Translations under genes and position numbers: made by a program | Shown here: positions 1-64,000 of the stretch, in pieces | Position numbering within the stretch: the first letter of the stretch is position 1 | Layout of the letters: each line of letters begins with the position of its first letter | Notes under the pieces: model-generated | Database searches by the model: none | The model's input: the letters and a program-made list of their open reading frames with translations, nothing else | What the model was told of the DNA's origin: nothing | NCBI GenBank assembly: GCA_963843145.1 | Contig: CAWJJC010000017.1 | Span: 32,001-96,000 of the forward strand | Reading direction: 5' to 3' | Source of the DNA: an uncultured delta proteobacterium | GTDB taxonomy: Bacteria > Desulfobacterota > RBG-13-43-22 | DNA: 64,000 bases

Positions 1-1
1 C

Positions 2-625
2 CCAGGCGGGATCACAACGCCAGGCAATCCGGCCGTCAGCCGTTTCGGCCGTCCCTTCTTCTACATAAGCCCTCAAGAAAGCTTCGTCCCAGCGGCTCAT
101 GGATGGTTTGCGCCGATAGGATTGAAAAATCGTCTCCCGGTCCGGCCAGACCCGCCGTCTTCCGGCCGCGCGGTAGGCGATCGGGACAAAACGAGCCGCG
201 CCCGTTTTTTTGGCCAGGTACCACCACCACATCCAAGAGAAGGGCAGTATGGTGGGATCGATCAATATGAGCGCGCGCACCAATTCCGGGTATTGCACCG
301 CCAGCATCAGGCTGACCGTCCCGCCCCGGGAGTGGCCCAGGGCCACCAGCGGACTCCCCTGCCTTCGAATGAAGGCCGCCAGATCCTCCGTGAATATCTT
401 CCAATTCTTTAATTTCCGAGGATCGGCCGGGACCGAGGTTTTCCCGTGGCCGCGGTCATCCAACCCCAACACCCTCAATTTGGCAGTCAACCTTTCGGCC
501 AGCGGAGTATAGACCCCGGCGCAGTAGCCGGTGGCGTGGGCCAGATGCAGCAGCGGCCCTTCACCCCCCCAGTCCAAGTAATGGAAGTCCCCGTCCACTC
601 CGGAAAAAAAATAATCGGTCGGCAA
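2..625 (-). CDS. alpha/beta hydrolase, runs off the left edge of the window
   Basis: Not in the ORF track. Manual translation from TTG 625 (AAGGAGG RBS upstream) gives FHYLDWGGEGPLLHLAHATG...LDDRGHG...GHSRGG (GxSxG nucleophile elbow)...LILIDP. Confidence 0.85.
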   Translation of the reverse strand, partial: MPTDYFFSGVDGDFHYLDWGGEGPLLHLAHATGYCAGVYTPLAERLTAKLRVLGLDDRGHGKTSVPADPRKLKNWKIFTEDLAAFIRRQGSPLVALGHSRGGTVSLMLAVQYPELVRALILIDPTILPFSWMWWWYLAKKTGAARFVPIAYRAAGRRRVWPDRETIFQSYRRKPSMSRWDEAFLRAYVEEGTAETADGRIAWRCDPAW

Positions 626-857
626 GAATCTGCCTCCTTGGTAAGAATATTCGGCCTGAGAAGGCCGTGGCTATCTTTCTGTAGCCCACAGGCAGCTTAT
701 GCCCTCGTACTTTATTCCATAACGCCTCATTTTTTTGAAAAGGTCAAGGCTGGATTTAAACCGGAGTTGACAACAAGAGTGGTCCATAATACATTACCAT
801 CCACAGCAATCGATATCAAAAGAAAGCGCCAAAACTATAAAAGTCCAGGGACCAAGG

Positions 858-2204
858 ATGCCGGACCGATCCACCAATAAAAAGGTTAAGGAACTCATCA
901 ACCTGCTGAAGGAAATCCGAAACTTAAAGGAACCTTCCCTTGACCTGCTCAAAAGATTTCAAGACCAATACGTCGTGGTGAACCGGGATGATCGGGGCTC
1001 CTTCTTTGAAACGCTGGTTTTGACTTTTCAAATCTCCAAAGATCAGATTGCCCCGAATCTGGAGTCCCTGCTGACCGAACCGGATGACCGATCCGACAAC
1101 TGGCAGCGGCAGATGGTCGAACTGCGCCGGAAAATCGACCCCCCTTATCGGCAGCTCTTTGCGCCCTTCCTGAATCTTCCTGGAGGCCTGAAATTTCTAT
1201 TGGACTTTCGGGTAGACCTGTTGGCCGCCCAGCGGCAAACTACCCTGAATCTGGAATACCTGGACGAAGACATCATCACCCTCTTTAACCTGCTGTTTCA
1301 ACAGGGTCTACTGGTCCTTCAGGAAATCACCCAGGATTCTCCTTTCCGTCAGATCCGGTTTTTAAAAGACCGCGACCTGGTCCATCCCATGGCCGATCTG
1401 GAAGAAATGGGCCGGCGTCTGGGAACCGACCGCCGCTGCTTTGCCCTTTATCATCGGGCGCTACCTCAGGAACCGGTGGTGTTTATCGAAGTGGCGCTGA
1501 CCCGGGGGTTGGCCCGGTCCATTGACGAAATCCTCGGCGAGGCGGCGGCCCTGGGCCGGCGCGTCAAGGCCCCTGACTCCGCGATCTTCTATTCCATCAA
1601 CAATACCCAGAATGGTCTAGCCGGACTGGGACTGGGGAAGGTCCTTATTTTCCAGGTCGTGGAGGCCTTGAAAAGAGACAACCCCGATATAAAAACGTAT
1701 GCCACCCTGAGTCCTGTCCCGGGTTTCTGGGAACGGTATTTAAAACCTTCCCTCCAAGGAGAACCGGTTCATTTTGCCCTTACCCCGGAACGTTTGATAA
1801 ACTTTTTCCCGGAAAAGCTTCGTCCTCAGATCTTGGACCAAGGTCGCCGGATTACCGGTCAGGAAACAGGCGATCTGCTGGAGGCACTCTATCAGGTGTT
1901 ACGCCGTACGGACTGGATTGAACAACAAGAATTTTCCAACCTAATCCGGAAACCCTTGAACGAGCTCGTCTACTTCTACCTGACCCAGGAAAAAAACAAA
2001 CGCGGACGCCCTTTGAATCCGGTAGCCAATTTTCATCTTGGCAACGGCGCCACGGTGAGCCCCAACCATATCAACTTCGGGGCCAACCGCTCCGCGAAAG
2101 GCCTGGCCGAATCCTGCGGTCTGATGGTGAATTACATCTACTCTCAATCCTGGCTGCAACAGATCGGCAGGACCATGAAGGCCCTGCTGCCCTGGAAGAT
2201 TTAG
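858..2204 (+). CDS. malonyl-CoA decarboxylase family protein
   Basis: Motifs DRRCFALYH, PVVFIEVAL, AIFYSINNTQ.GLAG, ATLSPVPGF, NPVANFHLGNGA and GLMVNY are characteristic of MCD. Confidence 0.9.
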   Translation: MPDRSTNKKVKELINLLKEIRNLKEPSLDLLKRFQDQYVVVNRDDRGSFFETLVLTFQISKDQIAPNLESLLTEPDDRSDNWQRQMVELRRKIDPPYRQLFAPFLNLPGGLKFLLDFRVDLLAAQRQTTLNLEYLDEDIITLFNLLFQQGLLVLQEITQDSPFRQIRFLKDRDLVHPMADLEEMGRRLGTDRRCFALYHRALPQEPVVFIEVALTRGLARSIDEILGEAAALGRRVKAPDSAIFYSINNTQNGLAGLGLGKVLIFQVVEALKRDNPDIKTYATLSPVPGFWERYLKPSLQGEPVHFALTPERLINFFPEKLRPQILDQGRRITGQETGDLLEALYQVLRRTDWIEQQEFSNLIRKPLNELVYFYLTQEKNKRGRPLNPVANFHLGNGATVSPNHINFGANRSAKGLAESCGLMVNYIYSQSWLQQIGRTMKALLPWKI

Positions 2205-2260
2205 TTGCTTCCATCATATAGTCTGAGAATTTATCCTAACAATTAAACAAGAAAATCTCT

Positions 2261-2398
2261 AAATCCGAAATTCGAAGCACGAAATCCAAAACAAGCACGA
2301 AAGTTCAAAATCCAAATGGCCGAAACAAAAACGTTTTTAATTTTGAAATTTGATCATTTGAATTTGTTTCGGATTTCGAAATTCGGGTTTCGGGTTTG
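2261..2398. repeat. intergenic palindromic element with heptamer-period arms (family A), empty copy
   Basis: AAATCCGAAATTCGAAGCACGAAATCC...TTTGTTTCGGATTTCGAAATTCGGGTTTCGGGTTT; related copies at 34282, 35846, 60324, 61767 and 63134. Confidence 0.85.
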
Positions 2399-2408
2399 AA
2401 CAAAAAAA

Positions 2409-3224
2409 ATGCAGGAGGCCTCAATGACCATGTCAATCCCCACCTTGGAAACACTTGCTTTTAGGGAAATCGAACCGCAGATCGGGCTGGTGACCTTGAA
2501 TCGTCCGGACCGGCTGAACGCCATCAACGACCGCATGCTTGATGACTTCGATGAGCTGCTGCGACATCTCGACCGGGAGGATGCCATCCGCGTGCTTCTG
2601 ATCAGCGGTGCCGGACGCGGATTTTGCGCCGGAGCCGACCTGAAAGAAGTCGCCACCCGGGCGCAAACCGAGTCCTTTGCCGATCCCGAGTCCTTTCTGA
2701 GACTGGTGCAGGAAAAATATTCGGGATTGGTGTCGAAATTGCGGGGCCTCCGACAGCCGGTGATCGCCGCGGTAAACGGGGCCGCGGCCGGCGGCGGGAT
2801 GGCCATCGCCCTGGCCGCCGACATCCGGATCTGCGCCCCCGAAGCCTATTTCGTGGCTTCCTTTATCAACATTGGGTTGTCGGGCGGGGAGATGGGCAGC
2901 TCCTTCCTGCTGCCTCGGATGGTCGGAATTTCCAGAGCGGCGGACATCCTGCTCACCGGTCGGAAGGTTTTCGGCGAGGAGGCCGAAAGGATCGGGCTGG
3001 TCAGTCAGGTGGCCCCCGCCGAGAAACTGCTGGAGTCCGCCCTGTCCTATGCCCGAATGATGACCGCCAAGACCGTGGGCGGCCTCAAGTTAACCAAACG
3101 GGCTCTCGAACAAAACCTAACGGCGGCCTCCCTGGATTCCGCCCTGAACCTCGAAAACCGCAACCAGGCCATCATGGTTTTTTCGGGGGAGTTTCGGAGG
3201 ATGATCGGAGCATTTGTCGGATAA
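2409..3224 (+). CDS. enoyl-CoA hydratase/isomerase (crotonase) family
   Basis: VTLNRPDRLNA, GRGFCAGADL, PVIAAVNGAAAGGG, AERIGLVS. The start may be the downstream ATG (2424 or 2430) after GGAGG. Confidence 0.92.
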   Translation: MQEASMTMSIPTLETLAFREIEPQIGLVTLNRPDRLNAINDRMLDDFDELLRHLDREDAIRVLLISGAGRGFCAGADLKEVATRAQTESFADPESFLRLVQEKYSGLVSKLRGLRQPVIAAVNGAAAGGGMAIALAADIRICAPEAYFVASFINIGLSGGEMGSSFLLPRMVGISRAADILLTGRKVFGEEAERIGLVSQVAPAEKLLESALSYARMMTAKTVGGLKLTKRALEQNLTAASLDSALNLENRNQAIMVFSGEFRRMIGAFVG

Positions 3225-3295
3225 AAGGCGTACCTCGAGCATCCTCCTTATTTTGCGGCCGCTGGCGAAGCAGGCTTGCTCAACCCCTGAAAGCC

Positions 3296-3325
3296 TTGAC
3301 ACTTTTCGGTCTATTCAGCTAGACT
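3296..3325 (+). promoter_or_regulatory. putative sigma70 promoter of ndk-thiL
   Basis: TTGACA-N18-TAGACT, about 40 bp before the ndk start, which has an AAGGAG RBS. Confidence 0.4.
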
Positions 3326-3363
3326 CATCTCAAAGAAGGTAAACCTCAGTAAAGGAGATCCAC

Positions 3364-3780
3364 ATGGAACGAACCTTATCCATCATCAAGCCGGACGGCG
3401 TGGCCAAAGGGCTCATCGGGGAAGTGCTTAAACGGTTTGAAGCAAACGGCCTGAAGATCGTGGCCCTGAAAATGATCCAAATGTCCAAAACCCAGGCCCA
3501 AGGTTTTTACGCGGTCCATCGGGAACGTCCTTTTTTTGAGAGTCTGACCGACTTCATGTCTTCCGGACCCTGTGTAGTGCTAATCCTGGAGGGCGAAGGG
3601 GCCATCGAGAAAAACCGCCGCTTAATGGGCGCTACGGACTTTAAAAAAGCCGACCCCGGGACCATCCGGGCCGATTTTGCCGGCAGTATCGAGCAAAATA
3701 TCGTCCACGGCTCCGACGCTCCGGAGACGGCCCAATATGAAATGGGCTATTTTTTCAACGCCCTGGAGATGGTAGGCTAA
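3364..3780 (+). CDS. ndk: nucleoside diphosphate kinase
   Basis: [19 protein letters not shown] and NIVHGSD (catalytic His). Confidence 0.98.
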
Positions 3781-4782
3781 TTGAACGAATCAGCAATTAT
3801 CAACCTTTTCCGAAAGGCTTTTGGTCACCCCTTCCCTGGAATGATCCAGGGCATCGGTGATGACTGCGCAGTCCTCCGGACCGCAGGCCCACCCTGGCTG
3901 GTCACCACCGATGCCCTGGTGGAAGGGGTCCACTTTCGTCTGGAAACCAACCCGCCCTTCCGTCTAGGGAAAAAGTGTCTGGCCGTTAACCTGAGTGACA
4001 TCGCCGCCATGGGGGGGATTCCCCGCTTTGCCTTTTTAAATCTGGGGTTGCCCAGGCCGGTTCCCCGGGGTTTTCTCACTCCCTTTGTCAAAGGACTTAA
4101 GGAAAAGGCGGAAAAATTCTCCGTGGCCCTGGCCGGGGGAGACACCCACCAGTCAACGTCGGGAATCTCCATTGGCCTGACCGTCATCGGAGAAGCTGAC
4201 GGCGCTATTGCCTACCGTTCCGGGGCCCAAGTAGGCGACCGCCTTTACGTCAGCGACACCTTGGGTCAATCCGCGGCGGGATTCAAGCTGCTGACGAAAT
4301 TCCAAAAGAAACCGGCGCCATTAAGACCAAGGGACTGGCGCGAACTTCTTCAAGCCCATCAGGACCCGGAGCCCCAAATCGCCTTAGGCCATTTTTTAGT
4401 CCGCCAAAGATTGGTGAGCGCCATGATTGATCTCTCCGATGGGCTGGCTTCCGACCTCCGGCATATGTGCCGGGCCAGCGGGGTAGGCGCCATACTGGAC
4501 GCGGACCAAATACCCCTCTCCCCGGCCCTCAGGGCCGCCGCCGACCTGCTAAAAACCTCTCCGCTTCAGTTGGCCTTGACGGGCGGCGAGGATTATCAGT
4601 TGCTCTTTTCCGTCCCGAAGGACCGGGTGGAAAAGATGGAAACCCGGGTATTAAAACAATTTAGGCGCCCGGCATACCCGATCGGGGAAATCATTTCCGG
4701 CCAAAAAATATTTATCAAATTTTCCAAAAGAGTCCGAATTCTGAAAGAAACCGGGTTCGACCACTTCAACCCGTTCGCTTGA
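3781..4782 (+). CDS. thiL: thiamine-phosphate kinase
   Basis: GIGDDCA, TTDALVEGVHF, NLSDIAAMGG, GGDT, DLSDGL, GGEDYQLLF. Confidence 0.96.
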   Translation: MNESAIINLFRKAFGHPFPGMIQGIGDDCAVLRTAGPPWLVTTDALVEGVHFRLETNPPFRLGKKCLAVNLSDIAAMGGIPRFAFLNLGLPRPVPRGFLTPFVKGLKEKAEKFSVALAGGDTHQSTSGISIGLTVIGEADGAIAYRSGAQVGDRLYVSDTLGQSAAGFKLLTKFQKKPAPLRPRDWRELLQAHQDPEPQIALGHFLVRQRLVSAMIDLSDGLASDLRHMCRASGVGAILDADQIPLSPALRAAADLLKTSPLQLALTGGEDYQLLFSVPKDRVEKMETRVLKQFRRPAYPIGEIISGQKIFIKFSKRVRILKETGFDHFNPFA

Positions 4783-4843
4783 TTAGAGGCTTATTTCGTT
4801 CTGAAAATTTATCTCTAACCTCTTCTTTCGAGTTTGAACTAAA

Positions 4844-5827
4844 ATGAAGGTATCACGAATGCACCTACCCAAAAACGGGCTTTTTTTCTGGCCCTTGATT
4901 TGCGTAACAGCCCTGCTTTTTCCGCTTTCCCTGGAGGCCCAGCAGCCTTACTACAGCTTTCCGACCAACCTGACCCTGTGCGGGGAACCGGTACCGCTGC
5001 AGGACCGCAAAATCTGGGAAATGATGGACCGGGAATTTACTATGGCCGTTTATGACCGGGCGCAGGTTTTCCTTTGGCTCAAACGCAGCAGCCGTTTTTT
5101 TCCTTTTATCGAAAACCAATTGAAGGCCAAAGGGATGCCGGACGACCTGAAATACCTCCTGGTTGCCGAAAGCGCCATGCGCCCCGTGGTCTTTTCCAAC
5201 AAGGGAGCGGCCGGTCACTGGCAATTTATGGAGAAAACCGGCAAACGTTTTAATCTGCGTAAGAATCCCCAAATTGACGAACGATTGGACCTGGCCAAAT
5301 CCACCGAAGCGGCCCTGTCTTATCTGAAATCGCTCTATAATCTCTTCGGCAAATGGAATCTGGCCATGGCGGCCTACAATTGCGGAGAAGAACGGGTCAA
5401 GGAAGAAATCAGCCAGCAGGGAGAAACCGATTATTACCGTCTGGATTTGCCCCAGGAAACCGAACGCTATATTTTCCGCATTCTAACGGCCAAAGTCCTT
5501 TTAAGCGACCCGGCGAGTTATGGCTACCAACTGCCGGATGGGTCTGGCTATCCCCCTGAAGCCTTTGATCTGGTCACCTTTCAATTGCCCTACCCGGTTC
5601 ACCTCCGAGATTTAGCCCGCGGTTGCGGATCGTTTTATAAGGAACTCAAGGAATTGAATGTGGAACTGAGGGGCTATACCCTGTCGGCCGGAATCCATCA
5701 ATTAAAAATTCCACCAGGGAAATCAGTAAATTGTGAAAGAAACCTCAAGGACTGGATAAAAAGTCCAAGAGGCCTCCCCCCTCTTCCCGCTGAAGGTTTG
5801 ACCCCGGTTGATCCTCCCAGTCAATAA
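4844..5827 (+). CDS. lytic transglycosylase (SLT/MltD-like), exported
   Basis: Signal-peptide-like N-terminus; AES catalytic Glu, GAAGHWQFM, AAYNCGE, ETERY. Confidence 0.9.
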   Translation: MKVSRMHLPKNGLFFWPLICVTALLFPLSLEAQQPYYSFPTNLTLCGEPVPLQDRKIWEMMDREFTMAVYDRAQVFLWLKRSSRFFPFIENQLKAKGMPDDLKYLLVAESAMRPVVFSNKGAAGHWQFMEKTGKRFNLRKNPQIDERLDLAKSTEAALSYLKSLYNLFGKWNLAMAAYNCGEERVKEEISQQGETDYYRLDLPQETERYIFRILTAKVLLSDPASYGYQLPDGSGYPPEAFDLVTFQLPYPVHLRDLARGCGSFYKELKELNVELRGYTLSAGIHQLKIPPGKSVNCERNLKDWIKSPRGLPPLPAEGLTPVDPPSQ

Positions 5828-5933
5828 ACCCCCCAAAAATATTTAGATATTAAGGAAGTATAATTTATTTGACACCCCACATCTTGTATAGTAAAGAGAT
5901 ATCAGGTACAAGATAAAGGAAGGGGAACCCGTT

Positions 5934-6119
5934 ATGGAGGAAAAAGCTCGGGAGTGGATGCCTTGCCTGAACCTGAAAATGCCTGACCCCCAATGCCAGC
6001 ATTGTCTTTGGCTGGAATTGAGCCCTAAGACCTTACACTGCAACAATCGGCACAAGGTAATCTGTACCCTTTATGTGGATGAAGTTTTTGGCGCCCTAAG
6101 TACCAAGTCCGTCAATTGA
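5934..6119 (+). CDS. small Cys-rich hypothetical protein
   Basis: 61 aa with five Cys including CQHC, purine-rich RBS (AAGGAAGGGG) and a hairpin immediately downstream. Confidence 0.6.
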   Translation: MEEKAREWMPCLNLKMPDPQCQHCLWLELSPKTLHCNNRHKVICTLYVDEVFGALSTKSVN

Positions 6120-6128
6120 TTCAGTAAG

Positions 6129-6174
6129 GGGGAGAAATGGCCCCTTGAAGGTCCCCGGGCCATTGTTCTCCCCT
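6129..6174 (+). terminator. hairpin after the small Cys-rich ORF
   Basis: GGGGAGAAATGGCCC...GGGCCATTGTTCTCCCC inverted repeat; weak U-tract. Confidence 0.45.
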
Positions 6175-6215
6175 CCTATGGCTTTTCAATGGCTTTTCCC
6201 TTCCGGATAATATAA

Positions 6216-6362
6216 TTTATTGAATATTTCCATTTTTATATGGCCATCGTCCCCCGACTGACCAAAGCCGCGGGTTTTGAACTGGGCTCCGGGATGTATA
6301 TCAATACCCAGTTGCCGGAAAAGGACGCCGAATTTTTGAGGGGGGTGCGGATACCCGCTTAA
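6216..6362 (+). pseudogene. C-terminal remnant of galactose-1-phosphate uridylyltransferase (GalT family)
   Basis: Manual translation FIEYFHFYMAIVPRLTKAAGFELGSGMYINTQLPEKDAEFLR* matches the GalT C-terminal PRLT.AGFE.G.G.YIN...PE..A.FLR signature; an in-frame TAA lies directly upstream. Confidence 0.8.
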
Positions 6363-6566
6363 GCAGAGCACAATCTAAAACAACCCGTCTTCCAGTTTTG
6401 TTGACCGAGGCCGCTGAGGAGGCAGGAGATTTAAATCAATGGCTGACAAACCAGAGGCTTCAGTCCAAACCCAAAGCCCTCGTTCTGGCCGAGGACCTTA
6501 AGCGTGTTAGTTTCGGCCTGTAAGGAAATCCTTCATTAGCTTCTTGTTTTTTCTTACTTTTTCTCC

Positions 6567-6595
6567 TTGACTCCGCACTTCGCTGATTTTATATT
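6567..6595 (+). promoter_or_regulatory. putative sigma70 promoter of glgP
   Basis: TTGACT-N17-TATATT, about 30 bp upstream of the ATG. Confidence 0.5.
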
Positions 6596-6626
6596 CATTT
6601 CAATTTAAGGAAGTTCCCAAGCAAGC

Positions 6627-9140
6627 ATGAAACAAAAAACTGATAACCCCGTTTCCTTTAATCCGTCTGAACCCGAGGATATCCGTTCCGGACTGAGCCC
6701 TTCCACGATCGCCCAGGCTTTTTCCGACAATCTGGCCTATCTCTGCGCTCGATTTCCTGAGGTTGCCACCCTCAACGACAGATATGTGGCCTTGGCCTAC
6801 TCAGTCCGCGACCGTCTTCTGCATCGCTGGATCAATACCGCCCGTACTTATTATCAACTGCGCAGCCGATCGGTGTGTTACCTCTCCGCTGAGTTTTTAA
6901 TGGGGCCGCAATTGGGCAACAACCTGGTGAACTTGGGTATCTATGATCAAGTAAGGGAAGCCATGGAGCAATTGGGTCTGGATTTGGACGAATTGCTGGA
7001 ACAGGAGGGGGAACCTGGGTTGGGCAACGGCGGCCTCGGACGCCTGGCTGCCTGCTTTTTGGACTCCCTGGCCACCTTGCAGATCCCATCCATCGGGTAC
7101 GGCATCCGCTATGAGTTTGGAATCTTCGACCAGGCTCTCCGGGACGGCTGGCAGGTCGAGGTCACGGATAAATGGCTGCGGCTGGGCAACCCTTGGGAAA
7201 TCGCCCGACCGGAAATAATCTTTGACATCAAACTGGGCGGACGCACCGAGACCTACAACGAAGGCGGCAGAAACCGCGTTCGCTGGATTCCCGATCGCGT
7301 GGTCAAAGGGATGGCCTACGACACGCCTGTCCTCGGGTATGGCGGGAACACCGTGAACCTACTGCGCTTGTGGAAAGCCGAAGCGGCTGAGTCCTTCGAT
7401 TTCCAGGCCTTCAATACCGGGGATTACTTCAGGGCCGTCATGGAAAAGGTGGTCTCCGAGAACATCACCAAGGTGTTATATCCGAACGACGAATCCCTTC
7501 AAGGCAAGGAACTCCGCCTTCAGCAACAGTACTTTTTCGCCTCCTGCGCCCTACAAGATATGATCCGTATGTATCTGCAACGGACCAGTTCCCTGGACCA
7601 ACTGCCCGAGCGGTGGGTCGTGCAACTTAACGACACGCATCCGTCCATCGCCGTGGCCGAACTCATGCGCCTGCTGATTGACGAGCACGCCCTGCCCTGG
7701 GAACAGGCCTGGCAGATTACTCAGCAAACGATGGGTTACACCAATCACACCTTATTGCCTGAGGCGCTGGAGCGTTGGCCCCTCCCGCTCTTCGGCAGCC
7801 TGCTGCCCCGTCACCTTGAGATTATCTATGAAATCAACCAAAGGTTTTTAGACCAGGTCCGGCTTCGCTTTCCCGGAGATGAGGCCCGGGTAGCCCGCAT
7901 GTCGCTGATCGACGAGCAGGGTCCCCGTTTTGTGCGTATGGCTAATCTGGCGGTCGTTGGCAGTCATTCCGTCAACGGTGTGGCCAAACTGCATACGGAT
8001 CTGCTCAAATCCGGTGTCCTGCGCGACTTCGTGGAGTTTTCACCGGAGAAGTTCACCAATGTGACCAACGGTGTGACTCCGCGACGTTTTCTACTGCTCA
8101 GCAACCCCGGTCTGGCCAAGCTGATCACCCGCCGAATCGGAAACCAGTGGGTCAAACATCTTGAGGAACTCCGGCAACTTGAGGGGGCCGCTGAGGATCC
8201 TTCCTTCCGCCGGGAATGGAGGGAGATCAAACTCCAAAACAAACAAGGCCTGGCCGCCTTGATACTGCGCCTCACAGGGCTGGTCATCAATCCTGACACC
8301 CTTTTCGATATCCAGGCCAAGCGGATCCACGAATACAAGCGGCAACACCTGAACCTCCTTCACATTCTCACCCTCTATAACCGGTTGAGGCAAGCACCGG
8401 ATATTGACCTGTCGCCGCGTACCTTTATTTTCGGTGGCAAGGCCGCGCCCGGCTACGCCATGGCCAAACTGATGATCAAATTGATCACCTCCGTAGCTGA
8501 AACGGTAAATCAAGATCCGCTGATCAAGGGTCGATTAAAGGTGATCTTCCTGCCCAACTTCAATGTTAAAAACGCCCAGAGGATCTATCCGGCGGCCGAC
8601 CTTTCGGAGCAGATTTCCACCGCCGGGATGGAGGCCTCCGGTACCGGTAACATGAAATTCGCGATGAATGGGGCCCTGACTATTGGCACACTGGACGGGG
8701 CGAACATCGAAATCCGCAACGAGGTGGGTCATGAAAATTTCTTTCTCTTTGGTTTGACCGCCGCCGAGGTGGACCAGGTAAAATCCCATGGTTATCGAGC
8801 GCGCGACTATTATGAGGCGGACCATCAACTCCAAGAGGTCCTTGATCTGATCAACTCCGGTTATTTCTCCCCTCAGAATCCCGGGTTGTTCCATCCGCTG
8901 GTGAACGCGCTCTTGGACCACGACGAATTCCTGCTCCTGGCCGATTACCGCTCGTACATCGACTGTCAGGAGAGGGTTAGCCTGGCCTATAAAAACAGGG
9001 AGGACTGGACACGCAGGTCCATCCTCAATGTCGCTCGTATCGGCTATTTTTCCTCCGACCGATCCATCCGGGAATACTGCGAGCGCATTTGGAAGACTTC
9101 CCCGGTTTCCAGCAAACTCGGTGACTCGCAGGCCGGTTAA
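6627..9140 (+). CDS. glgP: glycogen/maltodextrin phosphorylase
   Basis: GLGNGGLGRLAACF, YTNHTLLPEALE, KRIHEYKRQ and EASGTGNMKFAMNG (PLP lysine). Confidence 0.97.
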   Translation: MKQKTDNPVSFNPSEPEDIRSGLSPSTIAQAFSDNLAYLCARFPEVATLNDRYVALAYSVRDRLLHRWINTARTYYQLRSRSVCYLSAEFLMGPQLGNNLVNLGIYDQVREAMEQLGLDLDELLEQEGEPGLGNGGLGRLAACFLDSLATLQIPSIGYGIRYEFGIFDQALRDGWQVEVTDKWLRLGNPWEIARPEIIFDIKLGGRTETYNEGGRNRVRWIPDRVVKGMAYDTPVLGYGGNTVNLLRLWKAEAAESFDFQAFNTGDYFRAVMEKVVSENITKVLYPNDESLQGKELRLQQQYFFASCALQDMIRMYLQRTSSLDQLPERWVVQLNDTHPSIAVAELMRLLIDEHALPWEQAWQITQQTMGYTNHTLLPEALERWPLPLFGSLLPRHLEIIYEINQRFLDQVRLRFPGDEARVARMSLIDEQGPRFVRMANLAVVGSHSVNGVAKLHTDLLKSGVLRDFVEFSPEKFTNVTNGVTPRRFLLLSNPGLAKLITRRIGNQWVKHLEELRQLEGAAEDPSFRREWREIKLQNKQGLAALILRLTGLVINPDTLFDIQAKRIHEYKRQHLNLLHILTLYNRLRQAPDIDLSPRTFIFGGKAAPGYAMAKLMIKLITSVAETVNQDPLIKGRLKVIFLPNFNVKNAQRIYPAADLSEQISTAGMEASGTGNMKFAMNGALTIGTLDGANIEIRNEVGHENFFLFGLTAAEVDQVKSHGYRARDYYEADHQLQEVLDLINSGYFSPQNPGLFHPLVNALLDHDEFLLLADYRSYIDCQERVSLAYKNREDWTRRSILNVARIGYFSSDRSIREYCERIWKTSPVSSKLGDSQAG

Positions 9141-9335
9141 AAAATCTAGCGAAATTTTTAAGTTTTGGAGGTCCAAGAAACTGGGGACACCCTATACAGC
9201 AAATGAAGCTCCGGCTACCTGCCGCAGCGAAATTTGGCCGACCAATCCCGGAGCCGAAGGACCAACGTCTCCAGTATACTTAAGCTTAGGTCATCTTTAG
9301 CCTGTAGTGCGACCCATCATAAATCGAGTCCCCAG

Positions 9336-11102
9336 CTATTTTACCTCCCCCAAACGAAGCACGGCATCAATCTCTTGGAGGATGGAATAGTTCTGGCGGG
9401 CGCTGCCGGCCGTCTCGACCAGGCCGACCAACCGCTGGGTGGCCGGCTTGAGCAGATGCCAGCCCCCGACCAAACGGACCAGGACTTGAAAGAGGAAGAA
9501 AGAAAGAAGACTCACTATGAGGATGGCGACGGTGGCGTGAAGAAAATATTCGGGGACCAGGGTCTGCTGCCAGAGAAAACTTTTTACACTTTGATAAGCA
9601 AAGAGCCCCATGACCGCCAAGGTCGGAAGATTGAAGATCAACTGCAGAATAAAACCGGATAGGTTTCCTACCCGGCGGTTCAGGGCCTCTTCCAAAGCGC
9701 CTTTCCAGGAAGAGGCCAGGCGCAGACGGAGGTCTTCCTCGTCCTGCAAGACCGCTTTGGCCTCGCGCACCCCCTGATTAAATCCCAGGGCAATCAGTCT
9801 TCCGGCCAAATCCGGCCAAACCTGCTGGATGGTAAAACGATATTTGAGCAAGACGGAAGCCATATCACCTCCTGCGGTGGCTTCTTCAACCGCCTGACGT
9901 GTCTTCCGGTAACGGACCAGGGAGGAAATCAAACCCCAGAGCTGCAGCAACGGGTTTCCAAAACGCAACGTGGCCAAAACACCGGCCCCGGCCATCAGAA
10001 ATCGGGCCCAGAGGGCCACCAGCCATCCTACCGGGCCCCACCAGCGATCGGCCAATTTTTGATAAAACAGGGCTTGTATCCCGCTCAACATCTCCTCCCC
10101 GCTTTCCTTCAGGGTTTCCGTTGCGGCCCTGGTCGCCTTTTGTTCCAGATCCAGGATGTCCTTTCTGATCTCCGTCAGTCTTTCCGGCACTCCCGCCAGG
10201 GTGTGCCGGACCGTTTGGTGTATCCATTCAACCAGATGGTCCGCCCTTTCCAGCCGAACGTCCACCAAGCGCCCTTCCTGGTTGAGGGTCCCGAAGATCT
10301 GATTATGGAGTTGCGGGTATTGATCGAAGCGATGTCCGGGTTTTTCGTCTTCCAGCCAGCCCGGCGCTTTCAAATGGTCGCGGGCACTGAGACAAAATAC
10401 GTGGTCGACCTTTCTTCGCCAGGAGGTCTCCAGATGGGTCTGGAGGTCCGGGAGGATAACGGTCTTTAATTCTTCTTCCGGCAGGCGGTCGCAGCGGTTC
10501 AAAACCACGTAAAGCGAGAGGCCGGGAAAGAGCTCAACGAACCGTTTAAGAAAAACGATGGTATCCCGGCGTTTGGGATTTTCGGCATTCAAGACACAGA
10601 CCAGCACGTCGGTCAGGGCGATGGTTTTCTCCAGAAGCGGATGAAAGGGCAGACTTTCCATGCTGTCCATATCCGGGGTGTCCACCAAGATGACCTGTTC
10701 CAATCCAGCCGCGAGCGGACGGGGCTCCACCTCGACCGCGGCCGGATCCAGGCCCTGAAGCAGGATTTCGGCATCAGCCCGGGATCGGCAGAAAACGACG
10801 ACACCTCTAGTGGTTGGCCGGTCGATTCCGACAGGGGAAAGGTGGTCTTCACCGGCCAGGGCGTTCAAGAGGGTCGATTTTCCGGCCCCGCTGGGACCGA
10901 CCAGGGTGACCACCAATTTGTGGACCAACCGTTCCTCCATTTTTTCCAGCAAATCGACGGCCGCTCGGCATTCCGACGATAGGGTCCGGCCGGGAATCCA
11001 GTGGCCGGCGGTTTCAGCCGTGGTCTGGATTTGTCTAATGGATTCCCTGGCGGCCGATAACCGCCCGCGGGCCTTAAGCGGATAGAAGTCGTCCTGGATC
11101 AT
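9336..11102 (-). CDS. dynamin-like/TRAFAC GTPase with C-terminal membrane helices (second of pair)
   Basis: G1 GPSGAGKST, G2 RPTTR, G3 DTPDMDS, G4 LNRCD; helical stalk and hydrophobic segments near the C-terminus. Confidence 0.8.
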   Translation of the reverse strand: MIQDDFYPLKARGRLSAARESIRQIQTTAETAGHWIPGRTLSSECRAAVDLLEKMEERLVHKLVVTLVGPSGAGKSTLLNALAGEDHLSPVGIDRPTTRGVVVFCRSRADAEILLQGLDPAAVEVEPRPLAAGLEQVILVDTPDMDSMESLPFHPLLEKTIALTDVLVCVLNAENPKRRDTIVFLKRFVELFPGLSLYVVLNRCDRLPEEELKTVILPDLQTHLETSWRRKVDHVFCLSARDHLKAPGWLEDEKPGHRFDQYPQLHNQIFGTLNQEGRLVDVRLERADHLVEWIHQTVRHTLAGVPERLTEIRKDILDLEQKATRAATETLKESGEEMLSGIQALFYQKLADRWWGPVGWLVALWARFLMAGAGVLATLRFGNPLLQLWGLISSLVRYRKTRQAVEEATAGGDMASVLLKYRFTIQQVWPDLAGRLIALGFNQGVREAKAVLQDEEDLRLRLASSWKGALEEALNRRVGNLSGFILQLIFNLPTLAVMGLFAYQSVKSFLWQQTLVPEYFLHATVAILIVSLLSFFLFQVLVRLVGGWHLLKPATQRLVGLVETAGSARQNYSILQEIDAVLRLGEVK

Positions 11103-13072
11103 CGGAGATAACCTCGCAATAAGTCCAGTTCTTTTTTAATTTCTTCAATTAATTGATCGAGGCCCCCTCTCATTTTTACTATTTCCTCGATCACACCGCC
11201 GGTAATGGTTTCTTCGAAGACTTCCCGAACGATAATGGCCCGGTTTTCTAGCCACCGTCTGACCACCGGCTCCAGCATGTCGGAAAGCTGTTTCCGTCCG
11301 GTTTCATCCAGGCCGGCCGAAGCGGGGATGGAAACCAGGGCCCATAAATCGTGCATACCGAAGATACCGTGAAGTTTGGCGTAAAGGCCGCTCCCGCCCA
11401 CCGGGTCACCGGTGGTCAGAATATAGGCGATACCGAGGGTGGCCGGTAAGACGTTCAACGAAGCAAAAAATGATTCACGGGTTCTTTGAAGAAAATTCAT
11501 TTGCAGACGGAATTCGTTAATCAGGCTGGTCAGCTCTGCGGTCAAAACGGCATCTTCGGAAATATCCAAAAGGTTTCGGGCCGTGGAAACAATCCGCTCG
11601 GAGGTAGCCGACCAGGGACGGCCCTCCAATGCTTTCCGGACGGCAGCGGTACCCTCGGGAGCAACCACGTGCAGGGTTACGGTTCCTCTGCTGGGGGCCA
11701 TCTGTCGAAAAGGCAACTGTATTTCCTTGGATCCCCGGTGTTGGCGAATATGATCGACCAGGGCGATCAGGCGGGACCCTTCCGGTTCTTTGGCCACGAT
11801 CTCGGCCACTAATTCCTCGGCCAGGAGGTGGTCACGCAGTTCCGAGGCCGCGCCCAGGAGGTTGGATTTGATTTCCTCCAGCGGATCGATCGGTTGGGCG
11901 AAAGAACCTTTTTGGGAGGCCTCATCCCCCTGGGCCAGGTTCAGTAGCGATAAAAGCATCCGGGCAGGTTTACCGAGGACGCTGCCCACGCCGCGGAAGA
12001 ACTTGAGGTGCGGCGGACTGGTTTCCAGCCAGAGATCATTCATGCTTTGGAGGATCTTCTTGACCGGAATAGAAACCAGGGATTGTTGAACGGCCCGCCC
12101 GAGGGCCAGTTGCAGCGTACCGACATACAGGTCGATCTCCTCCCGCGCGACCTTGGAGGTCTTCATGAGCTGCCGCACATAACCGACGAAGGCCTCCAGG
12201 GTAGAGAGAATCTGTCGTTCCCTGATGGCCCGCGGGTCCAGTCTTCGTAACAATTCCATCAAATCCGGTTCTCCGGAACGGATCGGTCGCGGATTCATGA
12301 AAGCCTGACCGGCGGCCACCTCGTCGCTGGTGTCGGTTCGGTAGGTGCCGATCAGATACTCCTCTTGGGCCGGCCCATATAAATTGGAGGCCGTGGTCTT
12401 CAAATGTTCTCTGGCCTGCTGGTCCTCGATCGTGCGGGAACAACTATAGACCAGGATTAAGCGCCGCATCCCGGTCTCGGTTAGAATCTGCCGCATAAAG
12501 CGGGTGTTCTCCAGATTGTTGTAGGTCGTATTGGTGACAATATAGATCAGGACGTTACAGGCCTCCAGCACCTCCCGGGCGATGGGACGGTTCAGATAAC
12601 GGTCGTCGGACCCGGTATCAAAGTCGGGGGTGTCCATCCAGACCTGATCCTGCGGCACATCCGGGTGGGACACCACCAGCGGCGGACCGGGCTCCAGCAG
12701 GGCCGTTGAATCCTCAAGGGTCTGGGGAATGAAACCAAAAGGCTCAAAGAGGTTTTCCATAAAGTTCTTCTGGCGGAGTATGACGGGGTGTATAGCCGCC
12801 AGAACACGGCGGGTGCTTCCGGCGTCACCTCGGGCCGGTGAGAGACGGATCTTCAACAGAGAATTAAACAAGGTGGACTTCCCTGAGTTGGCGCCACCGC
12901 AGACGGCCACCATGAGGGGCAGGCGTTTATCAATCAGCGGAAGCAGCTTGGCATCCAGGTTTCTCCACTGTTCGCTCGAATCCGGGTCACTGGTCCGGAT
13001 CAAATCGACCAGTCGGGGGAGAAGTTCGCGCAAATGGAGGAGCGGTTGTTTTAATTGATCAATGTTGGACAT
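11099..13072 (-). CDS. dynamin-like/TRAFAC GTPase (first of pair)
   Basis: G1 GGANSGKST, G2 GSTRR, G3 DTPDFD, atypical G4 region (YSCSR); hydrophobic hairpin near the C-terminus. Start reassigned to MSNIDQL (13072); ATGA overlap with the next gene. Confidence 0.78.
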   Translation of the reverse strand: MSNIDQLKQPLLHLRELLPRLVDLIRTSDPDSSEQWRNLDAKLLPLIDKRLPLMVAVCGGANSGKSTLFNSLLKIRLSPARGDAGSTRRVLAAIHPVILRQKNFMENLFEPFGFIPQTLEDSTALLEPGPPLVVSHPDVPQDQVWMDTPDFDTGSDDRYLNRPIAREVLEACNVLIYIVTNTTYNNLENTRFMRQILTETGMRRLILVYSCSRTIEDQQAREHLKTTASNLYGPAQEEYLIGTYRTDTSDEVAAGQAFMNPRPIRSGEPDLMELLRRLDPRAIRERQILSTLEAFVGYVRQLMKTSKVAREEIDLYVGTLQLALGRAVQQSLVSIPVKKILQSMNDLWLETSPPHLKFFRGVGSVLGKPARMLLSLLNLAQGDEASQKGSFAQPIDPLEEIKSNLLGAASELRDHLLAEELVAEIVAKEPEGSRLIALVDHIRQHRGSKEIQLPFRQMAPSRGTVTLHVVAPEGTAAVRKALEGRPWSATSERIVSTARNLLDISEDAVLTAELTSLINEFRLQMNFLQRTRESFFASLNVLPATLGIAYILTTGDPVGGSGLYAKLHGIFGMHDLWALVSIPASAGLDETGRKQLSDMLEPVVRRWLENRAIIVREVFEETITGGVIEEIVKMRGGLDQLIEEIKKELDLLRGYLR

Positions 13073-13257
13073 TGCCTTTTTTATGGTAAAAGGTGAGAAA
13101 AAGGGTTTCTCCTTGGATGTCCTGAGCGGAGGCGACCTCTCTCCGCAGAGTCGCCGGCCGGGAGAAGGCAACGGGTAGAATGATGACGGACATTCCAGGA
13201 AGCGCCGAGCCGACGGAAGGATCGGTTGGAGACTCCGTCATTGAAGTCCGATTTTAA

Positions 13258-14889
13258 TCAATTCATCGGAACGGGGATAAAGGGGGTTTTCAAGCCGATT
13301 ACGTTGTAGGCCATGACCGGTTCGCTGAAGCCTTTCACCTCCAGGGCACCGATTTCTTCCACCTCCACCAGATCCTCCACTTGAAAAAGGGTCTTGCGGC
13401 TGATCAGGATCTGGCCTCCCTTGGCTGCGGCGCATAATCGGGCGGCCAGGTTGGTGGTCTTCCCAATGGCGGCGTAGTCCATTCGCCCTTCGAAACCGAT
13501 ATTGCCCACATAAACGTAGCCGGTGGAAATCCCAAAGGATATATCCAGGGTATAGCCTAATTTGTTCCATTTGGCCCGCAGGTCGACCAAACGCTCCCGG
13601 GCGGCGGTGGCCATGGCCACCGCCCGGCGGGCATGATCCTTAAAACGGACCGGGGCGCCAAAAAAAACCATCACCCCATCCCCGGCAAACCGCTCCAGGG
13701 TCCCGTCAAATTCAAAAATTATTTCGCCGTACACGGCATGAAAGTCACTCAGCATGGCGATAATCTCTTCCGGTTCCGAAGTCTCCGAGAAATGGGTATA
13801 GTTCCGCAGATCGGAAAAGACGATAGAGACTTCCTGGCGGGTAGGCTTCAGAACGTGCGATTCATCACCGGACAGCACCGCCGCCACCAACTGGGGGGAA
13901 AGGTAGCGCTTCAGTCGGGTGATGCGTTCAGCCTCGGAGACATCCTCACTGACCCGCTTTTCCACCTGGGAGGTCACCAGAATGGCTTCTTTTCGCAACC
14001 GGTTCATTTCAATCATGTTGCGAATCCGCACCTGAAATTCCGTGAAATCCTGATGATGCAGGATTTCATCCACCCCGGAACGAATGAGGGTCTGGGCCTC
14101 GATCCAAGGCTCCCCATGGAGTAACAAGACAATGGGCATGTTTTGTGAATGGGAACGCAGTTCCTGATAAATTTCCAGAGGCTCCGGGATCTGATGGCAG
14201 AGCAGGATGCAATCGGGCAGAGGGTTCTCCAGGGCCGCCCGGACCTGATTTCGCTCGGTGGCCTGCCGGATCACCACCCCGGAAGCGACCAGCAGTTCAA
14301 GTTGCTGCTCAATTTTCGAACATCCGGGATGAATGACCAGAAGAGAAGGTGGTTCTTGGTTAGGGGGAAATCAGAGGAATGGAGGGTGCCAGGGGTTCCC
14401 CTATGGTCTTCGGCTTGCCCTCCGGCGATTTCTCCAGAGAAGGTCTCTCGGCTTCGCCCCCGACGATTTCTTCGGCCAAGGTTTTTCCGCCTTCTCCGGT
14501 TCAGCGGCTTGCGGTCGCCGGGCAGCCCTTGGATCGCTCTGCCTGAGCCCCGGATCCTGGGTCTGAGCCGGCGGAGCCGGAAGGACCGCTTCTCTTTCAG
14601 GGATCTGTTCCAGGACGATTTCCGACAGCCCCAGACGTATCTTATCTCCGGGATGCAGCAAGACCCGGGTAATCCGCTGTTCATTGACCAGGGTGCCGTT
14701 GGCGCTGTGCAAATCCTCCAAGAACAGCCCCTCGGACATCAGTTGCAGCAGGCAATGTTCCCGAGAAACCAGCGGGTCGTTGATGACCACTTCGCAATGA
14801 GGGGTCCGACCGATCCTGGCCAACGGTTTTTCTACGGTATAGATCCAACGCTTTCCGACAGATGGGGTAATTTGGAGTTTATAGAGCAT
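13258..14889 (-). CDS. FHA - linker - pseudo-receiver - class III nucleotide cyclase (probably one gene broken by indels; ORF track gives 14401..14889 and 13258..14277)
   Basis: FHA motifs IGR, SREH, SANGT. Cyclase motifs FSDLRNYT, ERFAGDG, GNIG..GRMDY, NLAARL. Both ORFs are in the same frame, separated only by TAG 14401 and TGA 14371, and an alternative frame gives a P/E/K-rich linker across the gap. Confidence 0.8.
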
Positions 14890-15012
14890 ACCGTGTTCTT
14901 CATCTAGATTTTTTTATGATTATACTCCCAAGGTCCAGCAAAGTCAAACCTCCGAAAAAACTGGGATTGACTCCGGTCGAAAGGTTTGCTATTAGAATAG
15001 CGACCACTATTT

Positions 15013-16251
15013 ATGGAATCCTCCACTATCCGCAAAGACTTCATCTTGCTGATCGCCAGCCGGGTTTTTACTCGGATCGGAGACGGCTTTTTGCGCATCC
15101 TCTCGGTCCTCCTGGTGGCCGCCAAAAGCCATGATCCCATGATCGCCGGCTTGGTGCTGGTGTTTCGCTATGTCTGCGAAATACTGATCAACGCCATATC
15201 CGGCCCCTTTATCGACAAACTGCATATTCGCACCTCCCTGATGGCCGCCGAGCTGCTGCGGACGATCCTGAGCCTGCTGCTGGTGGCGGCCGTGCTTCGG
15301 GGTTATCCCTACCCGGTTTATCTGGTCCTCTCTTTTTTGGGAGATTTTGTCTTTATTTTCTTTAAACCGGCGTCCGACAAGGTGGTTAAAGTCAATTTCC
15401 CGGTTAAGGAAGGAACCAAAGTCTTATCCCAGGTGGACGCCGCCAACCATTTCAGCAATATCGCGGGTTACGCCCTGGCCAGTCTGGTGTCCGGTTGGCT
15501 GGGGCTCAAAGTGGCGGTTCTTTGGGGACCGCCTCTATTCTTTATTTCCTTCCTGCTGGTCACCCGCCTACGACTGAGCGGAGAATCCGTCATCGATTAC
15601 CAGAGGGTCCGTAAAAAATCCTATTGGGCCAGCCAAAAAGAGGGGCTCCGCTATACCTGGGGCAAGAAACCGCTGCGGCTTTTATTAATCGGCCGCTCCC
15701 TGGTAGCGGTGGGCCGCGGCTCCTTTACCGTACTTTCGGTGGTTTACTTGGCCCACATGGCCAAGGGCCTGTCGTCCTACGGCTATTTTGAATCCGCCCA
15801 ATCCGCGGGCAAGGTGTTGGTCACCGCCCTGGTGATCCCTTTTTTCTTCGCTTACCGTTCTACCTTTTTTCTCACCGCGGTATCCCTGCTCGTCATCGGG
15901 GCGTCCTTCTTCGGCTTTAACCTGGTAAATGATATCTACCTGGCCTGTCTGGTGGGGGTCCTGGTAGGCGCCGGGCAGGCCTCCGAAGCCGTGGGGATTG
16001 ACGCCATGTTGAACCGCTACTCCGAGGCCCACATTCAGGGAAGGGCCAAATCCACCACCAGTTTCGGTAGTCGCATTTTTGGTTTGGCGGCCATGGGGGC
16101 GGTTTATCTACTGGTGACCACCTTTCAGGTCTCAGCCCGCACCCTTTTCGGCTGGCTGGGTATTTTCCCCGTTTTGGGATCCTTGGTGTTCTTTTTTGGC
16201 TGGAGGGCCGAAAAAGAGGAACGAAACAAAAATCTGTCCGCAGAGAGGTGA
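15013..16251 (+). CDS. MFS transporter (exporter-like)
   Basis: 412 aa with about 12 hydrophobic segments; GPFIDKL.IR motif-A-like loop; EGLRY and IQGRA motifs. Confidence 0.85.
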   Translation: MESSTIRKDFILLIASRVFTRIGDGFLRILSVLLVAAKSHDPMIAGLVLVFRYVCEILINAISGPFIDKLHIRTSLMAAELLRTILSLLLVAAVLRGYPYPVYLVLSFLGDFVFIFFKPASDKVVKVNFPVKEGTKVLSQVDAANHFSNIAGYALASLVSGWLGLKVAVLWGPPLFFISFLLVTRLRLSGESVIDYQRVRKKSYWASQKEGLRYTWGKKPLRLLLIGRSLVAVGRGSFTVLSVVYLAHMAKGLSSYGYFESAQSAGKVLVTALVIPFFFAYRSTFFLTAVSLLVIGASFFGFNLVNDIYLACLVGVLVGAGQASEAVGIDAMLNRYSEAHIQGRAKSTTSFGSRIFGLAAMGAVYLLVTTFQVSARTLFGWLGIFPVLGSLVFFFGWRAEKEERNKNLSAER

Positions 16252-17477
16252 CTATGACATCGGCCCAGAAACCCCTTCAAGCGTATGAAGCCCCGGAATT
16301 GGAAGATCAGGCCGTGGTTTTTTTTGAGGCCCTGCAACAGGCGGCCACCGCCGGGTTCAAGGAAAGCGATCAAGTCTACGGCGGAGTCACCCTGGGAATC
16401 AACCTGCCGCCTCTCGGGGAGGGGGATCGCGGCATCGTCTATCCGCTGCGTTCCCATTCGCTAACCCTCCCGGAAGCCCGGGGGCCTCTCTGCCTCAAGG
16501 TGGCCAAACAGCAGCCGGTTTGTCGAGAACGTCTCCTGGAAGAGGCCATGACCACGGAATTTTTCCTTTCCGAACAGGTGTACGTCCCTCGTATATATCA
16601 TTTGGATCCCTTAGGCCGTTTTTGCATCAAAGAATTTGTAGAGGGGGAATCCATTACCAGCCTTTATCTGCGTTTCAATGAATTATCGGTTAAAAGCCAG
16701 CAATTGATCCTGGAAGGCCTGGAAAAATTCTTAAACCGTCTTCTGGAATTATTCAAAAAGCGGCCCGATTGCAAAGTCAGCGTCAGCCCTAATAACATTT
16801 ATGTCTTGAGCGAAGGGGGGAAATTTAAAGATCCCACTCAATTTGTCTTGATCGATCCGGGGACCACCTTAAAAAAAAATTACGAAGGCTATACCTTCAA
16901 CAAGTACTGGAATGAAGTCCTGCCCGACCGCATCCGCAAATACCAGCGCACCGGTTACCTGCAGTGGCTGGTGCCTCAGGAAGTGACCCAATCCGAACGG
17001 GACGAGGCCAAGGAATTTGAAATTTTCCATGACCTGAAACCGGCGGAAATATTCCTGCTCCTAAAAACCGCCAAGACCATTGAATTCGAACCGGAGGAAA
17101 TCATCCTCCGGGAAGGGGCCATCGGGGAAAATTTTTACCTGATCCTGGAGGGGGAGGTAGAGGTGCGGCGGGGGCATTATTCCAAACCGGGTTCCTGGCA
17201 CCTGCGGATCGGACGGGGATCGGTCCTGGGGGAAATGGCCTTCCTGCTCCATGTCCCCCGGTCCATGACCGTCGTGGCCGCTACCCCCTGCAAATTGATC
17301 GAAATCGATCAGGACAAGTTCAACGAGCTTTTGGAGGCCAACCTCACGGCCCCCTATAAGCTCATCAAAAACATCTCGGTTATTTTGGCTGAACGGCTTT
17401 TCCAATTGACCGTCAAGCATGAAAAGGTTTTGGAGAATCATGATCCTAACGCCTCCGGGGAAACCTCCCATGGATGA
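16248..17477 (+). CDS. kinase-fold protein lacking the catalytic Asp, fused to a C-terminal cNMP-binding domain
   Basis: Kinase motifs LGEGDRGIVY, LCLKVAK, LLEE, KEFVEG, SVSPNNIYV, LIDPG. cNMP domain: ILREGAIGENFYLILEGEVEV, LGEMAFL...PRSMTV. GTGA overlap with the MFS gene. Confidence 0.8.
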   Translation: MTMTSAQKPLQAYEAPELEDQAVVFFEALQQAATAGFKESDQVYGGVTLGINLPPLGEGDRGIVYPLRSHSLTLPEARGPLCLKVAKQQPVCRERLLEEAMTTEFFLSEQVYVPRIYHLDPLGRFCIKEFVEGESITSLYLRFNELSVKSQQLILEGLEKFLNRLLELFKKRPDCKVSVSPNNIYVLSEGGKFKDPTQFVLIDPGTTLKKNYEGYTFNKYWNEVLPDRIRKYQRTGYLQWLVPQEVTQSERDEAKEFEIFHDLKPAEIFLLLKTAKTIEFEPEEIILREGAIGENFYLILEGEVEVRRGHYSKPGSWHLRIGRGSVLGEMAFLLHVPRSMTVVAATPCKLIEIDQDKFNELLEANLTAPYKLIKNISVILAERLFQLTVKHEKVLENHDPNASGETSHG

Positions 17478-18441
17478 ACCGAAACCCCATACGGAAATAT
17501 GCCCCCGTTGTGAGGAAGGTTTTTTAGTAACGGTTCAAACCCCTCAGGATATTACCATCGAAGGGTCCATTGTCCGTATCCCCAACGTCCAGGTGGATGA
17601 GTGCCGGGTTTGCGGCTTTCGCTCCCTTTCCGGCAGGGAAGTGGGCTTGTTCGAAATCCTTTTCGCTCCCCAGTATGCCCGAATCAGCGATTTGATCCTG
17701 GCCCTTCAGACCGCCGGTTATTACGGCATGTTCTTGAGGGAGGACCGGTCGGAAACTTTCATCGGCTTCGGGTCCCGGGATTACGTGGCCAACCTGGCGG
17801 AAGATCTGCGGGTCCTTTATCTGGATAACGAATCCAGCCACGTCATTCAGGGGCTGGGCGGCTTTCCCTCCGGGTTCATCCCCATCAACCTGGCCGGCAA
17901 TCATTATACCGTCAAGCTGCCCAGGATCGGGGAAGGGGAAAATGGGATCGTCTACGACTATCAGGAAGCCCCGCAGGCGGTCTTGAAACTCGCCAAACCC
18001 CGTCCCTACAGTCGAAATCATCTGAAGGAGGAATACGAGGTAACGGACTTTTTCGAAAGGCAGGGCGTTCCCGTACCGCGCATCCTGTTGAGCGATCCCT
18101 ACGGCAGCTTCATGATCAAAGAGCGTCTGGCCGGAGAGTCCCTGGCCAAAACCTATTTTTCCCTGGGTGGACCGGGCAATTCGGCCTATCGATTGGTCCG
18201 GGAGAGCGTGCAGGCCTTCATTGACCGGCTGATAGACCTTTTCGACAAAAACCCGGAAGTGAAAACCTCGGTCAGTCCCAATAATATTTTTGTTTTACTA
18301 AAGGGAAATGACTGCCAGTGCCTGTTGGTGGATACCGGTCCCGCCCCTTGCCACGATTATTCGGGGTTTAATTTCGACCACTACTGGGAAACGGTGATCC
18401 CGCAAAAGATCAAACAATATGCTGCCGCCGGGTATCTCTAG
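17470..18441 (+). CDS. YgiT/MqsA-type zinc finger fused to a kinase-fold domain lacking the catalytic Asp
   Basis: Start reassigned to MDEPK (17470), overlapping the previous stop. CPRC...IPNVQVDECRVCG finger; IGEGENGIVY, VLKLAK, LKEE, SVSPNNIFV, LVDTG. Confidence 0.78.
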   Translation: MDEPKPHTEICPRCEEGFLVTVQTPQDITIEGSIVRIPNVQVDECRVCGFRSLSGREVGLFEILFAPQYARISDLILALQTAGYYGMFLREDRSETFIGFGSRDYVANLAEDLRVLYLDNESSHVIQGLGGFPSGFIPINLAGNHYTVKLPRIGEGENGIVYDYQEAPQAVLKLAKPRPYSRNHLKEEYEVTDFFERQGVPVPRILLSDPYGSFMIKERLAGESLAKTYFSLGGPGNSAYRLVRESVQAFIDRLIDLFDKNPEVKTSVSPNNIFVLLKGNDCQCLLVDTGPAPCHDYSGFNFDHYWETVIPQKIKQYAAAGYL

Positions 18442-19322
18442 CCAAAAATATTTGAAATATTTTTGGCTTCTCGCAGCCGTTTTAATGTTTGAATATTGAT
18501 TTCATCCCAGGGGCGGTCCTCCTGTTTTCCTTTGGGGGTTTCCAAAATAAACGGCCGGCCCGACAAGCGGGGATCCCGCAGGAGCCTTTCAAAAGTTGGG
18601 ATCCCCAGTCCCCCCAGCCCGATCTGTTCATGGCGATCCCCCTTGGCCCCCAAGGACGTTTTGGAATCATTGGCATGAACCACCTTCAGCCGTTTCAGCG
18701 TAATCAGCCGGTCAAAGGACACAAAAAAATCCTCGTAGGTTTCCGTCCGGGAAAGATCATACCCGGCGGCATAGACATGGCAGGTATCCAGACAAACCCC
18801 CAAACGCGCTTCATTCCGGCTCAAGCCGATGATGTCCCTCAAGTGCTCCAGACGGGAACCCAATTGGGTCCCGGCGCCGGCAGTGGTTTCCAGCAGGATC
18901 TGAATGTCAGGCACCTCCGCCCGGGACAGGGCCCTGTCAATCCCCTGGGCAATCCGCCGCAGGCCGACCTTCTCCCCCGCCCCCTGGTGGCTCCCGGGAT
19001 GAAGAACCAGGAAAGGAATTCCGAGCCGGGCCGAGCGCACCAATTCCAGGGCCAGGGTGAGTCCGGATTTCCGGCGCAGGCCCGGATCGGGTGAGGCCAT
19101 GTTCAACAGGTAGGAGGCATGGGCCACCACCGGGGCGATCCCCGTCCGGACCTGCTCCCGGGCAAAGCACTCCACCTCTTCCAACGACAGATCACCCGCG
19201 GCCCACTGCACATTGGGCTTGACAAAAAGCTGGAGGCATTCCCCGCCCACGGCCACGAGGCGCTCAAAAACCCGATGCAACCCCCCGGCCATGGACATGT
19301 GGGCGCCGACAGGATTCACCAC
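18438..19322 (-). CDS. nfo: endonuclease IV
   Basis: GAHMSMAGG, HASYLLN, HPGS, LETTAG, DTCH, HANDSK, DRHE, ILETP. Confidence 0.96.
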   Translation of the reverse strand: MVNPVGAHMSMAGGLHRVFERLVAVGGECLQLFVKPNVQWAAGDLSLEEVECFAREQVRTGIAPVVAHASYLLNMASPDPGLRRKSGLTLALELVRSARLGIPFLVLHPGSHQGAGEKVGLRRIAQGIDRALSRAEVPDIQILLETTAGAGTQLGSRLEHLRDIIGLSRNEARLGVCLDTCHVYAAGYDLSRTETYEDFFVSFDRLITLKRLKVVHANDSKTSLGAKGDRHEQIGLGGLGIPTFERLLRDPRLSGRPFILETPKGKQEDRPWDEINIQTLKRLREAKNISNIFG

Positions 19323-19328
19323 TCTCTC

Positions 19329-22127
19329 CTATTCATATCCGAAAATTTCCTTGATCTCCAGAGTCCGAGGGTGACCTCGACGGGTAAACTCCAGTCGCAG
19401 ATACCGTAGCCTTCGGCTCGGAAATCGTACGTCCCAGGTCTTTTCGCCGTCGCGGAGCAACCCCCACCCATCGAAATAAACCGGTCCGGACCAGGTCACC
19501 ACAGGGATCTCTTCCCAAAGAATTCCGTCCTGAGAAGCGGTTATCGTGGGGTGGATTCCTCCCCCCGGCGCCTCCAGGTCCACCCGAAGGCGCTGAATCG
19601 GCCGCAGGCTACCCAGGTCAATCCGGAGGTTCCCCTGCCCTTTGGTCCAATCGGGTTTCCATCCGGTTTGCCGCTTTCCATCCAGGACCGCCTTGACCTC
19701 TGCACCCGAGGCCAGCGCCGTGACCTTCCACTGATCCCGGGAAATAAGCCGATCCCTTTCCTTCCCGCCGTTAAAAATGATCAAGGTTCCTCCCTCGGCC
19801 GGGACCGCCATCCAGGCTGCCGGTTGCCCCGTTAACAGCGACCGGGTTTCTTCGTCATCGGCCTCCCTTTTTAAGAATAAAGCGGTCCCCTTTTGAAGGG
19901 CCGTTGGATTTATAACCGCCGGCGCGGGTCCGATCCGACCGCAGGAATTGACATACAGATTGGAAGGAACCGTTTGAATGGCCCCGTTGGAAAGTCGGTT
20001 GATCCGGGCGGACAACCAGGGATCGGCATAAAAATAACGGACTCCTTCCCGGTTCAATAGCGAGAGCAGTTTCGGTGGCGAAGGATTCTCCGCCGGCCGA
20101 GCTCCCGGGCGGTAAATGAAAATTTCATTGGCCGACCAGGAACGAACGGAGGTCTTCCCCTCTTGGACAAAGCGAAGATAACGAAGGTCACGGGGAGGAA
20201 AAACGACCTGGACCCTCCCCCGTCGGACTTTCAAGTAGGCCTGAGGCCCGGCGGAAAAAAACGGGCCTATATAATCAGAAATCTCTGCCAGAGATAGCCA
20301 GTTTCTCCCGTCCAGGGATCCTTCCAACCGAAAGCTCTGAGGGATATCCTGCCAGAGGGGGACCCCAAGATCCATCCGCCCGAGGCGTTCTCGTTTACCC
20401 AGATCGACGGTGACCCATTGGCCCGGCTCCTGTGGTCCGTTGGTGGTCCATCCGCTGGCCGCATCCCGGTCGGCTAAGTTGCCCGCCGCGCTTGGATTGG
20501 GATGGACCGTCAGGGTCCAATCGCGGGGGGATACGGCCTCATAATCCTGGATGGTCTTCCCTTGATACCGGATCACGACAAACGGTCCTATTTGGTCTAC
20601 CTCCGGTTGCCAACCCAAGGCTTTTAAGGTACTCGTAATCCCCCGGGTCAACTGGTCGTTTCCAGCAGGCTGCCAGCCCGTCACCCAAGGAGGTTTATCG
20701 GCCCCATCCACCAGGACGGCCAAGGGGAGGTATTCCTCCCGCCAGGGATCGGCAGCCACGATTTTTCCTCCGGTCAGGAAGGTAAATTCATACGAGGTGA
20801 TCCCGGGCGCCTCTTCCACATAAATCCTACGCAGGCCGCGATCCTCTAACCACTGTCTGAGGGGGGCCGTTTGCCGCCTCAACGCCTCCCAGCGCCTCTC
20901 CGCGGGGGGTACCGAACCAGCGGTATCCTGCCAATTGATCCAGGATTGGAATCCGAGCCATCCGGCCAGCACCCCGATGGCCAGGGCTTTTTTCCGATTC
21001 AGCGCTCGTTCCAGGGCCTCCCCCATCCAGACCGGCAATACGGAATAGAAGGGCAGCAGGTAGCGGATGCCCGTACCGCCGATCTCCCCTCCTCGCGGGG
21101 TAAATAGGACCAGGACCAGATTCGAGGCCAAAATCCCCCACAAAATAATCCTGCCGGCCCCGGGCAACGACCGCAGACCCACCACCCAGGCCATTTCCCC
21201 GGCATCCCGCCTGAGGGCCGAAGCCAGGGCGAACGTTCCGAAAAGCACCAGAAATACCGCCACCGCCACCTGGACCGGCCTCCCCAATCTATCCGGCTCA
21301 AACCCCAACAACCGGGGGAAGCTTTCCGTCAAGAGCAGGATTCCCCTATCCGCCAATCCGATCGGGGCCCCTCCCACACGGAAGGTGGCCAGTCGGGCGG
21401 AAGGGAAGTGACCCAGTTCATAGAGCCACATCGGCAGGCTCCCCCCCAAAAAGCCCAGGGGAAAGAACCAGAACCGTTTTCCAAACCCCAAACGGGTCCG
21501 CAGGGCCAGCAAACCCAGGGGGATCAAATACACCACAATCAACAAGTTGTTCCACCAGCCTAATCCGCCCAGGAGACCGGCCGCCAGCCAATCAGCCGGC
21601 GCATTTCTCCGGCCGAAGAACAGGGAGCGGGTCAGGAGCAGCAACAGGTTTCCGAGCAGCAACAGGAGGGGATAGTTCAAATTCCCGTTCAGGCTCCACT
21701 GATTGAGCAACAGGGCCGGGACCGCCGAGAGGAGGGCATAACAGGCGGCGGCCCGTCTCCCGGAAAATCTCCGGGCCACCAAATAGCCGGTCCCCCAGAG
21801 GGTGAGACCGGCCCCGTAGGCGAAGCAGTCCAGGGCCAGGGGCGAGGCCCCGAAGATTAGGAACCAGGGCGCCAGCAGGTAGGAGGGGAAAGCTCCCATA
21901 TATTCCACCCCCAATTGGTGAATGGGGAAATCTCCCTGGAGAATACCCAGGGCCGGGACCGCCAGGCGGACTTCATCCCAATGGGCCCAAAGCCCGAAAT
22001 GGCCCCAAAAACGGAGCCCGCGGGAGGCCAGGCCCCCCAGGACCAGGATCCCGAGCCACAACCACCCGGACCTTATTCCGGCCGGACGATTCATTGGGGT
22101 GGGAACAGCCTGGGCATTCATGATCAT
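19329..22127 (-). CDS. multi-TM GT-C-fold (ArnT/PMT-like) glycosyltransferase with C-terminal F5/8 discoidin domains
   Basis: W-D-E motif after the first TM and many TM helices; discoidin signatures ADRD..SGWTT..PQ.PGQWVTVDLG, SLDGRNW, RYLR. The 5' extension to 22292 is encoded by a repeat, so the start was moved. Confidence 0.75.
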   Translation of the reverse strand: MIMNAQAVPTPMNRPAGIRSGWLWLGILVLGGLASRGLRFWGHFGLWAHWDEVRLAVPALGILQGDFPIHQLGVEYMGAFPSYLLAPWFLIFGASPLALDCFAYGAGLTLWGTGYLVARRFSGRRAAACYALLSAVPALLLNQWSLNGNLNYPLLLLLGNLLLLLTRSLFFGRRNAPADWLAAGLLGGLGWWNNLLIVVYLIPLGLLALRTRLGFGKRFWFFPLGFLGGSLPMWLYELGHFPSARLATFRVGGAPIGLADRGILLLTESFPRLLGFEPDRLGRPVQVAVAVFLVLFGTFALASALRRDAGEMAWVVGLRSLPGAGRIILWGILASNLVLVLFTPRGGEIGGTGIRYLLPFYSVLPVWMGEALERALNRKKALAIGVLAGWLGFQSWINWQDTAGSVPPAERRWEALRRQTAPLRQWLEDRGLRRIYVEEAPGITSYEFTFLTGGKIVAADPWREEYLPLAVLVDGADKPPWVTGWQPAGNDQLTRGITSTLKALGWQPEVDQIGPFVVIRYQGKTIQDYEAVSPRDWTLTVHPNPSAAGNLADRDAASGWTTNGPQEPGQWVTVDLGKRERLGRMDLGVPLWQDIPQSFRLEGSLDGRNWLSLAEISDYIGPFFSAGPQAYLKVRRGRVQVVFPPRDLRYLRFVQEGKTSVRSWSANEIFIYRPGARPAENPSPPKLLSLLNREGVRYFYADPWLSARINRLSNGAIQTVPSNLYVNSCGRIGPAPAVINPTALQKGTALFLKREADDEETRSLLTGQPAAWMAVPAEGGTLIIFNGGKERDRLISRDQWKVTALASGAEVKAVLDGKRQTGWKPDWTKGQGNLRIDLGSLRPIQRLRVDLEAPGGGIHPTITASQDGILWEEIPVVTWSGPVYFDGWGLLRDGEKTWDVRFPSRRLRYLRLEFTRRGHPRTLEIKEIFGYE

Positions 22128-22160
22128 CCTGCTCGTCTCCGCCTCTATTATCTTCTTTCT

Positions 22161-22268
22161 ACGCTTTGCCCTTTTGGGTGGGTACCCCCCCGAGATCTGG
22201 TATGGCCGTGGGGTCTCGGCGAAAGGGTTTTCCAAAGGTACTCCGGACTTCGAATCCGGGCCTAAATT
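22161..22268. repeat. ~105 bp dispersed repeat (family C)
   Basis: Nearly identical to 27025..27128 (GCCCTTTTGGGTGGGTACCCCCC..AGATCTGGTATGGCCG..GGGTCTCGGCGAAAGGG..TTCCAAAGGTACTCCGGACTTCGAA.CCGGGCCTAAA). Confidence 0.9.
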
Positions 22269-22415
22269 ACTAACTTTTTCAGTTCCGTTCAATAAGAAGC
22301 CGGCCTATTTTACATTTGCGTGCTTAATAAAAATACTATAAAAATGAGGAATGCCGCTCGAAAAAAAAATTACCGCGGATAATATGAAGACAAACATCAT
22401 CCTCCGAATATTCTT

Positions 22416-23639
22416 ATGAAAATCGAAACGGTCAGAAAAGTTGATTACTGGATTGGCATCCCGGTCTGCCTCCTGCTTTCCATCCTGGGTTGGGCCCGGA
22501 GCAGGCTTTTCCCAAAAAAAGAGCCGGGCCGGGCGTTAAAAAAATTCCTGCTCATCGAGCTGTCCGAAATGGGCAGCGCCATTCTGGCCTATCCAACGAT
22601 TAAGGCCATTCAGCGAGATTATCCCGAAGCCGAGCTGTATTTTATGATTTTTGAAAAGAACCGGGCCAGTGTGGACATCCTGAATCTCGTCCAGAGGGAA
22701 AACGTCTTGACGATCCGTGAGAAATCCCTGGGATCTTTTCTGGGCGATGTGGTTAAAACGGTGGTCCGAATGCACCGGGAAGGAATCGACGTGGTCTTCG
22801 ATCTGGAACTGTTCACCCGGGTGACGGCCATCCTGACCTTTCTAAGCGGCGCCCCGGTCCGGGTGGGCTTTCACAGATTCCGGATGGAGGGATTATACCG
22901 GGGAAATCTGCACACCCATAAAATCCAGTACAACTTTCAGCAGCATATCAGCAAGTCCTTTCTGTCCTTTTTGGACGTGCTCCGCTACCCGACCAAGGAC
23001 TGGCCGACTATGGACGCGGCCATTCCGGACAGCCGTCTGGAAACGGCCTTGTATCAGGCTTCGGAATCGGGAAAAATCCGGATCCGGGAAAAAATCCGAA
23101 AACGGTTTCCAGAATTCGGCGAATCCACTCAGATCGTCATTTTAAATCCCAGCGCCGGGGAAATCCCTATCCGGGCCTGGCCTCTGGAAAATTATGTAGA
23201 GCTAGCTCACCGATTATTGCAAGACCCCCACCGGATCGTCGTCCTCATGGGAGCCGGCGCGGACCAGGAAACCACCGGCCGACTGGCGGAAAAGTTGTCT
23301 GATCAGCGCTGCCTGGATCTGACCGGCGAGACCACCTTTGAAGAGTTGATGGACCTATTCTGCGTCTCGGAGGCCTTGATCACCAACGACAGCGGCCCGG
23401 CCCACTTCGCGTCTTTGACCGGGATAAGAAATTTTGTTTTCCTCGGTCCCGAGTCCCCTTATCTTTACAGCCCTTTGGGCGAAAACACCCACGTTTTTTA
23501 TTCGAAATTCCCCTGCTCTCCCTGCCTGACCGCCTTCAACCACCGCCACACCTCCTGCCTGGACAACAAATGCCTCCAGGCCATCTCGGTGCCGGAAGTC
23601 TGGGAAGTGATCACCGAAAAACTATCCCGCGTTAAATAA
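22416..23639 (+). CDS. glycosyltransferase family 9 (heptosyltransferase-like)
   Basis: SEMGSAIL, RAWP.ENY, DLTGETT, ITNDSGPAH and C-terminal CSPC...C..NKCL. Confidence 0.88.
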   Translation: MKIETVRKVDYWIGIPVCLLLSILGWARSRLFPKKEPGRALKKFLLIELSEMGSAILAYPTIKAIQRDYPEAELYFMIFEKNRASVDILNLVQRENVLTIREKSLGSFLGDVVKTVVRMHREGIDVVFDLELFTRVTAILTFLSGAPVRVGFHRFRMEGLYRGNLHTHKIQYNFQQHISKSFLSFLDVLRYPTKDWPTMDAAIPDSRLETALYQASESGKIRIREKIRKRFPEFGESTQIVILNPSAGEIPIRAWPLENYVELAHRLLQDPHRIVVLMGAGADQETTGRLAEKLSDQRCLDLTGETTFEELMDLFCVSEALITNDSGPAHFASLTGIRNFVFLGPESPYLYSPLGENTHVFYSKFPCSPCLTAFNHRHTSCLDNKCLQAISVPEVWEVITEKLSRVK

Positions 23640-23736
23640 AAGGCCGCCGGCAACATTATTAGACGGCGGCTATCGGAATGGTGCGTCGATGGCTACGACG
23701 TGGTGCAACCATCTGTCGATCCGGGAATATCAAATA

Positions 23737-24174
23737 CTACTCCTCAAGCAGGATCAATTGGAGATAGATGTGGGTAACGGAGACGGGGGCAATTTGGACG
23801 CGGATTTCACCACCGGGAAATAAGTTGGTCTGAGTGTTGAGATAAGCTGTTCCTGCCGTAAGACTTGCGGCGAGTGCCGCTTCGGCTCCAGATACTGTCC
23901 CGCCATTCACGGCAATAAAAGTCGGACTGTATGACGCGGCCAGGGTCATATCTAACGTACGGACGTAATCTCCTGAAGTCACGCCGGAAGGGAAACCAGG
24001 GAATGTTGGGACCGTCGTGGCGACTCCGGTATTCGTGGTTGGTAGCTCAGGACTATGTATGTGCGACGCGGTAACATTCCCTAAAAGACCACTGAAGGGA
24101 ACATTCAGACTCAGTGTGTGAAGTATATCATCGTAATCGATATCTGCTCCGGACTTTACAAATCCCTCTGCATC
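23737..24174 (-). pseudogene. 5'-truncated CHRD-domain gene
   Basis: Open frame FSGLLGNVTASHIH...TFPGFPSGVTSG...AYLNTQT.LFPGGEIR (normally YLNIHT..FPGGEIRG); no start codon or signal peptide before the upstream TAG. Confidence 0.7.
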
Positions 24175-24281
24175 CTAAACTTCCCTTAAACGGGGGCATG
24201 ATCTTCGAAAATCTCGAAATCCTGACCAAAGGTTTGGATGGCTTTGGCGGCCTCGGCCAACGGGCTCAACCCATCCGATTG

Positions 24282-25169
24282 TCAGCCGACCATCTCGCGG
24301 ATAACCTCTTTTACGGAGAGGATGTCTTTGACGAGCTTTGAAATCTGCCCTGCAGGAAGAATCCCCACATGCACATTCCCCTTGATCCAGGAATCCTCCA
24401 TGGCAGGACCACCGAAGACCGACATCGCTTGAGTCTCTCCACCTCTGATTCGCTCCGTCAGAGATGTCCGCAAGGCTCGAACTTGGAAACGTCCCAGGTC
24501 AATGAGCACAGTCCCCAAGTCATTTGCTTCAAGGATGAGGTTCTTGTAGTTGTCATGCGCGACGCATTCCTTTGTGGCTATGAATCGCGTTCCTACTTGG
24601 ACACCCTCAGCCCCGAGAGCCATGGCTGCCCTGTACCCCCGGGAGTCCCCTATTCCTCCGGCAGCGATTACCGGAACCTTGACCTCGTCCACAACCGCGG
24701 GAACCAGAACCATTGTTGATGGTCCCCCAAAGCCCTGCACCCCACCTGATTCACTGCCTTCCGCCACAATGGCGTCCGCGCCCAACGCCTCCGCCTTGCA
24801 GGCAGAATCGACGGTCGGTGCTACGACCAGGACTTTTACCCCACGTTCACGGAGAAAGGGAATCAACTGCTTTGGAGATCCCCCGGAAACTGTCACGGCG
24901 CCTATGCCTTCCTCGGCCATCACTGCGGCGAATTCCAACGCCTTGGGATTCATGGCAAAGAGGTTCGCTCCAAAGGGTTTTTTCGTACGCTCCTTGGTGG
25001 ATCGTACCTGATTACGTACAACTTGTGCATCAGTCGCGAAAGCCGTCGCGAGAAGGCCGTAGCCACCCGATTCAGAAACCGCGGCCACGAGCTCCGGATT
25101 ACATATTACTCCCATGGCGCCCTGAATGACTGGATAATCAACACCTAAAATTTCAGAGACACGCGACAT
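24282..25169 (-). CDS. nitronate monooxygenase / FabK-like flavoprotein
   Basis: YPVIQGAM, AEGSESGG, VPVIAAGGIGD, GVQVGTRF, PAGQ. Confidence 0.88.
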   Translation of the reverse strand: MSRVSEILGVDYPVIQGAMGVICNPELVAAVSESGGYGLLATAFATDAQVVRNQVRSTKERTKKPFGANLFAMNPKALEFAAVMAEEGIGAVTVSGGSPKQLIPFLRERGVKVLVVAPTVDSACKAEALGADAIVAEGSESGGVQGFGGPSTMVLVPAVVDEVKVPVIAAGGIGDSRGYRAAMALGAEGVQVGTRFIATKECVAHDNYKNLILEANDLGTVLIDLGRFQVRALRTSLTERIRGGETQAMSVFGGPAMEDSWIKGNVHVGILPAGQISKLVKDILSVKEVIREMVG

Positions 25170-25349
25170 TCTTCTGTACCTCCATTTCAGCCAGAATTAT
25201 GTAGATTTTTTTCTGCTCCTAGGCGTCCACAAAGCCCACAAGCCGGCAACTTCTAATAGATGGCGTCAAGGTGGATTACTCCCCCTCCCTGGACCATGTC
25301 CTTGGGAGTGGCCAGATTTCCTTGCCCAAGGATATCATTTTTGGTATCA

Positions 25350-25537
25350 TTACAGTTGACGAATACCTGAAAACCTGCAAGAGGATCGGGCGAGAACCGG
25401 AAAAGCCTTTCTCCGGTCGGTTCATGGTGCGGATTCCTTCCGAGCTGCATTGTGCCATTGCCCTGGCGGCCAAGAGGGAACGCAAGAGCATCAACGCCTG
25501 GATCGCCGAAATTTGTGAACAAAACGTTTTTGCTTAG
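25350..25537 (+). pseudogene. C-terminal part of a HicB-family antitoxin
   Basis: VDEYL..CKRIGREPEKPFSGRFMVRIPSELH..IA.AA.R..KSINAW is the HicB/RHH C-terminus; the N-terminal part is not recognisable and there is no hicA. Confidence 0.7.
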
Positions 25538-26982
25538 CCTTTCACCACCCCAAGCGGCCGGAGCCGCGCCACCTTTTTAGAAATCCCGGCGCCGTGAACC
25601 ACCTCCACCACCTGGGCCACGTCCTTATAGGCCTCGGAGATCTCTTCCACCACCGTGCCCATTCCAGCCCCCCGGACGATGATCCCCTTATCTTCCAGCT
25701 CCCGGAGGACGGCATGACCCCGGGCGGCTTTTTTAGCAGCCTGGCGGCTCATGACCCGTCCGGCGCCGTGGCAGGTGCTGCCGAAGGTCTCGGCATAGGC
25801 CTGTTGGGTCCCCAACAGCACATAGGAGTAACGACCCATATCCCCGGGGATGATCACCGGTTGCCCCAGTTCAAAAAAATCAGGAGGGATCTGGGGGTGA
25901 CGGGGAGGAAAGGCCCGGGTGGCTCCCTTGCGGTGAACGCACAGCCGTCTGATTTTCCCTTCAACCAAGTGATCTTCAAACTTGGCAATGTTATGGCACA
26001 GGTCATAAATCAATTCCAGTCGAAGATCCTTCGGTCCGCGTTGCAAGACCCGCTCCAGGGTTTCCTGGACCCAGTGGGTAATGATCTGCCGGTTGGCAAA
26101 GGCGAAATTAGCCGCCGCCGCCATGGCCCCCAGATAGTCCTGCCCTTCCGGGGAATTGATGGGGGCGCAGCACAATTGCCGGTCCGGGAGCTCGATGCCA
26201 TACTTGGCCGTGGCCCGGATAAGCTGTTTGATGGAATCGTCGCAGACCTGATGGCCCAGCCCCCGGGAGCCGGTATGCACCATAACCGTCACCTGATCTT
26301 CAAAAAGCCCCAGGGCCCGGGCCGCCGCCGTTTCATAAATCGTTTCCACGTAGCCCACTTCCACAAAATGATTCCCCGATCCCAGGGTTCCTAACTGGTC
26401 CTTCCCCCGTTCCAGCGCCCTGTTGGAAACGAGGTCCGGCCGAGCCCCTTCGATGCACCCCGCCTCTTCAATATGTTCCAGATCCTTGGGCGATCCATAG
26501 CCCTGCCGAACGGCCCATTGAGCCCCCTGCTGGAGGACCTTTTCCTGGTCTTTCGGAGAAAGTTTAAAGTCCTTGCGGTGGGACCCGACCCCGGAAGGGA
26601 TGTTGCGGAACAGGGCGTCCACGATTTCTTTCATTTTTCCTTGAAGGTCATGGCGGCTCAACCCGGAGCGCAGCAGACGCACGCCTCAGTTGATATCATA
26701 GCCCACCCCGCCAGGGGAAACGATCCCCTCCGCAGGGTCAAAGGCCGCTACTCCGCCGATGGGAAACCCGTACCCCCAGTGGATGTCCGGCATGGCCAGG
26801 GAATTCCCCACGATCCCCGGCAGCCAGGCCACGTTAGCCACCTGGTTCAGGCTCTGGTCCTTCCGGATATCCGGCAACAGCTCCGGAGAAGTGAAAACCA
26901 GGCCGTCGGTCCGCATCTTCCCCTCCCGGGGGATTCGAAATCGATAAGGATCGATTTGTTCCATCTTGATTTTATCCGCCAT
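25534..26982 (-). CDS. rtcB: RtcB RNA ligase, 482 aa, in-frame TGA at codon 99 (putative selenocysteine)
   Basis: The two ORF-track pieces are in one frame: [60 protein letters not shown] and the terminal VVKG are all intact. Confidence 0.93.
26656..26669 (-). promoter_or_regulatory. candidate SECIS hairpin in rtcB
   Basis: GCTC-CGGGTT-GAGC beginning 16 nt after the UGA, extendable by GGCG...CGCC pairing. Confidence 0.55.
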
Positions 26983-27024
26983 ACGCCCTCCCCTAAAATT
27001 TTTCTGAACAGAGAAAAATTTAAG

Positions 27025-27336
27025 ACGCTTCGCCCTTTTGGGTGGGTACCCCCCAGATCTGGTATGGCCGATGGGTCTCGGCGAAAGGGCTTTCCAAAGG
27101 TACTCCGGACTTCGAACCCGGGCCTAAAATACCAATTTTATTTGAAGCAGGCCCAAACTCAGAGGCTTTTGATGCTTCTTCGGCCGGCCCTGCCTCTGTG
27201 AAGATTTAGTAACATGGGGGCCGGGTTAGAACCTATAAAGCAAGGTGGAAAACCCTTTCGCCGAGACCCATCGGCCACGAAGGCCTGATTTCAGTCTAAT
27301 CTACCAGATATTGTGGCCACCCACCCAAAAGGGCGA
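27025..27336. repeat. family C repeat plus a diverged inverted partial copy (MITE-like, ~310 bp) between archease and rtcB
   Basis: 27025..27128 matches 22161..22268; 27246..27336 (GGAAAACCCTTTCGCCGAGACCCATCGGCCA...CCCACCCAAAAGGGCGAA) is its reverse complement with an insertion. Confidence 0.8.
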
Positions 27337-27352
27337 ACAACCAAATTTAAAA

Positions 27353-27823
27353 CTAAATATCAAAAATCACCCTGGCCCGCCAGCCTTTCGGGGTTTCCCG
27401 AATCTGCACTTGGTGATAGGTTACGGCCTTAACCCCGTGTTTGAAACCGTGCCGTTCCGGATCGTAATCCTCCCCCCAAACCCGGGCCTTCAGCGACCGA
27501 TCGTTCAGCTCCTCGATTTCAAAACGGCTGAAAACCAGACGGCGGGCGTCGAATAAATACAATAGTTCTCCCAGCCAGGCCACCAGCAGGGCCTCGCGAT
27601 CCGGCGCTTCGACCGAGACCTCCAGCGGTTTTATCGGTTTAATCTTCCGGACGTCCACCAGGAGGTCAAAAAAAGCCCAGGCCGATTGCTCGAAAAGGTC
27701 AGCCCGGTCTTTGCCTTGAACCGTCATCCCCAGGTCCCCGGTGTGGCTGATTAAGCGATAGGGCTTCCGGCTGAAAGTCATGGGGCTATTGTAACCCAAG
27801 GCAGTTTCTTCTTGCAATCTCAC
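27353..27823 (-). CDS. archease (RtcB activating cofactor)
   Basis: YRLISHTGD, L..WLGELLY, VKAVTYH and C-terminal VIFDI; the real start is probably MTFSRK. Confidence 0.92.
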   Translation of the reverse strand: MRLQEETALGYNSPMTFSRKPYRLISHTGDLGMTVQGKDRADLFEQSAWAFFDLLVDVRKIKPIKPLEVSVEAPDREALLVAWLGELLYLFDARRLVFSRFEIEELNDRSLKARVWGEDYDPERHGFKHGVKAVTYHQVQIRETPKGWRARVIFDI

Positions 27824-27869
27824 TGTTTACCTATTAAAAACCTAATTCAATTGATCCACTGCTTTAGGA

Positions 27870-30356
27870 GTGACTATGATTAGACCCATTGTGCTGCTCT
27901 GCTTTTTTTTCTCCGGTTTCAGCGGGTTGCTGTATGAAGTCTTATGGCTGCGCCTGCTGATCCTCATCTTCGGCTCCACTACCCTGGCCATCAGCACGGT
28001 CTTGACGGCCTTTATGGGCGGTCTGGCCCTGGGCAGCTACTTTTTCGGCCGGATGATGGATCGTCAAAAACGTCCCCTCCTCTATTACGGAATACTGGAA
28101 GGGGTTATCGGTCTTTACGCCTTGATCATCCCCTGGATCTTCGGCAGCCTGATTCCGGTCTACCAATTTCTCTGGCAGCAATTTAATTTGAATTTCTACA
28201 GCTTCACCCTCCTGCAATTCCTGCTGATTACCGTGGTCCTGATCATTCCCACCACCTGCATGGGCGCCACCTTGCCCATCCTGAGCACCTGGGCCGTCCG
28301 GGAAGAAACCACCCTGGGGGTGACCATCGGCCGTCTTTACGCCTTGAACACCTTCGGGGCCGTGTTAGGCACCGCCCTCAGCGGTTTCTTCCTGTTGCCC
28401 GCTCTGGGGGTCCAACATACCTTGTGGATCGCCGTAGGCATAAACCTGCTGGTCGCCCTGCTGATCCTCGCCCTGTTGCCCCGGTTTCCTGAGCGTCCGA
28501 TGGTGGCGGAATCTCCGGGGTCAAAACCTGCTGGGAAATTTCTGGAAGCCACTTCGGGCCTACTGCCCAAGAAGGTAGTCTGGTCCATCGTCATCGGGAT
28601 CTCCCTATCCGGATTTATCTCCATGATCTACGAAGTGGCCTGGAGCCGGACCCTGTCTCTGCTGGTGGATTCTTCGGTTTACGGTTTTACCATCATGCTG
28701 ACCACTTTCCTGGTCGGGATCGCTTTCGGGTCTCTGATTTTTTCCCGGTGGGTGGATACCTTTCGTTACCAGGGATTTACCTGGGCACTGATGCAAATCG
28801 GAATCGGGGTCCTGGCCTTCCTGAGCCTGATTTTTTTTCAGGAGCTCCCCTACCTTTACCTCTTGCTTTACCAGACCATCGGGCAGTCCATCAATTTGCT
28901 TTTGCTCGGGAAGTACCTGCTGGCTTTTTTTATCATGTTGGCCCCTACCCTTTTAATGGGCGCCCTCTTCCCCTTGACCATCAAAATCTGCATGTCCCAT
29001 CTCAACCAGGTGGGCCGACTGGTGGGCAATATTTACACTATCAATACCCTCGGCTGCATTTTGGGGTCCTTTGCCGGCGGCTTCTTCCTGATCCCGCTGA
29101 TCGGTATCCGCAACACCATCCTGTTGGGCATCGGTCTGAATCTGCTCTACGGCCTATACGTCCTCTTGATCTCCCCGGCCCCGCGCCTCTATTTGAAAAG
29201 AGCGGCTTATGCGCTGACCATTCTTTTCGCGGCCGCCATCATGGCCTTTCCACCCGAATGGAAAGCGCCCTTGATGGCCAGCGGCGTCTATATCTATGCT
29301 CATAATTTTGAAAACACCTCCCGGTCCGACCTCCTGGCCATGTATTCCCCCCAAAACGAACCCCTCTTGTATTATAAGGAAGGGCAAACCTGCACCATCA
29401 GCGTCCATAAGTCCAAGTACACCGGAACCATTTACATGAAGTCCAACGGCAAAGTGGAGGCCTCGACCAAGGGGGACATGCCTACTCAGGTGCTGGTGGG
29501 CCACATTCCGCTGCTGCTGGCGCCCAAATTGGATGAAATCCTGGTGGTCGGCATGGGCAGCGGGGTGACGATCGGATCCGTGACTACCTTCCCCGCGAAA
29601 AAAATTACCCTGGTAGAACTGGAACAGGCGGTTATCGAAGGGTCCCATTTCTTTGACCACGTCAATTACCGTCCGCTGGAGGACCCGCGGATGCTTCTAC
29701 GGGTGGCCGACGCCCGTAATTACCTCCTGGTGACCCCCGATTTTTATGACGTGATCATTTCCGAACCTTCCAACCCCTGGATGGCCGGTATCGCCAACGT
29801 CTTCACCCGTGAATTTTTTCAGCTCGGCTTCGACAAGCTTAAACCGGAAGGCGTTTTCTGCCAGTGGCTGCAGTTATATAAAATTTCCCCGGAAAGCTTT
29901 AAAACCGTTTTGCGGACCTTTCGCGCCGTCTTTCCCCACGTCTACGTTTTCCAGCCTCAGGACAAAGACCTGGTCCTGGTGGGTTTCAAAACCCCTCCCG
30001 TGTTTTCTACGGCGGAGATCGAAAAACGAATGCAATGGCCCAAAGTGGCCCAGGACCTGAAGCGTATTGAAGTTACGGAATTGAAAACCCTCCTGGATCG
30101 TTTCGTGATGGGTCCCCGGGAAATTGCCGTGCTGACTCAAAAAGGCCCGCTCAATACGGATGACAATAACATCATTGAATTTTCCACGCCCAAGTCCCTG
30201 TTTGAAGAAACGGCGGAACTGAACAGCCAGGTCCTGGAACCCTTCCGCCGTCCGGCCGGAGACTATTTTAAGGACACCCTGCCGCTTCAGAGCCCGACTT
30301 GGAAATATGACAACTTCCGGCAGACCAATAACCCGAAAAGTCTAACAGGAGACTAA
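27870..30356 (+). CDS. fused MFS-like membrane domain / spermidine synthase-like domain protein
   Basis: Duplicated membrane repeats (SGFSGLLYEVLW, GRLYALNTFGA; SGFISMIYEVAW, GNIYTINTLG) followed by VVGMGSGVT, VELE, DARNYL and DVIISEPSNPW. Confidence 0.9.
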   Translation: MTMIRPIVLLCFFFSGFSGLLYEVLWLRLLILIFGSTTLAISTVLTAFMGGLALGSYFFGRMMDRQKRPLLYYGILEGVIGLYALIIPWIFGSLIPVYQFLWQQFNLNFYSFTLLQFLLITVVLIIPTTCMGATLPILSTWAVREETTLGVTIGRLYALNTFGAVLGTALSGFFLLPALGVQHTLWIAVGINLLVALLILALLPRFPERPMVAESPGSKPAGKFLEATSGLLPKKVVWSIVIGISLSGFISMIYEVAWSRTLSLLVDSSVYGFTIMLTTFLVGIAFGSLIFSRWVDTFRYQGFTWALMQIGIGVLAFLSLIFFQELPYLYLLLYQTIGQSINLLLLGKYLLAFFIMLAPTLLMGALFPLTIKICMSHLNQVGRLVGNIYTINTLGCILGSFAGGFFLIPLIGIRNTILLGIGLNLLYGLYVLLISPAPRLYLKRAAYALTILFAAAIMAFPPEWKAPLMASGVYIYAHNFENTSRSDLLAMYSPQNEPLLYYKEGQTCTISVHKSKYTGTIYMKSNGKVEASTKGDMPTQVLVGHIPLLLAPKLDEILVVGMGSGVTIGSVTTFPAKKITLVELEQAVIEGSHFFDHVNYRPLEDPRMLLRVADARNYLLVTPDFYDVIISEPSNPWMAGIANVFTREFFQLGFDKLKPEGVFCQWLQLYKISPESFKTVLRTFRAVFPHVYVFQPQDKDLVLVGFKTPPVFSTAEIEKRMQWPKVAQDLKRIEVTELKTLLDRFVMGPREIAVLTQKGPLNTDDNNIIEFSTPKSLFEETAELNSQVLEPFRRPAGDYFKDTLPLQSPTWKYDNFRQTNNPKSLTGD

Positions 30357-30357
30357 C

Positions 30358-30705
30358 ATGACCAGTCCGTTTATCGATCCGGCCAAAGACCTTTCCATTC
30401 GACGGATCGTCTGCGCCGGCGAACCGGGGGCCGGCATCCCCAGCACCCGGAAACGCCTGGAGGAGGCCTGGGGTGCGAAGGTCTTCGACCATGTGGGGGC
30501 CACGGAGATCGGAGCCTGGGGCTACGAGTGTACCGAGCAGAACGGCCTCCACCTCAATGAAGCCCGGTTCCTGGTGGAGGTGGAAGACCTGGTGACCGGA
30601 GAGCCGATCAATGGAATTTCATTCCTTCCAGAGTCTACCCCGGCCGGAGGGCAAGGCCCGGCGGTTCAAGGACCTGAGGAAGCATTGATACTGAATTCCG
30701 GATAA
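30358..30705 (+). pseudogene. internal fragment of a phenylacetate-CoA ligase (PaaK) family gene
   Basis: IVCAGEPG, LEEAWGAKVFDHVGATEIG, GLHLNE..FLVEV; only about 80 homologous residues. Confidence 0.75.
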
Positions 30706-30735
30706 GGGCAAAAAGCAATAGGAAAGACCACGAAA

Positions 30736-30880
30736 TCGAACGTCCAACATCGAACATCGAACGTCCAACGTCGAAAAAACAAACGGCCCCATACCGAAGC
30801 ATTAAATACCGGTCTCGGCGGGATTTATTCATCTTTTCTTATTCAACATTCGATGTTGGACGTTCGATGTTCGATGTTCA
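30736..30880. repeat. palindromic element with AACATCG/AACGTCC heptamer arms (family D)
   Basis: TCGAACGTCCAACATCGAACATCGAACGTCCAACGTCGAA ... TTCGATGTTGGACGTTCGATGTTCGATGTTC. Confidence 0.85.
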
Positions 30881-30914
30881 TCTTTTTAGCATTTCTGGGG
30901 TGAAGGAGATCACG

Positions 30915-31100
30915 ATGGAACCAACCGAAATCGCCAAATTAAAAGCCTTGAGTATGCAAATTCAAATCATCAAAACCGCCGCCCTGGAGATTAAGAATCT
31001 CTCCGGAGGAGTTCAGGCGGCGGACTGCAACGCCGACCGCATTTTGGCCAGCGCCAAGATGCTGGAGATTAATTTCAGCGACCTGTTGACCGTCCTTTAA
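30915..31100 (+). CDS. small hypothetical protein
   Basis: ATG after AAGGAG; helical 61 aa with ...NADRILASAKMLEINFSD; the ORF-track extension upstream lies in the repeat. Confidence 0.7.
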   Translation: MEPTEIAKLKALSMQIQIIKTAALEIKNLSGGVQAADCNADRILASAKMLEINFSDLLTVL

Positions 31101-31114
31101 CGCGAAGAAAACCT

Positions 31115-31687
31115 ATGAAACCTGCCATTATTGTCGTCGACATGGTGAAGGACAATTTTCACGACGAGGACCACCTGCCCATTACCGCCCACGCCCGGGC
31201 CATGGTCCCGGCGCTGAACCGCTTGCTTGAGGAAGCCCATCGACGAGGAATTCCGATCATTTTTGCCTGTGACAGCTTTCTGGAAGGTGATTTCATTTTT
31301 CAGGGGAAGATGAAGGCTCACTCGTTACGAGGTACGCCGGGGGCTGAAGTGCTGGAGGCTTTGGATCAGGCCCCCACGGACATTATTTTACCCAAACGCC
31401 GCTTCAGTGCCTTCTTTAAAACCGACCTGGATATGACCCTAAAGCTGTATCAGGTCGATACCGTGGCCGTCACCGGCATCGCCACCCATTTCTGCGTTCT
31501 GACCACAGCCTTGGACGCCCTTTGTCATGACATCCGGGCGGTCATCCTGGAGGACTGCTCGGCCGCCCCCACCCCGGAAATACACCAGCGGACCCTGGAT
31601 AATTATCGGCGTAATCCCCTTTATCCGCTGCTAAGAGTCATGGATTCGGCCGCCTTCCTGCAGGAATTAATTTTTAAAGACGAATAA
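31115..31687 (+). CDS. isochorismatase-family cysteine hydrolase
   Basis: IIVVDMVKD, KRRFSAF, GIATHFCV (D-K-C triad). Confidence 0.92.
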   Translation: MKPAIIVVDMVKDNFHDEDHLPITAHARAMVPALNRLLEEAHRRGIPIIFACDSFLEGDFIFQGKMKAHSLRGTPGAEVLEALDQAPTDIILPKRRFSAFFKTDLDMTLKLYQVDTVAVTGIATHFCVLTTALDALCHDIRAVILEDCSAAPTPEIHQRTLDNYRRNPLYPLLRVMDSAAFLQELIFKDE

Positions 31688-31768
31688 TGACGATCTATAT
31701 TGGGGTTTCTGTATTCAGTACATTTATAACTCCCTTAAAATTATCTCAAGCCACGAGGCGGCCATAAG

Positions 31769-31807
31769 AAAAACCCCGGCTCCCCTTTCCGGGGAAACCG
31801 GGGTTTT
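31769..31807. terminator. bidirectional intrinsic terminator
   Basis: AAAAACCCCGG-CTCCCC-TTTCC-GGGGAAA-CCGGGGTTTT between convergent genes. Confidence 0.75.
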
Positions 31808-31850
31808 ACTCATCCTTCGAATGTATTAAACCCGGTCCGGCAGGCTTAAT

Positions 31851-32711
31851 TTATTTCTTATAATCGAACCACCCCGCGCCGGTCTTACGTCCCAGGCGGC
31901 CGGCCCGGATCATATTCTTCATCAGGGTCGGGGCCACCCACTTGCCTTCCTTGTTCAGCTCCTTATAAAAATAATCGGCTACAAACTTGCAGATATCCAC
32001 GCCGGTTAGATCCATCAACTCAAAGGGACCCATAGGGTAGTTCAAACCCAGCTTGACCGCCTTGTCCACGTCCTCCTTGGTGGCCACACCCTCCTGGACG
32101 ATGTTGATGGCTTCCAACATGTGGGGAATCATGATCCGGTTGACGATGAAACCCGGGGAATCGATCTTGACCTCCACCGTCTCCTTACCCATTTTCTTAG
32201 CCAGGTCCGTGGTCACCTGAACCGCTTCGTCATTGGTATGAAAACCCCGGATGACCTCTACCAAACGCATCAAAGGGACCGGGTTAAAGAAATGCATCCC
32301 CACCACCTTCTCGGGACGCTGGGTGGCCACGGCGATCTCGGTGATGGACATGGATGAGGTGTTGGTTGCCAGAATCACGTCGGCCCGGCAGATCCCATCC
32401 AGATCCTTAAAAACCGATCGCTTCAGGTCCATGTCCTCGATCACCGCTTCGATGACGAAATCCACTTCGGCCAAATCGGCCATGTTGGTGGTCCCCTTAA
32501 TGCGTCCCAGCACACCCTGTTTTTGGTCTTCGGTCATTTTTCCTTTTTCCACGCTTTTGCTTAAGAAGCGATCAATATTCTTGAGCCCGTTCTGGACAAA
32601 ACGCTCTTCCACATCCCGCATGATGACCTCACACCCGATGAGGGCGGCAACCTGAGCAATCCCGTTGCCCATCGTACCGGCTCCCACTACACCAATTTTC
32701 TTGATCTCCAT
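31851..32711 (-). CDS. hbd: 3-hydroxybutyryl-CoA dehydrogenase
   Basis: GAGTMGNGIA, IEAVIE, TNTSS, GMHFFNPV, PGFIVNR, YPMGPF, GRKTG. Confidence 0.92.
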   Translation of the reverse strand: MEIKKIGVVGAGTMGNGIAQVAALIGCEVIMRDVEERFVQNGLKNIDRFLSKSVEKGKMTEDQKQGVLGRIKGTTNMADLAEVDFVIEAVIEDMDLKRSVFKDLDGICRADVILATNTSSMSITEIAVATQRPEKVVGMHFFNPVPLMRLVEVIRGFHTNDEAVQVTTDLAKKMGKETVEVKIDSPGFIVNRIMIPHMLEAINIVQEGVATKEDVDKAVKLGLNYPMGPFELMDLTGVDICKFVADYFYKELNKEGKWVAPTLMKNMIRAGRLGRKTGAGWFDYKK

Positions 32712-32891
32712 AGAGTTCCTCCTTTACGAAATTTAGTAGACCATACACTAACCCCGGATTTGTTGTCAATTCCCTTTAACGATTCGGCCGGGTGAACTCC
32801 CCAACCCGAAAGATTCGAACGGCAATTTCCTTGACAGGAAACCTGCTTACCGGTATCTAATGAAGGAAACCAAATCGTTAAGGCCTCGACC

Positions 32892-33569
32892 ATGGATTTC
32901 TACCCGGAAAATATCCTTTTAGAGATTATTTCCCTGCTGAACGCCTTATCTCCGCCCGGGGGATCCCTGACCGTTCAGGCGGAGACCGAATTCTCCCTCC
33001 GGGATATGAATTTCATCTGGTGGCTGGAATATTTCCTCCGGGTGGAACCGGCTGTCTTTCAAGAAAAATTTGATTTCCTGCCCCAGTTGGAACAAAGCCC
33101 TTTGGCCGCTCAAATCTGGCGCTGCTTCCTCTACCAGCCCATCCTGCGGCGTCTTTTCCTTTCAAAATCCAGACCGCAAACGACCCATCCTTGGATGGTT
33201 ATTCGGGATGGCTCATTGCTTCAACTAACCCGCGAAGATGACCAGGCCGTTACGATGGGTCTTTTTTATATTATTCCCCACCGCCGACTCTGGCCGGGAT
33301 TGGCAACCACCCTCCGGGGCAAAATTTCTCTTGCACCTGAGGATCTGAAAAGCATTCAGACCGCCATCGAATTTACCCTGCAATCCCGCCTGGTTGACAT
33401 CCGCAGCCGGGCTGAGAGTCTGCGCTCCTTCCTGGTTCAACCGGACCCGAACCCCCTGCAGATTAAGGAATCTCCACCGGCAGACCCGGGACCGGCCATT
33501 GAAGTGTTCAAACCAAAGACGGCCAGGAAGAAGAAGAAACCCAGCGGACAATTAAATATTTTTAAGTGA
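32892..33569 (+). CDS. hypothetical protein
   Basis: 225 aa ORF occupying otherwise empty space, with a C-terminal KKKK..QLNIF tail; no motif recognised. Confidence 0.6.
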   Translation: MDFYPENILLEIISLLNALSPPGGSLTVQAETEFSLRDMNFIWWLEYFLRVEPAVFQEKFDFLPQLEQSPLAAQIWRCFLYQPILRRLFLSKSRPQTTHPWMVIRDGSLLQLTREDDQAVTMGLFYIIPHRRLWPGLATTLRGKISLAPEDLKSIQTAIEFTLQSRLVDIRSRAESLRSFLVQPDPNPLQIKESPPADPGPAIEVFKPKTARKKKKPSGQLNIFK

Positions 33570-33574
33570 AATTA

Positions 33575-33703
33575 AGTATCCGCAGGCTGGCCGCCCTGGA
33601 GGTAGAGATTCTGCTCCCCGGGCACGGGGAGGTGGTAGTGGGGAAAGAGGCGGTAGAAGCCAATTTTAGGGCGGTGGAGGAGTACTGGTTTAATTATATC
33701 TGA
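33575..33703 (+). pseudogene. C-terminal remnant of an MBL-fold metallo-hydrolase
   Basis: Manual translation SIRRLAALEVEILLPGHGEVVVGKEAVEANFRAVEEYWFNYI* (LLPGHG motif); no N-terminal part. Confidence 0.75.
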
Positions 33704-33764
33704 CGGATGCGCGCCAAGCTATTTTTAGACTTTTGGCAAGGGTTTCATTTCTGCTCAACCGACT

Positions 33765-34271
33765 TTAAGGGATAAGGCTCAGTTCCCGGCGGCATTTCTC
33801 AATCCGCAACCGGCGGAAAACGGCCCACTCCGGGTCGCCATTCAGGTTCGGGACCAACGCCGTGCCTGAAATATTCCTTTCGGCCAGTCGATCCAGGGCC
33901 AAGCGGACCTTCTCGCTTCGGGCTCGCTCCAATTCATCTTGAAAAAGTCTCACTATCTCTTTATAGCGTTTAAGGTTGGAAGACCAGAGGCTTTCCAGCA
34001 GGTCCCAGCGTTTCCCGTTGTCGGCGCCCGGTTCGATGGCGCCGATTATTTCCTGTTTCAGCAAAAGGTCCCCACCCTCGGATTCCCCTAATTTCTGCAG
34101 CGCCGCCAAAACGCCGTTCACCTCGATCAAATCGTCCAGATACTTTTGGACCCAACCCCGGGCTTTCCCCAGCCATTCCTGCCCCTTCAGCCTTCTTTTT
34201 TCCTCGGGGGAAAGGGACAGATTCCTGGTTTTCTCCATAATAAGGTCTATGGTGCTGCGAATTTCGCCCAT
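33765..34271 (-). CDS. conserved-looking hypothetical protein
   Basis: Starts MGEIRSTIDLIMEKT after GAGG; ISGTALVPNL motif; the ORF-track extension comes from the repeat. Confidence 0.75.
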   Translation of the reverse strand: MGEIRSTIDLIMEKTRNLSLSPEEKRRLKGQEWLGKARGWVQKYLDDLIEVNGVLAALQKLGESEGGDLLLKQEIIGAIEPGADNGKRWDLLESLWSSNLKRYKEIVRLFQDELERARSEKVRLALDRLAERNISGTALVPNLNGDPEWAVFRRLRIEKCRRELSLIP

Positions 34272-34281
34272 ACTTTTCCTC

Positions 34282-34399
34282 AAATCCGAAATTCGAAACA
34301 CGAAATCGACTCGGCTGAGCGGCTCGACCTGAGCTCGCCGACAGGTCTAGTCGTAGGCCGAAAGAACAACGAATTCTTGAAATTCAAAAATATCAAAAC
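34282..34399. repeat. family A arm with doubly nested mini-inserts
   Basis: AAATCCGAAATTCGAAACACGAAATC[GACTCGGCTGAGC{GGCTCGACCTGAGCTCGCCGACAGGTC}TAGTCGTAGGC]CGAAA. Confidence 0.85.
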
Positions 34400-34436
34400 A
34401 AAAAACCTCGACCTCGTATAGCGGGTCTTCCAGAAA

Positions 34437-35009
34437 TTAAGCGTGTCCAACCGTGTCCGTCAATAAGGCAAGATCGACACCCAATAATTTGGCAGCCATT
34501 TCCCAGCGCTGGGCAACGGGCGCCTCAAAGATAATCTGTTCATCCGCCGGGCAGGTCAGCCAGGCATTGGCCATAATCTCCGCTTCCAGTTGACCCGGCC
34601 CCCAGCCGGCGCACCCCATGGCAATGATAAAGGCCGCCGGCCCTTGTCCCCGGGCCAGGGCCTCTAAGATATCCTTGGAGTTGCTGAGCGCCAGAGAAGT
34701 CGTTATCGAATGGTTGCCCTCCCAATCAAAAGGGGGCCCGTGCAGGATAAAGAGTTGCCCTTTGTGAACCGGCCCCCCCACATGAATGGGTATTTCTTCC
34801 CGCCCCGGGATGAAAGGTAATCCCAGTTCCTCGAAAATCGCCAAGCCGGTCAAATCCGGGTAGACCCGGTTTATCACCAACCCCAAGGCTCCTTCCACGG
34901 AATGCTCGCAGATACAGGTTACGGTTTGATGGAAATTAGGATCCAGCAAACTCGGCATGGCGATGAGAAACTGCCCTTTTAGAGAATGAGAATCTGTTCT
35001 AAACGTCAT
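34437..35009 (-). CDS. YqgE/AlgH family protein (UPF0301)
   Basis: FLIAMP.L.DPNF, GALGLVINR, GGPV, GCAGWGPGQLE.E...NAWL and C-terminal GHA. Confidence 0.95.
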   Translation of the reverse strand: MTFRTDSHSLKGQFLIAMPSLLDPNFHQTVTCICEHSVEGALGLVINRVYPDLTGLAIFEELGLPFIPGREEIPIHVGGPVHKGQLFILHGPPFDWEGNHSITTSLALSNSKDILEALARGQGPAAFIIAMGCAGWGPGQLEAEIMANAWLTCPADEQIIFEAPVAQRWEMAAKLLGVDLALLTDTVGHA

Positions 35010-35073
35010 AGCATTAATCTAAGAAAACCCTCGAAAGGAGTCAAGCTTAATCACCAGACCCGGAACCCTGGGC

Positions 35074-35802
35074 TTAAAGGGGTACGATTTCTAAATCTCC
35101 CCAGAGACCCAACTGATCTCCCAGGACTACTAAAACGCCATCGACCCCCGGGATGGTTTGAGCGAAGGCCAAGGCCTCGGGCAGGTCCTTCCGGGTCCGG
35201 ACGCGATTTCCCACTGCCGTGGCCGCCGCATCGGCCAGGATCGCCGAAGAGGAGCGTACGGCCACTGCATCCGCTAGGCCGAAACTCAAGGAATGCCCGA
35301 CCGTTCCGGAAGAGGTGCAAAGGCCCACCGACTCCTCGGCAGGCGGCAAGGAAATCCCGATCCTCCGACTGAGCGGGGAAGTCCCGGCGAAAAGACCCAC
35401 GGTCAGGGATTCCCGACAGGAAATAAAACAGTCTCCCCCATTTTCAATAATGATTTCCGGGGAGAGGTCCAGCAGATCATTTCCCACATATTGAGCGACA
35501 GCCCCGGCCACGGCGGCCATCGGTCCCACTCCGACCGCCCTCCCGGCCGCCAGCATCTCTTTAATAATTCCCGGCGCCAGAGGATCGGGAGGCAGCGGCG
35601 TCAGCGCCTCTCCAAACTCCGGATGTTGGCGGAGATACTCTTCGATGGTCTGACGATGGCGGTAAAGCCGCTCATATCCTTCCTCAGCCAAATTTCGACG
35701 GGCCCTAATCCAGAGGTCGCTTTCCTTGACCTGGATGGTAAAGGATACCCAGTCGGGAGAAGCGGTTTGGGTGCGGTAAAAACGTTCCTGGTAGGAGACC
35801 AT
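35074..35802 (-). CDS. UPF0280 / ApbE-like family protein
   Basis: YQERFYR, VKESDLWI, VGPMAAVAGAVA, IENGGD, CTSSGTVGHSLSFG, ADAAATA. Confidence 0.9.
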   Translation of the reverse strand: MVSYQERFYRTQTASPDWVSFTIQVKESDLWIRARRNLAEEGYERLYRHRQTIEEYLRQHPEFGEALTPLPPDPLAPGIIKEMLAAGRAVGVGPMAAVAGAVAQYVGNDLLDLSPEIIIENGGDCFISCRESLTVGLFAGTSPLSRRIGISLPPAEESVGLCTSSGTVGHSLSFGLADAVAVRSSSAILADAAATAVGNRVRTRKDLPEALAFAQTIPGVDGVLVVLGDQLGLWGDLEIVPL

Positions 35803-35845
35803 CGGCCGTTCGGTCGCTAACTAGAAATATTTGATTTATTGGTTC

Positions 35846-35972
35846 AAATTCGAAATCCGAATATCGAAATCCGAAACGTTTTTGTTTGGGTCATTTGAAT
35901 TTTGGACCTTCGTGCTTGTTTCGGCCTGCGACGAGCTCAGCCGAGTCGATTTCGTGCTTCGGATTTCGAGTT
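35846..35972. repeat. family A element with a single 24 bp insert
   Basis: ...CGTGCTTGTTTCG[GCCTGCGACGAGCTCAGCCGAGTC]GATTTCGTGCTTCGGATTTCG; insert at 35924..35947. Confidence 0.85.
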
Positions 35973-36018
35973 TAATTGATATCTTCCTGAATTTGGTCTC
36001 TACCCTGGCAGCGGTTGT

Positions 36019-39000
36019 CTATTGAAACTGTACCTCCATAATCGGGGTCCCGAAAAGATCTCGCAGTTCCCGCTTTAACCGCGTCGAGGGCTTGATCTTA
36101 TAGACATCGGGCAGGCTGAACAAAACCTGGGTCTGATTAGGACAATGAACCAAAAATTGTACCGGGCAGGTCCCGGGATGGTGACGCAATAAGACGGATA
36201 GATTGGCCAGTTGGTCCCGGCTCAAACCGGTGGCCGAAATGGAGAGGGTGGCCTTAACGGCTGAAGTTTCCTCAGCCTGTTCCAGGGTCATGACCTCCTG
36301 GGCGATGACCTTAACCCCTTTCTCGTCCTTGCTCAGATTACCGGTGATCCATAAGGGGAGCTCATCCTTCAGCAAGGGAGAACACTTGCGGAAGATATCG
36401 GCGAAGACGATCACTTCACAGGAGCCGGTCAGATCCTCGATCGTGGCAAAGGCCATACGATCCCCTTTTTTACTGTTGATTTCCTTGAGACCGGCCACTG
36501 TACCGGCCAGGTGAACCGTTTCTTTGTCGGCCAATTCGGAGAGGTCCTGGATAGCCGTCGCTTTCAAAGCCTGCATGGTCTCCAGAAAGCGGGTCAGGGG
36601 ATGCCCGGTGATGTAAAAACCCAAAATTTCTTTTTCAAAGGCCAGTTTCTGACTTTCCCGCCATTCCTCCAGCGCCGGAGGTTCCGACTCGGGCATATCA
36701 AATCCAGGCTGATCCCCCAAATCAAAGAGGCTGAACTGATTGCCGGTCCTGTCCCGCTGCAATTGTTGACCGATTTCCGTGGCCTCGGGCAAAAAAGCCA
36801 TCAGGCGGGAACGGGCCACTCCCAAAGAATCCATGGCCCCGCACTTGATCAGGCTTTCCAGGACCTTGCGATTGGCCCGAAATAAATCGACCCGTTTACA
36901 TAAATCCACCAGAGAATGGAAAGGGCCTCCCTGCTCCCGCGCCTCGAGGATGGATTCGATGGCCCCCTCCCCCACATTTTTCACTGCCGCTAAACCAAAC
37001 CGGATCTTATCCTCAAAAATGGAAAAATCCATCCGGCTCTGGTTGATATCCGGAGGCAAAACGACAATCCCCTTCTCCCGGCATTCGGTGATATATTTGA
37101 TAATATCGGGAGCGTTGCCCATCTTGCTGGTTAACAAGGCCGCCATAAACTCTAGAGGATAATGGGCCTTGAGAAAAGCGGTCTGGTAGGCAATCAGGGC
37201 ATAGGCCGCGCTATGGGATTTATTGAACCCATAGCCCCCGAACTTTTCCATCAGGTTAAAAACCGTTTCCGCTTTTTTGAGGTCGATCTTCTTCTTTTTG
37301 GCTCCCTGCAGAAAACGTTCCCTTTGCTGGGCCATTACTTCGGTTATTTTTTTGCCCATGGCCCGGCGCAGGATATCAGCCTCACCCATGGAGTAATCGG
37401 CCAGGACGCTGCCCAACTCCATCACCTGTTCCTGGTAAACGATGACCCCATAGGTTTCTTTGAGGATCGGCTCCATCTGGGGCAGCAGATATTCGACCGG
37501 AATCAAGCCGTGCTTACACTTGACAAAGTCATCCACCATGCCGCTTTCCAGCGGTCCGGGACGATACAAGGCCACCAGGGCAATGAGGTCCTCGAAGTTT
37601 TCCGGCTTCATCTTGATCACCAGGTCCTTCATGCCCGAACTTTCCAATTGAAAGACCCCGGTGGTATCCCCTCGTCCCAACAATTCGTAGACGGCCGGGT
37701 CATCTAAGGGGATCTGGGATAGATTCAAAGGCCGGCCCTGAGACCGCTCGATCATCTTTAAGGCGTACTGGATGATGGTCAAATTATTGAGGCCCAGGAG
37801 ATCGAACTTGATCAGACCCGCCTCCTGAACCGATTTCATATCATACTGGGTCAGCGTTTCGCCCTTGGGCCCTTTGTACAGAGGCGTACACTCGACCAGC
37901 GGCTGGGGAGAAATCACTACGCCGGCGGCATGGGTGGAGGCGTGGCGCGGGAGGCCTTCCAGTACCTCGGCAATGGTCAAAAGTTCCCGCACCATCGGGT
38001 CGTTTTCTTTGAGTTCCCGGAGGCGGGGCTCCTTTTCCAGGGCCTCTTTCAGGGTAATCTTCAGAATATTCGGTACCAGTTTGGCGATCCGGTCCACTTC
38101 GCCGTAGGGCATATTCAAGGCCCGCCCCACATCGCGGATCACGGCCCGAGGGAGCATTTTCCCAAAAGTGATGATCTGGGCCACGTGGTCCTGGCCGTAT
38201 TTTCCGACAATATATTTCAGGATTTCATCCCGCCGTTCCACGCAGAAATCCACATCGATATCCGGCAGTTCCTTGCGTTCCACGTTCAAAAACCGTTCAA
38301 AGAACAACCCGTAGACCAACGGGTCGATATCGGTAATCTCCAGGGCGTAGGCCACCAGGCTGCCGGCAGCCGAACCCCGGCCCGGGCCCACGGGAATGCC
38401 TTTTTCCTTGGCATGGCCGACGTAATCGGATACCACTAAAAAATATCCGGAAAATCCCATTGGGTGATGACCGCCAACTCCCTTTCCAACCGCGCCCGGT
38501 AGTCTTTGAACCGCGAGGGCGGGAAGCCGGGATCGGTTTTCTTTGGCTTTCAGCCTTTTTTCCAAACCGGCCCGGGCCTCCCCCTTCAAACGATGATCCA
38601 TGGTCTCTTCGGGAGGCAAAGGGAAACGGGGCAGAAGGGAGTGCCCCAGCGGCAGATCCAAATTGCAGCGTTCGGCGATGCGCACCGTATTTTCGATGGC
38701 TTGGGGATAGTCGAGAAGAGGGCCTGCATTTCTTCCGGTGATTTGAAATAGAGCTGATTGGTGGAAAAACGAAGCCGGTTGTGATCTTGGATCGTTTTAC
38801 CCGTCTGGATACAGAGCAGGACATCATGGGCCCGGGCATGTTCCTGGGCCAGATAATGGCAATCGTTGGTGGCCACTAAGGGGAGATCCAAACGGCGGCT
38901 GAGTTCCACTAGTCCGGAGTTGACGATTTCCTGTTCAGGAATGTCGTTCTTCTGGATTTCCAGGTAAAAACGATCTCTGATCAAAGATCTCCCCCAGTTC

Positions 39001-39489
39001 ACGGGTGTTTCCAACGCCCGTTCGGGGTCACCCCGCAGGAGGGCATGGGGCATCTCTCCGTGCAGGCAGGCGGAAAGGGCGATCAGGCCTTGGTTGTGTT
39101 TTTTCAACAACTCCCGGTCGACCCGGGGCTTGTAATAAAAGCCTTCCAAATGGCCCAGCGTGACCAATTGGAGCAGATTACGATAACCTTTTTCGTTTTT
39201 GCAGAGCAAGACCAGGTGGTAGGCGTTCTCGCTGATTTGCGCTGCTTTCTTTGTGAAAACGGCTTTGAGGGGCCACATACACTTCACAGCCGATAATCGG
39301 TTTCAGGCCATATTTAGGGGCTTGTTTATAAAAATCCACCACCCCGAAAAGGTTGCCATGGTCGGTCATGGTAATGGCCGGCAGTTTAAAGGCCTGGGCC
39401 TTTTCGAAAAGCTCCTTGAGGCGGATACCTCCATCCAGAAGGCTGTATTGGGTATGCACGTGAAGATGAACAAAAGGAGCGTGTTGCAT
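36019..39489 (-). CDS. dnaE: DNA polymerase III alpha subunit (several frameshifts in 38.4-39.3 kb, probably sequencing errors)
   Basis: PHP domain FVHLHVHTQYSLLDG, TDHG, VATNDCHY; polymerase GPGRGSAAGS, PDIDVDF, KFDLLGL, YGFNKSH; OB fold. The N-terminal pieces lie in three ORFs. Confidence 0.95.
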
Positions 39490-39501
39490 CGAATTTTCTT
39501 T

Positions 39502-41058
39502 TTATTCCCACTCAATAGTACTGGGGGGCTTGGAAGAAATATCGTAGACCACCCGGTTGACGCCCTTGACCTCGTTAATGATGCGGTTGGAGATAAGCCC
39601 CAGCAGGGTATAAGGAACGCGGGACCAGTCGGCGGTCATGGCATCCTGGCTGTCTACGATTCGCAGGGCGATCACGTGCTCATAGGTTCGTTCATCCCCC
39701 ATGACTCCCACGGTTTTAACCGGCAGCAGGACGGCGAAGGACTGCCAGACCCGGCTGTAGAGTCCGGCCCGACGCATCTCCTCCCAGACGATGGTATCGG
39801 CCCGGCGGAGGATGGCCAGCCGGTCCTCGGTCACCTCGCCCACGATCCGGATGGCCAGGCCCGGCCCGGGAAAAGGCTGACGAATGATCATCTCTTCCGG
39901 CAGGCCCAAGCTTCGCCCCACCTGCCGGCCTTCATCCTTGAACAACTCCCGCAGCGGCTCGATGAGGGTCAGTTTCATCCGAGCCGGCAGGCCGCCCACG
40001 TTGTGATGAGTCTTGATAGTGGCGGAAGGGCCCCGGAAGGAAACGGACTCGATGACATCCGGGTACAAGGTCCCCTGGGCTAAAAAACGGACCGGCCCGA
40101 TCTTCTTGGCTTCCTGTTCGAAGATCCGGATGAATTCATGGCCGATGATCCGGCGTTTCTTTTCCGGATCGGTTACCTTTTTCAATTTTCTCAAAAAGTC
40201 GGCCCCGGCGTCTACATAGACTAAGGGGATACGGTAATGGCCGCGGAACACCTGAACCACTTTTTCCGCCTCCCCGCTCCGCAGCAGTCCGTTGTTGACG
40301 AAGATACAGGTTAACTGGTCACCGATGGCCTGGTGGAGCAGCACCGCCACTACCGATGAATCCACCCCTCCGGAGAGGCCGCAGATCACCTTTCTCGTTC
40401 CCACCTGTTCCCGAATATCGACCACCGCCTGTTTGATAAAAGAACGAGTGGTCCAAAGCGGTTTTAGCCGGCAGATCTTAAACAGGAAATTTCTAATTAT
40501 CTTATAGCCGTTAGGGGTATGGACCACTTCCGGGTGGAACTGAACGCCCCAAATCGTCCGGGACCGATTCCTCATGGCCGCTACCGGGGCATTGCCGCTG
40601 CCGGCAATGGCTCTGAAGCCCGGGGGCATCTTCTCGATCCGGTCGCCGTGGCTCATCCAGACGGTCTGCCCTTTTCGGCCGCCCCGGTCCAGGCCCTGGA
40701 ACAACCCTTCGAAATCCCTGATGGTCATCTCCACCCGGCCGTATTCCCGTTTGGAGGAATGTTCCACCCGTCCGCCCAGTTGGTGGGTCAGCAACTGTAA
40801 GCCGTAGCAGATGCCCAACAGGGGAATCCCCAGCTCGAAAATCCTCGGATCAGGCAGGGGAGCCTTGGCATCATAGACGCTGGCCGGACTCCCGGAAAGG
40901 ATGATCCCCTGGGGGTTGAAGGCTTTGATTTTGGACCAGGACCAGTCAAAGGGATGAAGCTCGCAGTAAACCTTGGCCTCCCGCACCCGTCTGGCGATCA
41001 ACTGGCTGGTCTGGCCCCCGAAATCCAAGATAAGAACTTTTTGACTGTGCAGGTCCAT
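39502..41058 (-). CDS. guaA: GMP synthase (glutamine-hydrolysing)
   Basis: [38 protein letters not shown]. Confidence 0.98.
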
Positions 41059-41087
41059 GGGGTGTTTCCCTCTTTAGGGTAATAATT

Positions 41088-41402
41088 CGTTCGGCGTTTA
41101 GCGTTCGGCGTTCGGCGATAAAGATCTCAATAAGCCGGCTATCATTTTTGACCTATCGATACACAATCAGGGGCACTTTCGATAAACATTCAACCTTTGA
41201 TGGTTTCGCAAAAAGATACCGAAAGACCGTTTTCGTCATTCCGACGAAATTGTTCGGAATCCAGTAGATTTAACTAGTTATCAAATCACTGGAACCGGTT
41301 TTCACCGGGGTGACGACTTTTTGCGAGTTATCAGCCTTTCAAGCTCAAAAAATTCCATCTTTTATTTCTTATCGCCGAACGACGAACGCTCAACGCCGAA
41401 CG
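41088..41402. repeat. three-layer nested palindromic element between guaB and guaA
   Basis: Outer CGTTCGG heptamer arms (41088-41121 / 41369-41402); middle TGATGGTTTCGCAAAAAG / CTTTTTGCGAGTTATCA arms (41198-41215 / 41317-41333); inner CGTCATTCCG..CGGAATCCAG..CTGG..GGGGTGACG (41234-41315). Confidence 0.85.
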
Positions 41403-41412
41403 GTTTTAAGGG

Positions 41413-42882
41413 TTAATCCAGCCAGTAATTGGGCGCCTCTTTGGTGATGATCACGTCATGGACGTGGGACTCGCGCAACCCGGCCGGGGTGATGCGTACA
41501 AACCGGGCCTTGGCCCTCAGTTCCTGCAGGGTGCGGCACCCCGCATAGCCCATGCCGGACTTAAGCCCGCCCACTAATTGGTAGACCATGGCCGATAGAG
41601 GGCCGCGGTAGGGAACTCGGCCCACAATCCCCTCTGGAACCAGCTTGGATTCGTTCTCAAATCCCTCCTGGTAGTACCGGTCGCTGCTGCCCTGTTTCAT
41701 GGCCTCGATGGAACCCATGCCGCGGTAGACCTTGTATGTCCGGCCCTGAAACAGAATCGTTTCACCGGGGCTTTCCTCGGTCCCGGCAAAAAGGCTGCCG
41801 ATCATCACCGTGTTTGCTCCGGCAGCCAGGGCCTTAGTCACATCTCCGGAGAACTTGATGCCGCCGTCGGCGATAACCGGAATTTTGTATTTTTTTGCCA
41901 CCCCGGCGCAGGCCATGATGGCTGTAATCTGCGGTACGCCCACCCCGGCCACAATCCGGGTGGTGCAGATGGACCCCGGCCCGATCCCCACCTTGACCCC
42001 GTCGGCTCCGGCTTTGATCAAGGCCTCGGCCCCTTCGGCCGTCCCCACGTTCCCGGCAATAACCTGCAAATCCGCAAAGCGCTTCTTGATATTTTTCACC
42101 GCTTCGACCACATTCTGGGAATGGCCATGGGCTACATCCACCACGACCACATCCACCTCCGCCCGGCGTAGCGCCTCGACCCGATCCAGTTCCCCGGGGG
42201 ACACTCCGACCGCGGCCCCTACCCGAAGACGGCCCAGCTTATCCTTGCAGGACAAAGGGTACTTTTTAAGTTTTTCAATATCTTTAATGGTAATCAAACC
42301 CTTGAGGTTGCCTTTGTCGTCGATGACCAGTAATTTCTCGATCCGGTTCTTATGGAGCAGGGCCTTGGAGTCCGCCAGGTTGATTCCCACCTTGGCGGTC
42401 ACCAGATTGTCCTTGGTCATGACCTCTTCCACGCTCTTGTTCATGTCCGTCTCGAAACGCAAGTCGCGGTTGGTAATGATCCCCACCAATTTTTTACCTT
42501 TAACGATCGGCACCCCGGAAATGCCAAATTTTTCCATGACGGCCAAGACGTCATGGACCTTGCGGTCCGGTTCGATGGTCACCGGATCGACGATCATCCC
42601 GCTTTCCGATTTCTTGACTTTTTCCACCTCGGTAGCCTGTAGGGCGATACTCATATTCTTGTGGATAATCCCGATTCCGCCTTGGCGCGCCATGCTGATG
42701 GCCGTCTGGTACTCGGTCACCGTATCCATGGCGGCGCTGACGATGGGTATGTTTAGTTGAATCCCTTTGGTCAGGCGAGTGGACACCTCGACCTCCGAGG
42801 GTACGATCTGGGCATAAGCTGGCTGGATTAACAGATCGTCAAAAGTCAATCCGTCGGGAATAGCATTCGGTTGGTTGGCCAT
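41413..42882 (-). CDS. guaB: IMP dehydrogenase
   Basis: [11 protein letters not shown] pair, [26 protein letters not shown]. Confidence 0.98.
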
Positions 42883-42913
42883 GGGTTACTCCTTTCAATT
42901 AACTTCGGTTGCC

Positions 42914-43846
42914 TTATGGCCGGCGCCCGATATAGGTCGCCGCTTCGTCCAGCAGCAACCCCTCCAGCAACCCGGCATCGCTTACCCGGAGCGAGTCGGC
43001 ATCAAAAACGTCCAAAATCGACAACACGACCACCAGGCCGGCTGTGATTATATCCGCCCGGTCCGGTTCCAGCCCGGGAAGTTCTTTGCGGGTGGTCAGG
43101 GGGATAGAGGTCAACGTAGATAATAACCGATCCAGGGTATCTTGATCAAGCACAGAACCATTGATCCGGGACGGCACGTACTCCGCCAACTTCTGGACCA
43201 TGGCGGCTAAAGTCGTCACCGTTCCGGCCGTTCCGATCAGGCAACTAACGGATTCAGTTATATTTATTCTTTTCCGCAGCGTCTGCAGACAATGCCCGCG
43301 AAGGCGGTCTAGCTCATGTTTCAGCGGAGGATCGGAAAAAAGAAATTGCTCGGTCAACCCTAAAGCGCCCAGAGGCAGGCTGAGAGTTTCCCTAATTTTT
43401 CCCGATTGCACCCAGGTGAATTCCACGGACCCGCCCCCGAGATCAAAAATACAGGAGGGCCCGGTGATATCCTGAAAAACCGACAGGACCCCCAGGGCGC
43501 TTAAACGAGCCTCTTCCTCACCAGAAAGTACCTGGATCGTTATTCCGGTAGTTTTTCGAACGGCCTCTAAGAATTGATGGGTATTCGAGGATTCCCGCAG
43601 GATTCCGGTGCCTACGGCCCGGAACCGGGCCACCCCCTCCTGGACGCCCGTCCTTTGGAACCGTTCCAGTACCTGGAGGGCCGACCCCAGGGCTTGACGG
43701 CCGATGACCCGTCCTGGAAAAAAATTTCGCCCCAACCGGACCATTTCGCGATCGCGGCAGACCGGGAGAACTCGATTTCCTTCGATTTGGGCGATTAACA
43801 ACCGTAAGGTGTTGGAACCAACGTCTATGGCACCGGCTTTTTTCAA
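42914..43846 (-). CDS. Ppx/GppA phosphatase family
   Basis: AIDVGSNTLRL, SGEEEA, DLGGGSVE, GTAGT, RADII, VSDAGLLEG. Confidence 0.92.
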   Translation of the reverse strand: MKKAGAIDVGSNTLRLLIAQIEGNRVLPVCRDREMVRLGRNFFPGRVIGRQALGSALQVLERFQRTGVQEGVARFRAVGTGILRESSNTHQFLEAVRKTTGITIQVLSGEEEARLSALGVLSVFQDITGPSCIFDLGGGSVEFTWVQSGKIRETLSLPLGALGLTEQFLFSDPPLKHELDRLRGHCLQTLRKRINITESVSCLIGTAGTVTTLAAMVQKLAEYVPSRINGSVLDQDTLDRLLSTLTSIPLTTRKELPGLEPDRADIITAGLVVVLSILDVFDADSLRVSDAGLLEGLLLDEAATYIGRRP

Positions 43847-44044
43847 AACGCCTGCGGGTTATGCTTTTAGAATTGAAAATTGATTCATATAGATAACAAA
43901 CAACCCGCCGTTTTTCAAGAATCATTTTTTTATTTAGATATTTTGATATGGAACGGTGAATTTATAGTCAATCATAAATCGCCAACAGGCTGCTTAGGAT
44001 CGGCTCTTCCCTCCTTTTCAATCCCGCCGTTTTGATGTACATTA

Positions 44045-45790
44045 ATGACGACTGCAATCAGCCAGAGGAGGCTTGAAATGAAACCAGCCGATGATTTAAA
44101 GCGGACACTCTTTCGAATTCACGAAAAAGGCTACAAGGCCTATCAGGATATTGAGGGGGAATACCTCTTCTCACAGTATCAATTGAACATTGACCGGGTC
44201 CAGGCCGATCCCTTTGCCCCGCCTTCCCGGTTCCGGATCCTCTATTCCCTGAAAAAGTGGAAGATCATGGCCGACTTCTGGGAAAACCCCGTCCGTCGGG
44301 TAGCCTTTTGCGATTATGTGGGACGGCAGGTGCAGCAGGCCATTCGCACCCGATTGAAAAGACAGGGGGGAGGCGGAAAGAGCGGACTGCTGCAGATCGA
44401 GGCCTGCGGGCCGGAAATTCTGGAGCGGACTTCGGTGGTGATCGAAGGGGAAACCCTGGAGCTTCGTCTGACCGTGGGCTTGCCAGCGGCGGGACGGACC
44501 ATCCAGGGCCTGGAGGCGGTGGCCATTTTTTTTGAGGAAATCCCCCTGCTCGTGCAGCATGGTATCCAGCAGATCCCGAACAAAATACTGGAAGTCAAAC
44601 GCTTCGTCGATGCCTATGAGGACCAGGAATGGCTGCGAGACCAGCTCCGAGGGAAACAACTGATCGCCTTTATCCCCGAGGGGGCGATCCTCCCCCGGGA
44701 AAGCGGGGTCAGCTCCAGGCCCTTGGCCATGGGTGCGGTACCCTTTTGGCCTCCTCAAGATCTAACCGTCACATTTCAACTCCCCCACAAGGGCCCTCTG
44801 GCCGGCCTGGGCCTCCCCGAAGGGGTGACCCTGATCGTGGGGGGCGGGTTTCATGGGAAATCGACCCTTCTGCGGGCACTGGAACTGGGCATTTACAGCC
44901 ACATCCCCGGGGACGGTCGGGAATATGTGGTGACCGATCCCCAGGCCGTAAAAATTCGGGCCGAGGACGGCCGGAACGTGGAAAAAGTGAATATCAGCCC
45001 CTTTATTCGAGCCCTTCCACTGTTGGAAGACACCACCCGTTTTCGCACGGAAAACGCCAGCGGCAGCACCTCCCAGGCCGCCAATATTATGGAGGCCTTG
45101 GAAATGGGTGCCCGGGTCCTGCTCCTGGATGAGGACACCTCGGCCACCAACTTTATGATCCGGGATCGGCGGATGCAGGAACTGATACCCAAGGCCCATG
45201 AACCCATTAGACCTTTTGTCGATAAAGTGCGCCCACTGTACCAGGATTATGGAGTCTCCACCGTTTTAGTCATGGGCGGCTCCGGGGATTACTTCGAAGC
45301 GGCCGACCAGGTGATTTGGATGAACAATTATCGGCCCACCCTGGTAACCGCAGAAGCCCGGGAAATCGCCCATAGATTTCCGGTCGAGCGGTTGCAGGAA
45401 GGCGGGAGCGGCTTTGGTGAAATTACCGCGCGCCAACCCCAGGCCGAGGCCTTCGATCCCAGCCTGGGGCGCCGGGAGGTGCGGATCGACGCCAAAGGGA
45501 TGCAAACCATCCTTTACGGCGACCAGGCCATCGACCTCTGCTGCCTGGAGCAATTGGTGGAACCCGGCCAGCTCAGGGCCATTGGACGATTAATCCACCT
45601 CTACGAGTCCAAGTTTATAGAGAAAAGCGACAATCTGAGGGAAGGCTTGGAGAAGGTCTTTCAAGAATTGGAGGCCAAGGGCCTGGACAGCTTAATGCCC
45701 TATAAAGTTGGGAACCTGGTCAGGCCTCGCCTCCTGGAAACCGCCGCTGCTGTCAATCGACTGAGGAGCCTGAAAATAAAATTCGGCTAA
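44045..45790 (+). CDS. ABC-class ATPase domain protein (COG3044-like)
   Basis: VQADPFAPPS, LPRESG, GGGFHGKST, RAEDGR, NASGSTSQA, LLDEDTSATNFM, GGSGDYF; the start may be ATG 44078. Confidence 0.88.
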   Translation: MTTAISQRRLEMKPADDLKRTLFRIHEKGYKAYQDIEGEYLFSQYQLNIDRVQADPFAPPSRFRILYSLKKWKIMADFWENPVRRVAFCDYVGRQVQQAIRTRLKRQGGGGKSGLLQIEACGPEILERTSVVIEGETLELRLTVGLPAAGRTIQGLEAVAIFFEEIPLLVQHGIQQIPNKILEVKRFVDAYEDQEWLRDQLRGKQLIAFIPEGAILPRESGVSSRPLAMGAVPFWPPQDLTVTFQLPHKGPLAGLGLPEGVTLIVGGGFHGKSTLLRALELGIYSHIPGDGREYVVTDPQAVKIRAEDGRNVEKVNISPFIRALPLLEDTTRFRTENASGSTSQAANIMEALEMGARVLLLDEDTSATNFMIRDRRMQELIPKAHEPIRPFVDKVRPLYQDYGVSTVLVMGGSGDYFEAADQVIWMNNYRPTLVTAEAREIAHRFPVERLQEGGSGFGEITARQPQAEAFDPSLGRREVRIDAKGMQTILYGDQAIDLCCLEQLVEPGQLRAIGRLIHLYESKFIEKSDNLREGLEKVFQELEAKGLDSLMPYKVGNLVRPRLLETAAAVNRLRSLKIKFG

Positions 45791-45806
45791 GGACCGGCGT
45801 TCTAAA

Positions 45807-46207
45807 TCACTTAAGCCAAAGAATTTCCAAGAGCTTAGAAACGGAGTGGTATTCCGGATCGGCGGTGACTACTACGGCCTCCAGTCTGATGGCCGTTGCT
45901 ATGGCGAAGGCATCCGCATAGGAAACTGGATATTGCCCCTTAATTTTGGCCGCTTCCAGCACTGAAGCCTCGGAGGCTGGGATAAAAGAAAAGGGAAGTA
46001 GTCGGATATCCGTCAGAATTTTTTCCGCTTTCTTCAGCCCTGCCAGCCGGCAGGATCGGTAATACACCTCTCCCACGTTGATGATGTGGATCGATATCCA
46101 GCCTCCTTTTCTTCCGCCTCCCTTAGCGGACGGTCAACCATCTCCCAGCCCGGTTCTTCTTGAAGCCAACACAACAGGGGAAAGGCATCAAAAAGGTAGG
46201 CCTTCAT
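45807..46207 (-). CDS. VapC/PIN toxin (one frameshift near 46100)
   Basis: N-terminus MKAYLFDAFPLLCW from ATG 46207; after the shift INVGEVYY...SYADAF...TADPEY. Confidence 0.8.
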
Positions 46208-46434
46208 CCCTTTTGCACCTCTTCCCGGTGTTCAGCGATAAGGGCCTCCCCCATGGAGGGCTTTCCCTTCAACAAGCCTTGAAGAGATTTCCGGACATCG
46301 GGTGCCGCTCGGATAACCGCCCGGTCTTTTTCAACTTCTAGGAGTACGAATTTATTGGGTCGAATGCCTAACTGCTCACGAACGGCCTTAGGGATAACCA
46401 ATTGACCTTTGCTGGATAGTTTTACCAGTTCCAT
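46204..46434 (-). CDS. AbrB/MazE-type antitoxin
   Basis: VKLSSKGQLVIPKAVREQLGI; ATGA overlap with the PIN gene. Confidence 0.9.
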   Translation of the reverse strand: MELVKLSSKGQLVIPKAVREQLGIRPNKFVLLEVEKDRAVIRAAPDVRKSLQGLLKGKPSMGEALIAEHREEVQKG

Positions 46435-46524
46435 ATATCCTACCTTATGGTTAAGTTGGACATAATAATATTCTGATCTAGAAGAAAGTAAAAATCAATC
46501 TCTTTTTCTACTGGCTGCTCTTTT

Positions 46525-47700
46525 CTATTCTACCTTTACAATCAATCCCTTCAAATAATAACTTTCCGGGAAGGACAGCAAAATCGGATGATCCGGAGAC
46601 TGGAGGGCTTTCTCCAGCAGAAACACTTTTCGTCCGGCTTTTCTGGCAGCTTCCCGAATCATGTCCAAAAACAACGTCTCCGAGAAATTGTGGGAACAGG
46701 AATAGGTGGCTAAGATGCCGCCGGGGGTCAGGCACCCCAGGGCGCGGCGGTTCAATTCCAGATAACCCCGCGACCCGCCGGCTACCTCCGATTTTTTCCG
46801 GGCAAAGGGGGGCGGGTCGAGAATAATCAGGTCAAATCGGTCGGGTTGTTTTTCCGCCGCCTTCAAAAAATCAAAAATATTGCCTTTTATGAAACGAATC
46901 CGATCGATGCCGTTCAACCGGGCATTTTCCCTTCCCTCTTCGACGGCCCGGGCCGAGTCGTCCACGGCGATAACCTCGCCGGCCTCCCGGGCCTGGTGGA
47001 GGGCGAAGACCCCGGTATAGGAGAAACAATCCAGGACCCTTCCGCCCGGGAGGGTATGGTCGACCGACCGTTTTCTATTTTCCTGCTGGTCCAGATAGGC
47101 CCCGGTCTTCTGCCCGCCAAGCAAATCAACCCGGTAGCGGATCTCCCCTTCCCGGATAATGACCCGCTCCGGGATTTCACCGGTCAGCACCTTGACCTCC
47201 CGGGGCAATTGCTCGATGGTCCGGGTCTCCAGGTCGTTGCGCAGGAGAATGGATCGGGGGTGAAGAAGATCCTGAAAAAGGCCGGTCAGCAGTGGCAGGA
47301 GACGTTCGGTCCCGGGGATCAGGGTTTGCAGAACCAAATAGCCGGCATACCAGTCGGCGATCAACCCAGGAAAGCCGTCGGCCTCGGCAAAAACCAGACG
47401 ACAGGCCTGATCAGCCTGGTCCAGACAGTTTCTTCGAGCGGCCAGGGCTTTCTCGATAATCAGCCGCCACCTGTCATCATCTATCGGTGTTTCCCGGGAA
47501 GAAATTCTTCGGAGGGCAATCCGGGAATGGGCGCTGAAGAACCCCCAACCCAGAAACTCGCCCTGGAGGGTAAAAAATGGGGTGACGGCCCCGTTTTCAG
47601 GTTCCTCCAATCGGGCGATATCGTCCCGGAACACCCAGGGGTGCCCGCTGCGGACCCATCGTTCGCCCTTAGTCGTTAAAAATGCCTTCTGACTCTTCAT
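46525..47700 (-). CDS. RlmI-family class I SAM-dependent rRNA methyltransferase
   Basis: PUA-like GHPWVF, EADGFPGL..D, GQKTGAYLDQ, VLDCFSYTG, LDPPPF, SCS, YLK. Confidence 0.92.
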   Translation of the reverse strand: MKSQKAFLTTKGERWVRSGHPWVFRDDIARLEEPENGAVTPFFTLQGEFLGWGFFSAHSRIALRRISSRETPIDDDRWRLIIEKALAARRNCLDQADQACRLVFAEADGFPGLIADWYAGYLVLQTLIPGTERLLPLLTGLFQDLLHPRSILLRNDLETRTIEQLPREVKVLTGEIPERVIIREGEIRYRVDLLGGQKTGAYLDQQENRKRSVDHTLPGGRVLDCFSYTGVFALHQAREAGEVIAVDDSARAVEEGRENARLNGIDRIRFIKGNIFDFLKAAEKQPDRFDLIILDPPPFARKKSEVAGGSRGYLELNRRALGCLTPGGILATYSCSHNFSETLFLDMIREAARKAGRKVFLLEKALQSPDHPILLSFPESYYLKGLIVKVE

Positions 47701-47964
47701 GCCCCTTCCTTTCCTCGATGGAGGTTGCCAAAATAGAAACTAACCGGTTAATAATTAACAATTAATTATTGATTATTAATAATTTGTCTTCAAAAGGGTA
47801 GGATTGAACCTACCATTTTGAAAGTCCTCGCCAGGTCAATTATGTTCATGCTTCGCGGTTGCCCCCTCCCGGTCTTTCAAAAGGTCGAGGTTTATCAGCT
47901 CAACGCTTCCCTCTTCCATCTTCCTTCTCCTTCAGGCACCGCCCACCCCCACTATAAAATAATC

Positions 47965-47994
47965 TTGACAGGATACGCCAGGAATTTGTATTAT
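47965..47994 (+). promoter_or_regulatory. sigma70 promoter of the tRNA pair
   Basis: TTGACA-N18-TATTAT, 12 bp before tRNA-Val. Confidence 0.65.
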
Positions 47995-48006
47995 GTTTGC
48001 TTTACC

Positions 48007-48081
48007 GGGCGGGTAGCTCAGCGGGAGAGCATCGGCCTTACAAGCCGAGGGTCACAGGTTCAAATCCTGTTCCGCCTACCA
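48007..48081 (+). tRNA. tRNA-Val(TAC)
   Basis: Cloverleaf with anticodon arm TCGGC-CTTACAA-GCCGA, T-loop GGTTCAAATCC and encoded CCA. Confidence 0.96.
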
Positions 48082-48092
48082 ACATGAGTTGC

Positions 48093-48169
<77 letters not shown>

Positions 48170-48177
48170 GAATATCC

Positions 48178-48211
48178 AAGGGCTTAGAAGCAATTCTAAG
48201 CCCTTTTTTTT
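48178..48211 (+). terminator. intrinsic terminator of the tRNA operon
   Basis: AAGGGCTTAGAA-GCAA-TTCTAAGCCCTT followed by a T-run. Confidence 0.9.
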
Positions 48212-48455
48212 CAGCAGTTTTAACGCGAGTCTCAATTCTTATTTGGTTAAGGATGGGAGGATATCGCTATAACGTTGCATTTAATTTCGGAAAAAGTTGC
48301 ACGTAATTTTGGATTTCCAACTTCTTTTCTATGATAAAATCCTTGAACAGAATTTCGGGATTTCCTCTATTTTCTTCTTGATCCCTTTTTTTCTTATTTT
48401 ATACTCTACCGTTTGAGATTGTCATACGTCCGAACAAAGAAAAAGCGGAAAGCGA

Positions 48456-49670
48456 ATGAACTTCAATACAGAAATTCGAATCGCCTTGCGAGCCTTGGTG
48501 CGCTACAAGCTGCGCAGCGGGCTGGCCATGCTGAGCATCATTTTCGGCGTGGGGGCCTTTATCTGCAGTGTGGCGATCGGGCAAGGCGCGTCGTACCAAA
48601 TCGAGGAACAAATTTACAACCTGGGGGAGAACATGATCTGGATCGAAGCCGGGGGCCGCAACGTTAAAGGGGTGCGGACGGGCACGCACGGCACCAAGAG
48701 CCTCACCCTGCAGGACGCGCGCGCGATTCAGGAGCAAATCTCCCTTGTCGATAATGTATCGCCGCATGTCAACACGAGAGTTCAAGTCGTAAACCGAAAC
48801 CAGAATTGGGCCACCATGGTGCGCGGAGTGTCCCCAGGATATCTGGACATTCGGCGCTGGGACCTGGAAAGCGGGAGATCCTTCTTACAAGACGACGTGG
48901 CTTTTGCCGCGAAGGTCTGTGTTCTCGGCCAGACAGTTGTGGCCAACCTGTTTGATCGAGAGTATCCGGTCGGTCAGACTATCAGCGTGCAGAAGATCCC
49001 ATGCCGGGTCATTGGCGTGCTGAAGCGCAAAGGGCAATCGGCGATTGGTCGGGACCAAGATGACGTACTTCTCATGCCCTACACCACAGTGCAGAAGAAA
49101 ATCAAAGGGATCTCTTGGCTCGACGACATCATGTGTTCGGCGGTCTCGTCAGGGGCCATCGAGACGGCCGAGGCGGAGATCACGACTCTGCTGCGGCAGC
49201 GGCATCACATTTTAGTGGGTCAAGCGGACGATTTCAACCTGCGGCACCCCGCCGATGTCGCAAAAGCCAATGCCGAGGCCCAGCATACTATGACGCTGCT
49301 CCTAGCCAGCATCTCTGCGGTCGCCCTGTTGGTGGCCGGGGTAGGAATCATGAACATCATGCTGATGTCCGTTACAGAGCGCACAAGGGAGATCGGCATT
49401 CGAATGGCTGTGGGTGCCCGGGCCCGGGACATCCTCTGGCAGTTTCTGGCCGAAGCCCTGGTCCTGAACCTGATCGGGGGATTATTCGGCATCGCCCTGG
49501 GCGTTGAGGCTTCTCACTTCATCTCCCAGATCTTCAAGTGGCCAACCCTCATCTCCCCGCAAGCGATATTCCTCTCCTTTTCCTTCGCTGGCCTGGTAGG
49601 CATCTTCTTCGGCTTCTACCCGGCGCGAAAGGCCTCGCGACTCGACCCCATCGAGGCCCTCCGCAGGTAG
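48456..49670 (+). CDS. MacB/FtsX-family ABC transporter permease
   Basis: RSGLAMLSIIFGV, GVGIMNIMLMSVTERTREIGIRMAVGA, FYPARKASRLDPIEALR. Confidence 0.93.
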   Translation: MNFNTEIRIALRALVRYKLRSGLAMLSIIFGVGAFICSVAIGQGASYQIEEQIYNLGENMIWIEAGGRNVKGVRTGTHGTKSLTLQDARAIQEQISLVDNVSPHVNTRVQVVNRNQNWATMVRGVSPGYLDIRRWDLESGRSFLQDDVAFAAKVCVLGQTVVANLFDREYPVGQTISVQKIPCRVIGVLKRKGQSAIGRDQDDVLLMPYTTVQKKIKGISWLDDIMCSAVSSGAIETAEAEITTLLRQRHHILVGQADDFNLRHPADVAKANAEAQHTMTLLLASISAVALLVAGVGIMNIMLMSVTERTREIGIRMAVGARARDILWQFLAEALVLNLIGGLFGIALGVEASHFISQIFKWPTLISPQAIFLSFSFAGLVGIFFGFYPARKASRLDPIEALRR

Positions 49671-49862
49671 AGTCCGAAGACCTGTCCTGAGATTCCGATT
49701 GGTCCCAATTCATTTTCATTAATTTCTTCAAAACTCTCAATACGTCCCATTGATCTTTTTTCGACAAAAGGAAATCATCCTTCAAGTTCACCATTTCCTT
49801 GATCTTTTCAAAAAAAAAGAAGAAAATCACGATAAACCAAAATCCAATGAAGGAGTGAAACC

Positions 49863-50426
49863 ATGGCTACAAAGAAAATGGATTACTTTACGGCCTTGTA
49901 CGACGTGGCGAAAGTGATCAACGCCTCCCTCGAACTCCCCGAGGTGCTGGACAAAGTCGTTCGCCAGGTTACCGAATCTATGAACGTGAAAGCCAGCTCC
50001 CTGCGCCTACTGGAACCCAAGCGTAAACGGTTGATCATGGCCGCCGCCTACGGACTGACCACCGGTTACGTGCGCAAAGGACCGGTACTGGTGGAAAAAA
50101 GCGGACTGGACCGCAAGGCCCTCAAAGGGGAAACCATTTGGATTGCGGATGCCCAATCAGATAAAAATTTTCAGTACGGGCAGCGGGCCAAGGAGGAAGG
50201 GATTAAATCCGTTTTGGTGGTTCCCCTGGGGGTCGGGAAAAAAGTGATCGGCGTCCTGAGGGTCTACACGGAAAAACCCAGGGAATTCAGCGGCCAGGAA
50301 ATTCAGTTTTTGGATGCCGTGGCCAACCTCAGCGCGCTGGCCATTGAAAACGCCCGTTTGCACCAGCATCTGAAAACGGAATGCGCCCTGCTAAGCGAAT
50401 ACAAGTTTCGGCTGGATGATAATTGA
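49863..50426 (+). CDS. stand-alone GAF domain protein
   Basis: INASLEL.EVL, EGIKSVLVVPL...KVIGVL, F...EI.FL.AVAN.SALAIENARL. Confidence 0.88.
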   Translation: MATKKMDYFTALYDVAKVINASLELPEVLDKVVRQVTESMNVKASSLRLLEPKRKRLIMAAAYGLTTGYVRKGPVLVEKSGLDRKALKGETIWIADAQSDKNFQYGQRAKEEGIKSVLVVPLGVGKKVIGVLRVYTEKPREFSGQEIQFLDAVANLSALAIENARLHQHLKTECALLSEYKFRLDDN

Positions 50427-50580
50427 TGGACTCCCCAAAAGTCCATCATCAGCCCGAGGGCGATTAAGCCCCGGGCTGAGGTAGGGGTGGAACCATTTGA
50501 ATTCACTTCAAATGGCGGGGGAGGGGAATCCCTCTCCCGCCGAGCAGAAAGTCGTCTTTTGACTTTTTGCGAGGTTATCA
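50424..50580. repeat. family B palindromic element
   Basis: TGATGGACTCCCCAAAAGTC...GACTTTTTGCGAGGTTATCA; its interior is the reverse complement of 52621-52662. Confidence 0.8.
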
Positions 50581-50607
50581 TAATTTGGTAACTAAAAGGA
50601 GGCTCGT

Positions 50608-51618
50608 ATGATTCGCATCGGGATTAACGGCTTCGGCCGGATCGGACGCCAGGTATTGAAAGCCGTCATGGAACGGCATCCCCAAACCCTCCAGGTGGTG
50701 GCTATTAACGATCTGTTTGACACGGAGACCAACGCCCATCTCTTTAAATATGACACCAATTACGGCCGCTTCGATGGGAAAGTGGTTGTCGAAAAAGATC
50801 GCTTTCTGATCAACGGGCAGCCGGTGATCAGTTACGCCTGCAAGGACCCCTCCACCATTCCCTGGGACGATATCGGCGTGGAACTGGTGGTCGAGAGTAC
50901 CGGCCTGTTTACCACCGGTCCCAAGGCCCAGGCCCACCTGGAGGCCGGGGCCAAAAAGGTGATCATTTCCGCCCCGGCCAAGGAAGTCGATCTGACCGTG
51001 GTGATGGGGGTAAACCAGGATCAATACCAGCCTAAAACCCATCAGATCGTTTCCAACGCCTCCTGCACCACCAATTGTCTGGCCCCGCCCACCCTGGTCC
51101 TCCATCAGGCCTTCGGGATTGAACGGGGCATGATGGTTACCGTCCACTCTTATACCAACGACCAGCGTATCCTAGACCTCCCACACAAGGACCTGCGCCG
51201 AGCCCGGGCCGCGGGCCAAAATATCATCCCCACCACCACCGGGGCCGCCCGGGCCTTGGCCCTGGTCATACCCGAGCTGGCCGGCCGGTTTGACGGCTAT
51301 TCCCTCCGGGTTCCCACGCCGACGGTTTCGGTGGTGGATTTGACCATCCAGTTGCAGAAAGCCACCACTACCGAGGAATTACGGGAGGTCTTGAAGAAAG
51401 CCGCCGGGGGTCGTCTGAAGGGCATCATGGCCTGCGAAGAAGAGCGGCTGGTTTCCATGGATTTCAAAGGGAATGACCATTCTTCCATTGTCGATCTGGA
51501 GTTTACCCAGGTGCTTCTGGAGACTATGGCCAAAGTGGTCACCTGGTATGACAACGAGTGGGGCTATTCCTGCCGGGTAGCGGACCTGGCCGATTTTATG
51601 GCCAAACAGGGATTCTAA
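50608..51618 (+). CDS. gap: type I glyceraldehyde-3-phosphate dehydrogenase
   Basis: [29 protein letters not shown]. Confidence 0.97.
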
Positions 51619-51762
51619 CGGGGGAGAATTGACGGCGGGCACATCGAAGCATGAAAATAAGGGGCCAACATAAGCCTAACTTGTTGACATTAATAATTAA
51701 TAATCAATTGTTCATTATTAACTGTTAATAAAGGCTTTGTGGTGCCAAGTTCTATTTTCGTA

Positions 51763-52575
51763 CTAATGCCAAGTTCCCGAAAGTGTCTTGTCTATCGGCC
51801 CGGATAAAAGGTTGGAACGCAGCAACTGAAAAAGTTCGGCCAGCAAGGCGGGAAAGGGGTGCGCCTCTTTTTCCAAGGGAACCAGGGCCATCTCTTCCAG
51901 CAGGGCCTGGTCTTCCCGCAGGAGTTGGGCGTGCCGACTCCACCATTGGATCTTCAATTCCCGGGCAGCGGATAAATCCTGTTCGTCCAGACAGGTGATG
52001 GCCAGAAAGTGCGGAAGAAAAGCGGACAAGCAGGCCGCCCGAATCCAGGGATGGGGGATAGCCAGTTGATAAGGCTCCATTTCTTCCGCCAGGACTTTAA
52101 GGCGGTACGAAAAAAGGGAAACCTGCCCCTCCCCCAGACCGATGGTAGCTATCCAGCGGATGGTAAAAAAGGCTTCCAAGCCGTTCTTCAGCCTTTCAAC
52201 AATCTGGCGGACCAGATTGACCGCCGATCCGGTAACCGGGAAAAGGGGCAGGATTTGCCGGCTAAAATTGAAGGGGGAAAAGGCTCTTTGTTTATGAAGC
52301 CGATAATGGCCCAGCACATGATGCAACCAGCCTTTAATGGCCCGCTCGGGTGCCGGCCGGAGGAGTTCCCGGCAGAGATGCAGGACTAATTCATCCCCCT
52401 TTTCTTCCAGGACAATCGGGTCGTCCGAGTTGACCGGCCGGAACTCCCTAAAACCGGTTATAGTGGGATAAAAGGTCAGGGCCACGGTCCCTGGAAATGG
52501 AGACTCCGATTTCAGTCGGTATTCATCGATCCCTTCCCGAATGGTCGATTCCAAATTGAAGGCGGCGGGTCCCAA
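51763..52575 (-). CDS. hypothetical protein
   Basis: 270 aa ORF with a zincin-like GWLHHVLGHYRLH segment; start uncertain. Confidence 0.6.
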   Translation of the reverse strand: MGPAAFNLESTIREGIDEYRLKSESPFPGTVALTFYPTITGFREFRPVNSDDPIVLEEKGDELVLHLCRELLRPAPERAIKGWLHHVLGHYRLHKQRAFSPFNFSRQILPLFPVTGSAVNLVRQIVERLKNGLEAFFTIRWIATIGLGEGQVSLFSYRLKVLAEEMEPYQLAIPHPWIRAACLSAFLPHFLAITCLDEQDLSAARELKIQWWSRHAQLLREDQALLEEMALVPLEKEAHPFPALLAELFQLLRSNLLSGPIDKTLSGTWH

Positions 52576-52599
52576 AATTATATTCCGGCTTCCTTCCTT

Positions 52600-52710
52600 T
52601 GTTGCCCTTACAAAAAGTCCAAAAACGACTTTTTACTCGGTGCGAGAGGGATTTCCCACTCTCATCCCAGCCCGGCGCTTAGGCGCGACGGACTTTTTGC
52701 GAGTCCGTCT
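52600..52710. repeat. family B palindromic element overlapping the glnS 3' end
   Basis: CAAAAAGTCC...GGACTTTTTGCGAGTCCGTC. Confidence 0.8.
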
Positions 52711-54400
52711 TCAGTTTCTCCTCAATCCTGGCCCAGGTATCCCTCAGGGTGGCCGTGCGGTTAAACACCGGTTTCCCCGGAGTGGAATCCCGTCCGTCCA
52801 GGCAGAAGTACCCCAGCCTTTCAAACTGGTAGTGATTTCCTGTCTGGGCTCCTTGTAACTCGGGCTCAACCCAGCAGGAGTCTAAAACCTCCAGCGATTG
52901 CGGGTTCAGGGAAGCCTTGAAATCGCCCCCATCTTTCGCTTCTCCAGGGTTCGGCTTGAGGAAGAGGCGATCATAGAGCCGCACTTCCGCCTGGAATGCC
53001 TGGGAGGCCGAAACCCAATGCAGGGTGGCCTTCACCTTGCGGCCATCGGGCGCGTCCCCGCCCCGGGTGGCTGGATCGTAGGTGCAACGCAACTCGATTA
53101 CCTCTCCTGTTTTCTCATCACGCACCACCTCTTGGCAGGTGATAAAATAGGCGTAACGAAGACGGACTTCCCGGCCTGGGGCCAGGCGGTAAAACTGCTT
53201 GGGAGGGTCTTCCCGGAAGTCGTCCCGTTCGATATAGATTTCCTTAGAGAAAGGCACTTTGCGGTTCCCCATGGACGGGTCTTCGGGGTTATTGACGGCT
53301 TCCAATTCCTCCACCCGGTTTTCCGGATAATTGGTCAGCACCACCTTGAGGGGCCGCAGCACGGCCATGACCCGGGGGGCCCTTTTATTCAGATCTTCCC
53401 GCAAACAGTGTTCCAGTAGGGCCACGTCCACCAGGCTGTCTCGCCGGGCCACCCCGATGCGGTTGCAAAAATCTCGAATCGCCTCCGGGGTGTACCCCCG
53501 ACGGCGCAGGCCGGAAAGGGTAGGCATCCGGGGGTCATCCCAGCCGCTGACCAAACCCTCCTCCACCAGTTGCAGGAGCTTTCGCTTGCTCATCACCGTG
53601 TAGCTGAGGTTCAGCCGGGCGAATTCGATCTGCTGGGGATGATAAATCTCCAGTTCATCCAGAAACCAGTCGTAAAGCGGCCGATGGTCTTCAAACTCCA
53701 GGGTGCAAATGGAATGGGTGATCTTTTCCAGGGAATCGCAGAGGCCGTGGGTGAAATCGTACATGGGATAGAGGCACCACCTTGGGCCGGTGCGATGGTG
53801 CTCGGCGTGCATGATCCGGTACATTACCGGGTCGCGCAGATTCAAATTGGGAGAGGCCATGTCAATTTTCGCCCGCAGGGTCCGGGACCCGTCGGGGAAT
53901 TCCCCGGCCCGCATCCGGGTGAAGAGGTCCAGGTTTTCCTCGACCGAACGGTCTCGAAAAGGGCTGTCCTTTCCGGGTTCGGTCAGGGTCCCCCGGTATC
54001 GCCTAACCTCTTCCGCGGTCAGGTCGCAAACGTAGGCCTTGCCCTTTTTTATAAGTTGGACGGCGAAATCGTAGAGTTGTTCAAAATAATCAGAGGCGTA
54101 ATAGAGGCGGTCGTCCCAGCCGAAACCCAGCCAGCGCACATCTTCCTGAATGGATTCCACATATTCCACCTCCTCCTTACTCGGATTGGTGTCGTCGAAG
54201 CGAAGGTTGCAGAGGCCCCGATAGTCGGCCGCGATGCCGAAATTGATGCAAATCGACTTGGCGTGGCCGATGTGGAGGTAGCCGTTGGGTTCAGGCGGGA
54301 AACGGGTATGAACCCGGCCGCCGTATTTGTTGGTTTCCAAATCATCGTTAATGATGGAACGGATGAAATCCGTTCCCAGTTCTGCAGGGTTCTCTTTCAT
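52679..54400 (-). CDS. glnS: glutamine--tRNA ligase
   Basis: [49 protein letters not shown]. Confidence 0.97.
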
Positions 54401-54583
54401 AGGGTCTGGTCCTTAAACGGCAATTAGTATTTGAATAGTTTTCTTAATCAGTCCTAATCATATTTTCTTTTGGCCGAGATTCCAAGTTGATTTTTTTCCG
54501 GAGGTGGGTTAAATTCACCTTAACCGGATTCTCGCCGAAGGCCAAATAAATAATATATAAGATCGGAATAGAAAAATAAACCT

Positions 54584-55726
54584 ATGAAACGCGCTTTAAT
54601 TACCGGGGTTACCGGGCAGGACGGATCCTATTTAACCGAGCTATTGCTGGAAAAAGGCTACGAAGTTCATGGCATCCTGCGCCGCAGCAGTTCCTTCAAC
54701 ACCGCTCGCATCGACCATCTGTACAGTGATGCCGGTATCTTCGACAAAACCTTTATCACCCATTACGGGGACCTGACCGATTCCAGCAACCTGAACCGGA
54801 TACTGGAACGGGTCCAACCCGATGAGATTTATAACCTGGCCGCCCAAAGCCATGTCCGGGTTTCTTTTGAGGTCCCGGAGTACACGGCCGAGGTGGACGC
54901 CATCGGAACACTGCGTTTTCTGGATGCCATCAAGAACACGGGCATCAAGACCCGATTTTACCAGGCCTCCACCAGCGAACTGTACGGGAAGGTGCGGGAA
55001 ATCCCCCAGAACGAATCCACTCCTTTCTACCCCCGCTCCCCTTATGGAGTCGCCAAGATTTATGGCTTCTGGATTGTGGTCAACTATCGGGAGGCTTATA
55101 ACCTTTATGCCTGCAATGGCATCCTCTTCAACCACGAATCCCCTCGCCGGGGGGAAACCTTCGTGACCCGTAAGATCACCCGAGCCGCAGCCCGGATCCG
55201 GTTGGGTGTCCAGCAGGAGATGACCTTAGGCAACCTGGAAGCCAAGCGGGACTGGGGGTACGCCCCGGAATATGTGGAAGCCATGTGGAGGATGCTTCAG
55301 CAGGACCAGCCCGATGACTTTGTCATTGCCACCGGAGAAACCCATTCGGTCCGGGAGTTCGTCGAGGCGGCCTTCCGGACCGTCGGCCTGGAGATTGAAT
55401 GGCGGGGCTCAGGGGTCGACGAAGTGGGGATCCTGGCGGGAATTAGTTCGGTACCCCTGGAGGCCGAACGGGACAGCCGGTCAAACGGTCCCAACGGACA
55501 TCGGGAACCGGCGATCCCCTTGGAACGGGCCCAACCGCCGGAGGTTGGTTCGGTCCTGCTGCGGATTGATCCGGTCTATTATCGCCCCACTGAAGTGGAT
55601 ATTCTGATTGGCGATCCGGCCAAAGCCAAGAACAAACTGGACTGGGAGGCCAAGGTAAAATTCGATCAGTTGGCTCGGATGATGGCCCGGGCCGATCTGG
55701 AAAAGGTCAGCCAGCGGGGATATTAG
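54584..55726 (+). CDS. gmd: GDP-mannose 4,6-dehydratase
   Basis: [45 protein letters not shown]. Confidence 0.97.
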
Positions 55727-55730
55727 ACAA

Positions 55731-55803
55731 GAGGGGAGAAGGAAGATGGAAGCGGGAAGATGGGAGAAAAAGCGCAAGGCCTCATTATTCGCTGGGTGGG
55801 GAC
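55731..55803. repeat. purine-rich GGAAGAT heptamer repeat (family F)
   Basis: GGAGAAGGAAGATGGAAGCGGGAAGATGG...TCGCTGGGTGG; related to 57828-57893 and, on the minus strand, 47906-47932. Confidence 0.7.
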
Positions 55804-55891
55804 TTTTCGTATGGGTATCCGGCCGGCCGTCCTTTGAAAACCCTGTCGAAAGGCTCAAGCAAACCAGTCACCAGTACCGAGGCGTTTTATC

Positions 55892-56581
55892 ATGAAAATT
55901 CAGAAGAAATGGCTTGCCGGGTGGCCCCTGATCCTGCTCTGGGTTTGGGCCGGGATTGTTTGGGCCGGCAACGTTCAAATGCAGGTTCCCGAACCCCGTT
56001 TCGATTTTGGGGAATTGGGTGAAGGCGAAACCGTCAGTCATGATTTTAAAATATTGAATATCGGCGCCGAGGCCCTGCAAATTAAAGATGTCCGCCCCGG
56101 CTGAGGCTGCGCCGTGACCCGGTTTGACCGGGTCATCCCGCCGGGTGGCGAGGGAAAAGTTACCTTAAACGTCAATCTCAGGGGGTTTCAAGGGAAGGTC
56201 TGGAAGGAGGCCACCATTATCAGCAATGACCTCCAGCAGCCTTCTTTCCAGATCGTGCTTCAAGGCAAAGTCCGACCGTATATCGAGCTGCGCCCGGGTC
56301 CCTCCGTTCAATTCTCTCCGGCCGCCCCAGACGCTGATGAAAAAACCATCGACCTGCTGGCGACCGGTCAGGATTTTAAGGTGTTAAAAGTTGAAAATAA
56401 TTTAAAAGAAAAAATCGGCGCCCAATTGGAAACCATCGTCCCGGGCAGTCATTACCGACTCAAGATCACCAATCTTCAGCGGGAGGGGTCTTATTCCGGC
56501 GTCATCAAGTGTTTGACCGATCACCCCCAAAAACCGGAAGTCCTGATACGGATCAGCGCCCGATTCCCTCCAGCAAAATAA
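55892..56581 (+). CDS. exported DUF1573 (Ig-like) domain protein with an in-frame TGA at codon 71 (putative Sec, U-G-C motif)
   Basis: Signal peptide; FDFG.L.EG..VSHDF...N.G..AL.I.DVRPG-TGA-GC....IPPGGEG.V...SND. The two ORF-track pieces are in one frame. Confidence 0.85.
56115..56135 (+). promoter_or_regulatory. candidate SECIS hairpin
   Basis: Perfect 9-bp stem TGACCCGGT-TTG-ACCGGGTCA starting 10 nt after the UGA. Confidence 0.6.
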
Positions 56582-57808
56582 ATGCACATCCTTAACTTGA
56601 CCCATCTCTTCCATCCGGCCCATGGCGGGACAGAGATGGCCCTGCTCGAACTTTCGCGGGAGCTGGTGAAAAGGGATCATCGGGTCACTGTGCTCACTTC
56701 CAATCAACTGGGCTTGGAAGATTTTCAGCGTCCCCAAATTCATCCCTCCCTCCCGGAAGAAGAAACCTGGGAAGGGATTCGGATCATCCGGGTTCGTCTC
56801 CCCCCTCTTCAGCGCCTCCTTTTAGCCAAACTGGGAGCCCTCTCCTTGCGTAGTCGATTGCCGGGCGGGGATAGGCTCTGGTACAGGACCCAGGTGCCCC
56901 ACCTTCCCCAAATGATCCCGCAGGCGAGAAAGCTGAACCCGGATATCCTCTATGCCGTGCCCTTCCCCACCGCCACCCCCTACTATGCCTGGCAGGTGGC
57001 CAGCTATTTAGGCTGCCCCTGGGTAATACAGCCCCATATTCACGAATCCCAGATGAACGAATCCCTGCTGAAGATTCTGAAATGGATCTTTCCCAAGGCC
57101 TCGGCCGTTCTGACCAATACGGAGCCGGAAAAAAAATTCCTGATTTCCCAGGGGATCAAGCCCTCAAGAATCCAAGTTTTTGGACAGGGTCTCTCCGCAG
57201 AGGCTTTGATCCCCGGTGACGGCCAGGCCTTCCGCCGCCGCCAGGGCTGGACCGACGAACCATTGATCGTTTTTCTAGGACGGAAGGTGGAGGGGAAGGG
57301 GATCGACACCCTGCTTTCGGTTATGCCGCGGGTCTGGGACGAAACCCCGCAGGCGGTTCTCCTTTTAGCCGGTCAAACGAGTCCCTATTTTAGGGACCTG
57401 ATGGACCGGCTGCCGGCGGGACGCGATGCCCGCCTTCGGTCTCTGGATAATTTCCCGGAGAAAGAAAAGATCGACCTCCTGGCAGCCGCCGACCTTCTGG
57501 CCCTGCCTTCAGCGGTGGAGAGCTTCGGGGTGGTTTTTCTGGAGGCCTGGGCCCAAAAAAAGCCGGTGATCGGAGCGAATATTCCGGCCGTGGCAGCCCT
57601 GGTGGAAGATGGGAAAGATGGGTATCTGGTGCCCTTCGACGATCCGTCGGCCCTGGCCCAGGCCATGCTCAAGCTATTGAAAGATCCCGATCAACGCCGG
57701 CAAATGGGCGAGGCCGGCGGAGCCAAAGTCCGGGAACGTTTTGAGGTCGGAAAAGTGGCGGAAAAGATGGAGACCCTTTTTCTGGAACTGATAGAAGATG
57801 CCAAGTAA
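56582..57808 (+). CDS. glycosyltransferase family 4
   Basis: HPAHGGTE, FLGRKVEGKG, LPSAVESFGVVFLEAW. Confidence 0.92.
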   Translation: MHILNLTHLFHPAHGGTEMALLELSRELVKRDHRVTVLTSNQLGLEDFQRPQIHPSLPEEETWEGIRIIRVRLPPLQRLLLAKLGALSLRSRLPGGDRLWYRTQVPHLPQMIPQARKLNPDILYAVPFPTATPYYAWQVASYLGCPWVIQPHIHESQMNESLLKILKWIFPKASAVLTNTEPEKKFLISQGIKPSRIQVFGQGLSAEALIPGDGQAFRRRQGWTDEPLIVFLGRKVEGKGIDTLLSVMPRVWDETPQAVLLLAGQTSPYFRDLMDRLPAGRDARLRSLDNFPEKEKIDLLAAADLLALPSAVESFGVVFLEAWAQKKPVIGANIPAVAALVEDGKDGYLVPFDDPSALAQAMLKLLKDPDQRRQMGEAGGAKVRERFEVGKVAEKMETLFLELIEDAK

Positions 57809-57827
57809 CAAATGCTTGGACCTGGGG

Positions 57828-57893
57828 TGAGAGATGGAAGAGGGAAGATAGAAGATGGAAGAAAAGAGAAAGCTCCTGATCGCTGGGTGGACA
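57828..57893. repeat. family F heptamer repeat
   Basis: GAGATGGAAGAGGGAAGATAGAAGATGGAAG...TCGCTGGGTGG. Confidence 0.7.
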
Positions 57894-57948
57894 GTAGCTT
57901 ATTGAACGTTCCCTAGGTCGGCAAGCCAAAGGGAAGAACTATATTACC

Positions 57949-58099
57949 GAATATCCAATGTCCAACAAGGAATGTCCAATCATGAAGGAAAACGCCTTCG
58001 ATTTGCAGGACCGCAGCGATTGCGGGAAGCCAGGCCGGCAAACCTAGCTTCTCGCAATGATTGAGCGAACCTGAATCCCTTCTTGGATATTGGATATTC
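57949..58099. repeat. palindromic element with AATATCC/AATGTCC heptamer arms (family E)
   Basis: GAATATCCAATGTCCAACAAGGAATGTCCAA ... TTGGATATTGGATATTC. Confidence 0.75.
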
Positions 58100-58177
58100 A
58101 AATGAAACGGGACCGGACGGAAAGTACTTTCAATACGAACAAGTTATACCTGCGCATGCCCAAAGGTTAATCAAACC

Positions 58178-59050
58178 ATGAGCAACCAAGGCCCACATTC
58201 CGTTTCCGTCGTTATCTGCACCCTCAACCGGGAGGAGTCCCTGCTCCATGTCCTTCGTCTGTTGAAGGACCAGACGGTCCGGCCCTTGGAAATTCTGGTG
58301 GTGGACCAAAGCACGCGATCCTTCCCCAAAGTAATGGCCTATCTCCAAGGAGAGGGTCAGGACATTCGGCATCTGACCCTATCGCCTCCTTCCACTACGG
58401 CCGCTCGTAATCTGGCCATCCGGGAGACCCAAGGCGAAATCGTGCTTTTCCTCGATGACGACGTCCTTTTTCAGCCCGACCTGATCCGGCATCATCTGGA
58501 AAATTATGAAGATCCTTCCATCGGAGCCGTGAATGGCCGGATCATGTACGAAGGGGCCGAGGAAAACAACGAACCCTGGGCGGCCTGCCTGACCCGCACC
58601 GGGGCTTACCTCCGGAACTTCACCACCAACCAGCGCTGTGAGCTGCCCACCCTGTACGGTTGCAATATGTCCATCCGCCAAAAGGTCTTGCAAGAGGTCG
58701 GGGATTTCGATTTGAACTATTGGGGAAATTTCTTGTGGGAGGAAGTGGATTACGCCCTGCAAATCCGCCGTAAAGGCTACCGGATTCAATACGAACCCCG
58801 GGCCTCGGTCTTTCATGTGATGGTCAAGCAGGGAGGCAGCCGAAACCCCTTGCCTAACACGTACCAGGAAAGCACCATCTTCAATGACTGGTATTTCTTC
58901 TTTAAATATATCTCTTGGGGCTACTGGCCCTTCCTCTTCTACCGGCAGAAAAGGGTCTGGTGGAATTACGGACGACGTAACCGGATGAATATCCTGCCTC
59001 TATTCAAACAAATCCAAAAAGCTTGGCGAAAATCACCTGCCCCCCAATGA
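58178..59050 (+). CDS. glycosyltransferase family 2
   Basis: SVVICTLNR, VVDQS, ARN, LFLDDD, GCNMS, EEVD. Confidence 0.92.
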   Translation: MSNQGPHSVSVVICTLNREESLLHVLRLLKDQTVRPLEILVVDQSTRSFPKVMAYLQGEGQDIRHLTLSPPSTTAARNLAIRETQGEIVLFLDDDVLFQPDLIRHHLENYEDPSIGAVNGRIMYEGAEENNEPWAACLTRTGAYLRNFTTNQRCELPTLYGCNMSIRQKVLQEVGDFDLNYWGNFLWEEVDYALQIRRKGYRIQYEPRASVFHVMVKQGGSRNPLPNTYQESTIFNDWYFFFKYISWGYWPFLFYRQKRVWWNYGRRNRMNILPLFKQIQKAWRKSPAPQ

Positions 59051-59095
59051 TACGCACGCAAAAAGTCTGAAAATAATTATCGGCGGGGGCGGGGC

Positions 59096-60310
59096 TTATT
59101 CATCCGCGCCCTGTGGATGGCCTTTTGGCGAACCCCTCAGTAACTCCTCAAATAATATCAGATGGGCCTTAGCGGCTGATCGGTAAGAAAATTGAGATAC
59201 CTGCCCCTGACCGGCCAGTCCTAACTGTCTCCTCCGTTCGGGAGAAACCAAAAGTCGATCGACGGCTCGAGTCAAATCTTCCACAGTATTTCTTTCCAGC
59301 ACGATCCCCTGGTCCCCAACCAATTCCGGCATGGCCCCCAAAGGGGTGCAGACCACCGGCTTACCGGAAAGCATTCCCTCCAGCAGGAAAATGCCCCAGC
59401 CTTCTTCCTCTTGGGAGGCCAGGACCGTGATATCCGCCGCGTAGTGATACCAGGGTACCTCATCCCGGGGTACCACGCCGTCATATCGAAAAAAATCCTT
59501 TAACCGGTTTTCGGACAAAAAAAGGCGGACCTGTTCCTGAGTCTGTCGGTCGGTTACCCCGGTGGACATGACCAAAAGCTGCGGGAAACGGTCCTTTAGG
59601 TTTTTGACGGCCTGGAGGACCTGGAGGATGCCTTTGTTGAGCCGCAGAGGGCTGGTGTAGACCACCAGCCGGCCGGCAAGGCCCAGCTTCTGCTTGGCCT
59701 CCTCCGGGTCGAGGCGAGGCCAGTCCGCGGTTTCCGCGCCTACGGGGATGACCCGGACCCGATCCGGCTGAAAACCGCGGCGGAGGAGACGATCCCGCCA
59801 GTATTGGGAAACGGTGACCACGGTGAACTTTTTGGCCAAGTGGTCTCCCCAGGAATGATATATGGTCTGAAAAGGCTTGCGGTAGGTATCGGCGGTAAAG
59901 AGAAACCGGGACCAAGGAGCTTGCCGGAAGAGGTGAAAGACGGCGGCCACCGATGCCCGGGGAGGGAAAGGGCCGGAATGACAGAGATGGTTGACGATAT
60001 TTGAGGGGCCCCCGACGGAGTAGAGGATATCGTAGGGTTCCCGCACCAGTTTACGTAATTCCCCGACGGCAGCCCACTTGGCCTGGAGAAAGGAGAGCCG
60101 CCTCCCCTTATCGGGTGAACGGCCAAAGGTGAAGTCGACCGAACGGGAAATCTCCCGTAACCCCGAATCCCAGACGACATCCCGGGGCGGCACCAGCGTG
60201 ATAAGGGATACCTCCACCCCCAGACGCACCAATTCCTGAGCCACCCGGGCGACATATAGATTGCCGCCGGTGGCCAGACCCAAACGGTCTCCGAGGAAAG
60301 CGACTTTCAA
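59096..60310 (-). CDS. glycosyltransferase family 4
   Basis: TGGN N-terminal loop, R..KG, EEGWGIFLLEGM. Confidence 0.88.
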   Translation of the reverse strand: MKVAFLGDRLGLATGGNLYVARVAQELVRLGVEVSLITLVPPRDVVWDSGLREISRSVDFTFGRSPDKGRRLSFLQAKWAAVGELRKLVREPYDILYSVGGPSNIVNHLCHSGPFPPRASVAAVFHLFRQAPWSRFLFTADTYRKPFQTIYHSWGDHLAKKFTVVTVSQYWRDRLLRRGFQPDRVRVIPVGAETADWPRLDPEEAKQKLGLAGRLVVYTSPLRLNKGILQVLQAVKNLKDRFPQLLVMSTGVTDRQTQEQVRLFLSENRLKDFFRYDGVVPRDEVPWYHYAADITVLASQEEEGWGIFLLEGMLSGKPVVCTPLGAMPELVGDQGIVLERNTVEDLTRAVDRLLVSPERRRQLGLAGQGQVSQFSYRSAAKAHLILFEELLRGSPKGHPQGADE

Positions 60311-60323
60311 GGTCCACCCACTT

Positions 60324-60521
60324 AAATCCGAAATCCGAAACCCGAAACCCGAAACAAATCCAAATCATCAAAATTCAAAACATTACCTCCTCAGGGACGC
60401 GAGATTCGAAGTATCCGAATTAACCCACCGCCCCTCCCAGCGAGGGAGGGGAAATCGTTTTGGTCATTTGCATTTTGGAATTTTGAATTTGTTTCGAATT
60501 TCGGATTTCGAGCTTCGAGTT
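60324..60521. repeat. family A element with an internal CCCCTCCC..GGGAGGGG hairpin
   Basis: AAATCCGAAATCCGAAACCCGAAACCCGAAAC...GTTTCGAATTTCGGATTTCGAGCTTCGAGTTT. Confidence 0.85.
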
Positions 60522-60556
60522 TAACCTGTGAAAATTTAACAGGATCATTGGCTATT

Positions 60557-61693
60557 TTATTCAATACCGGCGACTGCTTCAAAGACCGCCAGCGTCTTTC
60601 GGGCGCTATCCTCCCAGGAAAATTGCCTCGCTCGCTCCAGTCCGGCCTCTCGGAGTCGTTCTTTGAGTCCCGCCTCCTCGACCAGGCGGAGAATGGCCTG
60701 GGATATTTCTTCCGGGCTGGAGGGATCGACCAGCAACCCGGCTTGGCCCACTACTTCGGGCAGAGCACTGACCCGGGAGGCGATCACCGGGCAGCCGGAC
60801 TGCAACGCTTCCAGCAGGGGCATTCCGAAGCCCTCGTACCAACTGGGATAGACGAAAAAATCGGCGGCATTGTAAAAAAGGACCCGTTCTTCATCGGATA
60901 CATAGCCGGTCCAGCGGACCCGTTCTTCCAGACCGAGGGTCTTAATAGCCTCAAAGATTCCCTCCCATTTCCAGCCTTTCTGGCCCACCAGGACCAGGGA
61001 ATGAGGAACCCGCTCTTTCAACGGGGCAAAGGCCCGCAATAAGGTCATCAGGTTTTTACGGGGTTCCAGGGTTCCCAGGAAGAGGATGAAAGGCTGGTCC
61101 AACCCATACTTCCGGAGAAGACCGGCAAAAGCCGAAGGGTCGCTGATCGGCCGAAATTGAGGGTCAGCCCCGTGATGGGTGACGGTGATTCTTTCAACCG
61201 GGACCTTGAATAAGCGGATCAGGTCGTCGCGGGTGGATTCGGAAACGGTGATCAAATGATGGTAGTTGCGGAGCATGGCCGGGTAGGCCCAACGATCCAG
61301 CAGCTTCTGTACCGGGTTAAAGACGAAGAAGCCTGGAAAGAGATAGCGGACCAGATCATGAACCACCATGACCCCTTTGACGCCCGAAGGAATCCGCGCC
61401 GGACCGTAAAGGCCGGGAGAAAAAACCAGGTCAAATTGGGGCAAGACTTTTGGGACTTCCAGCAGATTCCAGCGGCTGACGGAAAGGGGTCCGGCAGGGA
61501 GAGGGAGGTTCACCTGTCCGAACTGCTCCCGAAAGGCGTTGGACTGCAGCCGATGATCGATCAGGGTATAGCGATGGTGCGGGGCCAGCCTTTTCATGGT
61601 CAGCAAGACCTGGTGCAGGTAATGGTCCATGCCGACTTTTTGCTCGCTGATTCCGCCGTAGATGACGCCGATATTCAAGGACCTGTGTTTCAT
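60557..61693 (-). CDS. glycosyltransferase family 4 (mannosyltransferase-like)
   Basis: VHDL, TVSESTR, LGTLEPRKN, YPSWYEGFGMPLLEA, FSWE. Confidence 0.93.
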   Translation of the reverse strand: MKHRSLNIGVIYGGISEQKVGMDHYLHQVLLTMKRLAPHHRYTLIDHRLQSNAFREQFGQVNLPLPAGPLSVSRWNLLEVPKVLPQFDLVFSPGLYGPARIPSGVKGVMVVHDLVRYLFPGFFVFNPVQKLLDRWAYPAMLRNYHHLITVSESTRDDLIRLFKVPVERITVTHHGADPQFRPISDPSAFAGLLRKYGLDQPFILFLGTLEPRKNLMTLLRAFAPLKERVPHSLVLVGQKGWKWEGIFEAIKTLGLEERVRWTGYVSDEERVLFYNAADFFVYPSWYEGFGMPLLEALQSGCPVIASRVSALPEVVGQAGLLVDPSSPEEISQAILRLVEEAGLKERLREAGLERARQFSWEDSARKTLAVFEAVAGIE

Positions 61694-61766
61694 TTTTTTT
61701 TAGCCGCAGACCCACACAGGCATAAACATACTATTTGTTTCTACCATTGGAGCCGAAGTGATCCTT

Positions 61767-61893
61767 AAATCCGAAATTCGAAGCACGAAATCGACTCGGC
61801 TGAGCCTTTCGGTAAACTCAAGGCCCTGAGCTTGTCGAAGGGCTCGTCGCAGGCCGAAACAAGCACGAAGGTCCAAAATCCAAATGTTCAAAA
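61767..61893. repeat. family A arm with doubly nested mini-inserts
   Basis: GCACGAAATC[GACTCGGCTGAGC{CTTTCGGTAAACTCAAGGCCCTGAGCTTGTCGAAGGGC}TCGTCGCAGGC]CGAAACAAGCACG. Confidence 0.85.
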
Positions 61894-62153
61894 CAACATC
61901 TCCTGGTGGTGGAAAGCTAATTTATTGCCCGAAGGGCCTGACGGTTAGGGGGGCGGCAAGTCGCCGCCCCCCTGTCCTGCCTTTGTCTGCGGCAAAAAAA
62001 CTTTTCCGATCAGCCAGATTAGAAGGAAGCATAGTCAGGCCGGGGCTAAAAGTCAAACCGCTTTTCCGGACAAGGTTGACAAGCCGGGAGGAGGTTGCTA
62101 ATCTAAGCGGGTCCTTGGCCGATTACTGCAGGGGAAAGAAAGGGATTTCATCT

Positions 62154-63116
62154 ATGCCCAAGGCTTTGATTACCGGCATATCCGGACAGGATGGCTCGTA
62201 CCTCACGGAGCTCCTTTTGGATAAAGGCTATGCCGTACACGGCATCGTCCGTCCGGCCACCCTGGAAAATCCAGAGATGCGCCTGGCCCATCTCCAGGCC
62301 CACCTGGGCCGGATCCAGCTCCACGCCGTAGAATTGAATTCCCTGACCAGCACCCTTCGCGTCCTCAGGGAAATACAACCCCAGGAGTGCTATCACCTGG
62401 CCTCGGAAAGCTATGTCAGCCCCGGCTTTGATAACCTGCGAGAAATGATGCATGCCAACCTCTATACTACCCACAACCTGCTGGAGGGCCTCCGACAAAT
62501 CAACAACGACTGCCGGATCTATTTTGCCGCCAGCAGCGAAATGTTCGGCGATGCGCCCCATTCCCCTCAGGATGAAGAGACTCCGTTTCACCCGCATTCG
62601 GCTTACGGCTTGTCCAAATTAGCGGGCTTCCACCTTGGCCGCTTTTACCGCCGCCATCATGGGCTGCACCTCTCCAATGGCATCCTCTACAATCACGAAT
62701 CGCCGCGACGAGGTCCGCAGTTTGTTACCCGCAAGGTTTCCTCTTTCGTCGCCGGGCTAAAAAAAGGCCGATCCGGTAAGCTCCATATGGGCAACCTCGA
62801 AGCCTGCCGGGATTGGGGCCATGCCCGGGACTACACCCAGGCCATGTGGCGTATGGTGCAGCAGGAGCGTCCGGATGACTACGTGATTGCCACCGGGGTC
62901 CCCCATACGGTTCGGGACCTGCTCTCGGCTGCCTTTGCTTGCATTGGAAAGGATTACCAGGACTATGTGCAGGTAGACCCGGTTTTTTTCCGGGAAAAGG
63001 AACCGGTGGATCTAATCGGCAACGCTCAAAAGGCCCATCGTCTTTTAGCCTGGCAGCCCCGGATATCCTTTGAGGAAATGATCCGCGAAATGGTCGAAGC
63101 GGACCTGGGAAGGTGA
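62154..63116 (+). CDS. second GDP-mannose 4,6-dehydratase-like SDR
   Basis: Start reassigned to MPKALITGISGQDGSY; [26 protein letters not shown]. Confidence 0.88.
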   Translation: MPKALITGISGQDGSYLTELLLDKGYAVHGIVRPATLENPEMRLAHLQAHLGRIQLHAVELNSLTSTLRVLREIQPQECYHLASESYVSPGFDNLREMMHANLYTTHNLLEGLRQINNDCRIYFAASSEMFGDAPHSPQDEETPFHPHSAYGLSKLAGFHLGRFYRRHHGLHLSNGILYNHESPRRGPQFVTRKVSSFVAGLKKGRSGKLHMGNLEACRDWGHARDYTQAMWRMVQQERPDDYVIATGVPHTVRDLLSAAFACIGKDYQDYVQVDPVFFREKEPVDLIGNAQKAHRLLAWQPRISFEEMIREMVEADLGR

Positions 63117-63133
63117 AGACCTTCTGGACTATT

Positions 63134-63224
63134 AACTTCGAAGCACGAAACGATTTTGTTTTGATCTTTTGGATTTTGGACCTTCGTGCTTGTTTCGAAT
63201 TTCGTGCTTCGAATTTCGAATTTG
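63134..63224. repeat. family A element (short, empty)
   Basis: TTCGAAGCACGAAAC...TTGGACCTTCGTGCTTGTTTCGAATTTCGTGCTTCGAATTTCGAATTTG. Confidence 0.85.
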
Positions 63225-63225
63225 C

Positions 63226-63886
63226 TTAATCAAGTCCTTCAATCAAGCGGTTAAACAGATCGACGGCGGCCTGATCCATTCCGGCCAGGGCATCCGATTC
63301 CCAGCCCCGCGCCCTGGACCACCCGGTCCCGCTGCTCCAGGGAAACGATATCCCCGGGAGCGTGGGTGTCCGAGTTCAACACCAGTTGGGCCTTATACTC
63401 CTGTGCTAGCCGCACCACATGCCCGTTGGTCAACGAGTGCCCTTTTCGGGAAGTCACTTCCAAGTAGACCCCTTTTTCAGCCGCCAGACGCGCTTCCTCG
63501 GCTGTAATCAGGCCCGGATGGGCCAGGAGATGAACACCGGCCAGGATGGCCGCCCGATTCGTTCCGGGAGGGACCGGTTCTGCGATGGTTTCGCCGTGGA
63601 CTACGATCAGCCTGGCGCCTAAATGCTTGGCGACCGCCGCTAATTCCCCGATCGTTTCCGGAGGCACATGGGTTAATTCGATGCCCGGCAGGACCTGGAT
63701 GATTCGGTAGCGGTTCAGTTCCCGAGCGACCTGGACCAGCCGGGGGACCACGTGGTCCAAATTCGACCGATCGGCGTGGTCGGTGATCGCCCAGTAGCGG
63801 TAACCGCGGACTTCGGCCCGACGCACCAGTTCCGAGGGCAAAAGTGCCCCGTCGCTCATCAGGGAATGGCTGTGTAAATCAATCAT
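63226..63886 (-). CDS. PHP-domain protein (histidinol-phosphate phosphatase-like); probable 1-bp indel near 63300
   Basis: DLHSHS..SDG, ITDHAD, GIELTH, VHGET, LAHPG, NSDTH. Removing one G gives a plausible helical end ESDALAGMDQAAVDLFNRLIEGLD*. Confidence 0.88.
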
Positions 63887-64000
63887 GACATCCTCGCCTT
63901 CTTAAGATGCGGCAATACTGAAATTAATTATTAATATCATGCAGTTTGAATAAAAAATTCAAATAGAGCCTACCCCCGGCCCAGCCTCCGACAGTATCGG

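Follow-up and report, generated by a model that had tools for sequence, protein, structure and literature searches.

A bacterial gene pair with a duplicated kinase-fold domain and serine at the catalytic aspartate position: a candidate signalling module

Gene layout and neighbourhood

The window (the whole stretch of DNA that was analysed, 64,000 nucleotides) contains a module of two coupled genes, ORF1 and ORF2, each with one copy of a duplicated small kinase-fold domain (Table 1). The domain common to both proteins covers about 190 residues and is 40% identical across 188 residues (BLASTP E 6e-41), a similarity that places their paralogy well above chance. The two paralogous kinase folds of the initial annotation are thus borne out, also by the kinase-like structural matches and profile alignment described below. 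Since one of the copies bears a cyclic-nucleotide sensor, the two genes look like a signalling module, one that is undescribed and open to experiment.

The MFS, ORF1 and ORF2 genes overlap or abut, and the pair is translationally coupled to the MFS gene upstream, whose stop codon (16249-16251) either lies 2 nt ahead of the ORF1 start or overlaps it. Translation of ORF1 probably starts at ATG 16254, preceded by a GAGAGG Shine-Dalgarno site, rather than at GTG 16248. The ORF2 start first placed at 17419 is probably too early; ATG 17470, from which ORF2 shares its first 8 nt with the end of ORF1 and has the length found in most homologues, is most likely the true one. The MFS protein also matches NCBIfam TIGR00900 with an E of 2.2e-32, yet under the cut-off of that model.

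Table 1. Genes, domains and key codons of the module and its flanks (positions in the window)
Feature	Positions	Strand	Support or remark
Class III adenylate/guanylate cyclase, weak receiver-like N-terminus	13258..14277	-	Pfam Guanylate_cyc E 4.1e-21; Response_reg only E 0.14
Small FHA-domain protein (162 aa), divergent from MFS gene	14401..14889	-	Pfam FHA E 9.7e-21
MFS membrane protein (412 aa), first of the coupled set	15013..16251	+	Pfam MFS_1 E 5.8e-17
ORF1: N-terminal minimal kinase-like domain and C-terminal cNMP-binding domain	16248..17477	+	409 aa from GTG 16248; 407 aa from ATG 16254
ORF1 kinase-like domain (residues ~16-239)	16293..16964	+	AF2 pLDDT about 90
ORF1 Ser178 codon, at catalytic (HRD) Asp position	16779..16781	+	hhalign register
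ORF1 cyclic-nucleotide-binding domain (residues 278-365)	17079..17342	+	Pfam PF00027 E 2.5e-19
ORF2: zinc ribbon, poorly modelled linker, kinase-like domain	17470..18441	+	323 aa
ORF2 four-Cys zinc ribbon, YgiT/MqsA type	17500..17613	+	C11, C14, C45, C48
ORF2 kinase-like domain (residues ~111-323)	17800..18438	+	AF2 pLDDT >90
ORF2 Ser267 codon, at catalytic Asp position	18268..18270	+	hhalign register

The kinase-like domain of ORF1 carries the Gly loop GEGDRGIVY (G57-E-G-D-R-G62), a beta3 strand LKVAK with K84 and a second invariant lysine, K87, the alphaC glutamate E99, a catalytic loop KVSVSPNN (K176-N183; 16773-16796) and the metal motif D203-P-G within LIDPG (16848-16862). Its C-terminal sensor exceeds the PF00027 cut-off by a wide interval (69.5 bits against 27.5) and keeps an intact phosphate-binding cassette, G-E-M-A-F...P-R-S, in which G328, E329, P337, R338 and S339 are each at least 90% conserved. 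With PKA and PKG regulatory domains as its best PDB sequence matches (E 1e-21) and fold matches of Z up to 14.8, the domain match and the cassette identify it as a putative cNMP-binding domain.

ORF2 has the corresponding elements GEGENGIVY (G154-E-G-E-N-G159), LKLAK with K173 and K176, alphaC E188, KTSVSPNN (K265-N272; 18262-18285) and LVDTG (D288-T-G; 18325-18339), and the motifs quoted in the initial annotation for the Gly loop, beta3, catalytic loop and DxG were all found in place. Specific to ORF2 is an invariant pair, H295-D296, seven to eight residues past the DxG aspartate. The two CxxC pairs of its ribbon are invariant in 48 sequences, and the match to NCBIfam TIGR03831 is a marginal pass (20.6 bits, cut-off 20.2).

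A strict filter finds the order ORF1 then ORF2 in 51 of 64 related loci, and L071 and L075 have it as well; the remaining loci comprise ten that stop at a contig edge and one fragment. An MFS gene lies immediately 5' of ORF1 in 23 of the 42 related loci with at least 1300 nt upstream, which are not mutually independent, with 65-93% identity; P0273 is a natural in-frame MFS-ORF1 fusion. Adjacency and fusion speak for a switch that acts on the MFS protein, but an adjacency confined to these 23 loci counts against it.

Of 21 related loci with sufficient flank, 17 have an FHA domain close to the pair, and the domain is kept in three genomic arrangements, among them fusion to the MFS tail directly ahead of ORF1 (L047 and L049) and, in other loci, a place as the N-terminal part of a large protein encoded downstream. 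In close relatives a cyclase gene adjoins the FHA gene, and this neighbouring cyclase is a likely supplier of the nucleotide that ORF1 would sense. What most constrains the function of the pair is a context that the initial annotation passed over: the coupling to an MFS gene, an FHA domain that persists nearby and a cyclase gene next door.

Fold, motif register and conservation of the domain

The structural models of both domains are of the bilobal protein-kinase-like (PKL) fold, in agreement with the kinase-like fold first proposed. With the AlphaFold model of ORF2, Foldseek retrieved NleH2 (E 8.2e-6) and also Bud32, Rio2 and APH(2''), while VIA-align matched APH(2'') (Z 9.7), Rio2 (9.5), Bud32 (9.3), Rio1 (9.1) and NleH1 (8.4); all 50 structural matches listed for this model have a kinase fold, OspG and HopBF1 included. 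For the ORF1 domain the VIA-align scores were Z 11.4 for APH(2''), 11.3 for RIOK3 and 11.2 for Bud32, with 171-174 residues aligned.

The register of the motifs was examined with hhalign by aligning the family profile (A3) with eight Pkinase domains (A4), which gave a probability of 97.1% and an E of 5.1e-11 over 133 columns. K-V-S-V-S-P-N-N falls on H-R-D-I-K-P-T-N and L-I-D-P-G on V-M-D-F-G, placing the serine on the HRD aspartate, as had been claimed, the asparagine on N171 and the aspartate on the DFG aspartate.

Both domains stop 35 residues past the DxG aspartate in a common tail, Y..F..YW....P..I..Y...GY[LI], as first described. The accompanying claim that the C-lobe is largely missing is right in the sense that the models have nothing past DxG but a short loop and a single long helix; the alphaE helix, the catalytic loop and beta7-beta8 are present. 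The activation segment (DFG...APE), the alphaF-alphaI substrate-binding lobe and the D220 region are absent from the ORF1 and ORF2 models.

Sequence models recognise the domain poorly. PF00069 gave no match at E<=1 for ORF1 or ORF2 and matched one of 22 family members (E 0.16); RIO1 matched none of the 22 and Kdo one (E 0.071). No Pfam model of RIO/Bud32/NleH/APH(2'')-type families was above cut-off for ORF1 or ORF2, and the best match in a PDB profile search, not a significant one, was NleH1 (E 0.22, N-lobe only); the likeness to RIO, Bud32 and NleH is in fold alone, with the signature of these families missing from both proteins. The APH model PF01636 scores 22.2 bits against ORF2, under its cut-off of 23.2 and in the N-lobe only (residues 185-244); it matches 6 of 22 family members (best E 5.7e-7), with 23.2 bits in a scan of the own genome.

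We collected 172 homologues of ORF1 and 187 of ORF2; among the 120 matches listed for each, identities run from 63 to 95% and from 57 to 94%, the ORF2-type proteins being mostly 323 aa long. Distant relatives form a secreted branch of tandem two-domain proteins with signal-peptide-like N-termini, which duplicated independently, and domain pairing may be a habit of the superfamily. Only 33 representatives of the family were found among 1.84 billion, and it is present in 7 of 401 genomes sampled from its phylum; our literature search found no published description of it.

Serine occupies the aspartate position in all ORF1-type (121/121) and ORF2-type (118/118) rows with a residue there and in 21 of 23 representative rows, and the distant secreted branch also has it. 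Aspartate at that position was found in no row of the three sets. Two of the three refuting conditions set in the initial annotation, homologues mostly with aspartate and a fold that is not kinase-like, are thus contradicted by the results. Among related loci the ORF1-type position is encoded by 24 AGY and 29 TCN codons, and because both codon families encode it, the serine itself is under selection; the earlier view of selection rather than error thereby gains from both invariance and codon use.

The residues expected around Mg-ATP are equally constant: the beta3 lysine (118/118 ORF1-type and 120/120 ORF2-type rows with a residue), the alphaC glutamate (119/119 and 120/120), and the catalytic-loop asparagine and DxG aspartate (each 121/121 and 118/118), with the GxGxxG loop showing little or no variation in either paralogue family. 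In PKA numbering G52, K72, E91, N171 and D184 are thus kept, while of the catalytic residues D166 and D220 are missing and the H164 position is lysine or glutamine. Across the whole superfamily alignment the alphaC glutamate and the DxG aspartate are the only invariant acidic residues; a second lysine (KxxK) and three tyrosines of the C-terminal tail are also invariant.

Ten key residues of the PKL superfamily are set out in PMC1821047, where Asp-166 is among the few common to nearly all families. The available text of PMC12599244 defines pseudokinases bioinformatically as lacking K72, D166 or D184. Judged by their sequences, ORF1 and ORF2 are pseudokinases in this sense, with serine for D166 and with K72 and D184 retained.

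Comparison with known systems

RIO1/RIO2, Bud32 (KEOPS), NleH/OspG/HopBF1 and APH(2'') share with ORF1 and ORF2 a bilobal fold whose C-lobe is truncated and which lacks an activation segment, and both groups keep the Gly loop, beta3 lysine, alphaC glutamate, catalytic-loop asparagine and metal-binding aspartate; the best structural matches (RIO, Bud32, APH(2'')) reach Z 9.1-11.4 over 167-188 residues. RIO and Bud32 are ATPase switches, not classical kinases. To our knowledge, however, all these proteins retain the catalytic aspartate (H-x-D) where ORF1 and ORF2 have serine. None of them carries a fused cNMP-binding domain or zinc ribbon or forms an adjacent paralogous pair, as ORF1 and ORF2 do.

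In the pknF-Rv1747 type of mycobacterial operon, a Hanks kinase is reportedly encoded with an FHA-bearing ABC transporter. The loci studied here likewise bring together transporter, FHA reader (in L047 and L049 fused to the transporter tail) and kinase-fold genes in one operon, but their transporter is MFS rather than ABC, their kinase folds lack the catalytic aspartate and a cNMP input is added. ORF1 resembles the PKA holoenzyme and PKG in joining a PKA-R/PKG-type cyclic-nucleotide-binding domain to a kinase fold, and differs from them in its minimal base-less fold, its order (kinase-like domain, then sensor) and its single CNB domain; the system is moreover bacterial and includes a second paralogue with a zinc ribbon.

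HER3 and JAK2 JH2 have also replaced the catalytic aspartate while retaining the beta3 lysine, N171 and D184. According to the available text of PMC4718504, the Asp-166 position of HER3 is asparagine, and the protein binds ATP at about 1 µM together with one Mg that N171 and D184 coordinate; its trans-autophosphorylation is no more than weak, and the activity of JAK2 JH2 is low. Both bind ATP with one Mg, show low or no phosphotransfer and work as allosteric partners of a paralogous domain in a dimer. These are full-length eukaryotic domains with asparagine at the position and an active-kinase partner, whereas in ORF1 and ORF2 both partners are base-less, the residue is serine and the fold a minimal one.

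Conserved bacterial kinase-fold families with altered catalytic residues have been described as well: ActPs1-3, GLW, CP1, DYD and DLHK. In the available text of PMC12599244 and of preprint 10.1101/2025.01.12.632604, these seven families are defined among PF00069 homologues, all include members with a substituted VAIK lysine, and cNMP or zinc-ribbon architectures are mentioned nowhere. The ORF1/ORF2 family differs in lying outside the reach of PF00069 and in keeping both the VAIK-type lysine and the DFG aspartate.

Possible roles of the base-less pair

We tentatively propose, giving it somewhat less than an even chance, that ORF1 and ORF2 form a pair of base-less kinase folds that bind Mg-ATP, are gated by cNMP and, as part of a phosphothreonine circuit, act on the MFS protein. 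The obligately paired duplicates would still bind Mg-ATP with no catalytic base, and ATP binding would lead to a conformational or assembly change, any hydrolysis or autophosphorylation being slow at best, by analogy with switches of the HER3, JAK2-JH2, RIO or Bud32 kind. As input, cAMP or cGMP from the neighbouring cyclase would reach the C-terminal sensor of ORF1; the target would be the co-translated MFS membrane protein, and the FHA domain would read phosphothreonine of the same circuit.

Against such a switch, both metal ligands and the KxxK lysine are invariant over deep divergence, a constraint that would exceed the usual need of mere binding and suggests real catalysis. The constant presence of an FHA partner implies a source of phosphothreonine, and ORF1 and ORF2 would be the obvious candidates. 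RIO and Bud32 are, in addition, imperfect precedents because their ATPases require the catalytic aspartate.

Alternatively, ORF1 and ORF2 would be real Ser/Thr kinases without the aspartate, capable of auto- or trans-phosphotransfer, base-free or with a substitute base (such as His295-Asp296 of ORF2), switched on by cNMP and producing the phosphothreonine that FHA reads. The wholly invariant ATP and Mg residue set, the three FHA arrangements, reminiscent of kinase-plus-FHA-transporter operons, and the invariant H295-D296 speak for this, as does the residual activity of HER3 and JAK2 JH2 without Asp-166 in the available text of PMC4718504. We nonetheless consider it rather unlikely. ORF1 has K-N in place of the H-D pair and the distant branch also lacks the pair, which is therefore no family-wide substitute base; the activation segment and substrate-binding C-lobe are lacking; the seven canonical Hanks kinases encoded by the source genome could supply the phosphothreonine; and serine in place of aspartate would go unexplained if efficient transfer were selected.

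A re-purposed fold is unlikely too. It could perform AMPylation, nucleotidyl or amino-acid transfer, or phosphorylation of an acidic or MFS-handled small molecule, or use the serine as a covalent phospho-acceptor. Other chemistry in kinase folds is established (AMPylation by SelO; SidJ), and the strictly invariant serine, the KxxK lysine and the three tail tyrosines suggest a specifically tuned active site, coupled to a transporter gene and with the small-molecule kinase APH(2'') among the closest structural matches of both domains. APH enzymes, however, employ a catalytic aspartate, the context of cNMP sensor, cyclase and FHA suits regulation better than metabolism, and SelO and SidJ are absent among the sequence, fold and PDB-profile matches listed, a listing that does not exclude them.

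Quite improbable, in our view, is the most novel form of such chemistry, in which the serine itself does the work, through a covalent phospho- or nucleotidyl-Ser intermediate or in base-free transfer to a non-hydroxyl acceptor, the two paralogous sites acting jointly under a cAMP/cGMP switch, gating the MFS transporter and creating the FHA-read mark. Pure scaffolds that have lost nucleotide binding, with motifs serving fold stability or protein contacts only, are least to be expected, given the near-invariance in both paralogues of the Gly loop, beta3 lysine, N171 and D184, which usually decay in non-binding pseudokinases; the secreted tandem-domain relatives, which would meet little ATP outside the cell, and the many pseudokinases of this type in the available text of PMC12599244 and PMC4718504 argue for them, while the reviewed bacterial families lose the VAIK lysine (available text of PMC12599244 and the bSTK atlas preprint).

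For a test of the proposed cNMP-gated, ATP-binding pair, two soluble proteins (323 and about 407 residues) could be used. Because the family is small and patchily distributed, its interest is mechanistic, not ecological. In every informative ORF1- and ORF2-type sequence examined, a deep bacterial lineage has swapped Asp-166 for serine while keeping all else needed to hold Mg-ATP, and the swap is shared by two paralogues inherited together and by a secreted branch that duplicated on its own, making ORF1 and ORF2 a clean natural experiment in a kinase fold without its base. One small operon would here bring together three signalling currencies, cyclic nucleotide, ATP and phosphothreonine, with a membrane transporter attached.

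Fold of the paired domains and register of the catalytic loop

The initial annotation had proposed that ORF1 and ORF2 encode paralogous kinase folds, and BLASTP supports the paralogy, aligning 188 residues at 40% identity (E 6e-41); the motifs quoted at that time are present in both frames (see the feature table). ORF1 also carries a cNMP-binding domain and ORF2 a zinc ribbon whose four Cys are invariant across 48 sequences. Over the kinase-like parts the Pfam matches are faint, with ABC1 at E 0.051 for ORF1 and APH at 22.2 bits against a cut-off of 23.2 for ORF2, where the N-lobe alone was matched. Against PDB sequences, phmmer with ORF1 returned cNMP domains alone, and the ORF2-family profile found nothing significant (best NleH1, E 0.22).

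AlphaFold2 models built with family alignments gave a mean pLDDT of 82.4 for ORF1 and 79.1 for ORF2, mostly above 90 in the kinase-like parts and below 50 in residues 55-96 of ORF2. With the ORF2 model, Foldseek against the PDB placed NleH2 first (E 8.2e-6) and also found Bud32, APH(2'') and Rio2. An exhaustive VIA-align search aligned 171 residues of the same model with APH(2'') (Z 9.7, rmsd 3.6), followed by Rio2 (9.5), Bud32 (9.3), Rio1 (9.1), NleH1 (8.4), OspG (8.0) and HopBF1 (7.7), kinase-fold proteins occupying 50 of 50 rows among the matches listed. The whole ORF1 model retrieved cNMP-domain matches alone with Foldseek; its kinase-like domain (residues ~18-233) surfaced only in the wide VIA-align search, which matched it to APH(2'') (Z 11.4), RIOK3 (11.3) and Bud32 (11.2), and the C-terminal domain to cyclic-nucleotide-binding domains at Z up to 14.8. 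The models thus agree with the two structural claims made initially: both domains are predicted to share the fold of APH(2''), RIO and Bud32, and most of the C-lobe appears to be missing, a loop and one long helix being all that follows the DxG motif. As modelled, the domain is a minimal kinase fold in the size class of RIO, Bud32 and NleH.

Scanning the genome of the window with Pfam RIO1 gave no match and hence no control loci, so that Hanks kinases of the same genome were used for a profile-profile comparison (seven canonical ones lie elsewhere in that genome). The domain-only alignment A3 (22 sequences: both window domains, 17 taken from various loci and three distant relatives with a single domain) was compared by hhalign with A4, an alignment of eight Pkinase domains, of which seven belong to the genome of the window and the eighth to the related locus L034. 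The two profiles align over 133 columns with a probability of 97.1% (E 5.1e-11), pairing K-V-S-V-S-P-N-N with H-R-D-I-K-P-T-N, L-I-D-P-G with V-M-D-F-G, and also the Gly loops and the beta3 Lys. This register places Ser178 (ORF1) and Ser267 (ORF2) at the catalytic Asp position, Asn183/Asn272 at the metal-binding Asn and Asp203/Asp288 at the DFG Asp. The proposed replacement of the catalytic Asp by Ser in both paralogues therefore holds at the level of profile alignment.

Family extent and conservation of the serine

Word-indexed searches found 172 relatives of ORF1 (63-95% identity among the 120 of 172 matches listed) and 187 of ORF2 (57-94% among the 120 of 187 listed), under depositor labels that include Thermodesulfobacteriota, Deltaproteobacteria, Acidobacteriota/Thermoanaerobaculaceae, Riflebacteria and Syntrophobacteraceae. 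Exhaustive phmmer with the ORF1 domain against 1.84 billion representatives returned only 33 at E<=1e-3. The domain occurs in 7 of 401 sampled genomes of the window's phylum, the window's genome included; all seven belong to one family, and of the other 13 genomes in that family 6 have the domain. Each of the seven has exactly two copies, adjacent to each other, and in the window's genome these are ORF1 and ORF2. Sequencing error, a pseudogene and chance ORFs were rejected, given open frames, 57-95% conservation among the matches listed, hundreds of homologues and pairing.

A distant branch among the representatives consists of proteins of 232-700 aa with signal-peptide-like N-termini and one or two tandem domain copies, which keep S-[LVIY]-[SAN]-P-N-N, G-x-G-x-R-G, K-x-x-K and [IL]-I-D-x-G. 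Its members include the homologues P0254, P0255, P0259, P0264, P0265, P0268 and P0269, often with tandem copies. A maximum-likelihood tree of 32 domains, rooted only at its midpoint and with three long-branched rows, gives 100/99 support for the split between this branch and the domains of ORF1 and ORF2. The branch's own N-terminal and C-terminal domains group inside it, and the duplication is therefore independent of the one behind ORF1 and ORF2. That two independent duplications both keep their copies together suggests that the domain may work in pairs. Another homologue, P0002 (554 aa), was considered as a longer form and rejected, its internal repeat of ~145 residues of the kinase-like domain being probably an assembly artefact.

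Residues at catalytic-core positions, all collected proteins aligned to the A3 profile
Position	ORF1-type	ORF2-type	Representatives
Ser at Asp position	121/121	118/118 with residue (2 truncated)	21/23 with residue
beta3 Lys	118/118 with residue	120/120	26/26 with residue
alphaC Glu	119/119 with residue	120/120	25/26 with residue
Catalytic-loop Asn	121/121	118/118	22/24
DxG Asp	121/121	118/118	20/20 with residue

Asp is found at the catalytic position in none of the rows of the three sets. The Ser exceptions among the representatives are P0244, a fragment with an out-of-frame end, and P0261, a 113-aa fragment with Ala. The second Lys of the KxxK motif, three residues past the beta3 Lys, and Tyr residues of the C-terminal tail are likewise invariant throughout A3. 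At the DNA level, Ser is encoded in 99 of 100 motif instances from the window and related loci, the single exception (ARPRSPNN) looking like a local frame error. The ORF1-type copies use AGY 24 times and TCN 29 times, and both codon families also serve the second Ser of the motif. Interchange between them needs two substitutions, which argues that Ser itself is held by selection. Together with the invariance in homologues, this codon mixture favours selection over error, as first suggested.

Gene arrangement and neighbourhood

ORF1 more likely starts at ATG 16254, 7 nt behind GAGAGG and matching a Met kept in at least 90% of aligned homologues, than at GTG 16248. The MFS gene ends 2 nt before this ATG (or overlaps the GTG by 4 nt), and ORF2, from its ATG, shares 8 nt with the end of ORF1 (stop codon 17475-17477). 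Since these ends and starts overlap or nearly abut, the three genes form a translationally coupled set.

Features of the window and of related loci (L-numbers)
Feature	Position	Strand	Remarks
Large GTPases	9336-11099, 11099-13171	-	adjacent; dynamin-family N-terminal matches, bacterial dynamin-like pair in look; same strand block as cyclase and FHA genes; module link compared in one close relative (L003)
Class III cyclase	13258-14277
Small FHA gene	14401-14889		divergent; adjoins cyclase; window and close relatives
MFS gene	15013-16251		upstream of ORF1
ORF1	16248-17477	+	open frame; 409 aa from GTG 16248, 407 aa from ATG 16254
KVSVSPNN (ORF1)	16773-16796
LIDPG (ORF1)	16848-16862
cNMP-binding domain	ORF1 residues 278-365		Pfam E 2.5e-19, clear match
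ORF2	listed from 17419; matching ATG 17470	+	323 aa in most homologues
YgiT/MqsA-type zinc ribbon	ORF2 N-terminus		NCBIfam, barely above cut-off
KTSVSPNN (ORF2)	18262-18285
LVDTG (ORF2)	18325-18339
987-aa membrane protein	19329-22292	-	PMT_2-type glycosyltransferase region, F5/8 type C (discoidin) domains
Heptosyltransferase-family gene	22416-23636		adjoins 987-aa protein
RtcB RNA ligase	25534-26679	-	near archease; usual partnership
Archease	27353-27820	-
828-aa protein	27870-30353	+	MFS-like membrane region, spermidine-synthase-like domain
FHA tail of MFS protein	L047:1-624, L049:1-1215		C-terminal; ORF1 a few bases on
FHA/cNMP-binding/AAA+/Fer4_5 proteins	L040:10462-13500, L042:5821-8946, L050:10233-13250, L056:10253-13372		directly downstream of pair, distant loci
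1008-aa protein	L034:10669-13695		after ORF2; weak Pkinase match, 29.9 bits, below cut-off

The comparison covered 64 related loci (9 genome contigs and 55 metagenome contigs), many of them close kin, so that the counts are not independent. Under a strict filter ORF2 follows ORF1 in 51 of the 64, and it does so also in L071 and L075; ten of the remaining loci stop at the contig edge and L073 has a 93-residue fragment only. An MFS gene (65-93% identity) lies directly upstream in 23 of the 42 loci having at least 1300 nt there. The search for fused, longer forms yielded one protein, P0273 (823 aa), an in-frame MFS-ORF1 fusion; no ORF1-ORF2 fusion was found with a fused-form query, which is weak evidence given the limits of that search.

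Among the 21 loci whose flanks are long enough, 17 have an FHA domain close by, in three forms. Besides the small separate gene and the MFS protein's C-terminal tail, it forms the N-terminus of a ~1000-aa FHA/cNMP-binding/sigma-54-type AAA+/Fer4_5 protein directly downstream, found in 11 of 31 loci by tblastn and in 4 of 5 large downstream ORFs by Pfam scan. The AAA+ module of these proteins has a lid and Fer4_5 corresponds to a membrane Fe-S region like that of NapH/NosR; they have no detected DNA-binding domain, and the architecture is unusual for a sigma-54-type ATPase. The fifth large ORF, in L034, probably encodes a pseudokinase, since its own motifs read H-G-N and G-F-G. The ORF1 and ORF2 genes are thus tightly linked to the MFS protein and the FHA domain.

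The cyclase, FHA, MFS, ORF1 and ORF2 genes are covered in part by contigs that occur in four RNA libraries from three studies; being mostly 88-95% identical, these contigs come from relatives. Two of them span the ORF1/ORF2 junction (record 15 of RNA-library run X18, 16898-17981; record 32 of run X20, 17354-17702). As DNA can occur in RNA libraries, this is only a weak hint that the module is transcribed. None of 20 read runs held half or more of the window's sampled words (best share 0.27; 0.05-0.09 in the four RNA-library runs).

Relation to known pseudokinases and candidate role

By fold and by five of six catalytic-core residues the family lies within the kinase-like superfamily, and the replacement of Asp-166 makes it a pseudokinase in the bioinformatic sense. 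It falls outside the PF00069, RIO, Bud32/Kdo and ABC1 models, and its match to APH is confined to the N-lobe. A review of bacterial pseudokinases (PMC12599244) describes ActPs1-3, GLW, CP1, DYD and DLHK, and a term search of it gave no occurrence of cyclic nucleotide, cNMP, zinc or MFS. By term search these words are also absent from the text of an atlas of bacterial STKs (10.1101/2025.01.12.632604), and from that of a preprint of 2026 which deals with new kinase-like domains (10.64898/2026.09.18.752743). The supplementary tables of the atlas could list the family under another name, though that study is limited to PF00069 homologues. A full-text literature search found no description, and the family is real, strongly conserved and apparently undescribed.

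Our preferred reading, a tentative one that we hold to be quite possible, is that ORF1 and ORF2 act as a nucleotide-dependent switch in which any hydrolysis or autophosphorylation would be slow. The cNMP sensor of ORF1 looks intact, and by alignment both paralogues keep all predicted nucleotide- and metal-binding residues. Mechanistically, both kinase-like domains would bind Mg-ATP, ORF1 would be gated by cAMP or cGMP that the adjacent cyclase makes, the pair would act on the MFS protein at its cytoplasmic face, and the FHA domain would read a phosphothreonine located somewhere in the module. Published precedents for a nucleotide-binding fold with little activity are HER3 and JAK2 JH2: according to PMC4718504, HER3, in which Asn stands at the position of Asp-166, binds ATP at ~1 uM with a single Mg coordinated by N171 and D184 and shows only weak activity, and JAK2 JH2 has low activity.

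The main rival, that the two proteins are kinases making the FHA ligand, seems to us rather unlikely. Acidic residues are invariant in A3 at two positions only, alphaC Glu and DxG Asp, so no substitute base is conserved at the sequence level; an invariant His295-Asp296 shortly past DxG is peculiar to ORF2, and ORF1 has Lys-Asn there. That the fold has been re-purposed for other chemistry, a covalent function of the invariant Ser included, we consider still less probable; SelO and SidJ are absent among the matches listed by Foldseek, VIA-align and the PDB profile search for ORF2. A nucleotide-free scaffold is improbable in view of the retained binding residues, although the distant-branch proteins, if truly exported, would meet little ATP, which is odd for an ATP-binding reading.

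Kinase folds that lack the catalytic base and bind nucleotide are known as such; what is new here is the occurrence of base-less, predicted nucleotide-binding kinase folds in an unusual architecture and context.

Follow-up and report, generated by a model that had tools for sequence, protein, structure and literature searches.

The rtcB gene in the window analysed here (the whole stretch of 64,000 nucleotides, positions 32,001 to 96,000 of contig CAWJJC010000017.1 from an uncultured delta proteobacterium) carries an in-frame UGA in place of the codon for the metal-bridging cysteine and, judging from the sequence, very probably encodes a functional selenocysteine (Sec)-containing RtcB. UGA codon 99 would be decoded as Sec by the SelA, SelB, SelD and tRNA-Sec of the same genome, directed by a hairpin that starts 14–16 nt past the UGA. 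The product would be a full-length RtcB 3'-phosphate/5'-OH RNA ligase whose two catalytic metals are bridged by a selenolate rather than by the usual thiolate, and it would work with the archease encoded directly upstream. The observations that carry this reading are the pairing of Sec and Cys forms at a single alignment column in more than 100 genomes, purifying selection both before and after the UGA, hairpins of lineage-specific design and the Sec machinery.

The rtcB coding sequence occupies 25534..26982 on the minus strand and consists of 482 codons and a TAA stop, with one in-frame TGA read through. This TGA, the proposed Sec codon, is codon 99 (26686..26688, minus strand) and stands at the position of the metal-bridging cysteine. 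Two minus-strand open reading frames, 26982..26686 (98 aa and the TGA) and 26682..25534 (382 aa), share one frame; when the TGA is translated as U, they give a 482-residue protein containing GVGYDIN-U-GVRLL, in agreement with the in-frame GVGYDIN-TGA-GVRLL reported in the earlier note. The same note had described the readthrough product as a full 482-aa RtcB with the other catalytic motifs intact, and both the family match and an active-site alignment bear this out. The match to Pfam PF01139 (RtcB) scores 592.3 bits (cut-off 27), with residues 47–482 covering model positions 1–426 of 426, and the best solved relatives are Thermus thermophilus TTHA1785 (638 bits) and Pyrococcus horikoshii RtcB (PH1602; 567 bits). 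It is the single RtcB copy detected in its genome. The reaction expected of the family is the joining, dependent on GTP and Mn, of 3'-phosphate or 2',3'-cyclic phosphate ends with 5'-OH ends.

In the alignment with P. horikoshii RtcB (1uc2_A), U99 falls on Cys98, and D96, H205, H236, H330 and H405 fall on D95, H203, H234, H329 and H404. According to the available text of PMC10630183, Asp95, His203, His234 and His329 of the P. horikoshii enzyme are metal ligands and His404 accepts GMP; the role of Cys98 as the bridge of both Mn ions, as stated in the earlier note, agrees with the same text. The metal-bridging cysteine of the RtcB family is absent as a codon from the window gene and TGA stands there; on the Sec reading, selenocysteine would occupy the Cys98 position as a chemical analogue.

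The TGA at this column is not peculiar to one assembly, which had been a concern of the earlier note. Of 30 related loci, 19 have TGA at this column and 11 have TGC or TGT. In a sample of 401 genomes of one phylum (Desulfobacterota by source names), 47 of the 150 matches listed, from 13 families, carry TGA at the column; each of these 47 has exactly one TGA, and no other type of internal stop occurs among the 150 matches listed. Homologues without TGA have TGC or TGT at the column. The occurrence of TGA at this column, in the related loci and in the phylum sample, is far beyond chance. A scan with a DNA pattern yielded at least 120 rows, and 77 of the 80 loci examined were RtcB genes with TGA at the column; these come from 77 additional genomes, with labels from Desulfobacterota, Nitrospirota, Acidobacteriota, Binatia, Eisenbacteria, Gemmatimonadales and Polyangiaceae. 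For all loci combined, the column is TGA in at least 102 sequences and a Cys codon in at least 21. In a quick tree of Sec and Cys forms, two Cys forms (L027 and L028) nest within the Sec clade of the family to which the window's genome belongs. L027 retains the whole hairpin and L028 retains it apart from a single mismatch, which fits a recent Sec-to-Cys change.

Contigs from sequencing runs also cover the site. One DNA contig of 176 nt, obtained from a different run that might be the source sample, crosses the TGA with no differences, and a 343-nt contig from an RNA library crosses the site with about 94% identity overall, the letters at the TGA itself not being displayed. The contigs obtained from four sequencing runs derive mostly from relatives, and in none of the runs searched for this genome did the fraction of sampled words exceed 0.15.

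Strong purifying selection acts on both sides of the TGA. In 112 pairs from 24 Sec-type genes, the median dN/dS is 0.066 upstream of the TGA (85 codons) and 0.087 downstream of it (374 codons), with a downstream maximum of 0.168.

The Sec machinery, whose absence would have refuted the reading of the earlier note, is complete in the genome that carries the window: SelA (609 bits), SelB (369 bits), SelD (395 bits) and tRNA-Sec are all present above their cut-offs. Of the three outcomes that the earlier note named as refuting, none was seen in the genomes and contigs covered. SelD itself has an in-frame TGA and is thus Sec-containing; there is one strong tRNA-Sec (75 bits, anticodon TCA), and the search for SelB gave just one gene above the cut-off in this genome. 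Among the phylum-sample matches listed, SelA occurs in 46 of the 47 TGA-bearing genomes, and the exception, G002, has SelB and tRNA-Sec. SelA or SelB occurs in 52 of the 55 pattern-scan genomes tested. In two TGA-bearing genomes (G409 and G411), SelA, SelB, SelD and tRNA-Sec were all not found, and in a third (G418), SelA and SelB were not found; in G411 (labelled Candidatus Magnetobacterium casense), the rtcB gene is intact with a single TGA, which counts against the Sec reading. The co-occurrence of TGA with Sec genes, which the earlier note had proposed as a check, holds for most TGA-bearing genomes, but it does not discriminate because most genomes of the sampled phyla carry Sec genes: SelA is found in 371 of the 401 genomes sampled for the phylum, and an Acidobacteriota sample has it in 121 of 151 genomes.

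The hairpin GCTC-CGGGTT-GAGC described in the earlier note is present at 26669..26656, 16 nt past the TGA, and is weak on its own. It extends to a pairing of G18 with C36, counted from the U of UGA, giving the SECIS-like hairpin GCGCUC-CGGGUU-GAGC(C)GC (26653..26671, minus strand; nt 18–36) with one bulged C. The apical loop CGGGUU (26665..26660) has 6 nt with a G at its second position and lies 20 nt from the UGA, and the stem has four continuous base pairs and two more past the bulge. As given in the available text of PMC13188914, the bSECIS model has an apical loop of 3–9 nt, an upper stem of 4–16 bp, a G at loop position 1 or 2, a UGA-to-loop distance of 16–37 nt and a minimum free energy no higher than -7.5 kcal/mol. 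Loop size, stem length, loop G and spacing of the window hairpin all lie within this model; the energy of the 24-nt hairpin is -6.1 kcal/mol, above the model limit of -7.5, with a z-score of -0.01 against shuffles. The 71-nt region reaches -14.6 kcal/mol in a different, more stable fold (z +0.92). Taken alone, the window hairpin is no better than chance, and the support for it is comparative.

Across the TGA-bearing genes, the hairpins past the TGA fall into three lineage-specific designs (types A, B and C) found in different phyla. Type A, to which the window hairpin belongs, has a mean energy of -9.0 kcal/mol (n=67; range -15.4 to -4.5) and a median z of -1.62 against synonymous resamples. 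Against the same kind of resamples, z is -2.49 for type B (n=8; mean -9.4 kcal/mol), -3.53 for type C of Nitrospirota (n=19; mean -22.9 kcal/mol) and +0.18 for Cys forms (n=20; mean -5.3 kcal/mol). Hairpins of Sec and Cys forms differ with Mann–Whitney p values of 4e-6 and 5e-8, uncorrected for relatedness. The minimum free energy of the whole 57-nt region gives a modest signal in the same comparison (median z -0.77 for Sec forms versus +0.13 for Cys forms).

The evidence that pairing is maintained differs between the designs. In type A, 90.5% of cells are paired over the 67 Sec-type sequences, as opposed to 25–41% when the partner strand is slid; in a fixed-register count over these sequences, no pair changed on both sides, and the conserved peptide L-R-S-G-L-S-R may underlie part of the conservation. 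When RNAalifold was applied to the 67 type A sequences, the hairpin was not recovered and a three-pair artefact involving the UGA was returned, because the lower stem occupies three registers. In type B, two of seven pairs change on both sides. Type C shows significant covariation: 95.2% of cells are paired versus 88.9% in shuffles (none of 500 as high), and five pairs have changes on both sides, which occurred in one of 500 shuffles. The type C loop has 9 nt at a spacing of 27 nt, and its first two positions do not always include a G.

The rtcB gene appears in annotation as a shorter one. The earlier note had predicted that pipelines would call a pseudogene; instead, they start at the GTG two codons past the TGA and report a 382-aa RtcB. 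In public databases, close relatives are stored as N-terminally truncated 382-aa proteins without two of the metal ligands, and 12 of the best 120 database homologues have 366–382 aa and start just past the TGA. Such entries would fit a gene that is split or truncated, with translation stopping at UGA-99 and restarting to yield 98-aa and 382-aa pieces, or only one functional piece. This explanation is very improbable, as it would sever the active site between Asp96 and the other ligands and would leave unexplained both the constant TGA at the Cys column and the hairpins after it. Moreover, a restart codon after the TGA is not conserved. The GTG of the window is the codon of a conserved Val that follows UGA-Gly, and in 94 Sec-type sequences this Val is GTC in 44, GTG in just 29, GTA in 13 and GTT in 8; ATG, GTG and TTG are all absent from the six codons after the UGA in 33 of the 94, and from the twelve codons after it in 27. 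Decay of the gene, or a TGC or TGT turned into TGA by faulty sequencing or assembly, is the least credible explanation and can practically be set aside: the identical codon recurs in at least 102 sequences from independent assemblies, other internal stops are lacking among the 150 matches listed, downstream dN/dS stays below 0.17 in all 112 pairs, and the 176-nt contig, possibly from the source sample, spans the TGA unchanged. A relative that does look decayed is that of G409, in which the frame is displaced across about residues 225–262 with three more TGAs, in a genome where Sec genes were not found.

Recoding of UGA-99 as Cys or another standard residue, by a Cys-charged tRNA-Sec-like tRNA with SelB or by a near-cognate tRNA, is improbable, if less so than a split gene or a decayed one. 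What the data prove is that a conserved UGA is recoded; they do not identify the residue chemically. Second pairs of SelB-like and tRNA-Sec-like genes are linked to Cys insertion at UGA, and G002, a genome of the same genus, has a second SelB-like frame beside a second tRNA-Sec-like gene; the intact single-TGA gene of G411, where SelA, SelB, SelD and tRNA-Sec were not found, points the same way. Against this, the canonical pathway is complete in the genome that carries the window, where SelA and a Sec-containing SelD are among its parts, and this genome has a single strong tRNA-Sec and no second SelB above the cut-off. In addition, keeping a UGA and a hairpin in order to insert Cys would bring no obvious benefit, and TGC/TGT forms arise repeatedly. 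Decoding of UGA-99 as Sec is thus much preferred.

Apart from the residue at the bridge, the enzyme resembles Cys-type RtcB (PH1602, TTHA1785 and human RTCB) in its full-length family match, its Asp/His ligands, its GMP-accepting His and its archease partner; Cys-type enzymes bridge the metals with a Cys (Cys98 of the P. horikoshii protein and Cys122 of the human one) where the window gene has UGA. Sec has been placed at exactly this residue by engineering: Sec98 P. horikoshii RtcB is reported to cleave itself spontaneously at a peptide bond close by (Haruna et al., 2014, PMC4150793, in the available text). The engineered protein was made from a UAG codon with an EF-Tu-based system (PMC4150793, same text), whereas the window gene has a natural UGA and a downstream hairpin. 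The self-cleavage counts against the Sec reading of the natural gene; purifying selection at the natural Sec site implies a stable and useful protein. Coding-region-SECIS selenoproteins such as the E. coli formate dehydrogenases, as described in the available text of PMC13188914, share the UGA/Cys pairing, the downstream hairpin and SelA/SelB/SelD/tRNA-Sec with the present case. The present case differs from them in that the enzyme is a non-redox RNA ligase and that the hairpins are of three unrelated designs in different phyla.

The earlier note regarded Sec as a metal ligand in a non-redox enzyme as unusual. Sec ligates the catalytic metal in formate dehydrogenase (Mo/W–Se) and [NiFeSe] hydrogenase (Ni–Se), so that the ligand role itself is known. 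These enzymes have a selenolate metal ligand as proposed here and are oxidoreductases with redox-active metals, whereas RtcB has a binuclear Mn-type site and performs nucleotidyl transfer and phosphodiester formation; use of Sec in non-redox nucleotidyl transfer appears to be new.

Selenium would be inserted at this residue, and protection of an oxidation-prone metal-binding residue is considered its most likely use. Oxidised selenium is reduced back more easily than over-oxidised sulfur. Altered metal affinity or metal preference is another possible use. The metal-bridging Cys is described as an oxidation-sensitive weak point of RtcB (PMC13247085, PMC10630183), and oxidation of the metal-binding Cys destroys RtcB activity (PMC13247085, PMC12263435), in the parts of these sources that are available. 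Animals need a dedicated protector enzyme for this residue.

With rather less confidence than for the window gene, seleno-RtcB is probably a widespread and so far unrecognised class of selenoenzyme, spread over numerous anaerobic lineages from five phyla or more, with a selenolate metal bridge, repeated gain or loss of Sec and three unrelated SECIS designs. It would then be the first selenoprotein to act in RNA repair or splicing rather than in redox chemistry, and nature's remedy for the sensitivity of RtcB to oxidation, which animals counter with PYROXD1. A natural seleno-RtcB was not found in the literature searched, in the text of a 2026 review, or in the BSepDB (supplement perhaps incomplete), deep-Sep and Peng 2016 supplements; 'selen' and 'selenocysteine' have no occurrences in the available text of the reviews PMC13247085 and PMC10630183. 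Selenoproteome catalogues and RtcB surveys seem to miss seleno-RtcB because the genes are stored as truncated 382-aa proteins. Natural Sec-type RtcB in more than 100 genomes, beside Cys versions, would constitute a ready-made comparative experiment, which can reveal how the chalcogen of a non-redox enzyme affects the binding and choice of metals and the tolerance of oxidation.

The intact archease gene that the earlier note placed upstream of rtcB is confirmed on the same minus strand (27353..27823, from a GTG at 27823) by profile matches above the cut-offs, with 149.3 bits to Pfam PF01951 (cut-off 25) and 128.4 bits to NCBIfam NF001617 (cut-off 126). An alternative ATG at 27781 may be the true start, because the family match begins at residue 21–22. 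Archease is an operon partner of RtcB (available text of PMC3973293 and PMC4604427), and a distance of at most 1.5 kb separates the two genes in all 25 Sec-type loci and in 12 of the 21 Cys-type loci, several of the latter having cut flanks.

Between archease and rtcB, a palindromic MITE-like repeat of about 326 nt (27020..27345) is inserted, which is no part of the ligase system. A search of the spacer for tRNA or known RNA families found none, and a T-arm-like motif there belongs to this genome-wide palindromic repeat. Across the genome, 109 pieces match the repeat, over 20 of them being almost complete copies of 68–98% identity, and its predicted fold reaches -173.9 kcal/mol (z -12.8). The archease–rtcB gap is 156 nt in a locus of the same genus (L024) versus 370–373 nt here, and contigs from other samples join across the element.

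In the rtcB gene of the window, the codon for the metal-bridging residue is a UGA whose recoding is conserved. Two same-frame ORFs on the minus strand, a 5' ORF of 98 aa ending in TGA (26982..26686) and a 3' ORF of 382 aa (26682..25534), are separated by TGA-GGC. Reading through the TGA (26688..26686, minus strand; residue 99) gives 482 residues with GVGYDIN-U-GVRLL around residue 99. This product covers the whole Pfam RtcB model (592 bits) and aligns over its full length with RtcB proteins of known structure (T. thermophilus TTHA1785, 638 bits; P. horikoshii, 567 bits), in agreement with the full 482-aa readthrough RtcB of the earlier note. In the structure alignment, U99 corresponds to Cys98 of the P. 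horikoshii enzyme, confirming that the UGA occupies the metal-binding cysteine position, and D95, H203, H234, H329 and H404 correspond to D96, H205, H236, H330 and H405 of the window protein. In P. horikoshii RtcB, Cys98 is a ligand of both Mn ions, sharing one with His234 and His329 and the second with Asp95 and His203, and mutation of the metal-bridging cysteine abolishes activity (PMC10630183). The window's rtcB is the single RtcB copy found in its own genome. Against the NCBIfam model of intein-containing RtcB, the window protein gives two partial matches with a break at residue 98; as Cys98 is the intein splice junction in P. horikoshii RtcB (PMC4150793), a single residue would serve as intein insertion point, metal ligand and Sec site.

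The TGA at this column extends well beyond the assembly in which the earlier note saw it. Among 36 RtcB matches listed from 41 related genomes, 19 contain exactly one TGA, and in 30 fetched loci the TGA, where present (19 loci), is always in the codon-99 column, the other 11 having TGC or TGT. Of 401 genomes sampled evenly across the phylum (Desulfobacterota, going by source names), 326 have RtcB; a single TGA occurs in 47 of the best 150 RtcB matches, spread over 13 families, and no stop other than TGA was found among these 150, beyond which 182 further matches lie. When one genome per prokaryotic species was scanned, a degenerate DNA motif for G-Y-D-I-N-TGA-G matched at least 120 stretches; 77 of the 80 loci fetched are RtcB and three are chance matches, a strong enrichment, since our own estimate puts the chance expectation for 596 Gb at about 100 matches. 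The record titles of these RtcB loci include Deltaproteobacteria/Thermodesulfobacteriota, Nitrospirae/Thermodesulfovibrionia (including Candidatus Magnetobacterium casense), Acidobacteria/Vicinamibacterales, Binatia, Eisenbacteria, Gemmatimonadales and Polyangiaceae. In 151 genomes from the phylum of one Vicinamibacterales genome, a tally that takes in two unpublished genomes (G486 and G511), RtcB occurs in 80 and a single TGA in four. As judged from these sequences, the TGA in rtcB is conserved and alternates with cysteine codons at one column.

Such a break could in principle reflect a sequencing error, a pseudogene or a split gene. The codon is TGA in every case and stands each time at the catalytic cysteine, across assemblies made independently from several phyla; a sequencing error cannot account for this. 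Decay of the gene is rejected by low dN/dS on both sides: over the 112 gene pairs with usable dS among 24 full-length genes of Sec type, the median is 0.066 over the 85 codons upstream of the TGA and 0.087 over the 374 codons downstream, where it never exceeds 0.168, indicating that the downstream part is translated. Translation could also restart after the TGA, at the GTG taken as start by gene callers; however, in 94 distinct Sec-type sequences this codon is GTC in 44, GTG in 29, GTA in 13 and GTT in eight, and 33 have no possible start within six codons after the TGA. The called GTG start is merely a conserved valine codon, and a split gene is likewise rejected. Twelve of the 120 best database homologues, comprising all those at 91–95% identity, are stored as proteins of 366–382 aa beginning just after the TGA, some of them from NCBI and some named RtcB.

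Three hairpin designs lie 3' of the rtcB TGA (positions counted from the U of UGA). The bacterial SECIS model calls for a loop of 3–9 nt with a G within its first two positions, a stem of 4–16 bp, a UGA-to-loop distance of 16–37 nt and a minimum free energy of −7.5 kcal/mol or lower (PMC13188914). Type A (nt 18–36, GCGCUC-loop-GAGC(C)GC; 67 distinct sequences) occurs in Desulfobacterota, including the window, and in many Acidobacteriota. The GCUC-CGGGUU-GAGC core reported in the earlier note is present, with 20 nt between UGA and loop; the window hairpin by itself has an energy of only −6.1 kcal/mol and does no better than shuffled sequences. Across the 67 sequences, 90.5% of stem cells are paired, against 25–41% with the partner slid; double changes in a fixed register are absent, and where the peptide is altered (S-R to E-R, or R to V), a hairpin persists in a shifted register. 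Type B (eight sequences; Binatia, Eisenbacteria, Gemmatimonadales and some Acidobacteriota) places a stem of different sequence, GAAGACC/GGUCUUC, at the same site as type A, with both-sided changes in two of seven pairs. Type C (nt 14–55; 19 sequences, nearly all with Nitrospirota titles) is a long two-part helix with a 9-nt loop, in which 95.2% of cells are paired, compared with 88.9% in shuffles (0/500 reach the observed value) and 47–58% in slid controls, and five pairs show compensatory changes (1/500 shuffles). When each sequence is compared with resamples that keep the peptide and redraw synonymous codons, median z-scores are −1.62, −2.49 and −3.53 for types A, B and C, and +0.18 for 20 Cys-type genes; Sec forms give better folds than Cys forms (Mann-Whitney p 4e-6 and 5e-8, values that overstate the difference because the sequences are related).

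The hairpin is missing from distant Cys forms; in six Cys forms near Sec forms it is intact in five and has one mismatch in the sixth (locus L028). A quick maximum-likelihood tree built from 45 full-length genes (the cut locus L050 left out) implies at least seven changes of Sec/Cys state, four being forced by well-supported branches. Within the window's own family, a supported Cys pair (L027 and L028) is enclosed by 15 Sec forms, and its retention of the hairpin points to a recent Sec-to-Cys replacement.

The decoding machinery implied by selenocysteine insertion was all found in the own genome: SelA (609 bits), SelB (369 bits), SelD (395 bits; G000:C27:447576-448499, outside the window) and tRNA-Sec (75 bits, anticodon TCA). 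The selD gene contains one in-frame TGA, so SelD is probably a selenoprotein too. SelA is present in 46 of the 47 TGA-bearing genomes among the best 150 RtcB matches of the phylum sample, the exception being the same-genus relative G002, which has SelB and tRNA-Sec. In 55 genomes tested from the pattern scan (22 others left out), SelA was found in 49 and SelB in three more. This co-occurrence is consistent with the Sec reading, but is non-discriminating because SelA occurs in 371 of 401 own-phylum genomes and 121 of 151 Acidobacteriota genomes. G002 also has a second, shorter SelB-like frame (G002:C14:99573-100799; 262 bits, model positions 1–342) directly adjoining a second tRNA-Sec-like gene (50.8 bits), with the canonical pair elsewhere in the genome; these may form a paralogous recoding pair.

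Three TGA-bearing genomes argue against the Sec reading. In G409 (Gemmatimonadales title), searches for SelA, SelB, SelD and tRNA-Sec found none; its rtcB (L199:1480-2960) combines the Cys-column TGA with a frameshift spanning about 40 residues, within which lie the His234 motif and three more TGAs; this points to long-read indel errors or to gene decay once Sec was no longer used. The same four genes were not found in the 3.4-Mb draft G411 (Candidatus Magnetobacterium casense title), whose rtcB (L141/L198) has an intact frame with one TGA, in the Cys column, and a hairpin of type C; the draft may be incomplete, the contig may be mis-assigned, or the codon may be decoded by another route. In G418, SelA and SelB were looked for and not found, in a very fragmented assembly with the rtcB match on contig number 826.

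Under the Sec reading, with the ribosome at UGA-99, SelB carrying Sec-tRNA-Sec would bind the hairpin and insert selenocysteine, and a selenolate would bridge the two metal ions of RtcB in place of the thiolate. The cysteine has been called the 'Achilles heel' of RtcB, being lost to oxidation by oxygen, peroxide and copper (PMC13247085; PMC12263435), and easier recovery from oxidation is for this reason the preferred proposal for what Sec would do here; altered metal affinity would be the alternative. Sec98 P. horikoshii RtcB, with Sec at the residue equivalent to U99, has been made and shows self-cleavage, but is artificial (PMC4150793). Full-text searches of openly accessible papers found no report of a natural Sec-containing RtcB. 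The words 'ligase' and 'splicing' are absent from the main text of a 2026 review tabulating prokaryotic selenoprotein families, and these and 'RtcB' from the supplements of BSepDB 2026 (in a possibly incomplete copy), deep-Sep 2025 and Peng 2016; two RtcB reviews make no mention of selenium (PMC10630183, PMC13247085). An earlier description in subscription papers, the review's supplements or RefSeq feature tables is possible.

Archease adjoins rtcB upstream on the same strand (27823 or 27781 to 27353), as the earlier note had it. Its distance from rtcB is at most 1.5 kb in 25/25 Sec-type and 12/21 Cys-type loci, figures from which no Sec/Cys contrast is to be drawn because several Cys-type flanks are short. 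Between the two genes is a palindromic MITE-like repeat of about 326 nt (27020-27345), which has 109 match pieces in the own genome, including more than 20 near-full-length copies (68–98% identity), folds as RNA at −173.9 kcal/mol (z −12.8), and is missing at this site in the same-genus relative and in contigs from other samples. On the plus strand, an 88-aa HicB-family antitoxin-like ORF (25271-25537; Pfam, 71 bits) is convergent with rtcB and overlaps its stop codon by 4 nt, and an 828-aa ORF (27870-30356), apparently a membrane protein, is divergent from archease.
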